A DNA stretch of 64,000 nucleotides from Botryllus schlosseri (Eukaryota), in the NCBI GenBank assembly GCA_051294905.1, contig CM119373.1, positions 5,146,001 through 5,210,000 of the forward strand, in the 5' to 3' direction. Shown here one piece after another: positions 1 to 64,000 of this stretch (the stretch's first letter is position 1; the number at the start of each line of letters is the position of its first letter). A program made the translations under genes and the position numbers. The notes beneath the pieces are model-generated. The model had not been told where the DNA came from. It saw only the letters and a program-made list of their open reading frames with translations, and searched no databases.

Positions 1-37
1 ACACCCTGATGTTGGCTAATGTAGCTAATGTGTGACC

Positions 38-967
38 CAGTGGCGTAGCAGCCACTTGGCGGTTCTGGCTCTGCGCCAGGGGCGGCAGGCTCTAGGGGGC
101 GACAAAATGAGGCTGCACAGTGTACTACTATAGAGGATGTAGGATGTCCTACATCCTCTATAGTACTACTGTACAGTGTACACAGCCGGCTAAAAGCAGC
201 GTAATTGGCAGTCCTATAGCTGGCGTCCCGTGAGCTAAAATGTAATCAAACTGCTCTCAATCGAAAGCTAGTGTCGCGCTGATTCCGAATATGTTAACAT
301 AGAGCAATGGAACCATTCCAGAGTAGCCGTCAATAAGGCGGATTGTTCCTAACAATCGGAGTGCCGCAACACGATGACCAATTGACCATGATAATGGAAA
401 TTATATCGGGCGATTATCCGGCCGATTTTCTGGCCAACCTTTAAATTGTATTTCCGGAATCAGGGCAACAATAGCTTTCTATTAAGATCAGTATTGTTAA
501 ATTTGAGCGTTCGGAGGGCCTGGCCAACTATAGGACGGCCACGGCCATATGAACAATGATGCAGCTCTTAGTTGTCTCAGCAGGAGGCTTGTCCGGGAAT
601 TCAAGTGTGACAACTAAGTTGCCCATCTATCCATAGGTTAGTGATTTATACTCTGGGTCACGATTTGTACAGAGCTCAGACCGAGATAGCTGTGAAGTAA
701 ACCGGTCCTAGGAACTGTTTAAGTTGGTAATAATTGTCCGATTGACAGATTGACAAAAACACATTCGTTCACTATTTCTTGTCTTTAATATTTTTGGCCT
801 TATTAACGTAGGGACGGTGAGACTGAGACGCGTTATATTAAATGTAATAATTTTCATTGAAAAGATTGCTTGAACATGAATCTATGTCGAAACTTGCTGC
901 GGTCTACGTAGGGGGGCGGCATTTCAAGCGAGAGCCAGGGGCGGCCGCACATGCTGCTACGCCAGTG
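38..967. mobile_element. Non-autonomous hAT-type MITE
   Basis: Termini CAGTGGCGTAGCAGC / GCTGCTACGCCAGTG (1 mismatch); 8-bp direct repeat GTGTGACC at 30-37 and 968-975; no ORF. Confidence 0.85.
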
Positions 968-1639
968 GTGTGACCCACTCATGGCGGAGATGATGGACTT
1001 TGATCCGCTGTCTCAAAAGGATTGGAGTGATGTCTCAAAAAGATTGGAATGATGAAAATTCCTATTTCAAGATATATTCTAATGCAGTGGTTTCTAACCG
1101 ACGGGGAACTTCAAGGTTTCTGGTTGGGAATAGACTCTTGTAAAAACATCGATATATTTATTAGCCTCGTTCATTAAGCGGCTGTATGTAATATCGAAAT
1201 ACCCTCTCTATTAGCTCATTTGCAATTTAGCAGCTCATTTGCAATTTAGCAATTCTTATTATCAGTGCCTCTAATTAGCGAGAATCGACTGGTAACCGAC
1301 AGCGGTCGCTGAGCTCCCACACATGTTTGTTATTCAGTCGTGCGCGAAATCGTGTGATTGAAACCACTTGATACGTAATAGGGGTTTTGTAGCGACACCA
1401 TGCGGCGCCACCACCGTGGTCATCGAACCGTAAGTAGCTTTGTCTCATTTTCATGTCGCTTTATATATAAAGCCGTTTGATTGTGCATTGCTCAGTTCGC
1501 TCAAGTGCTGCTAACGATAAACTTGTCGGTCATAGAACAGTGAATTTAGATATGAATTTAGATATAACATACAGTAAGCCAGTATTCAGGCAACAGAGCA
1601 GGAAATTGAGAATTGAAACAAAGATCTGTTGCTGGCGTA

Positions 1640-2248
1640 CGTGAAATGAAATTTAACCTCTGCAGCCTCCCATACGACGACTGTAGTAAGATTGCATACG
1701 AAGACTGCAGTAAGATTGAAATACAACTACACGCGGCCTGTACCGGCGCACGTAGTATACAAAACTTACTTCTGCAGCCTCGAAAAAGGAGACTGCCGTA
1801 AGATTGAACTACAACTACACGCGGCCTATACCGGCGCACGTAGTATTCATACCTTACCTTTGCAACTTCCCATACGGAGACTGCCGTAAGATTGAGCTAC
1901 AACTACACCCGGCCTCAACCGGCGCACGAAGTGAACAAAACTTCTGCAGCCTCCTATAAGATTGAACTACACGCGGCCTATACCGGCGCAAGTAGTATTC
2001 TAAACACTTCTGCAGCCTCCTGTAAAAGGACACTACCGTAAGATCAAATGAACTACAACTACACGCGGCCTATACCGGCGTACGTAGTATTCATAACTTA
2101 CCTTTGCAGCTTCCCATACGGAGACTGCCGTAAGATTGAGCTGCAACTACACGCGGCCTCAACCGGCGCACGAAGTGAACAAAACTTACTTCTGCAGCCT
2201 CCCTTAAGATTGAACTACACGCGTAAGATTGAACTATACCTACACGCG
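1640..2248 (+). repeat. Degenerate minisatellite, ~70-90-bp units (core AAGATTGAACTACAACTACACGCGGCCTATACCGGCGCAC) in a ~245-bp three-unit higher-order repeat
   Basis: AAGATT(G/C)A core recurs at ~1712, 1800, 1888, 1958, 2040, 2131, 2206, 2225; units pair 1712/1958, 1800/2040, 1888/2131. The last unit resumes at 14329 after the foldback insertion. Confidence 0.85.
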
Positions 2249-2520
2249 ACCAGAGTGAAGTTATCACACAAAATTCTATCACACAAATCGAAGGGTAACC
2301 ACTAAATCTGAAATGTGACAACATGAACGATGGTATCATCATCATGATGAAACAATGGCGTATCCGGATAGCTTATCCGGATTTGGACACTGACATATGA
2401 TAGAACGTAGATAGAACTCTGTCCATACCAAATTTTATGTAGATCCGTCGCCAAAAACGTGTCCAAAATAGATAACCATGAATTAGCACTTGCAATATTT
2501 CAACCAAATACGCGAGAAGC

Positions 2521-4706
2521 TCTCGTGTTTCGATGAGCGCAGTTCCGGAAAACAACATTTGCAGTAAATGTACACGATATCCCTAGACGAAGCTTGTATA
2601 GCACCTTAATCGTGCCAAATATTAAAGCTGTAGCAAATGTCTTAAGGGTCATAAACGCCGCCGACTTCTGGAAAAAATTACCACATTTTGGCGAATCGCG
2701 TCCATGAGAATTGCCACGAAATCGCAAAAACCTCTCGTGTTTCGATGAGTGCAGTTCCGGAAAACAACATTTGCAGTAAATGTTCACGATATCCCTAGAC
2801 GAAGCTTGTATAGCACCTTAATCGTGCCAAATATTAAAGCTGTAGCAAATGTCTTAAGGGTCATAAACGCCGCCGACTTCTGGAAAAAATTACCACATTT
2901 TGGCGAATCGCGTCCATGAGAATTGCCACGAAATCGCAAAAACCTCTCGTGTTTCGATGAGTGCAGTTCCGGAAAACAACATTTGCAGTAAATGTTCACG
3001 ATATCCCTAGACGAAGCTTGTATAGCACCTTAATCGTGCCAAATATTAAAGCTGTAGCAAATGTCTTAAGGGTCATAAACGCCGCCGACTTCTGGAAAAA
3101 ATTACCACATTTTGGCGAATCGCGTCTATGAGAATTGCCACGAAATCGCAAAAACCTCTCGTGTTTCGATGAGCGCAGTTCCGGAAAACAACATTTGCAG
3201 TAAATGTTCACGATATCCCTAGACGAAGCTTGTATAGCACCTTAATCGTGCCAAATATTAAAGCTGTAGCAAATGTCTTAAGGGTCAAAAACGCCGCCGA
3301 CTTCTGGAAAAAATTACCACATTTTGGCGAATCGCGTCTATGAGAATTGCCACGAAATCGCAAAAACCTCTCGTATTTCGATGAGCGCAGTTCCGGAAAA
3401 CAACATTTGCAGTAAATGTTCACGATATCCCTAGACGAAGCTTGTATAGCACCTTAATCGTGCCAAATATTAAAGCTGTAGCAAATGTCTTAAGGGTCAT
3501 AAACGCCGCCGACTTCTGGAAAAAATTACCACATTTTGGCGAATCGCGTCCATGAGAATTGCCACGAAATCGCAAAAACCTCTCGTGTTTCGATGAGTGC
3601 AGTTCCGGAAAACAACATTTGCAGTAAATGTTCACGATATCCCTAGACGAAGCTTGTATAGCACCTTAATCGTGCCAAATATTAAAGCTGTAGCAAATGT
3701 CTTAAGGGTCATAAATAGGGCTGGGCAAAATCGAGTACCTGAGTGATTCGATTCTGAATCACGTATTATGCTTCGAGTCGAGTCGAGTATGTCGAGTATC
3801 ACTCATTATGACGTCACAACAGAATGTACTGTGTTAAAGTTCAGATATGTACCTTTTATGACTCCGAAAAGAACGTAATGCCTGTTATCGTCACAGGTGA
3901 AAGATACTTCGGTATTTTTTCGACCATACCGATTTCATTGCACTTCTTGACAATGTTGTGAGATGATCATATGACTTCGGAAATGTGTTATCAGATCAGT
4001 CACCAGTAATTAACGTTCGTAGCTTTGTACTATGAGTCGTATGCTGCGACACGGCCAATCAAGGTTTGAAGGCTTCCCCAGGGGAAAATAGTATCAAAAC
4101 TATTATTCTCGTTAGTAAATTAACTTTCAGTTGCGAGGAACGTATAATTGCAGTACTCGAAAAAATCGTCTTTTACTACTCGACTCGAATCATTAAAATT
4201 AATACTCGATTCAGATTCGAGTACTCGAATCATTGTGCCCAGCCCTAGTCATAAACGCCGCCGACTTCTGGAAAAAATTACCACATTTTGGCGAATCGCG
4301 TCTATGAGAATTGCCACGAAATCGCAAAAACCTCTCGTGTTTCGATGAGTGCAGTTCCGGAAAACAACATTTGCAGTAAATGTTCACGATATCCCTAGAC
4401 GAAGCTTGTATAGCACCTTAATCGTGCCAAATATTAAAGCTGTAGCAAATGTCTTAAGGGTCATAAACGCCGCCGACTTCTGGAAAAAATTACCACATTT
4501 TGGCGAATCGCGTCCATGAGAATTGCCACGAAATCGCAAAAACCTCTCGTGTTTCGATGAGTGCAGTTCCGGAAAACAACATTTGCAGTAAATGTTCACG
4601 ATATCCCTAGACGAAGCTTGTATAGCACCTTAATCGTGCCAAATATTAAAGCTGTAGCAAATGTCTTAATGGTCATAAACGCCGCCGACTTCTAGAAAAA
4701 AATTAC
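2521..4706 (-). repeat. 212-bp tandem array in left arm (~7.7 units, interrupted by a MITE)
   Basis: Equivalent positions at 2575, 2787, 2999, 3211, 3423, 3635, 4387, 4599 (212-bp steps; the 3635-4387 step includes a 540-bp insertion). Confidence 0.97.
3716..4247. mobile_element. hAT (Ac-type) MITE inserted in the left 212-bp array
   Basis: TIRs TAGGGCTGGGCA / TGCCCAGCCCTA; 8-bp TSD GTCATAAA (3708-3715, 4248-4255); TCGAGT/ACTCGA subterminal repeats. Confidence 0.92.
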
Positions 4707-6349
4707 GACATATTGACGGATCGCCACCAAATCGCGAACTCTCACATCGCTATTTACCTTGCTGTTATGTTCAGGTTGACATTACTGCTGTAGGCCTACC
4801 GAAGAGCCGTTACCAGTGAAAGAAATGAAAGAGTTTTCGCACGAAGGAGTCAGACCACATGACAAAGAAATACTGATGTAGCCATCGCGTCAGGAATCCT
4901 ACTAGCTCTATACCCACCCGATGTAAACATGACCTTTCGCTATCCTCCATCCTGGATATGACATTGCAGTGCAATAATAAAATCTCTCAAGGCATTATAA
5001 GGGAGACACGGACGTTTATTGCTTTCTCAGACATGAAATGTTACAGTAATATAACCGTTAAGGTTTTGTTACTAATCATCTCCATTACTGCGAAGTAACA
5101 CAATGTATCATATCAGTGAATATAAACATATGGCAGTCTCCCTTTGCAGGAAAGCAGAAGCAAACATATGGATTACTGAAACACTTGTTAGTTATGGCAA
5201 CATGCTTGTAATAGCAGCATATGGATTCAATGAACACTAACAGTGGCATAATATATCAATGCACTATTCCAACTGTACACATACGTACTGTACGTGCAAG
5301 GCTGTGGCATCTGTATGTTTGTACCAAGCATCATAAACAGGGGCAGAGAGTGGTTGAAAGCCGCAATAGATTTTCAAAGAACAGAACATGTGAACTCCGC
5401 AATAGATTTTCAAAGAACAGAACATGTGAACTCAGCAACGATAACTGGAATTACCATAGGTCATGAAGTGGACACAGACTCTTTAACAGAAGAGAGCTAA
5501 CAAAGGACATATATTATCATGCAAAGTAATATACACATGATACCAGTTCAGCACAAAGTTTCAACAGGCTGTGAATACAGTGAATCGATACAACTTAAAC
5601 ATATGCTTCTGGGAGCTTCGGTGCAAATAGCTAGTCAACAAAACTGCAAAATATTATTCAAAGACATGGTGAGACTGGATGTTTGGAAACAATAACCAAC
5701 GCACAGGGTAATCAGAGATATAAACATGCCCACTGTATGTCGCGATAAATTTCACTAGCGCAGATAATTATCATGAAATTTTACAACCAAAACTGTCGAC
5801 GACTGGATGTTGGGTGAATAACATAGCACTACTAGGTGATTTGGTGCAAAGAGTCAACAAAACTGCAAAATATTACTCTGAGATGTCTGGCAATAGAGGG
5901 GAGGCAGAGTTGTCAAAGACATGGTGCGGGATTGGATGTCGCAATAAATTTCACTAGCGCAGATAATTATTATGAAATTTTACAACCAAAACTGTCAACG
6001 AGTCGAAAGGCTGTTGCTGTCTTGCAGCAGAACTACAAGAGCAAATTCTATACATAACAGCAGAATACATGACAAAAGACATACATTTAAAATTCTGCTT
6101 TTTGATGAAAGTATAAAACGACTAGCAGTGATTCTGTACAACGGAGCATCTACAAAGACATGGTGCGATTGGATGTTGGGTGAATAACACTACTAGGTGA
6201 CTCTGTGCAAAGGAGCATTTATAAAGACATGGTGCGATTGGATGTTGGGTGAATAACACTACTAGACGATTTGGTGCAAAGAGCCAACAAAACTGCAAAA
6301 TATTATTCAAAGATGTCTGGCATCGAGGGGAGGCAGAGTTGTCAAAGAC

Positions 6350-6820
6350 TGGCCCGCACGATCTCTACTATAATAGCCGCAAAGCGTCAGTCCATCTAAT
6401 ACTTGAGGAAATTGTGATTTCATCATCGACATAAAATGATCGATAGTGTCGCTATTTAGCCACACAGTGGAAGAAAGCAGCATGTTACGACTTTGATCAA
6501 TTTGGCCTTATCTAGGCACAGGGCTCTAGACCATTTCGAAAGGCCGAGCAAGGGGTTTAGAGGCTCGTCACCAATCACCTCAATTTCAGTCTTCTCGAAT
6601 CCGCGAAGTTTCTTTTGGGGCAACTGAAGTGTCTTTTATGTTATCAGTTTTTTCCTTTTTTACTTGAGCAATTAAGACCGAAACACCGGTCATAATTTCA
6701 AGTATCAATGCCCATATAACAATGTTTTGAACTTCCAGTTGCTTCAATTCTATACTTCAGTCCCTTTTCACATTCATTCTTTTAAATCAGTTCAACTGAC
6801 TTCTCCGAGACACCAGGAAC
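6350..6820 (-). pseudogene. Truncated, stop-containing paralogous fragment of the Ulp1-PHD exon
   Basis: 6350-6615 aligns with 10805-11070 (WLNSDTIDHFMSMMKSQFPQ retained) with stops/indels; polypyrimidine-CAG acceptor at 6821-6838 on minus. Confidence 0.85.
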
Positions 6821-6887
6821 CTGAAAGTAGAGAAACACAATCAAGAGTGATACGTTTCTACACGAAAGTAGACAGATTTAGTCTAAA

Positions 6888-7787
6888 GGTCAAGACTCGT
6901 AATTGACACCGATTCAGCTTTTTGAAGACCATGATGAGTTGTCACGGTATGATCTTAAAATAAGACTAATAACGTGGTGTATAGTAATACAGTTTTTTTA
7001 CATCAACATATTGACTTACAGATTTCGGTAGTCAGGAAACATCATGGTTGGAGTTGTGATGAGAGCACAATACACAACAACAAATATGGAATCAGCATCT
7101 GGTGCTAACCAAAGATTCTCTCGACTACAGACAGATGAGTGGGTGACGCTGACGCTTTGAATACATATCGCTGATATCTGTGGTGTTGGAACTATGTGAT
7201 AGTAAGCACTGTGAGTTACGGTTGCAGCATAAATGACGTCAAATTGACGTTATTCAATAATTATCACCATTCCATATTAATGGATTGGAATAATAGCACA
7301 ACCGACAAGTATAATAAATGTCATCAGTACAGACTCAAATTGGCAACAAGTTATATATACTGACCTACCTTACAATTCCGTTGCCAGGAAGGCAAGTAGC
7401 AACTTCAATTAGATTTCTTTAGTTCTTGATAGTTGACGAGAATGCTTCAGGAATTAAGAATACGGTGAGCTGCAACCAAAATGTAAGATAAATACACAGT
7501 CGAACCTTAACTAACAAATAAAACTCACCCGCTTTCCCCGGCACTACTCTCCACGACTAATTATAGGTAATTTGAATACGATCTCACATAACAGGTGAAT
7601 GTCTTCAACAGCAGCTCAAGCGCGTCGTAGAAACGTGGTCATCTCACTGCAAGGTTCAAAACAGGATATGACGTGGTGTCACGTGTCAACTCCATTGTCG
7701 TGATCAGTTCAGTTTATTGGGAATAATAAAAAGCTATTTTCTCCCTATTGCTGAAAATATAAATTGAAGTATGGTCCCATCACTGCA
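6888..7787 (-). pseudogene. Decayed multi-exon coding-like segment ('segment X'), product unknown
   Basis: Minus-strand GT..AG junctions (donor CGG|GTGAGT ~7527, acceptor TTGGTTGCAG ~7470, donor TCT|GTAAGT ~7019, acceptor TTTTAAG ~6956); all frames contain stops; inverted paralog at 27571-28480. Confidence 0.5.
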
Positions 7788-10213
7788 ATTACCCCAAAAT
7801 TGCTCTCAGAACTCGGTATTCTACATTGATCTGAAAAAAAACAGCCAGCCGGGTAGGTCGGAACAATAACGAATCTGCGAGTCATTCCAGCATGAGTGAC
7901 TCCTTTTTTCCTTTCTTGTTCAGTGATGTCGTAATTCCCCACGTGGCTTAGATGGTGTCGGTGATGTAAAGCAGGAAGCTGTGCTGTGGCCATTATTGAT
8001 GTGAGGCGTGCAAACTACTGCCCATAGCGCAGCAATGCAATGCAAGATTTGGAAAGGTTCATGAAGGTGCACAACCACAGTAACTAGTAGATGTTTGTAT
8101 TAACAGTTGAACAGTGTATGCATACCAACAATGTGCTCTTTTTAGGTGACACTGCGAAAGGAAGACCGGGCCTCAAAAATAATGAAAGGTGATTAGAGGG
8201 TGGTACTAGTACCGGGAAGGAGCAAGGTTGTAACCGAATCACAATTCGAGCCATGGTATTATGACCCTAGTCCGAGTCCAACTTATTGTGTTGACTGCTC
8301 AGTTTACAGTTATAGTGTTCTTGAACCCACTTTTGATAACCCTGTTTGGTGATACCGAATGGTTCTTATTTACAATATACTAATTATCCTCACTTTTAGC
8401 AGTTTCTGATCGCATTTTCAAGTTCCAGTGCCGATGGACGAAATCCCAATAGCGTGGTTACTTTACCATTTTTTGAAATTACAATGAATGTCGGTCTTGG
8501 CCGTGTGACTCTCTAGTCATTCAACCCTTGGAAGAAGACGCCTAAACTCATTGTGTTGTTTTTAGGGTACAGATCATGGGGACGCAGAGTTGTCAAAGAC
8601 ATGGTACGATGGATGTCAACGAAAAATTTTCTTGATATTCTCATTTCGAATTCTTTTTTTCAATAAAATATATTTATCAAAATGTATGAAGGAAGATGGT
8701 TAGAGCATTATTCAAGCATTGATGGATGTAGGCAGTAATGTCGGTCTTCTTAATGTTTAGGTAATACAGAGAGTATGAGATGCAACACAGATACCACAGA
8801 AAAGCGATCAACGGTCTGTAGTTGTTGAAAATAAGTCGAAAACAAGGACATTTCTTAGAAATAAGGACAGTTGAGTTTTTCAAGACCGTGCCCTTCAAAA
8901 TAATTTACATTGCAATTGAAATTATAATTTTATTGTATAACGACGCGTCGAATGAACAAATGGGATCATGTCATTTCATCACTCTGCGTCACTTCATCAC
9001 TCTCCCACGTTCATCGTCTGCCCAGGCACACCTGAAATGTAAGATAACATAAATTCAATATTTCCTATAACATAAATTCAATATTTCCTTTAGAAATAGG
9101 TTCTATTGGGAGATCTTGAATCTGATCGACTCTTTGAATGACACTTCCAAGAAACCCAAATTCAAGAACTGTAGTATAGAAAGTCTAGTGTAATGTTCAC
9201 CCCTACGGGAATCTCGGTACGTTTCGCCAAATAGAACACGTGCGCAGCTATGATTCTCCAAGTTAGAGTTAATTATATAAAAACAAAGATGTGCGAGCAC
9301 AGGACACAGATTCCACAACTCAATGATCACACAGATCAAATTGTGAGCTCCAGAGTACAGTCTTGGAAATGCAGCAATCTGATAAATGTAACGAAAGTGT
9401 ACCTTGGCGTCCTCTTGTATTGATCAGCCATCAGCTCATTTCACATCTTCTGCGCTGGTTCAAATTATTGCGACATGGCTTAGAATGGCATGGCCTCTTT
9501 TCATTGGCGAGGCTCGCGAGACCTAGTTAATCTTCAATCTTAAAACCTGTTTAACCCACGTTTGACGACTACGTGTAGGTGACATTGAATGCCTCGTATT
9601 CATAATACAGCAGTTTTCCTCACTTACAACTAGAATGGTCCTATTTTGCAAACAACAGCACTGATAGACCAACTATACCTTATGAATCTTAATGCCAAAC
9701 AAAGCTACCAAATGGAACTCGTAAATGCAATCTTGTTTTTATTAAATCGATTCACTAGATATTAAAGACCAGATATGCAGGCACGTCCGGGGCATAACTG
9801 GAAGTATCGGAAATCGGCGAGCGGGATGTAGGCTACCGTGGAGACCAAAGTTTAAACCCGGTTAAAATGAAAGATCTCCTGGGTCGCCATGACCCTTTCT
9901 TATCCAGTGAAATCGGTTGCCACAGGCAGTTCTTTTATTATCCAGCCCTTCATCCGTAATCGCGTCATCTCGTTCTTGCTTCTAATCGCCATGTTTCTCG
10001 TTAGCTTTCTTGCTTTTCCGTGTTTAGACCGCCTCGAAACTACGATCTGCAGTTGCTCTGCAAAATAAATTAAACGAGGCGGCAGAATTTGTATGCAAAA
10101 GGTTATTGATTATAAACAAACTTACATAGCAGTGAGATTGCGGTCTTCGCCGAAAAATGTTATTATATCGATTTATTAGCTATATTGACAAAGTTTTCAA
10201 GTGGATCAGCACA

Positions 10214-11029
10214 TCAAAGATTTTGACATTCAGAACAAAACCATAGAAAAGACGGTTCGCTCCAAACAGCGTCCGGAATTGGAAGAGGATAGCAGTTAGC
10301 ATGGTACCATTTGTCGCATTGGTCACATTTCACCATTTGAGGTTGAGAATCAGAATAAGGCAGCTTGCACACACAAAATAGTGGCAGGTTTAACATTGCG
10401 AATGGGGCTGGTATTGGATCCACGACAGAGAAATCAAGTAAATAGACATTTCCTACTTCAATCATGGTGAGGCACATTTGCCGAAGTTGTTGCGTATAAA
10501 CCACCGTTTCTGGATTCACCCCAAAACACAGGGTTATCGCATTAGCTATGGCGAAGACGCCGCAATCACTACCGTTACCTTGCTGTTGGACGCAGGGAAA
10601 AAGTACTTCAAGAGTGCTCGAACACGGCCTATTCAGCATTCCGATTGAACATAAGGTTTTGTCGTTATATGCCGAAGAATTATAGGCGGAATCATACACA
10701 CATATTTCGCCATCTGCACAGAACATGTTCGAAGCGGTGACCCAATGATTGTTATTTATATTAATTATTTGAATAAATTTTTTTTCTTGCGCTGGAGCGT
10801 AAACTGGACCCGCACGATCTCGACTATAATAGCCGCAGGACGTCAGTCCATCTACTTGAGGAAATTGTGATTTCATCATTGACATAAAATGATCTATAGT
10901 GTCGCTATTTAGCCACGCAGTGGAAGAAAGCAGAATGTTACGACATTGATCAATTTGGCCTAATCTAGGCGCAGGGGTCCGGACCATTTCGAAACGGCGA
11001 GCAAGGGGTTGAGGAGCCAAGTCAATCAC
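10214..11029 (-). CDS. Ulp1/SENP-family (peptidase C48) cysteine protease fused to a C-terminal PHD finger; probably a terminal exon
   Basis: WLNSDTI motif, catalytic His (NNHWV), Asp (VYDS), oxyanion Gln and Cys (QQQGNGSDCGVFAIA); PHD C4HC3: CVC..CDQC..WYHANC..WFCSEC. Listed start is GTG; frame stays open ~50 codons further upstream by manual reading; AATAAA ~35 nt after stop. Confidence 0.92.
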   Translation of the reverse strand: MIDLAPQPLARRFEMVRTPAPRLGQIDQCRNILLSSTAWLNSDTIDHFMSMMKSQFPQVDGLTSCGYYSRDRAGPVYAPAQEKKFIQIININNNHWVTASNMFCADGEICVYDSAYNSSAYNDKTLCSIGMLNRPCSSTLEVLFPCVQQQGNGSDCGVFAIANAITLCFGVNPETVVYTQQLRQMCLTMIEVGNVYLLDFSVVDPIPAPFAMLNLPLFCVCKLPYSDSQPQMVKCDQCDKWYHANCYPLPIPDAVWSEPSFLWFCSECQNL

Positions 11030-12834
11030 CTCAATTTCTGTCTTTTCAAATCCGCGAAGTTTATTTTTTGGCGACTGTAAGTATCTTCCGTATGTGTTAT
11101 TATTAGTTTTTTCCGCTCTACTTCTTTTTCTCCAAATTTCAATTTCGGGCTCGGCACAATTATCGGTAATCCGTTTTTGCGCTATGCGCTATGTGTGATA
11201 GTTTGCACGCATCATGTCCAATCGTCACATTTTCGTTAATTTGCACATAGACGTAGTAATTTGCCCTCATCACGTCTAATCGAGGCATATCCTTGACCAC
11301 TCTCCCTGTGACTATTTCCCAGGGTCCATATATATGCTGCAGCTATATGTAGTAGTTTGCACGCGTGACGTCTAATCGTTCCATGTCTTTGACACTTTGA
11401 CACCCTGGGAATACTGTGTTTTCTTAGGTATGCGTTCTTCGCGATAATGGATAGGTATGAGTACACTGTCTGTTAATTTTTGTTCACCCAATTGAAAATT
11501 AACAATGTCTTTGACAACTCTGCATCCCCTCGATGCCAAACATCTTGGAGTAATACTTCACGGTTTTGTTAACAAGTGATTTGCAACGAATCTTCCAGAA
11601 TCGTATATGTTGATGTTGCATCAATTCACTCTATTAATATTATCATTATGTTAACACCGCACCATGTCTTTGACAACTCTGCCTTGCTCAATGTTATGTT
11701 GGGCAGTAATTTGCACGCCTCACATCAATATCACCAACACACTAAGTGCTGGTACACTGTGCACTGTAATATGCACGCATTTATCGGTATGTATTCAGGA
11801 CGTGGTTTCGGTATGAATGCATCATGAAGGACTGTATGATGAGACACAACGCACCATGTCTTTGACAATTCTGCCTCCCCTCGATGCCAGACATCTTCGA
11901 GTAATATTTTGCAGTTTTGTTGACTCTTTGCACCAAATCGCCTAGTAGTGTTATTCACCCAACATCCAATCGCACCATGTCTTTGAATAATATTTTGCGG
12001 TTTTGTTGACTAGCTATTTGCACAGAAGCATATGTTTAAGTTGTATCGATTCACTGTATTCACAGCCTGTTGGGACTTTGTGCTGAACTGGAATCATGTG
12101 TATATTACTTTGCATGATAATATATGTCCTTTGTTAGCTCTCTTCTGTTGAAGAGTCTGTGTCCACTACATGACCTTTGGTAATTCCAGTTATTGTTGCT
12201 GAGTTCACATGTTCTGTTCTTTGAAAATCTATTGCAGCTTTCAACCACTCTCTGCCCCTGTTTATGATGCTTGGTACAAACGTACAGATGCCACAGCCTT
12301 GCACGTACAGTACGTATGTTGCCATAAATGCTGCTATTACAAGCATGTTGCCATAACTGACAAGTGTTTCAGTAATCTATATGTTTGCTTCTGCTTTCCT
12401 GCAAAGGGAGACTGCCATATGTTTATATTCACTGATATGATACATTGTGTTACTTCGCAGTAATGGAGATGATGAGTAACAAGACCCTTACGGGTTATAT
12501 CGCCAATTCCTGTAACATTTTATGTCTGAGAAAGCAATAAACGTCTGTGTCTTCCTTATAATGCCTTGTGAGATTTTATTATTGTCATATCCAGGATGGA
12601 GGATAGCGAAAGGTCATGTTTACATCGGGTGGGTCTGGAGATAGTAGGATTCCTGGCGCGATGGCTACATCAGTATTTCATTGTCATATAGTCTGACTCT
12701 TTCGTGCGAATACTCGTTCATTTCTTTCACTGGTAACGACTCTTCGGTAGGCCTACAGCAGTAGTGTCAACCTGAACAGCAAGGTAAATAGCGATGTGAG
12801 AGTTCGCGATTTGGTGGCGATCCGTCAATATGTC

Positions 12835-14056
12835 GTAATTTTTTTCTAGAAGTCGGCGGCGTTTATGACCCTTAAGACATTTGCTACAGCTTTAATATTT
12901 GGCACGATTAAGGTGCTATACAAGCTTCGTCTAGGGATATCGTGAACATTTACTGCAAATGTTGTTTTCCGGAACTGCACTCATCGAAACACGAGAGGTT
13001 TTTGCGATTTCGTGGCAATTCTCATAGACGCGATTCGCCAAAATGTGGTAATTTTTTCCAGAAGTCGGCGGCGTTTATGACCCTTAAGACATTTGCTACA
13101 GCTTTAATATTTGGCACGATTAAGGTGCTATACAAGCTTCGTCTAGGGATATCGTGAACATTTACTGCAAATGTTGTTTTCCGGAACTGCACTCATCGAA
13201 ACACGAGAGGTTTTTGCGATTTCGTGGCAATTCTCATGGACGCGATTCGCCAAAATGTGGTAATTTTTTCCAGAAGTCGGCGGCGTTTATGACCCTTAAG
13301 ACATTTGCTACAGCTTTAATATTTGGCACGATTAAGGTGCTATACAAGCTTCGTCTAGGGATATCGTGAACATTTACTGCAAATGTTGTTTTCCGGAACT
13401 GCACTCATCGAAACACGAGAGGTTTTTGCGATTTCGTGGCAATTCTCATGGACGCGATTCGCCAAAATGTGGTAATTTTTTCCAGAAGTCGGCGGCGTTT
13501 ATGACCCTTAAGACATTTGCTACAGCTTTAATATTTGGCACGATTAAGGTGCTATACAAGCTTCGTCTAGGGATATCGTGAACATTTACTGCAAATGTTG
13601 TTTTCCGGAACTGCACTCATCGAAACACGAGAGGTTTTTGCGATTTCGTGGCAATTCTCATAGACGCGATTCGCCAAAATGTGGTAATTTTTTCCAGAAG
13701 TCGGCGGCGTTTTTGACCCTTAAGACATTTGCTACAGCTTTAATATTTGGCACGATTAAGGTGCTATACAAGCTTCGTCTAGGGATATCGTGAACATTTA
13801 CTGCAAATGTTGTTTTCCGGAACTGCGCTCATCGAAACACGAGAGGTTTTTGCGATTTCGTGGCAATTCTCATAGACGCGATTCGCCAAAATGTGGTAAT
13901 TTTTTCCAGAAGTCGGCGGCGTTTATGACCCTTAAGACATTTGCTACAGCTTTAATATTTGGCACGATTAAGGTGCTATACAAGCTTCGTCTAGGGATAT
14001 CGTGTACATTTACTGCAAATGTTGTTTTCCGGAACTGCGCTCATCGAAACACGAGA
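12835..14056 (+). repeat. 212-bp tandem array in right arm (~5.7 units), reverse complement of left array
   Basis: Equivalent positions at 12942, 13154, 13366, 13578, 13790, 14002. Confidence 0.97.
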
Positions 14057-15458
14057 GCTTCTCGCGTATTTGGTTGAAATATTGCAAGTGCTAATTCATG
14101 GTTATCTATTTTGGACACGTTTTTGGCGACGGATCTACATAAAATTTGGTATGGACAGAGTTCTATCTACGTTCTATCATATGTCAGTGTCCAAATCCGG
14201 ATAAGCTATCCGGATACGCCATTGTTTCATCATGATGATGATACCATCGTTCATGTTGTCACATTTCAGATTTAGTGGTTACCCTTCGATTTGTGTGATA
14301 GAATTTTGTGTGATAACTTCACTCTGGTCTACACGCGGCCTATACCCGCGAAAGTTACTATACATAGTATACACATTACACAATTAGCAGTGACGTTGTC
14401 ACACAAAATTTTATTACACAAATCAAAGGGTACCTACTGAATCTAACATGCGACAACATGAACGGTGGTATCTTCAAAATAATGTAACAATGGCGTATCC
14501 GGATTTGGACACTGACATATGATAGAGCGTAGATATAACTCTGCCCAAATTTTACGTAGATCCGTCGCCAAAAACGTGTCCAAAATAGATAACTATGAAT
14601 TAGCGTTTGTAATAATTGATCCAAATACGCGAAAAGCTCTGGTGATTCGATGAGCGCAGTTCCGGAAAACAGCATTTGTAATGAATGTCCACGATATCCC
14701 TAGACGTAGCTTGTATAGCAACTTACATGTGTCATATATAAGAGCTATTTCTGGAAAAAATTGATACATTTTGGCGAATTGCGTCTGAGGATTGCAACGA
14801 AATCGCAAAAAACTCCCGTGTTTCGATGAGTTCAGGAAAAAAATATTTGCAGTAAATGTCCACGATATCTCTAGACGTAGCTTGTATAGCACCTTACATG
14901 TGCCAAATATTAAAGCTATCTAGCAAATGTCTTTCAGCTCCAAATCAACGATCACTTACAGAAAAAACATTACTACACATATTGACGGACCACTACCAAA
15001 TCGCGAACACTCACATCGATATTTAACCAGCTGTTCAGGTTGAAATTGCTGCAGTAGGCGTACCGCAGAGCCGTTACCAGTGAAAGAAATGAACAGGCGC
15101 CTACCGAAGAGCCGTTACCAGTGAAAGAAATGAACGAGTTTTCGCACGAAGGAGTCGGACTGCATGGCAAAGAAATACTGAGGATTCCTGGCGGGCGCGC
15201 CAGGAATCCTATCTCCAGACCCACCCGATGTAAAACATGACCCTTCGCTATCCTCCATCCTATCCTGGATATGACATTGCAGTGCAATAATAAAATCTCA
15301 CAAGACATAAGGAAGACACAGACGTTTATTGCTTTCTCAGACATAAAATAAATGTTGTTGTTCTCATCATCTCCATTTACTTTGAAGTAATACAATGTCA
15401 TCTCCATTTACTGTGAAGTAATACAATGTATCATATCAGTGAATGTGTACATATAGCA

Positions 15459-17112
15459 CAGGGTTGTCAGATTGGCCCTTTCGGGGCCAAATTAGTGAAA
15501 TTTGGCCCTTTTTAGAGGCAGTTGGCCCCAAAATAATAATTTGGCCCCTTGGCCCTTTAGTTTCAATTTTTGGCCCTTTTTGGAAGCAGTTGAGACATAC
15601 CGTCTAAGTATTCAAATACATCTATCTCGCAAATTGAGCTGACAGTGTTACTTAATGCCAATGTCAAAGATTCGAGTGGAAACACTGTAGAACAGGGGTG
15701 TCAAAGATCCGGCCCACCAAGCAATTCTGAGTAGATTGAACAAATCTTATATTTTTCAGCACATCATTTGCAGCAAATATTGAGATTTTTTGCAGGATAA
15801 ACGTCCTTGTTCACAGGGTCCATTATAACCACCCAACTACGGTGCCGTGGTTTCACTCTAGTTACCGCTATAGTGATATGTCGGTGAAATTGATATCCAA
15901 TTTCAAGAAGACAAAAAGTGAACACTAAATTCAAAGTTATTTACACAAGCTAAAACGCCAATGCGGAACCTTTATATGCAGTTTACGTGGAGAAAATATT
16001 AGTTGCACAAATGCATTATAAAAATATCTGCAGTCGCACTGCCGTGTCACTTTCGACTAGGGCTGGGCAAAATCGAGTACCTGAGTGATTCGATTCTGAA
16101 TCACGAAATATGCTTCGAGTCGAGTAATCGAGTATCACTCATTATGACGTCATAACAGAATGTAATACGCCAAATATCAAATATGTATCGTTTATACGTC
16201 ACCACAAAGAGTATAATGCCTGTTATCCATCTCATAATACACACTTGGCTATTTTTTCGACCATACCGATTTCATTCCTCTTGGTGATAATCTTGTGGGA
16301 CAATCATGACTTCGGAAATGTGTTACGTCCTGCAACCTTCGTATATAGATTCGTACCATATGTTTCGTATGCTACGATACCGCCAATCGAGGTTTCGATG
16401 CTTGACAGTGAAAATTAGTTCCGAAACTATATAACTGTCGTTAATAAATTACCTTTCAATGGGGAGAACCCTATAATTTCAGTACTCGAGAAAAATCGTA
16501 TTTTACTACTCGACTCGAATCATTAAAATTAATACTCGATTCAGATTCGAGTACTCGAGTCATTGTGCACAGCCCTACTTTGTTTTTGTAGAATGTAGAC
16601 TGTGTTGGAATTGTAAATACAGATTTGTGAACAGTGGACGAAAAAGCATCGAACATGGCTGGAAGCTATGTAGCCTTATATTGCTTATAGTACTTGATGA
16701 TTGATAGAAATTTCAGAGAAAAAAATTCAACATAACCGTAGAGTTTTTTGGTGAAAAACCTAAAAATTAGGGTTATAAGTTGGATAAGTTTCAAATGTAA
16801 AGAAACTATTCTCTCAATGTTTAATTAAAATTCATAAAATCTAATCGCTCTCATATTATAGCACAAAAAGTTTAATTTTACGATTTTATATTCAGTCGGA
16901 AGAGGCTTGAAATAATGAAGCAGTTATTGTAGTTGGATCCAGTGTAGTTGCAGGTAGTGGATTTGGTGTCCTACAACACTATCAACAATATAAAACTGGA
17001 TTTCCAGGTGTCTATGGGTAATGTTGCAACGTTATTGAACAATTTGGCCCTTTTTTGGCCCCTTTTCCGGCGCTGTTTGGCCCTTTTTCGCAAAAGATGT
17101 CTGGCAACCCTG
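15459..17112. mobile_element. Non-autonomous hAT element
   Basis: TIRs CAGGGTTGTCAG / CTGGCAACCCTG; TSD ATATAGCA at 15451-15458 and 17113-17120; GGCCC(C)TT subterminal repeats. Confidence 0.9.
16058..16577. mobile_element. Second, diverged copy of the 3716-4247 MITE nested in the 15459-17112 element
   Basis: Same TAGGGCTGGGCAAAATCGAGTACC start and ...CAGCCCTA end; TSD degenerate (CTTTCGAC / CTTTGTTT). Confidence 0.85.
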
Positions 17113-18929
17113 ATATAGCACAGTCTGCCTTCGCAGGAAAGCAGAAGCACACATATAAATTACTGAAACACCGGTCTCTGTTAAGGCAATATGCTCGTAA
17201 TAGGAGCATATGAAATCGCTAAGCAGTGGCATAATATAATATATCAATGCAGTATTCCAACTGTACATGTATGTACAAGGCTGTGACACCAAACATCATA
17301 AACAGGGGCATAGAATGGTTGAAAGCAAAGCCGCAATAGATTTTAAAGAGCAGAACATTTGAACTCAGCAACAATAACTTTCAGAGAGCTAACAAAAGAC
17401 ATATGTTATCATGCAACTCAATATACACACGATTCAAGTTCAGCACAAAAGTCTCAACACAGGTAGTGGATAAAGAATATAATAACAATATTAATGAGGG
17501 TGAATCGATACAACTTTGGTTATTTGCACCGAAGCATTGACTAAGTTGAGTTTATTAGCAATTTTCAATACTCCACAAAATTTGGGTTACAATGAAAAGA
17601 TAGGTAGGTATAGTAGTAAAGCAGCGGCTCCCAAATTTTTTGTACTCGCTCCCTTAGATGCTCGTGAAATTTTTCGTGCCCATTAGCCTACCGTTGTGTA
17701 GTCGAAATGACTAGAGTCAACATTTTCAGACAGTCGGTATTGACTATTATCCGCTACGGCCGGAATTCGAGCAAGTCTTCAACATAAATTGTGGTGACCC
17801 CCATCAAAAGTTGGATTGACTTGTCCCTCGGGTCTTGGTTACAACCTTGCGAATGCCAATCGGGAATCTACGAATATTTGTTGTTCTACTGGGTTCGGAC
17901 ATGTATTGGAAAAGTCGCATACAATCACGCAGCCCACCACTGAGGTATCTGGTCCGTTTCGATGCCGTAGCTACACTCTGCTAGTTATGGTCCTGATGAT
18001 ACTCTTAGACACTCTATTCCACCGGGATATTACGGAAAAGACGGACGTTGAGGCCAAATAAACACAGAAAAACCCATACCCTATATTTCACTCATATTGT
18101 GTTGGAGTGATATGCATCTTGGTCTAGCACTGTCTGCGTGCAGATTATAAGAGCATCATGACCGAGGTGATCGAAGTGAAAGTGCCGATTTCGAGAATGT
18201 TCCGATGTATTCGGTTAAAGCACCTTGAATTTCAACAATGCATACCAAACGTATTATTAGTCAGAAACATGGTTTATTTTGTTCAAGTGCATTTTCAACG
18301 TAGCCTAAATCTAAACACGTACTAGATGTCGACATTTGAATCTGGAGGCTAGCAGCGTCTATCACGTTCGGAAAGTGGAGCGGTGGGTAAGCCAGTCATT
18401 CAAGTCATAAATCCTTTTAATTGCAACACAACGTTTCCATTGACTTTCCCTAAAGTTTTGATAAAAACCCAGAGTTCCATGTATGTTCCGGACCACAATT
18501 GTGGAACAGCATCTCGACAGCTATCCGACAGTCGTCGAGCATGTCCGCATTCAAGTCGAATCACAAGCAATGTTCCTGTGAGCTGCGCACGTGCACGGTG
18601 CTGAGACGGTCTCTGCGCACTAAAAATCGAAACTGATGATGTGTTGTCCAAGGGTCTGTGCAGTAAGTTGGTGAGTGTGCGCAGGCTGATTACAATCAAT
18701 TTGGAGTTTTTGGGTTGCTAGTTTCTTTAACTTAAAATTATCTCAATACCGCACGCTGATGACATCACATACTCACAAACTTCCAATAAAAAAAAAGAAC
18801 CAATTTGCAGAATGAAGCAGTGGAACGAAATGTTATTAAAATCAAAACAATGATATTTTTAAAATTCAATGGCAGGTATATAACGTTCAGGTTGCGTACG
18901 ACGTCTCCCGCTGCGCCTTGGAGAATGCA

Positions 18930-19168
18930 GTGCCTGATTGGCCACAGGCCGTGTAGCTGATGCCTGACTGGCCAGAGGCCCTGCACTTGCCGCCTGATTG
19001 GCCACAGGCCCTGCAACTGTCGGTTGATTGGCCACAGGCCCTGCAACTGTCGGTTGATTGGTCACAGGCCCTGCAACTGTCGGTTGATTGGCCACAGGCC
19101 CTGCAACTGTCGGTTGATTGGCCACAGGCCCTGTAGTTGCCGCCTGATTCGCCACAGGCCCTGCAGAT
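18930..19168 (-). repeat. 30-bp minisatellite (GGCCACAGGCCCTGCAACTGTCGGTTGATT), ~8 units, in a coding-like segment
   Basis: Directly visible; minus frames read (AGPVANQPTV)n or (CRACGQSTDS)n. Confidence 0.9.
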
Positions 19169-19322
19169 GACAAAGCCATTGATGTAGGTGTCTGCACGCC
19201 AACACTTTGGGTTGATTGCAGAAATGCCATCCGCATTCATAATATAATCGTTTACAACCACAGAAGTCGCCGCCTCTCCTGGTACTATTTTTAAGACACC
19301 ATCTGTCACGCGGCGATCCAGC

Positions 19323-19537
19323 CGAACTTTGAACTTAAACTTGTTGTGTCCGTAATCCACTCCGATTGTAATCCACTCCGATTGTAATCCACTCCGATTC
19401 TTCCTTGAGGTCTGAACAGAAAATTGATATATGCATTCCGAACTTTGAACTTAAACTTGTTGTGTCCGTAATCCACTCCGATTGTAATCCACTCCGATTC
19501 TTCCTTGAGGTCTGAACAGAAAATTGATATATGCATT
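19323..19537. repeat. ~100-115-bp tandem duplication containing 16-bp GTAATCCACTCCGATT sub-repeats
   Basis: Two copies (19323-19437 with three 16-mers; 19439-19537 with two), each ending in a minus-strand acceptor-like TTTTCTGTTCAG. Confidence 0.85.
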
Positions 19538-19913
19538 AAGGCATAATCATTTCTGTTACAATTAACATTACTTGTACTATTACACAAGAAATTTTACATA
19601 TTTCAGCAACAAGAATTGACATTTTATATTGAGAAATACGATAGCAGCCAGTTTATTCAATATATCAATCAGATAGCACTGCCCCATCCCAATATCAGCG
19701 AGAAATATTTAGAATGCCAGATTTTGACACAGCCAGCCAATTTGAAATTATACCAGTGACGAATAGCCGGCTATTTCATTGCCAATTGCAGTAATAAAAA
19801 ATTCTATTATGAAACTGTTTGCAAGATAAAGAAATGATGAATATTATGTGCAAAACATATTGACTATGATGATCATAAATTACTTTTAACAATGTCAATA
19901 AAATTAACAATGT

Positions 19914-20307
19914 TGTCCCGTGGGACTGCGAAAGCAATTGTACACAGGATTGAAACGGCTCAGCTTTAGCCGGACTAGAGTACCGGTGCGAGTAATGACG
20001 GACTTCGAGTATCTTCAACTGACTGCTATAAGTCCAGACTACAGACACAATAATATCCCCGTCACGATGTATTGTAGAATCAAGGTCAATCAGTCTGGTC
20101 CAATAACACACCGTTAAAAAATACGCTGGCAATACTCTGAGAAATTACAATAATGTCAATTAGCATGCAAGATCAATAAGAACACCCTGTTAACTGTGCG
20201 ACGTTCTCAGACAAAAGAATGACCACGTGCGCTCAATGCCTGGCCTCGTTCTGTGAGGTAGCCATGTGTAACGAACCGTAGAATACGAGCCGAAAACCAC
20301 CTTGACA
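19914..20307 (-). repeat. 3' LTR (394 bp, TG...CA on minus)
   Basis: Minus strand begins TGTCAAGG (20307) and ends CCCACGGGACA (19914); matches 27172-27528. Confidence 0.93.
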
Positions 20308-20318
20308 TAGCCGCCCCT
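20308..20318 (-). promoter_or_regulatory. Polypurine tract (AGGGGCGGCTA) preceding the 3' LTR
   Basis: Purine-rich tract abutting the TGT start of the 3' LTR on minus. Confidence 0.75.
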
Positions 20319-20562
20319 GTGACGAAACGTAACTGCCAAAGGCGGTTATCGGTGAGCCACAAAAAAAATATATAAAGGAATGGTGGCTTTTGGGTTATGA
20401 CGACAATGAGGGAGTGAAAAAATATGCAAAACAAAAGCAATTGTACAGAACGCTGATACAGTGTCAGTAAGCGAAGTCAATGTAAAAAAAAAATGCACAA
20501 CATTGGCAACTGGGGTGCGAAATTGGCAAGATGCAAAGAGCATGCAATGAAGGGAGTCAAAA

Positions 20563-21669
20563 TCATTCAAGCTCAAGACGACACAAATTGCGGATGTCGC
20601 GACTATAAGTACCAGTGGGAGTACGCACAGTAACTTTTGGAACCAACCCGTGGCCATCCGGAAATGTTTGTTCAACTATGGCTTTCGGCCATTTACCACG
20701 GGGTGCAGAGGAATCAGACATCAGAACGATATCCCCTACTTTGAAATTGGGCGTTTTATCGAGCCACTTCGAACGAGATTGCAACAAGGGTGGGTACTCT
20801 TTCAACCACTTCTCCCAAAAGAGATCGAGTTTACGCTGGACATAGCGCCAATTTTTTGCATAATCATCAGCTTTAGAGAACTTGTGAGTCGGGACAGAAG
20901 TGTCAAGACTCCCCAGAATGATAGAGTTAGGAGTCAGACATGGCAAGTCATTTGGGTCGCTCGAAATGGGCGTCAGGGGCCTATCGTTCAAAATGCGAGC
21001 GACTCCATAAAACAACGCAGATAAAGTATTATCCTGAAAGGCCGCGCCATTATTGAAAGCGCAAAGAGTACGTTTACACAAAGCAACGACACGTTCAACA
21101 CATCCATTGAAATGCGGTGCAAGACTGGGCGAGAAATGCCATTGTATACCCCTGTCCGCTAGGGAGGAGGTAACCTGTTTAGAGTTTAAATTTCCCAGCG
21201 CCTTAGCTAGCTCTTTTTGAGCACCTACGAAAGTCGTGCCATTATCACTGAACATGTGTGAGGTCCTATTCCGAATATCACAGAACTTGAAAAATGCCAT
21301 CAAAAAGGCTGAAGTTTCAAGTGAATCTACTACTTCCAAATGGACGGCTCGAGTACATAAACAGGTAAATACGCAACCATAGCGTTCAAGCTCAGTACGT
21401 TTGCGTTTGCAGCTCAAAGGACCAAAATAGTCAACCATTGTATAATGGAAGACAGTCTTGTGTGGTGTAAGACGGTAACGCGGGAGGTCCGCCATGTATT
21501 GGGAGCCTAGGTTAGCCCGGCTGCATTGGCAGAACACACATTTATTTAGGACTTTGCGAATGGAAGTTTGTCCTTTCATGAACCAAAATTTTTCACGGAG
21601 TAGGGACAGAACTTGTAGGGTGCCACAATGACCATTAGCCACATGGTATTGAAATCGATTGAGTAACAT
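20563..21669 (-). pseudogene. pol: Bel/Pao integrase region
   Basis: HHCC (YHVANGH...CVFC), DDE: VDYFGP, SDNGTTF, CVERVV; tail W..EY...LQ.RSKW...GDIVL...PRGKWP. Confidence 0.95.
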
Positions 21670-21887
21670 GGTGACTAGACGGTAAAATCATGGGATTTTT
21701 TGCGTCATCGGGTAGCTGTGAGCGGTTCAGACGACCCTCGACACGCATGACGCCATCAGATACATAAGGTAGCAACTTTGCCAATGAATTGGGAACATGC
21801 TCTTTGTTAACGAGAACATGGTCGGCGCGCGCGTTGTCACGAAGCGATTCGACAGCACCAGGAAACGACTCGGCTTGTACGAGTCTG

Positions 21888-21978
21888 ACAACTTCCCTCG
21901 TCGCTTCCTCAAGCTCCTCAACGGTGAGGAAGCGACAACTTCCCTCGTCGCTTCCTCAAGCTCCTCAACGGTGAGGAA
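21888..21978. repeat. 47-bp tandem duplication breaking the RNase H-integrase linker frame
   Basis: ACAACTTCCCTCGTCGCTTCCTCAAGCTCCTCAACGGTGAGGAA at 21888 and 21935; 47 is not a multiple of 3. Confidence 0.9.
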
Positions 21979-22026
21979 ACCAGAGCGTGGTTCGAGGAGC
22001 GGATCCGTTGGAGAGCCTTTTATCTT

Positions 22027-22668
22027 TCAGCGCATCATAGAACGGAGCCGAAGAATCCAAGCGGTCGAGCGAACGAGACTTGTAAATGATGAGAAACTGC
22101 GCAAGTAGTCCCTGAACGACACTTCTGTCGGCGACACGTCAGTCGAAAACACTGGTTCCGTTAGCGTGACGGGTTGGTGTGCATTTTCATGGCTAGACCT
22201 CGATTCGAAGGACTGGCGTAGGAAGTCGGGACCTTCGAACCACATTTTTGCGCGTTGCCACTGTTGAGGCATCAGCCCACGCGATCCAATATCAGCCGGG
22301 TTATTTGCCGAGTCGATGTGGCACCATTGGTCGGTACAAGACAGAGCGCGAATCTTAAGCAGTCTTTGATGTACGAAGGTGTTGAAACGAGCCGAAGTAC
22401 TCCGAATGCTTTGGAGTACAGCGGTACTGTCGGTCCAGTAGTGGACGGAGTCGATCTTGTAGTCGACGTCTTTTATGACGTCTCTGGCAAGTTTGGTGCA
22501 GGTTACAGCAGCCGTGAGTTCTAGTCTGGGAATGCTTGGGGCATTCTTTGGCACGACTCTGGAGAAAGAGACGTGAACCTGTCCATCAGGATCCTCAAAA
22601 CGGAGGTAACAACAGGCAGAATAACCATGTGTGCTGGCATCAGCAAATGCATGGAGCTGAATATTCAC
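22027..22668 (-). pseudogene. pol: Bel/Pao RNase H region
   Basis: LHAFADAS, IPRLELTAA, WTDSTAVL, NPADIGSRG. Confidence 0.93.
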
Positions 22669-22844
22669 TGGCGAGAAACCAGGCGGCTTGTAGTATCTCG
22701 GAAATGATAGTTTTTCGAGTTCTGGGAGTGAGTCGACCCATTGTTTCCATTTTGCTTTGAAACTGTCGTCAATCGGTGTGTCCCAATCCAGGTCGTCACG
22801 AGATATTTCCTGCAGGAGCAGTCTTGCCGGTAACAGGAACGGGC

Positions 22845-23312
22845 TTAGATATCCGAAATTCCGAAAGGAGTGTAGATCTGAGCGATCTGGCTGGCGATGC
22901 CTCTTCGAGTAAAAGGCTTAGGTTTGATGTTAGTACGGGTCCAAAGTGAGTCCTCATTCATGTTCCAGATAACTCCCAACGTATGTTCTTTACCGGAGTT
23001 CGTGAAGTCGAGATCCACCAGGCTGGCAGCACGGGCGTCTTCGGGAATCCGCGACATGATCTCGGTCCTGCCGCTAGCAAATTTAGTAAGATTGAAACCG
23101 TAGTGAGCGAAAAGCGTTCGCAGCTCTTCGATGACTTTTATCGAAATTCCAAGGTCGTCTGAGGAATGAAGTATGTCGTCGACATATGTGTTACGTAAGA
23201 TACAGTCAAGCGTAGGCTTGTCGGCACTGGTGCCGTTCAAAAAAACGATCTGACGAAGACAGAACTGAGCAATGCATGGTGAAGACGTGCTTCCGAAGAC
23301 ATGAGACGTCAT
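22845..23312 (-). pseudogene. pol: Bel/Pao reverse transcriptase, C-terminal half
   Basis: HVFGSTSSPCIA, NTYVDD, FNLTKF, LGVIW, IYTPFG. Confidence 0.93.
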
Positions 23313-23354
23313 CTGGTAATCGATCGCTTTTCCATCTAGTCTGCTGTCTTCAAA

Positions 23355-24821
23355 TCAGAGGAAGCGTAGGCTATCAGAGTCTTCCGGATAGACCGCAATT
23401 TTCGAGAACATCTGGGCGAGATCGGCAACCCAAGCGTACCTGCCCATACGAAAACGGCATAGTACTCCAATTAGAGAAGAGTTGACGTCAGGCCCGCTGA
23501 GCAGTTGGCTGTTCAAACTGATGCCCGAGAATTTGCGGCTAGCGTCGAATACAATTCGCATCTTCTGTTGTCGAGTATGGAAATGGATGAGATAAAAAGT
23601 CCTTTCGGATGCAGGAAGTAGGTCGGGCGGGACTACCTGTGCATAGCCTCGATACAGGTATTCGTCGATTTTTTCTTTATACTTGCGGAAGAACTCAGGA
23701 TCTTTCTGGAATTTCGAGCGTTGGTTTTCGAGCGATTTCTCGGCAGCTCCACGATTATATGGCAGCTTCACTTCATCCGTTCTCCATGGAAGACCGACTC
23801 TGAAACGGCCGTTCAATATGTGCGCGGTTTCTTTCATAGTCGACAGCGCTTGTTCGTCTTCGATCGAATTTTGCGATTCATAGGGATCAACCCAAACGTC
23901 CGAAAAATCAGCGTTACAACTAGAGCAAATTGGCAACGTTGGCGAATCAAATCGGTTAAAAATGGTATTCTCAGCACGCACGAAATTCATATCGATAAAA
24001 TTCACACTATTGGGCTGAAAGCCAGATTTGACAAGGGTGCGGTCGGCGCCAGCAAGGGACCAACCGAAAACCGAGAGCTCGGCACCTGGCAGACCATTCT
24101 GGGGCTTAATGATTTCTGTATTTGGGTATTGCATTTGGAAATCTTTTCCTAGGACGAGGTCGACATCATTTGTATTGGCGACCGGTATGTTAATGTGACT
24201 GAGGTGATCGCATTCAGAAATAGTATCAACATTTGGCGTATGATTTTGCACATCGGGAAAATGAGAAGTCGCGAGCACATTTTTTATATCGATAACTGTG
24301 CTTTGATCAAGGGCTTGCACAGTAAGAAAAATCACTTCTACTTCCCCTTCGAAAACGCCACCTGCAGTCGACGTTTCGCAAACCATACGGTCACCCTGGA
24401 TATTTAATTTTTTACGCAACCGGTGTGTGCACAGAACATGGCCAAAGCCTGGATCTAGGAATGCGTTGGTGACCACTCTAACATTTGAATCGGGGGAGGT
24501 GATTATAACCGGTACAACAGATAACCGCACAGGATTTACTTTTCCGTTTAGCAAAGACGACATCGTGTTGACATCTGCGGTTATTTTATTTTGAAAGCCC
24601 CCATGAAGTAGGGTGTGATGTGACGCTCTGCAGCCGCTGACGTAGCACTTACGATCTGATTTGCACGCACGGGCTTCGTGCCCGTAGCCCAGGCAGTTGA
24701 CACAGACCGGCTTTTCTTCTACAAACTTCTTGCGTTCGGCTGGAATCTTCTGGTGGAAGAGGTCGCATTGGTAGAGCGGATGCGAGTCGTCGCAGAGGTG
24801 ACAGCGAGGCGTTGGCTTCAT
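23355..24821 (-). pseudogene. pol: Bel/Pao Gag zinc knuckles, aspartic protease and RT N-terminal half
   Basis: CHLCDDSHPLYQC, CVNCLGYGHEARAC, CYVSGCRASHHTLLH; protease FLDPG..DLVLGKD; RT RIVFDAS, LLSGPD, ADLAQMF. Confidence 0.93.
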
Positions 24822-25957
24822 ATACGTGCAGAGCGTGGTCTTGGTTCGTTGGAGACAGCGACGGGACGATCGACGGACGTTGCATTCACTTGCGTCTTTC
24901 GAGGTGGAAACTTGGTAGCTCTGGCGAACGGCATGCTCGACACGAATTTGCCAAGTCGAGTTCTTGACGTACCAGCTTGTCTACCAACGAAGGCGACAAA
25001 ATTTTTAAACTGCGGCTCGTACCCGTTTTCCATCTTTTCTTCATACTTGCTCGAGAATTTTTGTATGAAGTGGCGTGGAAAACGCTTCATTATTGCGTCA
25101 GAGACTGCCGGTGCATTTACTTGAGCCATTGCGCCAAGTTGCGAGAGGATGTGATTTGCCGACCGAAGCTGATCATATGCTGCAGCCAGCTCACGATTAT
25201 CATTAGGGTTAACATCACCACCATGCGTCAATTCATCAATGAAAGCGTCAATAACGTAGGAGTCTCGGCCAAAGCTATCATGTAGGACGTTACGGGCATG
25301 TAAGTATGCGTCCTCGCCATACCGATTAGCACTGCAGCCAGCAAGTGCGGATTTAGCGTCGCCCGTACAGTACGATATCAGCTTGTTAAGCTTGGTTCGG
25401 GCGTCATGTCTTTCACTAGGATTGGCATTTACGGGTTCAAAGGCACTATCGAATTCGTTTATGAACCGGTAATAATCTCGCGGGTCGCCATCGAAACTGG
25501 CAATTGTAACAGTATTGAGGTCCATGCTACGCTTCATGGAGCCTAACATGGAATTCACCGAGGCAAGATAGAGATCGTTATTATAGTTCGCCGTGCTATC
25601 CGGTGTCATTAGGACGGAAGGACCGTAATCGCTCGGTTGATAGGGGCCAGGAGTGATACTACTGCGGTTATGCACGGGATTACTATAGCCAGAAAGCGCG
25701 AAATCTCCTTGCTCTTGATACCGGGGAATAGAATCGTCGTGCTCGGAAAACGAAAAACCGTCTGGGCGGCGGTAACTAGTCACTAATCTGTTGCGAGAAT
25801 GAGAACTAAGATCGGTGTGCGCGTTCGGCACATTACGAATATCGGCGGGTTGACCGCGAAAATGAGAACGAAGATCGGTGTGCGCGTTCGGCACGTTACG
25901 AATATCGGCGGGTTGACCGCGAGAACGAGGACTGAGCTCGGTGTGCACATTTGGCAC
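24818..25957 (-). pseudogene. gag: Bel/Pao Gag core (DUF1759-like)
   Basis: FDGDPRDYYRFINEF, KLNKLISYCTGDAK, ARNVLHDSFG. Confidence 0.88.
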
Positions 25958-26045
25958 GTATCAGCAGATTGACTGCGAGAACGAAGATCGGTGTGCGCAT
26001 TCGGCACATTACGAATATCGGCGGAGTGGCCGCGAGGACGATGAA
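25800..26045 (-). repeat. ~63-bp degenerate tandem repeat in gag (PADIRNVPNAHTDLRSHFRGQ-like 21-aa unit)
   Basis: GATCGGTGTGCGC..CGGCAC..TACGAATATCGGCGG recurs ~4-5 times. Confidence 0.85.
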
Positions 26046-26513
26046 TGAGATCATTTTGCGCAGTAGGCATGAAATTGTTTTGACGACGATGAATATCGGC
26101 GAGCGTATTACGAGGATAAGAGATATATTCATTGATCAACCGTTCACCCTGCCACTGAGGAGTGCTTCGAGGATATGAAGGAGTGGCCGGCTCAGCATCT
26201 AAATTACGCGAACGAACAGGCTGGGAATGCGGGCCTAGCTCCCTAGACTGGTAACTATAGGTATCCGCTGCGAAACTGACGGACGGACGACAGTTGCGAT
26301 TAGGGTTTTGAACTTAGAGCATGCGCGACTTCTACCCTACTTGCTTGTGCGGTTGGCTGATGGTTGGTTGTCAATGATTGGGTTACCGCCGGCTCGTTAG
26401 CGAGTCTCTGCCCAGTGCTACTGCCCGTTGCAGACGCTGGCGTTCCCCAGGGAACGAACCACGATGCGTGAGTAGCAGACAAATTCAAAGGTTCAGTACT
26501 CACAGCAATGTTT

Positions 26514-27134
26514 TCAGTGTCGGAAATAATCGACTCTCGTGATTCGACAGAACCGGCAATTGATGCTTCTTCCTCGGCGGCTTCCTAGTTCGAGGTAGCT
26601 TCGATCGAGAACCTCAAATCTACCTTCAAATTCGGCATCGATTGTAGCTCTTCTCTGTTCTTGTCTCAGTTTAATCCTTTCAAGTGCCAGCCTAGCGTTT
26701 CGGACTGTTGCTGACGTTCTGGACGGCGTGACGGAATGAAGACTGGATGGTTTCTTCGAAGTTTGGGTATTAATGTAGTCGATGGTGACTTCGGAGGAAG
26801 TGTTCATGCTTCCTTCTTGGTAGGATTGGTAGGCGCGACGTGCATTGACCTGTGCCCGTGAAGCTGTTACTAACAGCTTTTCTATTTGCGGTATCGAATC
26901 TCGAAGGGCGTGATCCTGTTCAACTCCTCCGATCAAGTCTGTGGCGACTTGAGCGCAGAGTTCTTCTATTTCATCTCTGCACTTGACAACGTGTTCGATG
27001 GGCGAAGCATTCTCGATAGAGGAAAGGAAAGCGCGCTCTACTTTCAGGAAAGCGGCGCTGGAGTTTTCGAGGACTTGGTCGATATACTGCTTGCTCAAAA
27101 ACAGATGACTAGCAGCTTGCAGTGTTGTATCCAT
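26514..27134 (-). pseudogene. gag: Bel/Pao Gag N-terminal (coiled-coil-like) fragment
   Basis: First ATG 37 nt downstream of the 5' LTR; helical 206-aa ORF ending at a frameshift. Confidence 0.7.
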
Positions 27135-27153
27135 ATCGATGTCAGTCAGCTCT

Positions 27154-27166
27154 CGTATTTTTTAAC
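27154..27166 (-). promoter_or_regulatory. PBS-position 13-mer (GTTAAAAAATACG on minus), complementary to the element's own LTR
   Basis: 5 nt from the 5' LTR end; no TGG tRNA complement; perfect reverse complement of 27371-27383 and 20113-20125. Confidence 0.65.
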
Positions 27167-27171
27167 TTTTA

Positions 27172-27528
27172 TGTCCCGTGGGACTGCGAAAGCAATTGTA
27201 CACAGGATTGAAACGGCTCAGCTTTAGCCGGACTAGAGTACCGGTGCGAGTAATGACGGACTTCGAGTATCTTCAACTGACTGCTATAAGTCCAGACTAC
27301 AGACACAATGATATCCCCGTCACGATGTATTGTAGAATCAAGGTCAATCAGTCTGGTCCAATAACACACCGTTAAAAAATACGCTGGCAATACTCTGAGA
27401 AATTACAATAATGTCAATTAGAATGCGAGATCTATAAGAACACCCTGTTAACTGTGCGACGTTCTCAGACAAAAGAATGACCACGTGCGCTCAATGCCTG
27501 GTAGCCATGTGTAACGAACCGTAGAATA
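27172..27528 (-). repeat. 5' LTR (outer 22 bp missing, internal 15-bp deletion)
   Basis: Matches 19914-20285 with 4 substitutions seen and loss of CCTCGTTCTGTGAGG. Confidence 0.93.
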
Positions 27529-27570
27529 GAAGTAGCTGTAATTGATTAGCTTAAAAAGTTGTAAAGTTGT

Positions 27571-28480
27571 TGTAGTGATGGGACCGTACTTCAATTTATA
27601 TTTTCAGCAATAGGGAGATCATAGCTTTTTATTATTTCCAATAAACTGAACTGATAACGACAAAGGAGTTGACACGTGACATTACGTCATATCCTGTCTT
27701 GAACCTTGCAGTAAGATGACCACGATCTGTCTTGAACCTTGCAGTGAGATGACCACGATTCTACAACGCGCTTGAGCTGCTTTTGGAGATATTCACCTGT
27801 TCTGTGAGATGGTATTCAAATTACCTGTAATTAGTCGTGGAGAGCAGTGCCGGGGAAAGCGGGTAAGTTTTATTTGTTAGTTAGGTTCGACTGTATCTAT
27901 CATACATTTTGGTTGCAGCGCACCGTATTCTTAATTCCTGAAGCATTCTCGTCAACCATCGAGAACTGAAGAAATCTGATTGAAGTTGCTACTTGCCTTC
28001 CTGGCAACAGAATTGTAAGGTTGCCAATTTGAGTCTGTATTGATGACATTTATTATACTTGTGCTATTCCAATCCATTAATATGAAATGCTGATAATCAT
28101 TGAAGAACGTCAACTTGACATCATTTACGCTGCAACCGTAACTCAACACATGCTTACTGTCACATAATTCCAAAACCACAGATATCAGCGATATGTGTTC
28201 AAAGCGTCAGCGTCACCCACTTATCTGTCTGTAGTCGAGAGAATCTTGGTTAGCACCAGATGCTGATTCCATATTGGTTGTTGTTTATTGTGCTCTCATC
28301 ACAACTCCAACCATAATGTTTCCTGACTACCGAAATATGTATTTGAAACAAGTCAATATGTTGATGTAATAAAACTATATTACTAAGCACCACGTTATTT
28401 GTCTTATTTTAAGATCATACCGTGACAACTCATCATGGCCTTTGAAAAGTTGAATCAGTGTTAATTACGAGTCTTGACCT
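27571..28480 (+). pseudogene. Inverted paralog of segment X (6888-7787)
   Basis: Reverse-complement alignment along ~900 bp; same splice-like junctions (TTTTCAG|, CGG|GTAAGT, TTGGTTGCAG|). Confidence 0.8.
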
Positions 28481-29015
28481 TAACCCTTTGCGACCGGCGG
28501 ACCAGTATACTGGTCCGCGATCGTTTAACACGGAGGAGTCGTTATTTATTCTAAGATAGCTCGACCTGAATTACTTTCTAAACTGTAACAATCAATCGAT
28601 TTATATGGATAGTTATTATGAATACACATACATAAAACCATGTACAACCAATTATATCAATGTTTATCCTGCTTGAAATACAGATTGAACACGCAAAAAC
28701 GTTTCCCGCAAAAGTGAATTTGTAATGATGTTCGCGTGAACGAACGCCTGGAATATAAAACATTCTATCTTCCGTTCTAGACGTCATATAACTAATTACA
28801 GTTATCTTCTATGACTTGTTGTTGGTCATACTATTCTACGAAAGTCCTTATATCGAAGATTAGCACGTAGAGATGTTTCAAATCGACGTGAAAGAAAACA
28901 ATACGTCTGTAACGAGACGTCTACATACCCAAAGGATTTTTATATACTTCGACAGTCAAGATATGCAATATACCCTGACTAAGGTGCGTGTAACATGCCT
29001 GATGCGCATTTTTGC

Positions 29016-30013
29016 CAGTGTTGGGATGACTCGAATCATGACTTGACTCGAGTCAGACTCGAGTCAACTTTTTAGTATGACTTGACTTGACTCGAGTCAC
29101 TTTGCAAAAATGACTTGACTTGACTTGACTCGGAGCTTCAGAAATCTGCATTGACTCGTGACTCGGAGCAAAATTTACGAGTCATTGCAAAAATGACTTG
29201 ACTTGACTTGACTCGGAGCTTCAGAAATCTGCATTGACTCGTGACTCGGAGCAAAATTTACGAGTCAATTTCAAGTCATTAAGTAAACAGTGTCGAATGA
29301 ATCAATGTATCTTGTGTATGTACGGATTGTTCAAGATACGCCGGTGTCACTTGTGACTTGTGAGAGCAATCAGTCATTCACTGATTGTACGTTACACTGA
29401 TCCTCCATTGTTACATCACAAATAATTTGACCGCTAACGGGACGGTCACAGTTTACGCTGTCGTACAGTAGCAGATTAATCTAATAGCAATGTGTCTCAG
29501 TTTCTTAGACGGCTCAATGCTTACGTTGCGCATTGCTCAGTTTTGCCAAACCTCTCGATAGATTTAAATCGAACAAATATAGTCTGTGCGTTTATATTTA
29601 TACGGATGTGTAGATGGGAACAAATATAGTCTGTGCGTTTATATTTATACGGATGTGTAGATGGGTAGTGTAGCTATTGTACCAAATCAATTTGTTTCAA
29701 CTTCTCGGGGCTTCGAATTCATTTTCTTCATCTTCTTCATCTGTCTTTCACACACTTAGCAAAATGTGCTGGCTTTGAATCATCACTCATACTTCGAAAT
29801 TCAATTTGACTTGAATTGTGACTTGAATTGTGACTTGACTCGTGACTTGACTTGACTTGACTCGACTTGACTCGAGTCACCTCCAAAAAACGAGTGACTT
29901 GACTTGACTCGAGTCACCTTCGAAAATCGATTGACTTGACTTGACTCGAGTCAGATTGTCCAATGACTCGAAATGACTCGTGACTCGAAGGTAGTGACTT
30001 GATCCCAACACTG
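29016..30013. mobile_element. hAT-type MITE with GACTTGACTCGAGTC subterminal repeats
   Basis: TIRs CAGTGTTGGGAT / ATCCCAACACTG; TSD ATTTTTGC at 29008-29015 and 30014-30021. Confidence 0.92.
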
Positions 30014-30599
30014 ATTTTTGCTGCCTTCTCATTTGACATTGTCAACCATGACTTACATCATATTGTGTCGCATATTAATAGATGAGCAATCAACCGTCGA
30101 ACTCTCATATAGCATTTGTATTTGCGCTAGACCAGCGGTTCTCAACCGGGGTCCGCGAAGCCTCTAGATTTGTAAAATGATTGATAACCTAGTTTGTCAT
30201 ATTTGATACTAGAGAAAGCATGCGACATCTTCGCTTAATAACTGCTAATTTCCAATATAACATACCTACCAATAGCTTGAAACACCGTACTACATAACTG
30301 GTAGTCTCATCACCAGAGACGATAATGGGGGCCGTTTCCTTTGTCGTCGATCGGCAACTTATGCATAATGTGAATTGCTTTGTGAAGATCAGTCTGCGTG
30401 TTACATACACATGATAACCGATTACACAACTACGCGCGCAACTATCGATCAACGTACGGAAGAATACTCTAGCTAAGCTTTCTGTGGTTATTGTCCGGTT
30501 CGGAGTTGAGCTGGCTAATGGGAAGGGCGTGGTCTCATTATCTGGTACCTATTGCATACAAATGATATAATATGATGAGAGAAAATAGTGTCAACATAG

Positions 30600-33500
30600 C
30601 ATTCAGTCGATAGCTTTAGGCAATATGTAGTTGTAATGATTGTAAGTAATAAACTAACGTTTCGCGATCCGTGATCTGCGGCCTGAAGCGGTTCACACAG
30701 TGATGTAGGGAAACCGACTGTGGAAATCGAATCCGCACTATGTTCCTCCTTGAGTCAGCTTCTGGTGCAGTTCTGCGATGCCGATTACGATCGGCTGGGA
30801 TCAACGGAGCGGTCTGCGCATCGGAAACGTAATAACCCTGTACATCATAACTTGTATTTTACGTTACTCAGCGACAATATTTCACTCATAATGGTATGGG
30901 TAGCGTTAACTATTTGCTGTCAATGGGGAAACCGACCGTGTACGCTGAGTCTGTGATATCGTCGTAATCCGAGTCAACAATGAGTGGCGCTATTTGGTGA
31001 GTCCACATTCTCGCAGGGTGGCATTTCATAGGTACCGTCTCGAGGCCCACGTCACACTGTACGATCTGCGCGATAACGACAATACAGCGTTAGGTATGGA
31101 CATCATGTTATGGATTTATATTATGCTTATACCTGACCGGTATTTGCTGCGTCGTGCTGAACAGTTGTAGGTCGCGGTACACGATCCGACCCAATAGGCG
31201 TGCGTTCGTCTGAAATGTTCATGTACGTACGACGGCCTGCTTTACCAAGGTTTCTTATCAATAAAGCAACACGACATGCGTAATTAGTCGTCATCTGACG
31301 ATATAGCAGTCGTGAATGTCCAATGCCTCCGGGATTTTTGATATCGGTTTCACACCAGGAACGGACATTGTCGCGTTGGTGATAACCTGGTAGCGTACAA
31401 ACAACATCGTAGGCGAGCAAAGACACATTCGGCAAAAACCTATATCGAATTTATTCATATTGCTGGATGTAGATCGTGCGCATGAACTGCCACATATACT
31501 AGTTATATGCATATATACCAATTATTTATAATCACATCACTAGAACTGACCTGACCGGTGGATGACGGGTGAATATTTGATGGCACATGTGTACGTCTAG
31601 CGTCGGTTAACCATCAGTCACTCACAAGTCGCAAAGTCTCTTCATCCATCTTATTGGTGAGGCAGGCATGGTAATCGGAAACGGTGCGAAAATGGTCGGC
31701 GCATAAGTCTTGTTCTCGACCCGCACTGCCGGCGTGGACTTGTTCCCGACCCGCACTGCCGACGTGGACGAGGTCGGCTACGAGTCTGTCTAGTATTAAG
31801 ATAACTCGCACGCTGCGCTAGACATCGACCTCCTAACTGCAACGCAGGACAAACTCTCCGGTAAAGTCCAACACTAGAAAACGCGTTTACCATTCCCACG
31901 CCTCGCGATGTTCTCCGCACTCTACCAGTAATGCGAATGGATCAGGCTCATTGCTGGTGACTACGACCACGGTTGCACCGTTGGATTGTTCTGATCCGTG
32001 GGTTTTGGCCGACCATGACGCTCATTGCTAGTGACTACGACCACGGCTGGTGCCGTTGGCTTGTTTCAATCCGTGCGTTTTGGCCGGCCGTGACACATGG
32101 AACATTTGCTTAATCGTCGACATCATGCCGGAATGGCCCAAGAAGATGGAACTGCCTCATCGCTTTTCAACACGCGATAGTGTGAGTCCGTATGTAATTG
32201 ACCCACAACCGAGTCGTCGTGTGGAACTAGACTAGAAATACGCGGCGGGAATAAAATATCGCATAACAAGGTCTTTCCCGCTCCCGGCTTCCCCTTGAAA
32301 ATGATATGCGGCGCAGAAGTTACGCTTCTTCATTTTCCGGCATTCCGACCGCAGAGGTTTATATTGGATGACATCATTTATGCGGAAATTTCGTTTCATT
32401 TCGAGAAAAGCAGCTCTCTTACGCCTTAAAGCTTTATCGCAAGACGCATTTCACCATGCCACATGTTTCAGTTCGACAAATGAGACTTCTGAATTGATGA
32501 GTGTGCCGTGTCCATTACGCATTCTTGAAAAGTCTTGTTCACAAAGTCACCCAATCCGCTCTGCGAGTTTCTTCTGTTCTCGGTCCGTTTGAAAATTTTT
32601 CTTTTGTGGTATAGTAATAACAAGAAAGTGGTCGCTTCTCAGCACCCGATCCGTGACGTCGGTTCTGCACTTCGAAGATACGTCGGCAGACGCGATGGTA
32701 AGATATAGTAGCTAAAACGCTTTAAGGTGTTGGAAGCAATATTAATATGAGTCCGCGAGCTGTTGTTGAATACCACCATTCCATTTTGGTAGATAGTTTC
32801 ATAAAGAAGACGCCTCCCTTCGGTTATTATTACGCTGTCCCCAGGAAGTATGATGCGCATTAAAATCTTCAAATATGATCGACCGAAAGGACAGCGAATC
32901 CTGTCGACCGAAAGGACAGCGAATCCAGGAAGACAAACGCGTTCTCTTCCAGAATAGCGTTGAGGCTTACATAAACATTTCAGATACCAAATTGCCCGAC
33001 AGAAACACACAGCAGTACTCTAATGCAAGACTGCTTCACGAGATGAACCGCCGCAAAAAGATTGTTTCGCGAACAAATATGGCAACTCCGCCCGAATGTA
33101 GTGTTTTTTGTCTTTTCGGAAGATTGTTGGTGTACTCTTCAATAAGATGAGTTTCCTGCAGTAGAATGACGTCAGGTGGTAAAGGGGGGTTGTTGATGAA
33201 TTGTTTAATCCGGATATCTTCCGATTAACTCCCCGGCAGTTCCACGATTAACTCCCCGGCTGTTCCACTGTTAAAAGTGGATGGCGTTAGCGTCCATGAG
33301 GACTTAGTGCTGGATCACTGAAGCCAACACTGACGCCAATTTTTAGGCATGCTTTTCATATCATACTATTTCGAGGGCATTACTTTCATCAGATTTCATC
33401 CATAATTGAATTGTTCAATCTGTAGACTCAATAACTGCGGAGTGTCCGAATGCCTTCTGTTAGTTAGATTGGAGAAAAGATGAGGACGCAATATTATTAG

Positions 33501-34450
33501 AAGGGACACAATATTATTAGAAGGGACACAATATTATTAGAAGGAAGTTTTTTCCCCAGCGATTGGGTCAAGTGCTGCAAATCACAATAGTTTTGAGCTG
33601 GAGCAGAGATCTAATTTTTAGCATGGAGTTGAGGGCCTTGGATTGAAACTTTCGAGGGACGATGATCCGGAGTTTAAACAGACTCGCGAGAAGGTTCGTC
33701 AATTGATTCACGAAGCACTTCACTAGCATCCTGCTTGACTGTTCGGGAATCAAGGTGTTTTTTATGAAACTACAGCTAAGAATTTGTTTCGCTTCTATAT
33801 AGCTAACTTTGATGCGCTCCTTGATTATCTGAAGTTTTGCTTCGGTTTTGTACACTTTGTGGCCACCGTAGGCAGCACTATGTGGCATTTTACAGTTTAC
33901 ACAAAATTTGTCTCCGGTGCAGGAAGAGTACTCATGCTCAGAACTACCACATAAACTGCATCATGCTTACCTCTGCAAGAATTTTTATGGTGACCATACC
34001 TGTTACAGCGATGGCATCTTGGCGGCGGTGGATTATATAGGGTCTTGTCCGGAACCGAGGATAAAGTGACACTTTCGGGGACCTTATCCCAGCGGATTCA
34101 CAAGAGAACTGATGAACACAATTCGTAGCCCTTATCAGCTTTTTTCTTGAGGCGCTTGATGGAGGAGACACCAAATTCGTCAAATTTGTCGTGAAGTTAC
34201 GAGTCAGGAATATCAAGTGAGACGAACCGCAGAAATAACCGCTCTGGCAGTTTAAGACTATGATGGTACAGAGAGGTTTTCATTTGAAGTGACATGCCTG
34301 AGACTTTGTTGCAGTAGAAGTGCTTTTTGACTTGCTTCTGAGTCTTGCAAGTTACAAGGAGTTCCCCCGATCTGAGAGGACGAGGCCCTTCGTATTCGCC
34401 AAGTAACGCAAAGAGTGGTCTCGCCAAGTAACGCAAATAGTGGTCTATGG
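30600..34450 (-). mobile_element. Decayed non-LTR retrotransposon (I/Jockey-like LINE): ORF1 gag-like, APE endonuclease, RT remnants
   Basis: ORF1: RPLRSGELLVTCKT, CHRCNRYGHHKNSC (CX2CX4HX4C, ~33975-34015), IKERIKVSYIEAK; EN: QWNCRG (~33240), PDVILLQETHL, GGVAIFVR, DFNAHHTSWG (~32860), SDH (~32630). RT part is heavily degraded; boundaries approximate. Confidence 0.8.
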
Positions 34451-34683
34451 ACTACAGACTGGTGGAGAAGTTTCATTAAAACACCTCACTCGATACGACT
34501 TTTATTCCACTGCTACAATGTTCGGCGTTACAATTATCCTCGTTGACGTGGATTGCTTACTTCGTTGACGTGGATTGCTGAGTAGAAGGCTGCGTCGACG
34601 CCTGACTAGCAAAGTCCTCCTTAGCCCACACTATAGCATGAGCTGCACTACACGTCCAGCGCTGTCACTATTACTGCCTAGTG

Positions 34684-36176
34684 CAGTGGTTCTCAACCGG
34701 GGGTCCGCGGACCCCTAGGGGTCCGCGAAGCAATTACAGGGGGTCCGCGAGACCTCCAAATTTTTAGTATGGTTGATATTCTAATTTTCATTTTTTTTAT
34801 TTGAGAAAGCATGAGGCAGTTTCGCACAACAACTGCTAAAACCGCATGACTCATATCATCGTAATAATCGTCTGACATGATCGTAGTGTGGAAATTCATT
34901 TTCATAGCCAATTTCCCATTAACCTGCTGATGAAAACATATTGCTGTTTAGAGACGTTTTGTTGGGGTTTGTGGAAAAAGTAAGAATATGGAGATAGTAA
35001 CGTCAATCAGGGTGACTTCGTAATGTCTGCGAAACCTTCTCCATTTGAAGTTGTCAGTCTCATCAAATTCGTGAACAGTCGTTTGAAATAAAAGGTTCCG
35101 GAGTATTTCACTAATTTGTCCAAATGCAGGGATTGAAACCTCGCCCCAAAACCGATTTCATCCTGTGATATACATAACCATTATTTGAACAGCTTCTTGG
35201 AGGCACAGAATTTCAATATACAATTGAATAGTATATTCATTATTCATATTGAAATGAACCCGGATATTTTTGGCTGAAACCCGTCGTAAATCGGACAATG
35301 GTATACATGCTCCTAAAGCTGGGCTATCAGATTTGGCGCATTCTGATTGCGGATCCCCTATTGACAAGGCTGTTTTTTTTATGAACAAGGAGTGTTTCGT
35401 TGCTATCAAAGCATTACGCTCCAACCCTGAGATTCATGTCACCAGTTATATTGGTATGCAGCAGCCTTGTCTTGTTAATGTTCAATTGTTCATGGTCGAA
35501 AATGTTTGCTCGTAAATATATATGTAAAACCGAACAGAACAAGTAGTTTCATGACAGTCTTTCTCAGGTTGGAAAACTTGGATCCATTCTTTGGCGCATA
35601 AAATTTGTCTATACTTTTAGATTAGGATTTTACCTTGACCTCGGAAACTCTCCACGGGCCGATCAAAATGCCGTCGCGGGCCGAATCCGGCCCGCGGTCT
35701 ATTGCCCGTCCCTGCGCTAGATGCTAGACGTGATATGTTTATAAAATATATGTTTCTTCATTTTGATGCCATAAATGTTGCGATCGCACCAAAAGTATCG
35801 TCGAAGCGTTATGCGTTAATATTGCATTAGCCCCCATCTATCTCTGCGGAAATGGTTTTCGGCACTCCTCGTTCATATATCATAACGAAGACGCGAATTT
35901 TCAAGACACGACCAGCACGTACTTCAAGAAATACAGCAGCAAAATTAGCTTTGAAATAATAGAAGTCTACCAATTTCTCCATAAATAGTATGATGTTATT
36001 TGCATGAAAAATCATTATTTTGCTATTCATCACAAGCCTACAGTTCATATTTGCACAAGACAGATATGAAGGTTGCACCATAATAGAGCTAAAATTGTAT
36101 TAAAACTTCAGGGGGTCCGCGAGAGTCCGTGGCGGTCAAAAGGGGTCCGCGAAGCCAAAAAGGTTGAGAACCACTG
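34684..36176. mobile_element. hAT (Charlie/Buster-like) non-autonomous element
   Basis: TIRs CAGTGGTTCTCAACC / GGTTGAGAACCACTG; TSD GCCTAGTG at 34676-34683 and 36177-36184; GGGGTCCGCG subterminal repeats. Confidence 0.93.
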
Positions 36177-36559
36177 GCCTAGTGAATCAGTAGCAACGTG
36201 TACCAGTTTACGCCATCCAGACGACAATGTTTCATCAAACCCTAACCCTCGATCACTAATGAGTAATGAGTCTAAAAATTTACGAACTATTAGTATTTTA
36301 CAAATTGAGCAGCTGAAAAAACGCTTTTATATTATGACGACTATTTGACACACCGTGCTCTCTGCGTCGGTGGTTCCCAGAGTGGGTGTCAGCATGGGTC
36401 ATGAAATGAGCGAATGAAGGAGGTTAGAAGGCAACTGCTCCGTAGTGTTAAAACGATAGCTAAATGAAGCAGCCATAAATACGCAGTAATATGCAAAATC
36501 GAGTCAGTCAGGGCAATTTCGGTTCGGTCGTCTATTTAGTAAGCCACACCAGAAAAGTC

Positions 36560-37925
36560 CATTGTTACTTGACAACGTTGATCCTGCCCACCAATGAACT
36601 ATAATCGTCAGATTCATGGTAAAGCGTGGTTGATTGTGTGCTGTGAGAGCTACGAAGTCTTCGAACAGTTATTGCAAATGCGGAGCCGGGATGCGTATAT
36701 CACGTGGAATACACTTTACTCATACTCAAGCTTAGCGACAACTTTCAGATGTTGCTGACTGAATGTACCTTGGATGACAATATATCTATTTGCGCAATAT
36801 CCCCATCAAGAAAACCGTTGAAAGTAGTCCTGAAGTGTCGTTAATCCTGCATACTCTTCGTTACCATCCAGCGTTGAATAACTTCTGGCGACGTCGATGC
36901 TGTGGTACGATTCTGCATTTGCAAGTTTGTTGTTTATATTGCGACTTAACGTAACGGCCTGCTCTGAACTCCGTCTACATACTTGGGGAGTATATATTTG
37001 AAGCAGAAATGATGGATGGGCGATTGAACACAAACGAGGATATGTTATCCATTGTGTAAAGTTGCAGTCGACATACTTTTACGTTCAGCAAAAATTATAG
37101 ATGTTAAATACATTTGATACTAAGAGTCGTTTGATAAACAAGAGGTAGAAATAATTGCTAATCAGTCCACTCACATCTGTTGACATCTTTCCTTACATCC
37201 TCCTCCTATTAATACTAGTATTATACTACACATTCTGGCTCGATAACGATGAAATCCGGTCATATTCGGCCTGAAATGGAACGGTGGCGTAAGTTATGCG
37301 ATAAATTGTCCGTTTGATAGCTCGGAGACTTCGGCGACATCACACCTTTGCCATCACCACCTTGTGACATCACACCTTTGCCATCACCCCCTTGACTCCG
37401 GGAGGGTAATCATGCTGCGAAATCGGCCTGCTCTGTGATTCCACTTTGAATAATTCGTTTACCCCTTCTCTTGTGCCAGTACGTTTGGGCCAACTCGTCA
37501 TATTCCCGGATAGGTGCAATCAATAACGGCGGTTCGTTCCAACCTACCGTTACGCGGTTACATAGTGCGCCCGCGAATAGCCTCCGGGGATTGGTATGGG
37601 GTCCAAACGTATTCTTGGCATGGCAGTTGATGATGCCGGTTTTGTCTTATTATAACAACAGTCATCTTCGTATTGAGGCCTGCTTTTCGAAGTATCACGG
37701 TGCCGCCTCGAGAAGATGAACATATCGGAGCCCATACTTCCACATATCCGTATCGCTCTCCTGCAAGATGTTAAGTATAATTTAATTTCGAGTCGACCCG
37801 ACTCTTATCATACTCCCGCTTATTCTGGGGTTCGTGGCAGATGAGCACAATCATTGCGATATTTGAAAGCGGAGGTTACCCGCTGCGCTTCCCCCATTAT
37901 TTTTGTCTCGAATCGAATCGCCGCG
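36560..37925 (-). pseudogene. Degraded RTE-like LINE reverse-transcriptase remnant, copy 1
   Basis: Weak motifs (INNKLANA..STLDGNEEY..LQDYFQRF/LMGILR resembling RI.KA..LLYG.E.W..LE.FHQRCLRRIL); homologous to 38640-40040. Confidence 0.45.
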
Positions 37926-38639
37926 GAAATAAATCACACGAACGTCGGTTTGTCACAATTTGAAAGGAATAGAATTCCATCGTCTCGGCTGTTATTGAAT
38001 AAAAGTCAATGTTACATAAGATCGCAAACAAAAACCCTCTGGTCGTTCGTGATGCTGTTTATACCTGGAAAGAACGTAATCCATAGTCTCCTTAATAACT
38101 GCGCAATGCTAATTATATAGCTGGCGTGAAACTGCATCTCAATCAAAGGTTCGTGATGAATGAAAATGTCATTTAAAATGATATTTCTGGTATCGCGAGT
38201 CTCAAGTTGTACAATATGTACATTGTACAATGTACATGTACAGCTGCATACGAAATCTACATTTTCACGAGCCATGGTGGTAATAGTGCTGTTATCCAGG
38301 CTGACCTTACTGTGCATTTAAAACCCATGACCTCGAGGTATCAAATTTATGCTTACGCTTCCCCTCTGCCAAGGCAAATCCGATTTGACGTAAGCCTGTA
38401 TATCTCGATTGGAAGTGCTGCGCGCGAAGCACTTTCACACCGTCTGGTCAGTAATGAGTTGCATATAGTTTTTCGGGTGCTCGAATAGACTTGCTTAATT
38501 GCAGTATTTACTCAATTGGTTATGATGTTGACCTAATCACACTTCTAAATCGTTTTCTGTTTTTCTGTCAAACCTCGGCCTACAATATTTACTTTTTTAC
38601 TTACTTGGAATTCGCTACTGCTATATGCTTGTACTTGAG

Positions 38640-40040
38640 TACGAAGACGATGCTGAAGTAGCAACGATAACTGCTTTAACCGCCGCTGATTGTGATCAGC
38701 GATGTTAGCAAAGTGCACTTCCAGAAATCGCTTATTTTCGTCAACGCAACGAATTTCAGGGACGACAATCAGAATTCTTGCTATTGCGCAGGTGCTCAGT
38801 GAGCTTGTTCTCAAATCTACGGAGCCGATATGCGTATATGTGACATTCCCACTGCGCATCACGAGGAATACATTCTACTCTACCTTAGCGACAGCTTTCA
38901 AGTGTTGTAGACTCGTCCACTACCAAATTGGTATAGCATAACTATTTGCGCAATATCCGCATGAAACACCTTTGTAGACATTCCTGAAGTGCAACTGTCC
39001 ATTCTGAACTCCGTCTACACACGCTGGGTTCGTGTATAGGCCACTTTAGGAGTATATATTTGCAGCAGAAAATACGGCGGGCAATCCAACACAAACGCGA
39101 ATATGTTATCCATTGTATAAAATTGCATCCCACATTTTAGGTTCAGCAAAATTTAGGCCTATGTAAAATACAGTTGATACAAAGTCGATTTATAAGCAAG
39201 CGGTAGAAACATTATAAAACATACCAAACTCACAAGTGTTGACAACTTTGCCAACATCCTCCTCCTAATCATATTAGCATTCTGCTACACATTATGGCTC
39301 AATAGCGATGAAATACGGTCATATTCGGCCTGAAGAGGAGCGGTGCAGGAATTTATGCCATAAATTGTCCGAATGAAAGTCGTATCGAGTGAGGGTGTTT
39401 CAATGAAACGTCTCCACCCAACTATAGTCCATGGAGCACTCTTTGCGTTACTCGGCGGATACTTCGGTAACGTCACAGCTTTGTCATGACCACCTTGTTG
39501 ACTTCGGGAGGTTAATTATGCTGCGATATCGGCCTGCTGTGTGATTCCGCTCCCGTGACTGCCGGATCCTAAGGCAATTGCAGCATTTTGGGATTAATTC
39601 AGTTTCCCCTTCTGTTGTGTCAGTATGAAATATGAATGCACTAGCCCGTCATCTTTCCGGGTAAGTCTGATCAATACCGGTCTTCTTGGTCTTCTTGGCA
39701 TGGCAGTTGATGATGCGTGTTTGATCATGTTGTTACATGAGTCATCTCGGAATGCAATATTGCGTCCCAGCGTTGAGCGATCAGCGATCCCGCCGCTCGA
39801 AGCTTAACATATCGGAACCCATACTTTTATACTTCTGTATCGCTCTACTGCAAGATAATTATAGATCTGTATCGCTCTACTGCAAGATAATAAGTATAAC
39901 TAACTTCTATTCCAGTCGACCCGACTCTCATCCTCCGCTTGTTCTGTGCTTCGGCGCAGGTGAGCAAATCAAGTCCACTGCGATGTTTGAAAGCGGAGGT
40001 TTCCCACAACGCTTCCTCCATTATGTTTTTCTATAATAGA
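38640..40040 (-). pseudogene. Degraded RTE-like LINE reverse-transcriptase remnant, copy 2
   Basis: LQECLQRCFMRILR, HLRNSKNSDCRP (cf. EL..GKR..GRP); shared blocks with copy 1 such as CTGAACTCCGTCTAC, GGTCATATTCGGCCTGAA, GTCGACCCGACTCT. Confidence 0.5.
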
Positions 40041-41666
40041 ATCGCTTCGCATATCCGGACTTGTCACATCACATTCATAAACACTATATAAATGTCTGGG
40101 TAAATTTCTTGGCATGATAACGTTTGAGGAAGCGGGTAGACAATTACACGTGTCTTCTTCGCCCTGATAGCCGTAACCCCATTACCCGCAAATTCCTCTT
40201 GTAAGAATGTACCCATTATCGCTGTTCGTACTATTCCTCCTTCCCAGAGTCAAGTTCACATTTAAGATATCACTAATGTAATATTTCCAATTATAACACT
40301 ACATTTCCGTAAAGTTGTATAATGTACATAACTAGTGACGACTCCAGACCATATTATGCTACAATGCAGAAGTACATGTTGCATTTTTAAACGTCACAAC
40401 GTCACATCTATATACCGGTTTCTACACTTGTGCCACATATACCGGTTTCTGCACTTGGGCATCATCTTTAGAGTATATACCGGTTTCTACACTTGTGCTA
40501 CGGATGGTATCTTGAAAACAAGCACAAAGTAACCTGCACCCGATCGCAAGGATTTGATTTTTATGATACAACAATGATATCGAATCAAAATATATCAGGT
40601 ACGCCTGGTAGGATTTTTACGTTAGACGCCGCTGCATTTTTTATATCAATTTCGTTGGTTGAAATCACCAACTGATTGTTTGGTCGACCAAGTACAATTC
40701 ACTGACTTACTACATGTGGTGTGTTTCGTTTTTGCTGTTGTGTGATTGCGGGCAGAGCTCAAAGAAGAGAGTCACTGAAGATTCACAAACGGAAAGCTGA
40801 ATATTCTGAGCAGATATTCGAGCAAATAACTTGGAAATTAGCAAGGTGCACGTTCGTCTAGTGCTGAATATATTTTGTGCTGCCAGCACCATGCGGAGAG
40901 TGGCCTGAATTTAATATGAGAAGAATTTCAACCAAAGAAGTGATAATGACGTGTAGAAAATAGTATTACGTGAAATGAAAAAGGTTAACAGTGCACAGCC
41001 TAGCTAGGTTTGTTTGTGAACGCGAACCTCCCAATTCCAGACGTTCACTCACAACGTTACCGTTCATACCATCTCTAATTAATATATTACTTTACGGAAT
41101 TGTTGGGTTGGGATTAGAAAAATGACGGCACCTGGTGTGATAGGTTCACGTTCGCGTTCACACAGAAACCTTTCAAGGGTTTGCCCATCCCCTAGAATTA
41201 ATTTTAGCGTCATAAAGTCGGATGAAGACAGACGCTCCCTTTCCACTCTGTATGTATTTTAATTTCCGTTCTGACATACTACACTTCAGGCTGCATCAAA
41301 GTAAGATATTACGTCGGTTTGATGACATTCGTAGAATATGCTTGGTGTTTAAACCTACGCGACATAAATGCCTCATAATCCGGTAAAATATATGTTCGAA
41401 CCTCTGAAACATAACATAATCTATCGTTTAATTGCACTCTGGGATCGAATTCAGACACTCAATGAATGTGCCCGCTACTGTGAGCTCAATTCTCCGCGAC
41501 CTATCAATGAGTCATAAGTAAATGTAATAAATACACTTGAATATCAGGCCAGCAATGTCAATGGTACGACTCTACACGGGAGCCTAAGTCAATAAATACA
41601 TAATTTCTTTGGATCCTCAGTTAGATATGAATGATTTGTTGGAAGATTCGCATTATTCCTCTAAGC

Positions 41667-42903
41667 CAGGGGTTCTCAAAGGGTGGGCCACTGAGCATTT
41701 TGAGGTGGGTTACAAAGCTATTTAGAAAATTTTAGAATTAGTGTAAGTTTAGTTATATTTGTTATGTTAAAACGCTAGAAATATATTCAAATGTTAAAAC
41801 GCTAGAAATATATTAACAACCTTTTCATCCGACTTTGAGATGAAGTGGCACGTATGGAGTCAGCATGTACAAGTCGAAAACGGGAGGGACTTCCCGCGGC
41901 TTTTTCCACTGGGTATAACAACCTACAGCTAACAGCAAATAAAGTAATTTCGAGTATATAAGAACTGGAATGTAATGCTGAAGTAGCCAAGTATTCCGTC
42001 AGGGTCATATGTCGTATGCCATCGAAAGGGTGTGCAATTAACTCGGAATGAAGTGTAATTGATGTATATAGATTTACTACTTCGACAGGTCGTATTATTG
42101 TAAGACAAAAATATCCATAATTAAAAATTATTAGCAACTTCTGGTGAAGCCATACTACACCACCGCAACGAATCGTAATGGATTGAGGATTCAGCGGAGC
42201 GCATTATTCTTTGGAGTTGGTTTAAAATTTCCGGCCTGGAAATCATTGAACATAATGTAAGAGTCACATGAATTGATTGTATCATTGGATTGAATATTCA
42301 GACATCGCAACTTCAGTTATTTGGTACAAGACATGCAATGTACATTGTACAGCATGCATATTAAAAAAAAACTATTTCTTCTCTTCTCTGTAGTACTAGC
42401 ACCCAATTCATTATCGCATTGTTTGAAGCTTGCCCAGAATGATTATATTGTTCCCCACAATAGTGGAACTAAAACCCAAATGACACAGTGGATGCGGGGA
42501 TTCGATCATTGTGTTTCGCGACGCGACTGGAGTAGCGGACGATCATAATATACACAGAAGTTATAGCCTATGATCTGCCAGGACCTTAACCGCCGCATCC
42601 AAAACCCCAATTGGGGGAGCTGGAAACGGCCCGGGATTATTTCGTTGGTCGTTTATTGGAGGATAATCATTCAACTCGAAAATTTTCGTCACGCTTCGCG
42701 ATTTCGCGTCCCCAGAGGTCTCGATTTAAATATCATCAGTAAATTAACAGAAAAATGCGCATATTTTAGATAAATAGGCATATCAGCTCCGTGAACTACC
42801 ACGCAATGAACAGGAACGTGTCTCTAAGATAAGAGGTGGACCACAATACATTTTAAAACCGGAAAATGGGCCACGGCGGCCAAGAAATGGCTGAGAACCC
42901 CTG
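41667..42903. mobile_element. hAT non-autonomous element
   Basis: TIRs CAGGGGTTCTCA / TGAGAACCCCTG; TSD CTCTAAGC at 41659-41666 and 42904-42911. Confidence 0.9.
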
Positions 42904-43087
42904 CTCTAAGCCTTGCATTCGAATGGCGGTCTGTTGTGCTCAACTCAATGTTTTTTTCAAGTAACCTGAGCTTTAATGGGGCATATGTCCTCTATGATCT
43001 AATTAATATAAGGTCATTCCAATTCAATGTTCAATTGTAGATATGCAACTCGTCCAGTGTCGTGAATATGCTTTGTCAAATGCGAAT

Positions 43088-43601
43088 TAGAGGTCGACCG
43101 ATTATCGACATGGCCGATTATCGAGGCCGGTATTTAGAGCGTTCCCGATTATCGATATCGGCCGATATTTTATATTTAAAAATTTCCGAAATTCAATGCT
43201 CTCAAGAAATCGCCAACGCAAATGGCGATATATGACAGATTTACCCTTGCAGGACGAGTTTAGCTGGGTGAGCATGCAGAGAAACTATGCTTCCTGCATT
43301 ACATTCTACCTTTTCTGGACTGATTTGCAATTCTGTATCATATTTTGCTTTTTGGGTTATCCGAAATTTCATCGAATGTGCACAATTAAGCAATAATTCT
43401 TTTCAATTTCAGTTTTCTCGTTTGTTGTTCAGCTTTCTGTGGCATGTACAAGCGCCATATTGCCTAATATATATAGTTGTTGGTGAAATTGTTCTCTGCT
43501 CCTTCCATATTAATATCGACCTATGATATCGGCATCGACCATGTGAGTGAGCCGATATATCGGTATCGGCCTGTAAAAATCAATATCGGTCGATATCTTA
43601 T
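43088..43601. mobile_element. hAT (Ac-type) MITE with CCGATAT/ATCGG subterminal repeats
   Basis: Left TAGAGGTCGACCGAT, degenerate right ATCGGTCGATATCTTA; near-TSD ATGCGAAT / ATACGAAT. Confidence 0.7.
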
Positions 43602-44625
43602 ATACGAATGCGATCACTATACGAAAGAGTTCCGTTTATACTCGTGAGATCACCATTTTAAACAGGGCGGTTTGTGTTTGACCGCTATATTTACGCAATG
43701 TTTGTATGATAAATAGAACTTATTATCAATAGTGGTTTTATGTAATCGAGGAACCCATGATTCTAGTATGACTACAAAATAGTTACGTATTTGGGGCACA
43801 GATATGATCGATATAACGTTTGCGTAAAATGCAATGTATTCCGTCAACATGAATTACATGTGACCTGCGAAATGCTGTGTGTCATATAGTTTCAGCAAAT
43901 TTAGTGCAGATGACTGCTGCCAGATAAATTAGTGTAGCGTATAGAGCAGTGGCCGGGAACCTTTTTTGTCCGAAGAGCCATATTGACCGTATACTTTCCA
44001 TTTTACCTCCCAAAGGAGCCATACATGTCAATCAACTACTACGTCACAGTTGGAAAAAATCGTGACGTCATGGTAGCGCAAATTCGACATCACTACATGG
44101 AATTCGACGTTTGCTCCGTATTTTCTCAGTAAAAACTCGTACCAATCATGCTCGTACTTATCATGCTGGTTGCCTTATTTGAATAATGAGTATGCAAAAC
44201 TTGAGATACATAGATTGCTCGCAAGTAAGATATTCTTAATTGTATTGCACTGTAAGGCATATAATATTTTTCGAAGCTTAAGACGAATAACATTTAGGTT
44301 TCAAACAGACGTAGACAACAGTAAAAGTATGAATCTATAGTTGCGTCTTTTGGTATTGCATGCTATTCATCCTGGTGGCTTTTTGGTATGGTTGATAATT
44401 GTTAAGGATAAGCCTCATACAAAATGTGAGACTTTCGTCAGTCATACAAGATCGTTAGTTCGTCTTGATGCTATTCTTGAATGCGATGACCCATGATGGC
44501 ATACGTAGGTGGAGCCAAACATGTGGTCAATATTGGTCATTATACATTAGTATACATTACATACCCATTTGTGATGCGTCAGTGACTTGGGGTCAGGGGA
44601 GGTAAGTGGGGTAGTGCATCTAGGC

Positions 44626-46241
44626 CAGAGGTCTCAAACACGGGGCCCGGGGCCGCATGCGGCCCGCGACGACATTTTACATTTTTATTAATTTGACAGT
44701 GTCTGATATATCTTTTCAGGTTAAAAAGTGAAAATTCCCCCTTAAAGGGGCACTGCGCTCTAAAAATGATGTGGTCTCAAATTGAAGGTAAAAATGAACA
44801 AAAATTTTTGGCCGCGGCCATCTCCTTCAGAACGTCACCGTAATGGAGCTGCAATTTATTGAAATTTCTACAAGACCAGCTGCCGCGGCTGCTTAACCCG
44901 TTACATGGCACGATATCTTCACCGTCGCACTTCTTCGACGCGATTAGGCAGTCACGCAGAGAACGAATTTTAGATAGTTGTCAGCCGATGTTATGAAGGA
45001 ATTGTGTCTAAGTTTCGTTCTCTGTGACTGCCTTATCGCGTCGAGCAAGTGCGACGATAAAGACATCGTGCCATGTAACGGGTTAAGCAGCCGCGGCAGC
45101 TGGTCTTGTAGAAATTTCAATAATTTGCAGCTCCATTACGGTGGCGTTCTGAAGGAAATGGCTGCGGCCAAAAATTTTTGTTCGTTTTTACCTTCAATTT
45201 GAGACCACATCATTTTTAGAGCGCAGTGCCCCTTGAAATTGATCCGAAAGCCCGAAACTATTCATCAAACTTCACCATCACATCAATTGCAAACGCTACC
45301 ATGCTGTGGAAGATTCACTATTTCGCCACATTTCCAATTCATGATGACCTTTCTCAGAATTACTCAGACTCGGGCTAACTCGATGGCAAAATGAAAATGA
45401 CTCGAGTGGACTCGAAGTGACTCGGAATGCCGTAAATTTGTTAGAACCATGGACGCAACAAACTAATCGCGTAGTAATATATCAGAAGGTCGCAGCTTGG
45501 TATTTCGCTAACTAAGCAAGTAATTATGGCAACCATTGGCAATCTGTTAGTTTCATCTTTGGTCGCTAAACCATATTATTAAGGCCACTTACAGGTACTG
45601 AGTACCGTTGTTGTACGCTCCAACGACGTAACAACAATGGGCCGTTCGGCTTTCTGAAATTTCAATCACTAGGGCCTATAGGACACATTCATTAATATAT
45701 TTATATTATATTCATACTTTTTTCTGCTCCTATATTTGAGGATATTTGGCCACAATATTAATAGACTTCTTATCAGAAGTATATACCCGAATCTTGAATT
45801 GGAATTACAATGATCAACCTAAAATGTTTTGATATCAGATCAGTCTCTATTTATCAATCTGTTAAAATCAAAATATGCATAGTAGCTGCAAAATTATAAC
45901 CCGATATAGCTATTATGATGGCATCATACATTTGTCCGCCCATATGGTGTCTATATCTTATAATTAATATATATCAAATACAACAACAATTATATTCAAA
46001 TAGTTATATATGTAATGATTCTTTTCGTGTCAGGCCTAATTTGATACAAGAGTAAATCACATTTTGACGATGTGGTTTTACTTGCAGTCTGCTGGATCAG
46101 CTCACTTTTAATACGACTATTCATTCCCGCCAAATAAGGCCTACTTGGAAAGGCATAGAATACCCCTATAAATGCTGCGGCCCGCGGCGTCATCAAAACT
46201 GGAAAACTGGCCCGCGAGCACATTTGAGTTTGAGACCTCTG
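44626..46241. mobile_element. hAT MITE nested in 43947-46986
   Basis: TIRs CAGAGGTCTCAAAC / GTTTGAGACCTCTG; TSD ATCTAGGC at 44618-44625 and 46242-46249. Confidence 0.92.
44746..45233. mobile_element. Palindromic MITE (~230-bp arms, ~30-bp spacer), Kolobok-like
   Basis: AGGGGCACTGCGCTCTAAAAATGATGTGG... / ...CCACATCATTTTTAGAGCGCAGTGCCCCT; flanked by TTAA and TGAA. TTAA target with RR..YY termini is the Kolobok pattern; superfamily call tentative. Confidence 0.75.
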
Positions 46242-47447
46242 ATCTAGGCTCACCTGTCTTCTAGATTTTGAACATTTTTACTACTAAAATCGCGCAACTG
46301 CATATTTATTGTTAGAAAATAAAGTTCGAAACAGAGGCTAAGGCATTGTGATAGCGCAATTCATCGTAGGTATTATGGAATGTATAATAATGATATTATT
46401 CTAATGTTATTGTCGCACTGATTCCGATTCGGCTTCTCAATTATCGATCTATTCGGCGGTAACATTTGCGCAACACGCCTACATTTCAATAGCGACCACA
46501 AAGCTATGTTATCAATCAAGAACGCGGATAGCTATGGCGGTGTTTGTAATTTGAATTTGTAATTGTGAATGTCAATTCCACGGCAGTTTATTTTTCGCCG
46601 GAGACCGTATAGAGACAATGTATATTTGAAAACTACATTGTGATATATAGGCACCGCCATGTCTCCTAGTCTGTTTGATCAATGAATGCATCGTGCAATT
46701 CAAGATTTCGTAACGGGTACATCGAATTTGCGAGTGATGTTGGTCTCCAGCGCGACATCAACTTAAATTTGAGGATTTTGAAATGGGAGTCCGAATCCCT
46801 AATCTTGAATACGTCACTGTATTAACCTCAAAAGGACATTTTTATTCTGCCACAAGAATAAATATACTGCTCGTGCTGACGATTTAATAACAAGTTGCGG
46901 CAATATTAATGAATTAGGCACAAAAATAAAAAATTCGCAAAGAGCCATATCGTATGCCCCAAAGAGCCATAGGTTCCCGATCACTGGTATAGAAGAGATA
47001 GCGAATAGTGATATTTCTATAAAAATAGTAATCGTTCATTGGAATTGTGGATTATTTGTAGATATCTAGTTATTTGGATAGGGAATTCTTGCTCACATAT
47101 TTCGAAATATTATGATCTAATATGTTTATGATTATAATAAGAGCCTATATATTCATGTTCCAAAAGAATAGTCACATTAAAAGCACGGTCTAACACTTCT
47201 CCCGTTCTAGCGTATATTTTCGTGATTGCTTGGGCGATCAAAGTAAATGAGGCTTTAGATATCAATTTGCGGTAATATTTACCTTTCGGATAGAACAAGC
47301 TTAATATATGCTTATCTGTCAGAATGTATGTTTTATATACATTGCATTTCTGAATATTCGCGCTATATTAGACATGCGATTTATTAGATCTATCTTAAAT
47401 AGATTACATAGATGTATGTAAAATAATACAACATGTGTTCTGTACAG

Positions 47448-47488
47448 ATCAAGTCATCCAATCAGAGGCAAAAGAAAATAAATGCTTT
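47448..47488 (+). CDS. Candidate short exon of pentraxin-domain gene (xDQVIQSEAKENKCF)
   Basis: TGTGTTCTGTACAG| acceptor and |GTAAGT donor; alternative donor 4 nt later (47492). Confidence 0.45.
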
Positions 47489-48133
47489 GTAAGTAAGAAT
47501 CCATTAAACATTTTGCAGTCAACAATACAGTAACGGTATATTACATATGAGTGCCGAAATTGTTGCTATTGTAAAGCATTTAGAGAATAACATAAATTGA
47601 AGTTCATATTCCTAGAAATGTCCTGTCGGATGTGGTCGCAATAATCGTAGGTATTCGTGCATTTGGTAGGTGCATAGAGGCCGTACGTTGCATTTGTGAT
47701 GGCGATAGCTCGAAAATTGCCGCTTACGGCTGTAAACTATAACCGGTAGGTGGCGAGATGATACATTTTGTTAGACATTGCAATGTGAACGTTGGTTGTA
47801 AATCTATCTTACATAAACTGCCTTTAGGCAGGACCTGCCAGTTGACGAGGTATATATTATTGCAGTGGTTTCAAAGTCGCTGGTGTCCAGTTTTCAAGTT
47901 TTGAAGCTTCGTTTTTTAAACTTGAAAAATTAATTTTTCGAAAATTTTTGTAATTCTTTCGGGTATATCTTGGTCTGTCTGCGACGATATATATATATAT
48001 ATTTATTTAAAATGATATCCAATAACATAACTGACCGAGATCTTGCTAAAATAGAAATTAAATTTCTCCAAAGTAATTTAACCATATGATGTTATCTAGC
48101 ACTTAATACTGCTGTATGCGTTACTTTTCACAG

Positions 48134-48143
48134 GCCATATCAA
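48134..48143 (+). CDS. Candidate 10-nt microexon (GCCATATCAA)
   Basis: TTACTTTTCACAG| and |GTAAGT; bridges phase 0 to phase 1 between neighbouring exons. Confidence 0.4.
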
Positions 48144-49294
48144 GTAAGTACACTGCAATTTCGTTTGACTATATTCTGTTGGAATATGAGACTGCATCCT
48201 GCTGGAATATGAGACTGCATCCCCTGCATGATTCTCTACAATTTCCTTTCATCTCGGATTCGAGCTTATAGCTCGATGTTATATTGATAAGAGAATGCGG
48301 AATAGAGCAGTTGTTCTGCCAGGCCATTTCCGTGAATTGCATTGTTATTGGTTGGAAGCCGACAGCTACTCTATCTACATATGGTGCTGTATTATCGTAG
48401 CATTGCTAACAAGTATAGTAACTACAGATGGAAGACGTATTGATCTTCACTAATGATGCGTAACCCAACGAATCACTCTCTATAGATGTCCACGGCGCTA
48501 CAATACATGATATCCGCCTGGACCATGGACGCATGAGAAATGCTCATTGAGCATGTGACTTTTGTCTTGGCTATTGGTTAGATTCGGTTTAGCGTTAGGG
48601 TGTCAAGGTTGTGGTAAGGAAAAGGGTTGTTATGCGTACAGGATATTGTGATAACATTCACCCGAACATAGTCTTTTTCCACGTGAATAAGTTAGGGATA
48701 CAATATTTCGAGATCCAGAAGAGAATACACTTTTTACAAATCAGAAAACTAATAGAATCGGACAATAAAGTGGGTAGTTTGAAACTTATTACTAGAAATA
48801 ATGTTGTGTTTATAAAAATAAAATGGTCATTTTTCCAACTCGACTCCCGAATGACCCGCTTCAACATAATACTACTGTTGCGTAGACTAATCCTCTAACG
48901 TATTTACTTGTCATCCTTGCCGTCACTGCCGTCGAAGTCCAGATTTACCGCCATTTAGGGCGTTTTTCTAGTTGTGCCTGTACCATCCCCATGGCTGTCA
49001 AGGCGGTAAAGAAGAACGAATTACCATAAGAGGACATTTGGGCGTCCTCGGACGACATTTTCGAGTTCTTGCTAAAGGAGAACAGATCTTCCTAAAGTCG
49101 TAGTGATGACCTTGTTTTTTTTTAGAAGGAACATTGATGGTAACCCTAGATTGACCGCATCACCACCACTACATGCGGTACGGGTATTTCGGCATCTGTC
49201 TCAAAACTTTGACGTATGTTTAGATACTTTAAAGCCGACTTCTCAAAGTAGCTGTGTGATGATGTATGTGTTTGTTTATGGTGAATAATTTCAG

Positions 49295-49447
49295 GCGAAG
49301 AAGACATTGAGCAGATCAAGGCATATATAGAAGAACGGAATATTGTGTCTTTTGAAACTGATATTAAGCCTGGAATTGAGGTCGCAACTACCGCACCAAG
49401 TTACCACCACGTTACGACGCAGCCAACGTCGAATAGGAACGAAACAG
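49295..49447 (+). CDS. Internal exon of pentraxin-domain gene (EEDIEQIKAYIEE...TTQPTSNRNET; Thr/Pro-rich linker)
   Basis: AATTTCAG| acceptor, AG|GTTGTT donor, 153 nt open, phase 1/1, joins in frame to 53306. Confidence 0.65.
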
Positions 49448-49566
49448 GTTGTTGACGCGTCCTCATGAAACTATATGCCTTTGATATATCGATTGGTCTG
49501 AGTTGCAGAAATGTAAGCCGCCCTAAATTGATGTGACATAAAACATAACATCGTTGGGTTATATTC

Positions 49567-50849
49567 AGGCCTGTTTATTTTTGGATTTCTCCAAAAATAA
49601 CAAAAATAGCTTATTTTTGGATGTTTTCTAATTCCAATGGTTTGGATTCTCCAAAAATAAGAAATAAAGGTGTTTTGAGCCCTATTACTACTGAAAAAAT
49701 CCTCCAAAAGTATGTTATTTTCATGTATTCAAGTCCTCCAACACATAGATATCATCAGTGATCTTGATCTAACTTTCAAATACATTCTACACAAATTTAG
49801 TCTTAGGCCTGGAGAATGCCTTCTAAAGAATATTAATTAGTGCGAGACGCCCCGCCGAGACCCTCCTTGATTTTCGAGATATCGGCCCCGAACGTCGCAA
49901 TCGTGGGAAACATCGAGGTTAGGGGTCCAAAAATGAAGGAATGTCTAACTCTTTAAACTCTCCAATCTTCAAAGCCTTTGCTCCTGAAAAGCGCTCGTCA
50001 GTAATGCGCTTGAAACCTCGGATCCTCCACGAAGTTGCATGCCTCATTGAACTTGACAGCCCAACACCCTCTGACCAGAAAACCTTGTGACGGTCCTCGT
50101 TGTCCCAGTCCTCGCCTGGACACAGATCTCGAAGGCGTTCGACCTGGCGCATGAGCTCCTGCTGCTCCATGATCAGAACGTCAAGACCATAAAGATTCGT
50201 GACGGTGGTGCTCAGCTCTGTGAGACCGTGACCATGCGATCGAGAACGTTCAGATGGATCCACCACTGCAGCAAAGGTGCACACGCCGCACTGTTTTCGT
50301 CCATAACATCAAGGAGTTTGGTACGGTTTCCAGTCAACCAAGAGGCCACCTTCTTCATTGACAATAAACGAGCGTCAACAAACATGGGGTGCGCACTTTC
50401 CATCAACTGGATCAAGTTGTGTTGCCGTCTGAAGCATCAGCAGATCAGTCCCATCATCGTGTGGACGAAGTGATTGTGACAGAGGTGGCGGTATATGATT
50501 TCGCCGTCACCTTTGCCTCACTCAAGCTGCCTTCCCGTCTTGTCTACGTGTCGCGCTGTGAAACTTATATATATAGCAGTACAAAGGCGGAGGGGCAAGG
50601 TCAGCAAAAACGTGAAGTGGATTGAGTGGAAGTAGTTCTAGCGTTTCGGTGACCCCTTCCCACACATAGATGCTGTTTTTGTGTGTTTTCATGAGTTTTC
50701 TGGTCGTTTACATCGCTCTGACTTGTTTATTTCACTGAAAAACTTGAAAAAACATCATCCCAAAAAAATCTTTATTTTTGGATGTTTTCAAATCTTATTT
50801 TTGGAGAATCTCCAAAAATAAAACCCAATATCCAAAAATAAACAGGCCT
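49567..50849 (-). mobile_element. Internally deleted DNA transposon with transposase-like remnant, in the pentraxin intron
   Basis: Inverted termini AGGCCTGTTTATTTTTGGA / TCCAAAAATAAACAGGCCT with CCAAAAATAA sub-repeats; broken minus ORF 49919-50480 (RLLSMKKVASWL..NR..CAPLLQWW..L.G...EQ) reminiscent of hAT-like transposases; no clear TSD. Confidence 0.55.
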
Positions 50850-50975
50850 TATCGGAACAAGTCACACACTACAATGTGATAAGACACAATGCGACATCAC
50901 AGTCACAGATAGGAGGATGTCGAACGACACGGATCAGTAGCTATCCTTTACTCTAACATCCACCTCAGCCTAGAG

Positions 50976-52426
50976 CAGTGGCTCCCGAACGGTGGGGAAT
51001 AGACGCATTTGTTCAAAATTATATACATGACAGTCCACATATTCACGGTGTCACATACGCAATGACCGTTACCAGTTAACTGCTCTGGAATGTATGTATC
51101 GGAAGTTATATTGCGTGTTGTTACCAAAACCTCATTTTTTAACTCTGGATGGCCAATGATGGCGTCACAAACGGATCCAGCACGACTAGTTTGACGTGAA
51201 GTATAGCTTTCGCGAAATTTTTACCGTTACTGGTATCGGTTCACAATGCGTTTTATGTTGCAGTTATAGGCGATTGTCTCGCGTACTGGTGTGGTTGGGT
51301 GTCTTGTGTGGTCAAACCAGCAAATAGCTAGCTGCTCCGTCATGAAAAAAGTGTTGGGTAGTGAGGAACAGGACTGTAACTGCCGCACCCCAACCCCCCC
51401 CCCCCCCAATTGGCGGGGTGAGCTCGAAGGGGCCCAAAATTATTTCGTGAATTAACATTAATTATAGAATATTTTTTTGGAAATTTATGCCACTTTTTCA
51501 AAAAAAAAATGTCGCGCTAGTTGCGCGATTTATATTGCCGGATATATTGATTATTGGGTACCCTTCCCCCACGAAAATACACGTAGATTTCATAGAAATG
51601 GAGACTTCGGCGTTGGCCATAGCTGCGCCCCGACGCACCAAGACATTTGAAGTTATAGTCCATGTAACATGCGACTCCGAGAAGTGTGCCAGAACGATCA
51701 GCAGTGAGTAGAGTTTGGCCGACAAGGAATGCCCATGTGCTGACAGAAAACTTCGATATTTAAACAATATACATATGTGTTTAATTGTCCACAGGCGGCT
51801 AAATGTTTGGCACCGAATGTTCCTGTCCTGGCGATCTGAACCCCACAGGACAAATGCCATCCCGCAAGGAAAAATATTTGCCAGTAAAGCAATACCAATT
51901 TGAAATCTTGTGTGCCTTTTAGTTTTGGCGATTTCCATATATTTTGACATAGCAGATATAGGAGGTCACGAAATAGAATAATGTACCGAAGTCAATATAC
52001 CAACGGGTACGCCCGAAGATGTCTAATACTTATTTAGGGGTGTTACCTTTCCCAATACACCTCACTCAGCTCTACCCGTAAATCTGATTGCGTGAGCAGA
52101 GAGGGGATAAAAAATTGATAGAAAAATATATGCAATTCCCGATCATATCGACCGATTCAAACATGAATTACGGTATATAAATTTTTCGCGTTTCGCGCAT
52201 TTAGACTCAATGTAGCTGATAAGTAACGGGAAAAAGCGTACGGGCTCAGGGGACTGAGGGGGTTCTAGGGGGCTTTGTTTGGTTTATCCCCCTGTGGAGG
52301 GCCAAAGACCAACGTTTATTGGAGGGGCGGGGGGGGCTGAAGAAGTGCTGTTACGGTCTTGGTGGGGAATAAAGGCTCGGAATAAATCTTAAGTGGGGAA
52401 TGAAGACATAAGGTTGGGAACCACTG
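50976..52426. mobile_element. hAT (Charlie/Buster-like) element
   Basis: Termini CAGTGGCTCCC / GGGAACCACTG; TSD GCCTAGAG at 50968-50975 and 52427-52434. Confidence 0.88.
51369..52361. mobile_element. hAT-type MITE nested in 50976-52426
   Basis: TIRs CAGGACTGTAAC / GTTACGGTCTTG; near-TSD GTGAGGAA / GTGGGGAA; inverted relative at 56802-57648. Confidence 0.8.
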
Positions 52427-52589
52427 GCCTAGAGGGTGCCCGATGTCACAGTTCTTTTCGATGTTGATCTTTTTCGACGCCGCGGTCCTTTTTACTAGTT
52501 ATTTCCACTCCTTGTGAGTGCTTTCTTTCGTCGGGTCTTTTACTGTTTTTTTGTCGCCGTAAGAACGACAACGGCAGGGGGAAGAGGAG

Positions 52590-52676
52590 CCCAGATAAAC
52601 CTCCGACGGGAATCGAACCCGGTGGAACACGTCAGATTGGTGGGCGCTTATCGTAACCACTACACTATCTTCCCCG
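52590..52676 (-). mobile_element. tRNA-derived SINE head (Pol III A and B boxes)
   Basis: Minus strand GATAGTGTAGTGGTTA (A box) ... GGGTTCGATTCCC (B box); no proper acceptor stem. Confidence 0.55.
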
Positions 52677-53305
52677 CTCTATATACTATGACAATATACT
52701 ACAGTATACCAATATACTACTATTGAATAGTATATTCATATTGAAATGAACCCGAATAATTTCGGCTGACACTCGTCAAGGGTAATCGTCAGCAACTAGT
52801 AGAGAATTGGAATAAACATTGTATATCAACAATCGTATCACAAAATATGACTTGGCAGTATAATAGAGCCTATATTAAACAACAACGTCACATTTCTTTC
52901 AAAGGATACCTACCAATCACAAACAAGTTAACGGCCTCGAACTGCGCCTGGAAAATAACAGCTTTGCTAACATTTCAGGCCTAGACGACACAGCAATAAA
53001 TGGAAATGTTACAATAGTTTAAAGGCTTTTGACATGATTTACTGAGAGTCGGTATAAGTTCTACAAGTTGGTTCAGTAGAAGGTATAGGGAAGTTTTCAT
53101 TGTGAATACGGTGTGACTAAGCATAAACGCTCCATGATACCAGGGGGCATAGAGTAACACTAATAGTTAGACGACTGAAATGATTCATTTGCTAACGCTA
53201 TATATCGATCATAATTATTAAATCCCCACAACGAGTTGTGATCAATTTTCAATGTTGTAGAGTTTGCCGCAGAATTTTAAACCTAAATTTTATGTTAAAT
53301 TTCAG

Positions 53306-53946
53306 AATGCAATGCTCCCGTTTTCAAATTTCCGGACAGAAACCACAATAATTACGTGCTATTTAACGGAACTCTACCAGAGATGTGGTCGGTCACAGTT
53401 TGCGTTTGGGTAAATCCTTGGAAACCAGAAGAGTTCGCCAAAGGATCGATAATTAGTTATTGTACCGCACATGTGGATGGATGCAACACCTTTCTTGTAG
53501 AGTTAACAAGCACCACAGTAGATGTTTACGTGAACTCTCTATCATATAGGTTCGATCAAACTACAACTATTTCAGCCCTCTCCCATCTTTGTATTGTTAA
53601 GAAAATGAGTGTCCTAAGGTATTACATCAACGGAACCCAGCATATATCGAGATATATTCATCAAAACATGGAATATGTACCGGGAGGAGTAGTATTGATC
53701 CTTGGTCAGGATCAAGATTATAAAATCAATGGAAAACTGCCGGGTCCTCCTGGCCAGAGCGATGATGGATTTCACGGTGAAATGCGGGGATTTCGGCTGT
53801 GGAAGAGAGCTCTGAATAAAGAGGAGATACTTGACATGTTTCGAAAACGATGCAATTGTGTAACCGATTCCTGGATCAGTTTCAATGAGTCAAACTCCAT
53901 CATACAGGGGAATGTTTTCGCCACCTATAATACTTCGTGCGGTTGA
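53306..53946 (+). CDS. Pentraxin (CRP/SAP/NPTX-like) domain, terminal exon
   Basis: TTAAATTTCAG| acceptor; VFKFP..NYV..LP..SVTVCVWV, SHLC, LILGQDQD, GFHGEMRGFRLWKRALNKEEI; TGA at 53944-53946. Confidence 0.92.
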
Positions 53947-56801
53947 TTAGGGATTCGTAATATTGCTTTCATGTATCAATGTTAATAATGGAACAGTGAC
54001 GAATTATGACATCACTTAACCGGCTCTTTGTATAAATAGTTATTATTAAGAATTTACAGTACACTTATGAGAACGGTAACTCGGGGGACTTTTTATTTTT
54101 CCGAATAATGGCCTACTCCTAAGAGTTCAAAATGGTATACGTAGTCGTCATTTCAGAAACTTTTCGACGTGATCAAATGAAGCAATATCATATATAAGCC
54201 ATATGGACTCCCTATAAGTAGTAATAAGCGAGTCTGTTGCATTTATATCATGATCCAAGCTTATCAGTATTATCAAAGCGGTGTTGTTGTTGTTGTTATT
54301 TTTGTTAGTGGTGGGTGTTCACTGTTCAGGTGTTTTTCGACTACAATGGCCATTTACACCAGGCCGATACTCTTTATTTTGATTCCGTATGTGAGGGCTT
54401 GTGGCATGGCCCACTTCTTGGCTTTTTACTAACACCGCTCACACGAATTGGGTGGAGAAGATGAGCCTAGATAAAATGCCAACACTTGCATTTATATCGT
54501 GTTTCGGGCATATCAAGTATTATCAAAGCGGTGTCGTTATTTGACTGTTTATCACAGCGGTTCTGTTACAAATTTGAAGATATATTCTGACATTTCTGAG
54601 GTACTCACAATGTAATGATTGGGCAAATTTTGAAGGCAATCTGCCATTAAGACACCATATTCGGAATTTAACATGATTCGTCTGCTTAAAATCACTATCA
54701 TACGTCATTGCTGACGGGTTAGGACTTAAAGTATAATTTTAAACTTCGTCGGTGACTATTACGACTCAGTCACCGTTAAAGTCTTACGCGGTGTGTACAC
54801 TGGACCATTCACAAGACAGCAGCGATTATTTGGTATTAACGCGTCGTGAAAGCTCTTTCGCATGCAACCCAAGGAATCTTGGATATGATGTTCCGAGCCA
54901 CAATTTTACACTGAGGCAGTCGAGTATTTATGATTGGGCAAAATGGTGTACGTGACTGATTCGACGATTCTTTTACAGGGGTATGACATAACGACGGGAA
55001 TTGTTCTTAAGAACACACGATTTGTAAACAAGCAATTGTTGTAAATATCTACGCATTTTCATTGTATTTAAATAAACTTTGGCGACGTGTGGTTTCCGGG
55101 GATAAATGTACCTAGTGGTTAAAGTTATTTGAGTTATTTGCTACAGCACATCACTTTACGGTTATCCTGTTGTGAGCAGTATGTAAGCATGTATCAAAGA
55201 ACTATGAGGTCTGTTCTAGTAAATAACTTTACGTTGAAGACGAAGGTAATTAAAAGAATGGAAGTGTTCGACATTTTTATCACAGATTCGAACGACATCA
55301 ACTATGATATTGTAGTACGTACTCGAATATTTAATCCTATCTTTATAGTCAATATGACACGGTTCACCTCCAATAATCGCTTTGGGTGTGTTACTGACTG
55401 ATCTTTGCGCAATTAATAACTTTTTGACTTCGTTTATCGAGCCCGCTTGTAACACATCCGAATGTAAAAGGCATGCGTCGAAATATTCCGAAAACACTCA
55501 TTTGTACAGTAAAAGGTCGGGGATCATATCATCATTTAGAGTTGAAACATTTCCGTTTGACGTGAATTTACAGGGCTACCTATATTACTTGTTTCGACCA
55601 ATACCGGAAGTCATACAGCTGACGGGCATTGTGTACTAAACTGCAGCGTATGTTATGGTGGAAATTTGGGTGTACTTTGTACACAGAAAAAGATAATCTG
55701 CATCAGATCACATGACAATCTTTCGGGACAACCCTCATCAGACTCCTTTGACATACAAATATAAGGCGCGAGGTTGCTGACAACTGCGTTGCATGTTTTC
55801 AATATTTGTTCATGTAAATATGCTTTGAGATTACCTCAAATGACAGATTTCTAGAATCCGAATTCTAAACTTTTCGCACTTCGCATGATGCAAAGTAGAA
55901 AGTAAGATCTGGTAGGTTTGCATCCCTTTAGCGAATAAAAGTCTATTGTCAAACTAACAAACTAGCTCAGGAAAAAGGATAAATGAATCTAATTTTCGAA
56001 AATTGAACATATTTCATTTGCATTATTCATTTTATGTTAGCCGATAAGATGTATCTTTCAAAAGTAGTGAACTCCTATTGACTACACAAACTGTGCGACC
56101 ACTAGAATAAATCCACATTTCGAAACTATATAGGTGCGCACTTTTAGGACATCACACTCTCTTCTACTACTTGAAGTAGCTTTGATGTGCTATTTTGATT
56201 TTTAATTGAGTATAAATTAAGAAGCAAGTGGCATAACCAGATGAATACTTCGACCACGATAACGTCCCATCGCCTCCATATCGCCCCCTCTAAATCCAAA
56301 TCGCCCCACACGGGGCTTTAGCCACATGATCAAGAGCCACTGATCAGGCTGACACTCGTCAGCAGTAACCTCCAGTACCTATAGAGATTTCCTAAATAAC
56401 TTCTTACATCGATTGCAGTCACGTCCGTAACAACACTTCGTCAGCCCCCCCCCAAAAAAAGACATTGGTCTTGGGCCCCCCATATGATGATAAACCGAAC
56501 ATCTGGGGGGGCATCGCCCCATCAGACCCCCCTCACACTATACTCCGTTTACCGCTACTTATCATCTACATTGGACCTCCGTTTAGCGGTCAACTTTTCC
56601 GCCTACACGCGCCATGCGCGAAAATTTTCTATCATTCCTGACTGAATATTTCAATATGATCAAGAATTGCGTATATATTGCTATCAATTTTTATCCTCTC
56701 TCTGCTCACGTAATCAGATTTACAGGTAGAGCTGAGGAAGGTGTGTATGAAAAGGCAGGCCCCTCAATAATAATTAAGCATTTGCGGGCGATACCCGTTG
56801 G

Positions 56802-57648
56802 CAGGAACGAAACAGCACTTCGTCAGCCCCCCAAAAAACATGAGTCTTGGGCTCCAATAGGGTGATAAACCCCCCTCCCCCATCACCTTCTTTGCTTTTT
56901 CCACGAAGTTAGTTGTAGGCCTACTGTCTAGTGAGCCAGCGCCAAGCGCGAAAAATTTCGATAATTCATGATAAAATCGGTCCATAAAGATCGGGAATTG
57001 CATATATATTGCTATCAATTTCTTGTCCTCTCTGCTCACGTCATAAAATTTACCGGTAGAGCTGAATGAGGTGTCTTAAAAACTGTAGGGCCCGTACGTC
57101 TGACTCCGTAACAGGATGATATTTCGTGACCTCCAGTCTGCTATTTCAAAAAATATAGAATTCGCCTAAACGTAGGCTACTAAACTAAAAGACGCACACG
57201 ATTGCAAATTGGTATTTCTTCACCGGCATATAATTTTTCCCTGTGGGATGGTTTTTGTCGTGTGAGGTTCAGATTGCCAAGACAGTATTTTGTATTTATA
57301 ACGAAGTTTTTTCGGCCAAGGTTTTCTCGCAGCCGATCGTTCTGGCACAATTCTTGGGGTCGCATATTGTATGGCATAAAACTTTATATGTGTTGGTGCG
57401 TCGTGGCGCGGTAATGGCTAACGCCGATATGCCCATTTCTATAAAACTTGCGTATTTTTTCTTGGGGGAAGAGTATCCCGAAAATAAGATCGTTGGCCGC
57501 TTGAAATCGCGCCTAGCGCGGTAAATTTTCGAACAATTTTCAAAAAATACTATACAAATTATGCAAATTCACGAAATAATTTTGGGCCCGCTTCAACCTC
57601 GCCCCCCCCCCCCAATTGGGGGTTTGGGGTGTGGCAGTTACGGTCCTG
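56802..57648. mobile_element. Inverted, diverged copy of the 51369-52361 MITE (partial extra copy at ~56425-56750)
   Basis: 57430-57648 is the reverse complement of 51369-51620; ends GTTACGGTCCTG. Confidence 0.75.
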
Positions 57649-59158
57649 ACAATGGAAAATGTCTGGAAAGTATAAAATGAGTTTGGCTCGTCTCATTATA
57701 CGGTTCTCATGTAGCATTTTCCTGGAAATCAAATATCAGATTAGAATTAAATTTAGATTTCATCTAACTCTGCATGCATAATGCGACTTATATACTTTTA
57801 TGAATACTTAATATTATTTGTCTTCCACGCATGTTAATCATAAGCCAATTTAGCGTTAGCTACAATCTGGGGTTGCTGACTTGTGACTACATTATTAGAG
57901 GATAACAGCTTTCAAAGGTAGCATACTATACTATAGTCAGGACATTACTCACTACCTAGAGTAGATCTCTCAATTATAGTCACCATGCACTAACTTCCGC
58001 AGTTATCGTTGCAGTCAATCTTGATTTATCGAATGTTACTTAAGCAACCTTATTGTGTAGTCAGCTTCTCGGGTAGCGAATGCGCATGAAATAATAGTAT
58101 GGTGGCTCTACAGGCGGTTGTCAGGTTACCTAAAGCTGTATATGCAAGAAGTTCCAAGACAGTGCAGTAAACGTTTTGAATAGCAGGTAAGATAATTGTA
58201 AGGGAAGAAGTTGCGTTCATAAAATTCACTATTACGGGTTTTCTGAGCAGGTCTCGTGGGTTCCGTGGAAATCACGATACACATTCAACTCATAAATATG
58301 ATTTGTGATGATCCTCCATTCTTGGCCATCATTGATTGCACGCGATTAAGAGCGATCGATTGTCTAATAAAGAACGTTATAGTGGTGCGTTGTTTGCTGT
58401 GGCATACATACATAGGAAAGGCCATTCTATCTTCAATATATATACGCTCGTTCAGATATTGATATCACGTTTTTTTCTGTTTCATACAATACCATGACAC
58501 TTTTCAAGGTGAAGCTTCGCATGCATACATCAACGGAATCTGAAACGGAACCGCAGCAGTCAGACTGATTAGCAATTCGTATTCATTGTAATGATTTAGT
58601 TTTGGTAAATTACCACTCTGTTAGAGGACAGTTCATTTTGTGCACCTGCAATCCGTAGTAAATTATACACTATGGGTAGCTAAATGAATAATGTGGTAGA
58701 TGTTTGCTGTTTAGGGTCAGCAAAAATTAGTGAGTGGTCTCTCGAATGCTTGCGTATTAGCGTTCTCGTTCCCCAGTCTTTTAGAGATCAGGAAACACTG
58801 CTTCTGAACACGTCTGTATTTGTTGTCTATATTTCCACTGTGAAACATGAAAGTTTCTGCTGAACACCCCGCTAAATAATTATTGTTCATAGTGTTGTAG
58901 GGTAGCCTACTGAAATTAGCCTGAGTAGGACAGCTGACTTTCTCGTTTTGTCACGTGAAATGCACGCAGAGTACATTGCGCTCAATATAATCAATTTCGG
59001 GAATAGTTTACGCCAAACCAGAAGCGGGTCTTATAGTCACTATGCGTGAAATTCAGGTAAAGATAAACAAAAACCTGATATCTATTTTGTTTACATGAAT
59101 TTAGATTGTACTTGTAGTAGGCTATAACACCAGACCTTAGAGGCGGTTTGGGGTCGAA

Positions 59159-59213
59159 ATGCCGAACATGGACGTAATTTGCGTGTTTATGTTATTCATG
59201 GTTTCAGTTGCAG
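59159..59213 (+). CDS. Candidate first coding exon with signal peptide (MPNMDVICVFMLFMVSVA) of a downstream gene
   Basis: ATG, hydrophobic core, small residues at the end, phase-1 donor G|GTAACA. Confidence 0.5.
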
Positions 59214-59889
59214 GTAACAGTAATCCTAATATTTGATTATTGTACGGGATTATAATTAGTCTGAATGTATGTCAATAAAATGCAACTATGTTATGGTAAA
59301 AATAGGATTGCGTCACTTCCTGATTACTGTAGCCGGTAAAGTAAATGCAGCTGATCGACAGGTCATCAAAATACTTATAAAATGACACCTCACGATGACC
59401 TCCTATACGCTTTATAGGGTTAACGTTCTCAACGATTTCATCTATTTACCATATTGTGACTGTAGGCCGTCGAATTTATGCATATACTGTAATCGGGACA
59501 TTGTTTGTTGCTTGTGATATTTGTGGACTTTTTCGGCTACGATGGTAATTTACACCAAGCCGATGTGCTTTTTCATAATGTCATATCTGCCTACGTGTAG
59601 CACAGCCTACTTCTACACTCTCCGAGTTGCGCGGATTATTTAGCGTAAACGCCATGCGATATTGGGATTGAATATGATTCATCTAACGCTAACCTCATTG
59701 GATACGCGAGTAGGCCTTTATTCACGACAAAAAATGGTTGTTGGTTTGAATGGCAGTCCCCACCAACTTCCGTCTGAGGTTTATCCCCGCTCCTCATCGC
59801 CGACCTCACTACAATTGCAGTGACTCAAAAGAGGTCAGGCCGCGCTGTAAGTCGGCACTAAAGATCATGTGAAGGGCGCATGAAAGTGT

Positions 59890-59911
59890 GAGAGAGAGAG
59901 AGAGAGAGAGA
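59890..59911 (+). repeat. (GA)11 microsatellite
   Basis: Directly visible. Confidence 0.95.
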
Positions 59912-60118
59912 TATTGATTCGTGGTTGGAAGTGCGAAAGGGAGATACGTCCGGCAAAAATGCATTGAACTGATGCTAAAATGTCATGTCGTGGAGCAGAA
60001 AGCCCCGCATGGCTATGAGCACCACTATTGCATCCAATAATATTATTATTATTTATTTGATTGTATTACTAAAATTTAAACAAATGTCTTCAATCTCGTT
60101 ATTCTCCTTATGGCGCAG

Positions 60119-60135
60119 ACTTCTCCCCGGATTAT
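60119..60135 (+). CDS. Candidate 17-nt microexon (xDFSPDY)
   Basis: ATTCTCCTTATGGCGCAG| and |GTGAGT; phase-compatible with the 59159-59213 exon. Confidence 0.4.
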
Positions 60136-60352
60136 GTGAGTATATTTACCAGTTTTAGTGTCAATAAGGAATATCATATTAATGACAATCATGCTAGATT
60201 CTATTCCTCCACTCACTCGTTCAATTTTCATATTTTAAGCAGTTTGCTAGACCGATCTGAATACGTGAACGTAACTTCCAAACTCGCCGTGAAGCGTATT
60301 AGATTTTTTGCATTCAGTAACTATCGCATGCATACTAATGTATGCCATAGGT

Positions 60353-61921
60353 CAGGGGCGGGCAACTTCTCCAAGTCGGCGGGCCGGATATAGGAAAATT
60401 AAGTACTTGGCGGGCCGGATTGCTGAATCGATACATTATTCGCCCATTTATCCACGTATTCAAGGAATAAATCGCATTTAATGAATGTATTTTAACGACA
60501 GCGATGCAACTTCAAAGCCATTTCTCGCCAATAATGACGAAGACAATGTCGATTTGAGAACAGCACTGTCATACAGCAGGGGTGGCCAATCTTTTTGCCA
60601 GTCACGGCCGCATTTCGACTACTCATGTAGCCTACGGCCGCATTCCAGGGAATAGTCGTAATGAAATAGCAGGACGCCAAATACTCATGTTAAAGTGTCT
60701 ATGTCCATTGTCCATTTCCGGCGAACTCCGTACGAATCTATTAAATAATGTAGGCTGTTCATAGTCGCGACAAGCGCAAAAATTTTCCAGATTCATTCAT
60801 GAATTTCGTCATTAAAATTAGTAGTTCTACATATTATTTTTCATCCGATGTGATCAGATTCACCGGTAGAGTAGGTGGAGGGTCGGTCAGGGCAGGCCAA
60901 TTATTATTAGTCACTTTGTTGCATGCTGTTGTTTGCATATCTTGACCTCCCGTCAGGATTGTCGATATAGTGAAGTAAACACGATTCCGAGTTGGTATTT
61001 CTATATGTGGCGCATCTGTTCGCAACTGTACTGTGGGGCTCTGATTGCAAAGTGCGCAACTATATTAAAATCGAAAAATAAAGTCGCATGGAATCGCTGC
61101 GCGAAGAAACTTTCACGAATAATTAAAATCTTTCAAGAAATCGGGAGTCAATTCGTAAATTCAAATTATACGTCGACGGCCGCCAACACCTACTAATTGA
61201 ATTACGTGTCCACTGCCGCACAAATTTGCTTCTACGGCCGCAGGTTGGCCACCCCTGTCATACAGGTACCACCATGTCTGCTTCTCTCTGATCAATCAAC
61301 ACACGGTGCAATCTTTCATTAAGATTTCAAGGCGTTCAATAAGCCCGGTACCCCAAATTTACCAAGATATCAATGCATTAGGGTTAAGTAGGTGACGAGA
61401 TAGCGTGGTTATTAAACTGTGCGGCCTGTCTATCTCGATATTGAATTCATGCGGGACGCGGCCTTGAAATTTGAAATTGGCTCGCGACCCGTTTTCAGTT
61501 GGCGACACCTGGCATAATCGGTGTCTTTCAAAAGCCTAGAAGTGTGCGCCGTGCTACAAGTCGGCGGTTACGGAATCAAAAATAAGAAATATCGGGCTGG
61601 TGTATATGACCATTGTCGTCGACAAACACCATTATTACCACATATGACATTAGGGTTCAGTACATCGTAAATGCCGATAATGCAAGTCTTCTCGCTTCGA
61701 CGAACTTACGCGTAATCTCCACCCTCGCTCGCTGTACAGTGTACATACATATGTATAAAAACATACAATCACTATAATGTATGTGAGCAAGTAGTGGGGA
61801 ATCTCGGAAGACTGGGGCCGGCGGGCCACATTATCATGTAAGACGAAAAACTGTCCGCGGGCCGGACAAAATCCCTTCGCGGGCCGGATCCGGCCCACGG
61901 GTCGTATGTTGCCCACCCCTG
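60353..61921. mobile_element. hAT element with GGCCCG subterminal motifs
   Basis: TIRs CAGGGGCGGGCAAC / GTTGCCCACCCCTG; TSD CCATAGGT at 60345-60352 and 61922-61929. Confidence 0.9.
60577..61257. mobile_element. hAT MITE nested in 60353-61921
   Basis: TIRs CAGGGGTGGCCAA / TTGGCCACCCCTG; TSD TCATACAG at 60569-60576 and 61258-61265. Confidence 0.92.
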
Positions 61922-64000
61922 CCATAGGTGAAGAATAAACTCTGAATTGAACCTAAAAGTTATCCGGTTTATCAATAGGGAAAGGAGATGTGATATAACG
62001 TTGGTTAGCGTTGGGACCCCGGGAAATCCCGATCCCGGGATTTGAACCAATGCCGACCCAGGGACTAATCCCAATGAAATCCCGGGATTTGTGAACATCA
62101 TGTACCAAGGCTTACGGAGCGCGATATCTCTTATTTTGGTAATAAAGTAGTGTCACAAACTCGGCTGATTGGCTAAAACAATGGTATGAAACACGCGGCC
62201 CGTGTCGGCAATTTATATTTTCAAGTATTCGACAATATTGAACTGGAAAATATCTTATTTAGGATTTTAGAACTTAAAATTCACTCCAAAACCTCTCCAA
62301 AAACCTGAATCGCTATCACATGCCAAATGTCCGCTAGCTGCGAAATTGTAACGCGACAGCTTTTACGATGACATGATGCATTTGTCGTCTCGCATGGAGT
62401 CCAATTGTCTGTAACTCACTATTTCGTCAAATTATGCCAAGCAGAACAATATCTTAAATAAAATATTTAAAAATATTACATTTTCGAGGCAAACGTGAAT
62501 ATCACAATAGTGAATCACATTTTCACAATGTGTATGGAATGCCAGTCTGCAAAGTCCGTCAAATAAGGCCTACTTGGAAATACATATTATACCAATATTT
62601 GATGCTGCCGCGTCATCATAACCTACGAAATTGACCCGCGAGTAAATTTGAGTTTGAGACCCCTGGTCTAAACGATCATACTCTTGATGCTTGCATATTT
62701 TTGCATCATTATTACAAGGAATAAATGTTGTTTGTGTAGCTTGTATGTGTATTTTACTACTTTTCCAATCCCGGGAAATCTCTCTAATCCAGGCAAACAC
62801 ATTTAGCGAATCGACATTTATTCAATTCAATTCAGGCACAAATTCAAGAAATGGCGGATACTCACCGGAACAGGATAAATGGACAGGTGATAATCAGCTG
62901 ACTGGAAATTACTTTTTGTTTTTAAGATTTCGAAAATCAGACAGTGTCGACGAGTTTGCATAATATTATCAGTCAAATTAGCCTGCTGAGATCGCGGAGC
63001 GACGTTTCCCTTTTATCATGCTGGCAGAATGCAACTTCCGGATTGCCATGATATCTTTTGTAATCGATAGGAATTGAGCATGCAGGAATACTAAGAAACT
63101 GCTTATGAATAGTAACTAATTTATGGTGATTATGACTAAAGGTCATATTCCATGGGTCACAAAATGTGGATGGAATCTGACCTTCGATGAATTAATGTCT
63201 TAGCAACATTACGGTGTACTGATTACGTGAAATTCGACAATGCCCATTATACATAATCAAACAACAAATCAGCCGCCAAACTAAATTGTAGGCTTCATGT
63301 ATCAGTTGAATAGCAGGTGAATATTACTGTTTGTACTCATGGCGCAGGTTGTTACTCATGTTGGCAAAGATGGTTGACTCGTTATTTGGCATTGACATCG
63401 CTTACAGTTGGAATCAGACATGGGGTGATTGCTTCATGAATGTAACCAATTGCGATTACGATTACTTCTGAAATCGGCGATTACGATTACAGCAAAAGCA
63501 TCTCGTACTCGATTACGATTACTTTGGATAAGTATTTACCATTACTCACGACTACATTTCTTTTGCTTGTTAGAAGTTATCTTTGGAAGACAATATAACC
63601 ATTGCGATGAAAAGGCCTCATGAGAGGTCTATCTTTTTAAATGATACGTCATGACGTGATTTCCTGTATATGTCATAATATACCCTTGCATGATCTACCG
63701 AAATAGGCATTTCGGTGCCGGCCAATACCGCACCGCCACTCACCAAGATATGCTACATTGGCAGAAACATTGTGTATTTGTCCATTGTCCATATAGCCGC
63801 CCATAGTCGACTCTTCTCAATCTGAGCCCCACAATACAAATGTCGCCTGGGGCACCCACTGAGGGAAATGATTTGCTCCGTGTAGAAATGACAATTTCGG
63901 GGTGCGTCTCGTGAAAGTTTATCGTCTAATTTTCTGATAGTCTGCTACGTTTGGGCAATATCGTTTGACCATATAGCAGACGTGGGACCACGAATTAACA

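What the first reader, a model, noticed from the sequence alone, without database searches (positions are those of the whole stretch)
2249..14328. 12-kb foldback (Mutator-like) element with satellite-filled arms and a protease/chromatin-reader cargo but no visible transposase
Seen: exact 9-bp TSD, ~2.5-4-kb inverted arms each with a 212-bp tandem array, and a ~5.5-kb loop holding an intact Ulp1-PHD ORF plus decayed exons. Established: 9-bp TSDs and long modular TIRs define Foldback/MULE elements, and some MULEs carry Ulp1 proteases. Inference: a recently mobile, non-autonomous cargo-carrying family, possibly undescribed in this lineage, whose retained gene could counter SUMO-dependent silencing.
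Basis: partly seen in the sequence, partly recalled or inferred. Interest (0 to 1): 0.75.

Follow-up and report, generated by a model that had tools for sequence, protein, structure and literature searches.

The report
Defective foldback Mutator-type transposon copy
This is a real 12-kb hairpin-shaped jumping gene in a sea-squirt genome that has lost its own cutting enzyme; the protease and chromatin-reader gene it still holds is the leftover tail of that enzyme's gene, not captured cargo, so it is a clear but fairly ordinary member of a known transposon type.

Summary
The element spans 2249-14328 and is flanked by an exact 9-bp target-site duplication (CTACACGCG), in phase with an 88-bp host satellite. 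The terminal 271 bp of the two arms are identical. Both arms carry inverted 212-bp arrays, and the loop holds an open Ulp1(C48)-PHD frame.

The "cargo" reading does not hold. The 324-codon frame aligns end to end with residues 689-1020 of a 1023-aa Styela clava protein (zinc finger, DDE core, Ulp1, PHD). That protein sits in a 14.4-kb foldback element with 185-bp satellite arms, a 9-bp duplication and a similar terminus (ACCAAAGT versus ACCAGAGT). The DDE core of that family gets no Pfam match, but a profile comparison links it to the MULE domain (89% probability).

Profile and tblastn searches find no transposase remnant anywhere in the 64-kb window. I read this copy as an internally deleted, rearranged, non-autonomous foldback element of the Mutator superfamily, Rehavkus-like, most likely moved in trans. 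Sequence membership in Rehavkus/NOF could not be tested. Copy number, an empty site and long-read structure also stayed untested.

Earlier notes of this scan describe the same kind of element on other pieces of this genome. Novelty: a new member of a known kind.

The parts
2240..2248 (.). left copy of the 9-bp target-site duplication, CTACACGCG
14329..14337 (.). right copy of the 9-bp target-site duplication, CTACACGCG
2249..14328 (.). whole foldback element, 12,080 bp
2249..2519 (+). left terminal unique region (271 bp), starts ACCAGAGTGAAG; 100% identical to the right terminus
2520..3715 (+). left 212-bp subterminal tandem array, first part (5.6 copies)
3716..4247 (+). nested 532-bp hAT-like MITE (TIR TAGGGCTGGGCA..., 8-bp TSD GTCATAAA at 3708-3715 and 4248-4255); absent from the right arm
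4248..4724 (+). left 212-bp array, second part (2.2 copies)
4725..6349 (+). left inner arm: 4725-5686 is 94-97% identical to 12816-11958; 5734-6349 is a degenerate ~70-bp repeat zone mirrored at 11502-12029
6348..6655 (-). decayed, frameshifted direct duplicate of the ORF's 5' part (85.5% to 10803-11114)
6886..7788 (.). unrelated repeat inside the loop, 85.6% to 28481-27570 (inverted)
10217..11188 (-). open frame of 324 codons (stop at 10214-10216): C-terminal third of a transposase-Ulp1-PHD fusion; first ATG at 10985-10987
10505..10768 (-). Ulp1/C48 protease core; His148 at 10745-10747, Asp166 at 10691-10693, Cys209 at 10562-10564
10226..10375 (-). PHD finger (C4HC3), closest to the PHF2/PHF8/BPTF type
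11502..12816 (-). right inner arm
12817..14057 (-). right 212-bp subterminal tandem array (5.8 copies)
14058..14328 (-). right terminal unique region (271 bp)
1702..2248 (.). 88-bp host satellite into which the element inserted; it continues at 14329-14385

Best explanation
The region is one copy of a cut-and-paste DNA transposon of the foldback type. It belongs to a Pfam-invisible branch of the Mutator (MULE) superfamily that looks like Rehavkus. Full-length relatives encode a single protein of about 1000 aa: an N-terminal zinc finger, a DDE core (DATG, CDGS, C-x2-H, T-x-G-x2-E), a Ulp1/C48 cysteine protease and a C-terminal PHD finger. In this copy everything upstream of the linker before the protease has been deleted, and the loop has been rearranged and padded with a partial duplicate, other repeats and about 3.6 kb of filler. 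Only the last third of the gene survives as an open frame. The copy therefore cannot move by itself. It inserted into an 88-bp host satellite and made a 9-bp duplication. The most likely source of the transposase is a full-length family member acting in trans, binding the identical 271-bp termini and probably the 212-bp subterminal repeats (inferred). The Ulp1-PHD frame is a young remnant, not a captured host gene. Shown: structure, TSD, homology of the ORF to the tail of transposase fusions, absence of a DDE core, and the same layout in a Styela clava element. Inferred: trans-mobilisation, repeat binding, and recency.
For: Structure and TSD. ORF domains and catalytic residues. The ORF aligns end to end with residues 689-1020 of P0152 (34% identity, E 2e-46) and with 410-640 of P0005 (42%, E 4e-38). 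The linker motif EIW.KR.R..G.Y.Q is invariant in the alignment. P0152 lies in L003, a Styela clava foldback element at 2331-16712 with inverted 185-bp arrays (17.5 and 16.5 copies), a 9-bp TSD ATATAGATA and the terminus ACCAAAGTTACC. A second S. clava copy, L005, has the same terminus and 186-bp arrays. The family core matches the canonical MULE domain: hhalign gives 54% probability (E 1.3e-4) against one sequence and 89% (E 2.3e-6, 186 columns) profile against profile, aligned on D1, D2 and C-x2-H. No transposase remnant was found: tblastn with 28 long relatives at E<=1e-3, with 12 family proteins at E<=5, and hmmsearch --max with three profiles on all six frames of the 64-kb window. L001, from another sample, has the ORF stop 77 bp from arm-like sequence, so the native gene end abuts the arm. 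dN/dS is about 0.37 between this ORF and L001. Sequence matching the element is present in three independent samples of the organism. Literature: Rehavkus has a 9-bp TSD, long TIRs, subterminal tandem repeats and a PHD finger (PMC6446971; 10.1101/2024.12.02.626372).
Against: No autonomous partner of this particular family was found. The best long relatives are only 34-45% identical in the protease region. The MULE link rests on an 89% profile match that does not reach the catalytic E, and Pfam's MULE model does not hit the family. The Rehavkus and NOF reference sequences could not be compared. Copy number and other copies' TSDs could not be measured, because the reads tool returned only ~150-nt unitigs. 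The frame is still open over 324 codons with all catalytic residues, which would also fit retention under selection. The second S. clava copy, L005, shows no TSD.
Confidence: 0.8

Rival explanations
1. The Ulp1-PHD frame is kept on purpose. The deletion derivative would express a stand-alone desumoylase and chromatin reader that helps the family, or the host, for example by countering SUMO-dependent silencing.
For: The frame is open for 324 codons in a loop where no other frame exceeds 106 codons. All catalytic and zinc-binding residues are intact. dN/dS is about 0.37 against a copy from another sample. Many database proteins consist of the Ulp1-PHD module alone. A possibly-RNA run holds a 152-nt contig over 11053-11197.
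Against: The native start and the upstream two thirds of the gene are missing, and the first ATG is codon 68. The constraint signal can come entirely from the time both copies spent inside working transposase genes. The short database proteins may be fragments of gene models. The nature of the 'RNA' run is a guess, and that run also holds arm sequence. No promoter or transcript evidence exists.
Confidence: 0.08
2. Pack-MULE-type capture: the element picked up a host SUMO-protease/PHD gene fragment as cargo.
For: MULEs capture host fragments in plants, and some animal examples have been reported (PMC8277862). The loop holds heterogeneous sequence, including an unrelated repeat and a 70-bp high-copy stretch.
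Against: The ORF, including the linker upstream of the protease, is collinear with the C-terminus of transposase fusion proteins in ascidian, metagenome and other relatives. In S. clava the same module is part of the single ORF of a foldback element.
Confidence: 0.03
3. Assembly artefact or simple inverted segmental duplication, not a transposon.
For: Kilobase-long, near-identical inverted repeats with satellites are hard to assemble. The available public runs gave only ~150-nt unitigs, so the long-range structure was not verified independently.
Against: There is an exact 9-bp TSD that restores the host satellite in phase. The arms are not mirror copies: a MITE with its own TSD sits in one arm only, the repeat counts differ, and the inner arms are 94-97% identical. 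Foldback elements in S. clava have the same architecture and a related terminus.
Confidence: 0.03
4. It is a foldback transposon, but of a superfamily other than Mutator/Rehavkus, and the 9-bp TSD is coincidental.
For: Pfam's MULE, Transposase_mut and SWIM models do not hit the family. The hhalign match is 89%, not over 95%, and stops before the catalytic E. Ulp1-PHD modules are attached to several unrelated N-termini.
Against: The profile match falls exactly on the MULE domain's D1, D2 and C-x2-H. The T-x-G-x2-E-x5-K motif resembles the MULE N-x-T-N-x2-E-x-N-x2-K motif (weak). The 9-bp TSD was seen in two species. Long TIRs with subterminal repeats and a C-terminal PHD match the published description of Rehavkus (PMC6446971).
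Confidence: 0.06

Closest known systems
Rehavkus (Repbase group, placed with the Mutator/MULE superfamily)
   Same: 9-bp TSD, long inverted termini with subterminal tandem repeats, a single transposase ORF with a PHD finger (PMC6446971 Table 1; 10.1101/2024.12.02.626372).
   Different: The literature I could read describes it only from arthropods and annelids and mentions no Ulp1 domain. Sequence relatedness to Rehavkus references was not tested. This copy lacks the transposase.
Drosophila Foldback (FB/NOF) and Tetris
   Same: Foldback architecture: arms built of tandem repeats around a loop. Most copies lack a coding region. FB-type elements are linked to Mutator in the literature (PMC4079207).
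   Different: Different repeat units and termini. From my own knowledge, NOF is not reported with Ulp1-PHD.
Styela clava element around LOC144431350 (L003 2331-16712; protein P0152)
   Same: Foldback layout with inverted 185-bp arrays, 9-bp TSD, terminus ACCA[A/G]AGT, and a protein tail collinear with this ORF over 324 residues.
   Different: Only 34% identity in the shared protein part and no nucleotide similarity. It has an intact 1023-aa ORF, whereas this copy keeps only the last third.
Plant KI-MULEs / Ulp1-carrying MULEs
   Same: Mutator-superfamily elements that carry a C48 (Ulp1-like) protease domain (named from my own knowledge; PMC12903978 links rice ULP expansion to MULEs).
   Different: In plants the ULP gene is a separate or captured gene. 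Here, in full-length relatives, it is fused in frame to the transposase and followed by a PHD finger.
Canonical animal MULE-SWIM-Ulp1-PHD fusions (P0128, P0162)
   Same: The same C-terminal Ulp1-PHD module (28-34% identity) behind a MULE DDE core.
   Different: Their N-terminal part is hit by Pfam MULE, ZSWIM1-3 and SWIM, whereas the family nearest to this ORF is not. The N-termini are unrelated at sequence-search level.

Membership tests
Mutator (MULE) superfamily | Target-site duplication of 8-11 bp, typically 9 | tested here: met
   Exact 9-bp CTACACGCG. The full-length S. clava relative has a 9-bp ATATAGATA.
Mutator (MULE) superfamily | Long terminal inverted repeats | tested here: met
   The terminal 271 bp are identical, and arms of 2.8 to 4.1 kb pair.
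Mutator (MULE) superfamily | DDE transposase homologous to the MULE domain (D, D, C-x2-H, E) | tested here: inconclusive
   This copy has none. The family of its nearest full-length relatives matches a MULE profile at 89% probability, E 2.3e-6, over D1, D2 and C-x2-H, but Pfam MULE does not hit it.
Rehavkus | PHD finger in the transposase | tested here: met
   PHD 35.3 bits at the C-terminus of the remnant ORF. P0152 and P0154 also end in a PHD.
Rehavkus | [quoted passage not shown] | tested here: met
   212-bp arrays in both arms; 185/186-bp arrays in the S. clava relatives.
Rehavkus | Transposase sequence clusters with Repbase Rehavkus references | not testable with these tools
Autonomous element | Encodes its own transposase | tested here: not met
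   No DDE core in the element or in the 64-kb window at E<=5-10.
Pack-MULE (cargo capture) | Internal sequence derived from a host gene unrelated to the transposase | tested here: not met
   The ORF is collinear with the tail of transposase fusion proteins.
Ulp1/SENP (peptidase C48) | His-Asp-Cys triad with the oxyanion Gln | tested here: met
   His148, Asp166, Gln201 and Cys209 are present. Pfam C48 gives 23.4 bits against a cut-off of 20.7. Enzyme activity was not tested.

The most novel reading that the evidence does not exclude
The deletion derivative is not mere debris. It would be a transposase-less satellite-armed vehicle kept in the family because it still expresses a stand-alone Ulp1-PHD protein. 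That protein would read H3K4-methylated chromatin and remove SUMO from silencing factors, acting as an anti-silencing helper for the autonomous elements (functionally like VANC in plant VANDAL elements).
Probability: 0.07. Interest if true: 0.75.

Novelty: new member of a known kind. Interest (0 to 1): 0.27.

Why it matters
On its own, this copy is an ordinary dead-end derivative. It is useful in three ways. First, it is a clean, dated example: exact TSD, identical termini and one nested MITE. Second, it shows how foldback Mutator-type elements shed their transposase yet keep satellite-filled arms, the structure thought to seed new satellite DNAs (PMC4079207; 10.1101/2024.12.02.626372). Third, it points to a transposase family found in ascidians, teleosts and rotifers that Pfam does not recognise. 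That family always ends in a SUMO-type protease plus a PHD finger of the type that reads H3K4me3, and the role of this fusion in transposition or anti-silencing has never been tested.

Tried and rejected
- **Hidden or spliced transposase:** rejected. I ran tblastn with 28 long Ulp1-PHD proteins and with 12 family proteins at E<=5. I also ran hmmsearch --max with the family profile and a canonical MULE profile on every stop-to-stop frame of the window. Nothing turned up.
- **Other domains in the loop:** Pfam on ten further loop frames found none.
- **tRNA or Rfam RNA in 1-20000:** none.
- **Autonomous partner of this exact family:** not found. The whole-library HMMER search gave one 93% fragment (P0001, a 1170-bp contig) and otherwise at most 45% identity. 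The clusters of P0001 and P0005 are singletons.
- **Other copies and their TSDs:** two exact-pattern scans of metagenome contigs found nothing. The scan's own index by sequence was blank.
- **Long-read or empty-site check:** Read laying returned only ~150-nt unitigs, and no junction or empty-site evidence was listed.
- **Right arm of the neighbouring older relative:** not found up to 64000.
- **Solved structures for the DDE family:** no hit.
- **Rotifer contig L004:** it starts inside its TIR, so no TSD can be read.
- **Fish protein P0154:** no contig on record.
Full report
**Observation**

The window holds a 12,080-bp element at 2249-14328. Its ends pair as inverted repeats: 2248-3715 against 12862-14329, 1468 nt at 99% (99.25% by BLAST). 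With the nested insertion removed, a gapped alignment of the two arms gives these identities:
- terminal 271 bp: 100%
- 212-bp arrays: 99-100%
- inner arms (4725-5686 vs 12816-11958): 94-97%, with many indels
- beyond about 5780 and 11970: pairing breaks down into a zone of degenerate ~70-bp repeats

Tandem Repeats Finder gives 212-bp arrays at 2520-3715 (5.6 copies) and 4248-4724 (2.2 copies) on the left, and 12817-14057 (5.8 copies) on the right. The terminal 21-mer ACCAGAGTGAAGTTATCACAC occurs only at the two ends; none is expected by chance.

**Target-site duplication**

CTACACGCG lies at 2240-2248 and again at 14329-14337. The host sequence is an 88-bp satellite (1702-2248) whose unit contains this 9-mer once. 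Removing the element and one copy of the 9-mer restores a unit in phase: GATTGAACTATAC-CTACACGCG-GCCTATACCCGCG, compared with the unit GATTGAACTACAA-CTACACGCG-GCCTATACCGGCG. The duplication is therefore a true TSD and not a by-product of the satellite.

**Why the arms differ in length**

A 532-bp block at 3716-4247 interrupts the left array only. It has the inverted ends TAGGGCTGGGCA... and ...TGCCCAGCCCTA, and it is flanked by an 8-bp duplication of array sequence, GTCATAAA (3708-3715 and 4248-4255). A 79% copy with the same ends lies at 16058-16577. It is a hAT-like MITE that landed in one arm. This nested insertion, the unequal repeat counts and the 94-97% inner arms together make an assembly artefact unlikely.

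**The ORF**

The only long frame is 10214-11029(-). It is 271 aa from a GTG and 324 codons stop-to-stop at 10217-11188. Pfam gives PHD 35.3 bits (cut-off 24) and Peptidase_C48 23.4 bits (cut-off 20.7). His148, Asp166, Gln201, Cys209 and a complete C4HC3 PHD are present, and the first ATG is codon 68. The PHD is most similar to the PHF2, PHF8 and BPTF fingers, a type known to read H3K4me3. That points to chromatin targeting but does not show it.

**What the ORF is**

A search of 1.84 billion representative proteins found 3858 relatives at E<=1e-3. In nearly all of them the module lies at the C-terminus, behind N-terminal parts of 0 to 870 residues. The closest long relative is P0005 (672 aa, metagenome), which matches at 42-45% with its residues 410-640.

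Searching with the N-terminus of P0005 found P0152, 'uncharacterized protein LOC144431350 [Styela clava]', 1023 aa. The 324-residue frame aligns end to end with P0152 residues 689-1020 (34% identity, E 2e-46). The alignment includes a linker upstream of the protease whose motif, EIW.KR.R..G.Y.Q...L, is invariant among the four sequences. The ORF is thus the last third of a longer protein.

**The full-length relative is a foldback transposon**

P0152 is a single uninterrupted ORF in L003 (S. clava chromosome OZ123524.1). It is flanked by inverted 185-bp arrays of 17.5 and 16.5 copies. The element ends at 2331 and 16712 with ACCAAAGTTACCCTAGCAGAC, and it is flanked by a 9-bp duplication, ATATAGATA.

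A second S. clava copy (L005, truncated protein P0153) has the same terminus and 186-bp arrays but no recognisable TSD. The terminus resembles that of the element studied here: ACCAAAGT against ACCAGAGT.

**Superfamily**

Pfam does not recognise the N-terminal two thirds of P0152, P0151 or P0005. A profile search found relatives in teleosts (Oryzias, Centropristis), a rotifer and metagenomes. Their alignment shows invariant DATG, D.S, C..H and T.G..E....K motifs.

Profile comparison with a canonical MULE protein (P0128: Pfam MULE, ZSWIM1-3 and SWIM, plus Ulp1 and PHD) gave 54% probability (E 1.3e-4), aligned exactly on D1, D2 and C-x2-H. Against a six-sequence MULE profile built from P0128 and the hits (checked), the match was 89% probability, E 2.3e-6, over 186 columns.

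Together with the 9-bp TSD in two species, long inverted termini with subterminal repeats and a C-terminal PHD, this fits the published description of Rehavkus, which is placed with MULE (PMC6446971, Table 1 and text; 10.1101/2024.12.02.626372). Babu et al. 2006 had already noted a C-terminal PHD finger on Ciona MULE-type transposases (PMC1702500). I could not compare the family with Rehavkus or NOF reference sequences, so sequence-level membership is untested.

**No transposase in this copy**

- tblastn with 28 long Ulp1-PHD proteins hit only the ORF and its partial duplicate.
- tblastn with 12 family proteins at E<=5 gave only noise outside 10226-11179.
- hmmsearch --max with the family profiles and the MULE profile, run on every stop-to-stop frame of the 64-kb window, gave nothing better than E 0.19.
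- Ten further loop frames have no Pfam domain.

The copy is non-autonomous.

**The loop is rearranged**

- 6348-6655 is a direct, frameshifted 85.5% duplicate of 10803-11114, and it abuts the inner end of the left arm.
- 6886-7788 is an unrelated repeat that also occurs, inverted, at 27570-28481.
- A contig from another sample (L001, 94% identical to 10220-10721) has arm-like sequence only 77 bp after the stop codon. In S. clava the gene end lies 300 bp from the array.

The native gene end therefore abuts the arm, and about 3.6 kb of this loop (6656-10213) is filler. dN/dS between the ORF and L001 is about 0.37. This estimate includes about 13 poorly aligned codons at the start. It fits descent from working transposase genes and does not prove present function.

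**Reads**

The terminal 272 bp are held by runs from 13 studies, mostly of one organism. Four runs were laid on 9800-15700. They returned only ~150-nt unitigs, so long-range structure, junctions and empty sites could not be judged.

Sequence matching the ORF, the arms and the terminus is present in three independent samples of that organism. Summed word depth over the arrays and terminus is roughly 10-30 times that over the flank and the ORF. This hints that the ends are multi-copy, but the tool warns that this figure is not a copy number.

**Mechanism**

Shown: a cut-and-paste type insertion with a 9-bp TSD, no transposase on board, and an ORF that is the tail of a transposase fusion.

Inferred: the copy was moved in trans by a full-length relative that recognises the 271-bp termini. 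The 212-bp repeats may add binding sites, as argued for foldback elements in 10.1101/2024.12.02.626372 citing Liu and Wessler 2017. In full-length elements the PHD may steer the enzyme to H3K4-methylated chromatin and the protease may act on SUMO conjugates. None of this has been tested.

**Earlier notes of this scan**

Notes on other pieces of this genome (s1-300845, s1-274164, s1-286523, s1-278711, s1-258694) report Rehavkus/NOF-type foldback elements, with and without a transposase-Ulp1-PHD gene. I used them as leads only. Using outside sequences, my own tests reached the same reading for this copy.

**Verdict**

It is a foldback, MULE-like, non-autonomous element, but the ORF is not cargo. 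I rate it a new member of a known kind, of modest interest.

Noticed in passing
window 3716-4247 and 16058-16577: Two copies (79% identical) of a 532-bp hAT-like MITE with ends TAGGGCTGGGCA... and ...TGCCCAGCCCTA. The first has an exact 8-bp TSD, GTCATAAA, inside the 212-bp array.
   Followed up: partly
window 14386-17460: Solo left arm of an older relative of the element (74-79% identical, same orientation). It starts only 57 bp to the right of the young element in the same 88-bp host satellite. No matching right arm was found up to 64000. Two related insertions this close may mean local hopping or a target preference.
   Followed up: partly
window 6886-7788 and 27570-28481: A ~900-bp repeat (85.6%, inverted) shared between the element's loop and the sequence just after the 3' LTR (ends 27528) of the Bel/Pao element at 19914-27528. 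Its identity is unknown.
   Followed up: no
window 9835-9904: A 70-bp stretch with very high word depth in all four runs laid. Contigs diverge on both sides, so it is a short high-copy repeat. It is neither a tRNA nor an Rfam family.
   Followed up: partly
proteins P0001-P0166: The Ulp1-PHD C-terminal module (3858 database proteins at E<=1e-3) is joined to at least two N-terminal transposase types that do not detect each other by sequence search: canonical MULE+SWIM, and the Pfam-blind family of P0152 and P0005. The module may have been exchanged between, or inherited across, deep MULE branches.
   Followed up: partly
window 37734-38024 and 61508-61648: Very weak tblastn matches (E 3.0 and 0.05) to the DDE region of P0152. 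They may be noise or badly decayed relatives. The profile search did not confirm them.
   Followed up: partly
window 2249-6349 vs 14328-11502: The outer arm parts are 99-100% identical while the inner parts are 94-97%. Either the outer parts are homogenised or the element descends from a recombinant of two family members.
   Followed up: no

Follow-up and report, generated by a model that had tools for sequence, protein, structure and literature searches.

A primer-binding site complementary to the element's own LTR suggests self-priming in Bel/Pao retrotransposons of Botryllus schlosseri

Introduction

What primes minus-strand DNA synthesis in a retrotransposon whose primer-binding site (PBS) has no tRNA-like TGG and is an exact complement of a segment of its own LTR? 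The question is raised by a decayed element on the minus strand of the window, the 64,000-nucleotide stretch of Botryllus schlosseri DNA at G000:C3:5146001-5210000. An earlier note, made from the letters of this stretch alone, had proposed that the element primes itself with the 5' end of its own mRNA. In the present analysis the layout of the element is re-examined, the paired segments are followed through related and unrelated families, and RNA reads are used to place the segment within the transcript.

Layout of the window element

The element belongs to the Bel/Pao superfamily, as seen from its Pao-type pol domains (Pfam), and its gag-pol region is split into at least six ORF pieces (Table 1). 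The first ~22 bp of the 5' LTR and one 16-bp block within it are missing, and the target-site duplication of this copy is unreadable because of that truncation. The layout described in the earlier note, with an LTR end followed by TAAAA and GTTAAAAAATACG, a 37-nt leader that contains no TGG, the complement in both LTRs and an inverted repeat in U5, is confirmed in every part. Its placing of the 13-mer 182 nt into a 394-bp LTR holds for the 3' LTR (20307-19914) and does not hold for the 5' LTR, which is 357 bp long and carries the 13-mer 145 nt in. At no more than one mismatch, the window contains only three matches to the 13-mer, at 27166-27154, 27383-27371 and 20125-20113.

Table 1. Features of the Bel/Pao element in the window (positions are those of the whole window)
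Feature	Position	Strand	Sequence or basis
Bel/Pao LTR retrotransposon, decayed copy	27528-19914	minus	Pfam domains and LTRs
5' LTR, 357 bp	27172..27528	minus	ends ...GGGACA at 27172
Putative 3'-splice-site-like motif, 11-12 nt upstream of the 13-mer	27395..27402	minus	TTTCTCAG, then A; homology to the L031 acceptor
Candidate self-primer segment, 5' LTR	27371..27383	minus	CGTATTTTTTAAC
Likely poly(A) signal	27326..27331	minus	AATACA; predicted for the window copy by homology, motif conserved in the alignment
Inverted repeat, end of U5	27173..27184	minus	GTCCC-AC-GGGAC
Spacer, LTR end (CA) to paired segment	27167..27171	minus	TAAAA; 0-6 nt in other families
PBS position	27154..27166	minus	GTTAAAAAATACG, exact complement of the LTR 13-mer, without TGG
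gag ATG	27134	minus	37-nt leader between 5' LTR and ATG
gag-pol, broken, several ORFs	20563..27134	minus	DUF1759, RVT_1 fragment, Peptidase_A17, Integrase_H2C2, DUF5641 (Pfam)
Polypurine tract	20318-20311	minus	AGGGGCGG, then CTA, directly before the 3' LTR
3' LTR, complete, 394 bp	19914..20307	minus	TGTCAAGG...GGGACA
Second 13-mer, 3' LTR	20113..20125	minus	CGTATTTTTTAAC

Solo and 3' LTR copies terminate at ACA. The spacer that follows the CA (TAAAA in the window, TAA in the young relative L031) has its counterpart in the CTA that separates the polypurine tract from the start of the LTR, as would be expected if both were trimmed at integration. The end of U5 has an alternative pairing in the window copy, GGAC (27176-27173) with GTCC (27233-27230); RNAalifold finds a 4-bp GTCC/GGAC helix at the LTR end (columns 178-181/243-246) in which two sequences are compensated, which is weak evidence.

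The chance level of a 13-nt match had been put at about 1e-4 in the earlier note, a figure that proves too low: shuffles give about 0.7-1e-3, about ten times higher, because the word is A/T-rich. An exact complement of at least 13 nt between the leader and the 394-bp LTR arises in 13 of 20000 leader shuffles and in 5 of 5000 LTR shuffles; with the match anchored 0-6 nt past the LTR end, it arises in none of 3000 shuffles.

Covariation within the lineage

Siblings that are 90-94% identical retain full LTRs together with target-site duplications of 5 bp. In four siblings the LTRs read TGTCACGG...GGGACA and the duplications are GTAGT, CCTGG, GTAAT and GCATC; that of L031/L033 is GCTAC. Among subfamilies with LTRs that are 70-87% identical, two islands are conserved, namely the LTR segment and the leader site.

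The check for covariation proposed in the earlier note bears the pairing out: in the sequences compared, the predicted LTR:leader helix is kept in related lineages by four compensatory double changes at three positions. One of these defines a clade (L030/31, L032, L037 and L039) that combines an LTR CGTAATTTTTAAC with a leader GTTAAAAATTACG, position 5 having gone from T:A to A:T; the clade comprises four full copies and at least eight further LTRs. Position 3 has changed from T:A to G:C in the L073/77/78/79 family and from T:A to A:T in L089, an independent contig, which is also compensated at position 10 (T:A to G:C). Sequences of these families are given in Table 2. When exact patterns of the two main variants are counted over the whole 495-Mb assembly, both 'A' forms occur together at 11 loci and both 'B' forms at 4, with no mixed locus, and the mixed pattern spans both cross-combinations because both strands were searched.

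Table 2. Leader sites and matching LTR segments in related and unrelated families (a slash marks the LTR end; RT identity is to L071)
Source	RT identity	Leader site	LTR segment	Pairing
L076 family	82%	GTTAAAAAATA	TATTTTTTAAC	11 bp
L073/77/78/79 family	69%	GTTAAAAAATC	GATTTTTTAAC	11 bp + G:U
L089 (ENA contig, ERZ6863655)	74%	GTTCAAAAATTCG	CGAATTTTTGAAC	13/13
L100-103		ACA/GTTTTAAAATA	TATTTTAAAAC	
L099		CA/GTCAGAAACTT	AAGTTTCTGAC	
L097/98		ACA/GTAGATACAG	CTGTATCTAC	
L094		ACA-ttaaa-GTTAACAATAT	ATATTGTTAAC	
Styela clava, first family		CA-ca-ATTACAAATA	TATTTGTAAT	
Styela clava, second family		CA-tc-ATTTAAAAATAGT	ACTATTTTTAAAT	
Clavelina lepadiformis		ACA-ta-ATTTCTACAAAA	TTTTGTAGAAAT	

Intermediate states are also present. 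L004, L005 and L022 carry GTTGAAAAATACG opposite an unchanged LTR, which leaves a G:U pair, and uncompensated changes are seen in decayed copies (L049, L052). In L002/L008 a mutated CGTATATTTTAAG is common to both LTRs and the leader site is intact, a pattern that is expected if the LTR segment of a daughter element comes from the parental 3' LTR.

In a 16-sequence alignment, the long-range LTR:leader helix is predicted by RNAalifold without any constraint, and the pair counts at the three variable positions are 13 UA, 2 GC and 1 AU; 12 UA and 2 AU; and 12 UA, 2 UG, 1 GC and 1 UU. Duplex-energy z-scores, which are weak for A/U-only helices, are -0.8 for L073 and -2.2 for L076. The fold of the whole 5' RNA is no better than that of shuffles (z -0.95), with the helix appearing in the MFE structure and absent from the centroid. 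It should be kept in mind that covariation of this kind is proof of pairing or of copying, not of priming.

Two further observations concern individual copies. Two relatives of the window element, L071 (G000:C5:23771800-23780300) and L072, have LTRs that are 100% identical and a single gag-pol ORF of 2117 aa, and these identical LTRs and the uninterrupted ORF show that insertion by the lineage is very recent. Open frames of about 2000 aa are found in many other Bel/Pao families as well. In L015 (G000:C10:13053534-13053738), an LTR fragment, the last 26 nt (TTTCGCAGTCCCACGGGACA plus TAAAAG) are tandemly duplicated with the first spacer bases included, and this looks like the trace of aberrant reverse transcription or repair.

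Recurrence in other families and species

Four other Bel/Pao families of the same genome, with RT sequences that are 33-39% identical, have different words of 10-13 nt at the place of the PBS, and each word matches the LTR of its own family (Table 2). For L100, L099 and L094 the LTR end was predicted from ACA, and matches to 3' or solo LTRs stop exactly there (query 394, 401 and 394, respectively). The same arrangement is found in two further tunicates, with pairs of 10 and 13 nt in the two Styela clava families and of 12 nt in Clavelina. Under anchored shuffles one Styela family has p = 0.025, and p is <=0.003 in all the other tunicate families. In all, self-complementary sites are present in no fewer than 11 families and lineages of distinct sequence, and there is no TGG at the primer site in any family examined.

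The relatives from Lytechinus and Nematostella show no self-complement match (anchored shuffle not significant), that from S. purpuratus has a match of no more than 9 nt (p about 0.07, not significant), and the octocoral and fish loci provide no usable LTR pair. Within B. schlosseri, L074, which belongs to the 39% tier and has its LTR end near L074:1318, has neither a self-complement of at least 9 nt nor a TGG. The family of this copy (L074/L083-L086, the G000:C9:2919199 family; RT 39% identical) is abundant and has a 180-nt leader that contains four AGTGAACAA repeats.

Place of the segment in RNA

Two raw RNA runs, one single-cell run and one contig set were mapped on L031, not on the window copy. 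In L031 the LTR occupies 1513-1897, the segment 1694-1706, the leader site 1901-1913 and the ATG 1933-1935. L031 itself is hardly expressed, the reads deriving from related LTRs, and the single-cell run has no reads on it. In run X21, 137 reads carry ...AGAGTACATGGG, which we take to be the end of the SMART template-switch oligo, and continue with GATTGGAGTATTTGGTTG and then with the LTR; run X17 contains five such reads. The GATTGGAGTATTTGGTTG part is the spliced leader of the host, being equal to the 25-nt 'Chordata 1' leader (PMC3795323). It is joined to the LTR between AG (1680-1681) and A1682 of L031, 12 nt upstream of the segment.

The 17-mer of the spliced leader occurs 639 times in the genome, followed each time by TATTAAG/GT. 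These roughly 640 dispersed copies of ATTGGAGTATTTGGTTG (L061-L070, for example G000:C1:754999-755015) are spliced-leader RNA genes. The 'Chordata 1' leader marks the host as a trans-splicing tunicate, and the closest named proteins are those of Styela clava. Since the 17-mer is the spliced leader, with TATTAAG/GT after each genomic copy, the reads mark a trans-splice acceptor and not a transcription start. The same identification of the 17-mer rules out a reading of these template-switch reads as evidence for a capped 5' end, which would have required an LTR copy carrying a duplication of 17 nt. A pyrimidine-rich AG is kept 9-12 nt upstream of the segment in related lineages; in distant families an AG is present nearby no more often than expected by chance.

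At the other side of the segment, four reads of run X17 have poly(A) tails after position 1766 of L031, 17 nt past the conserved AATACA, and in related LTRs the segment lies ~60 nt upstream of the poly(A) site. By homology, a poly(A) site is predicted near 27309 in the window, where it would form the R/U5 boundary. The segment thus lies in R near the 5' end of the RNA, because it falls between the spliced-leader junction and the poly(A) site. All of the X17 reads have the 'A' variant at 1698.

These data divide the self-priming proposal of the earlier note. The LTR-complementary primer site is strongly supported by comparative evidence, and the supposed mRNA start at or near C27383 is not confirmed, the mapped junction being 12 nt upstream. 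Likewise, the 13-mer is not confirmed as the U3/R boundary: in the spliced RNA it is internal, at nt 38-50, and none of the mapped reads has the segment at the very start of an RNA, the spliced-leader acceptor being the sole mapped 5' junction. A reading of the 13-mer as a TATA box, with an initiator about 27 nt downstream, fails on the covariation with the leader and on the presence of the segment in RNAs.

One LTR copy is strongly expressed in run X21, as spliced leader, R-U5 and flanking DNA (746 reads; L031:1675-1897). This copy has an extra T in the segment, the change G1727T and the flank ACTACATTAGCCTCC..., and it supplies a trans-splice acceptor to a downstream transcript.

Proposed mechanism

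Taken together, the comparative sequences make it probable that minus-strand DNA in this Bel/Pao lineage is primed in the manner of Tf1, by the element's own RNA and not by a host tRNA. In such a cycle, the R segment at the 5' end would loop back across R-U5, a distance of about 110-250 nt, to pair with the PBS, and a nuclease, by analogy the RNase H of the element, would cut just 3' of the segment (...AAC/G). From the 3'-OH thus formed, reverse transcriptase would copy the spacer and U5 as far as the cut, so that the self-primed minus-strand DNA would be joined to ...CGUAUUUUUUAAC. Transfer of the strong-stop DNA to the 3' R would rely on the ~60 nt that separate the cut from the poly(A) site. 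The PBS of the daughter would be partly re-copied from the primer, which would couple the two sequences in evolution, and in a Tf1-type cycle the 13-mer of the 3' LTR would pass to both LTRs of the daughter element.

The spliced leader complicates this scheme. If the 25-nt leader and the 12-nt linker stayed on the primer, plus-strand strong-stop DNA would receive a non-homologous 3' tail; the scheme therefore requires that the replicative RNA starts at the segment, that the primer is trimmed or that the spliced RNAs are not replicative. It is conceivable, if unlikely, that the element RNA owes its 5' end to the spliced leader, added at a conserved acceptor a short way upstream of the primer segment, and that self-priming then permits replication. 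The cut after the segment would in that case discard the foreign leader before the strong-stop DNA must match the 3' R, and no exact transcription start of the element's own would be needed because read-through from any upstream promoter would suffice. If true, this could explain why self-complementary primer sites are found in many tunicate Bel/Pao families. The link with trans-splicing also raises the question of how an LTR element defines R in a host that trans-splices.

Alternative explanations

The helix between LTR and leader might be a conserved long-range RNA structure that serves some other purpose, for instance in packaging, in dimerisation, in the control of translation or as an aid to strand transfer, the primer being a different molecule. 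The 5' regions of retroelements often carry long-range pairings, as in Ty1 and HIV-1; the covariation and the RNAalifold helix show pairing only, and the segment is internal in the RNAs seen. However, the paired leader segment sits at the exact place of a PBS, 0-6 nt after the CA of the LTR, in every family. The leader is moreover short, with 16-37 nt from the paired segment to the ATG in this lineage, and the rest of it shows neither conservation between families nor any likeness to a tRNA complement, all of which makes a purely structural helix rather unlikely. Priming might instead occur in trans, without fold-back, by a separate short LTR RNA (spliced-leader-capped or prematurely ended) or by a co-packaged second genome. 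Sequence evidence does not distinguish cis from trans, and LTR-only RNAs that contain the segment are abundant, with the 746 R-U5-only reads coming from one LTR locus in one run. That abundant RNA nevertheless reads into flanking DNA, like an ordinary host transcript that is initiated or spliced in an LTR, and no RNA ending at ...AAC is seen; the likelihood of trans priming is accordingly judged to be low.

Self-priming is also to be set against priming by a host RNA, be it a tRNA, a tRNA fragment or a mitochondrial tRNA, with the LTR match as a secondary matter. The expectation comes from the ICTV profile, in which Belpaoviridae are primed by host tRNA (PMC8742986). Against it stand the lack of TGG, the fact that each family's differing site matches its own LTR, and the variants that co-vary with the LTR. 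Runs of four or more T terminate RNA polymerase III, and the would-be primer of the main lineage contains U6, so it cannot be a Pol III transcript and hence not a tRNA. ARAGORN finds no tRNA genes in the window, and there are no Rfam matches in window positions 19500-28000. A host RNA primer is therefore very improbable. Still less credit can be given to chance complementarity in A/T-rich sequence: the 13-mer is of low complexity and the chance level is tenfold that of the earlier estimate, but the recurrence across families and the compensatory changes refute this explanation.

Comparison with known systems

The closest parallel to the self-priming proposed here is provided by Tf1/Tf2 of Schizosaccharomyces pombe, which are Tf1/sushi Ty3/Gypsy elements and, like the window lineage, have a PBS beside the 5' LTR that is complementary to their own R and not to a tRNA. 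The duplex is 10-13 nt long in the Bel/Pao families described here and 11 nt in Tf1; covariation between primer and PBS is common to both, and the R-U5 loop may likewise carry a stem close to the PBS. Unlike Tf1, the present elements belong to Bel/Pao (Peptidase_A17/DUF1759/DUF5641), have a spacer of 0-6 nt and are known from sequence and RNA reads rather than from biochemistry. They differ also in that no RNA was seen to begin with the segment, the mapped junction being 12 nt upstream with the spliced leader attached. The Ty3/Gypsy pol and chromodomain integrase of the Tf1/sushi clade are absent, with only Bel/Pao domains identified by Pfam in the window copy and a full relative. To our knowledge, Tf1-type Ty3/Gypsy elements are the only ones in which self-priming has been demonstrated by experiment, and Bel/Pao elements are confined to metazoans.

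Self-priming is established for Tf1 and has been predicted for Tf1/sushi elements, the plant Tcn1 clade and the Ty1/copia TAR lineage (PMC6317226, PMC5445492). The Tcn1-clade chromoviruses and the TAR elements (Houba, Osr-1) resemble the present case in that their priming mode is sequence-inferred, with no tRNA complement and an LTR-complementary PBS (PMC6317226); they differ in having plant hosts and in belonging to the other two LTR superfamilies. These predictions extend self-priming beyond one superfamily. Canonical Belpaoviridae (Semotivirus) share with the elements described here TGT...ACA LTRs, 5-bp duplications, a Pao-type gag-pol polyprotein and a polypurine tract before the 3' LTR (PMC8742986). 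In contrast to the tRNA-complementary PBS of the ICTV description, the window lineage has no TGG, a T6 run in the complement and a match to its own LTR.

No published report of Bel/Pao self-priming was found in the full-text literature, subscription literature lying outside the scope of the search. What is proposed is thus a known mechanism in a superfamily in which it has not been described; self-priming is likely here, but the exact geometry proposed in the earlier note is not confirmed. If true, tRNA-independent priming would occur in all three LTR superfamilies, either by repeated invention or as an old mode that has been overlooked. Annotation tools that rely on the PBS would mis-score such elements, and host defences that act through 3'-tRNA fragments would miss them.

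Other repeats in and near the window copy

The window and L002 copies are ~1.8 kb longer than the siblings L003-L005. Within the gag region of the window copy, a unit of ~93 nt is present in three tandem copies that are 84-100% alike (window 25801-26069), and the pol region contains a perfect direct duplication of 45 nt at a spacing of 47 (window 21887-21978). Just beyond the 3' LTR, at window 19000-19195 and 19322-19537, a 30-nt tandem array (GGCCACAGGCCCTGCAACTGTCGGTTGATT) is present together with direct repeats of 100 nt in which GTAATCCACTCCGATT is frequent.
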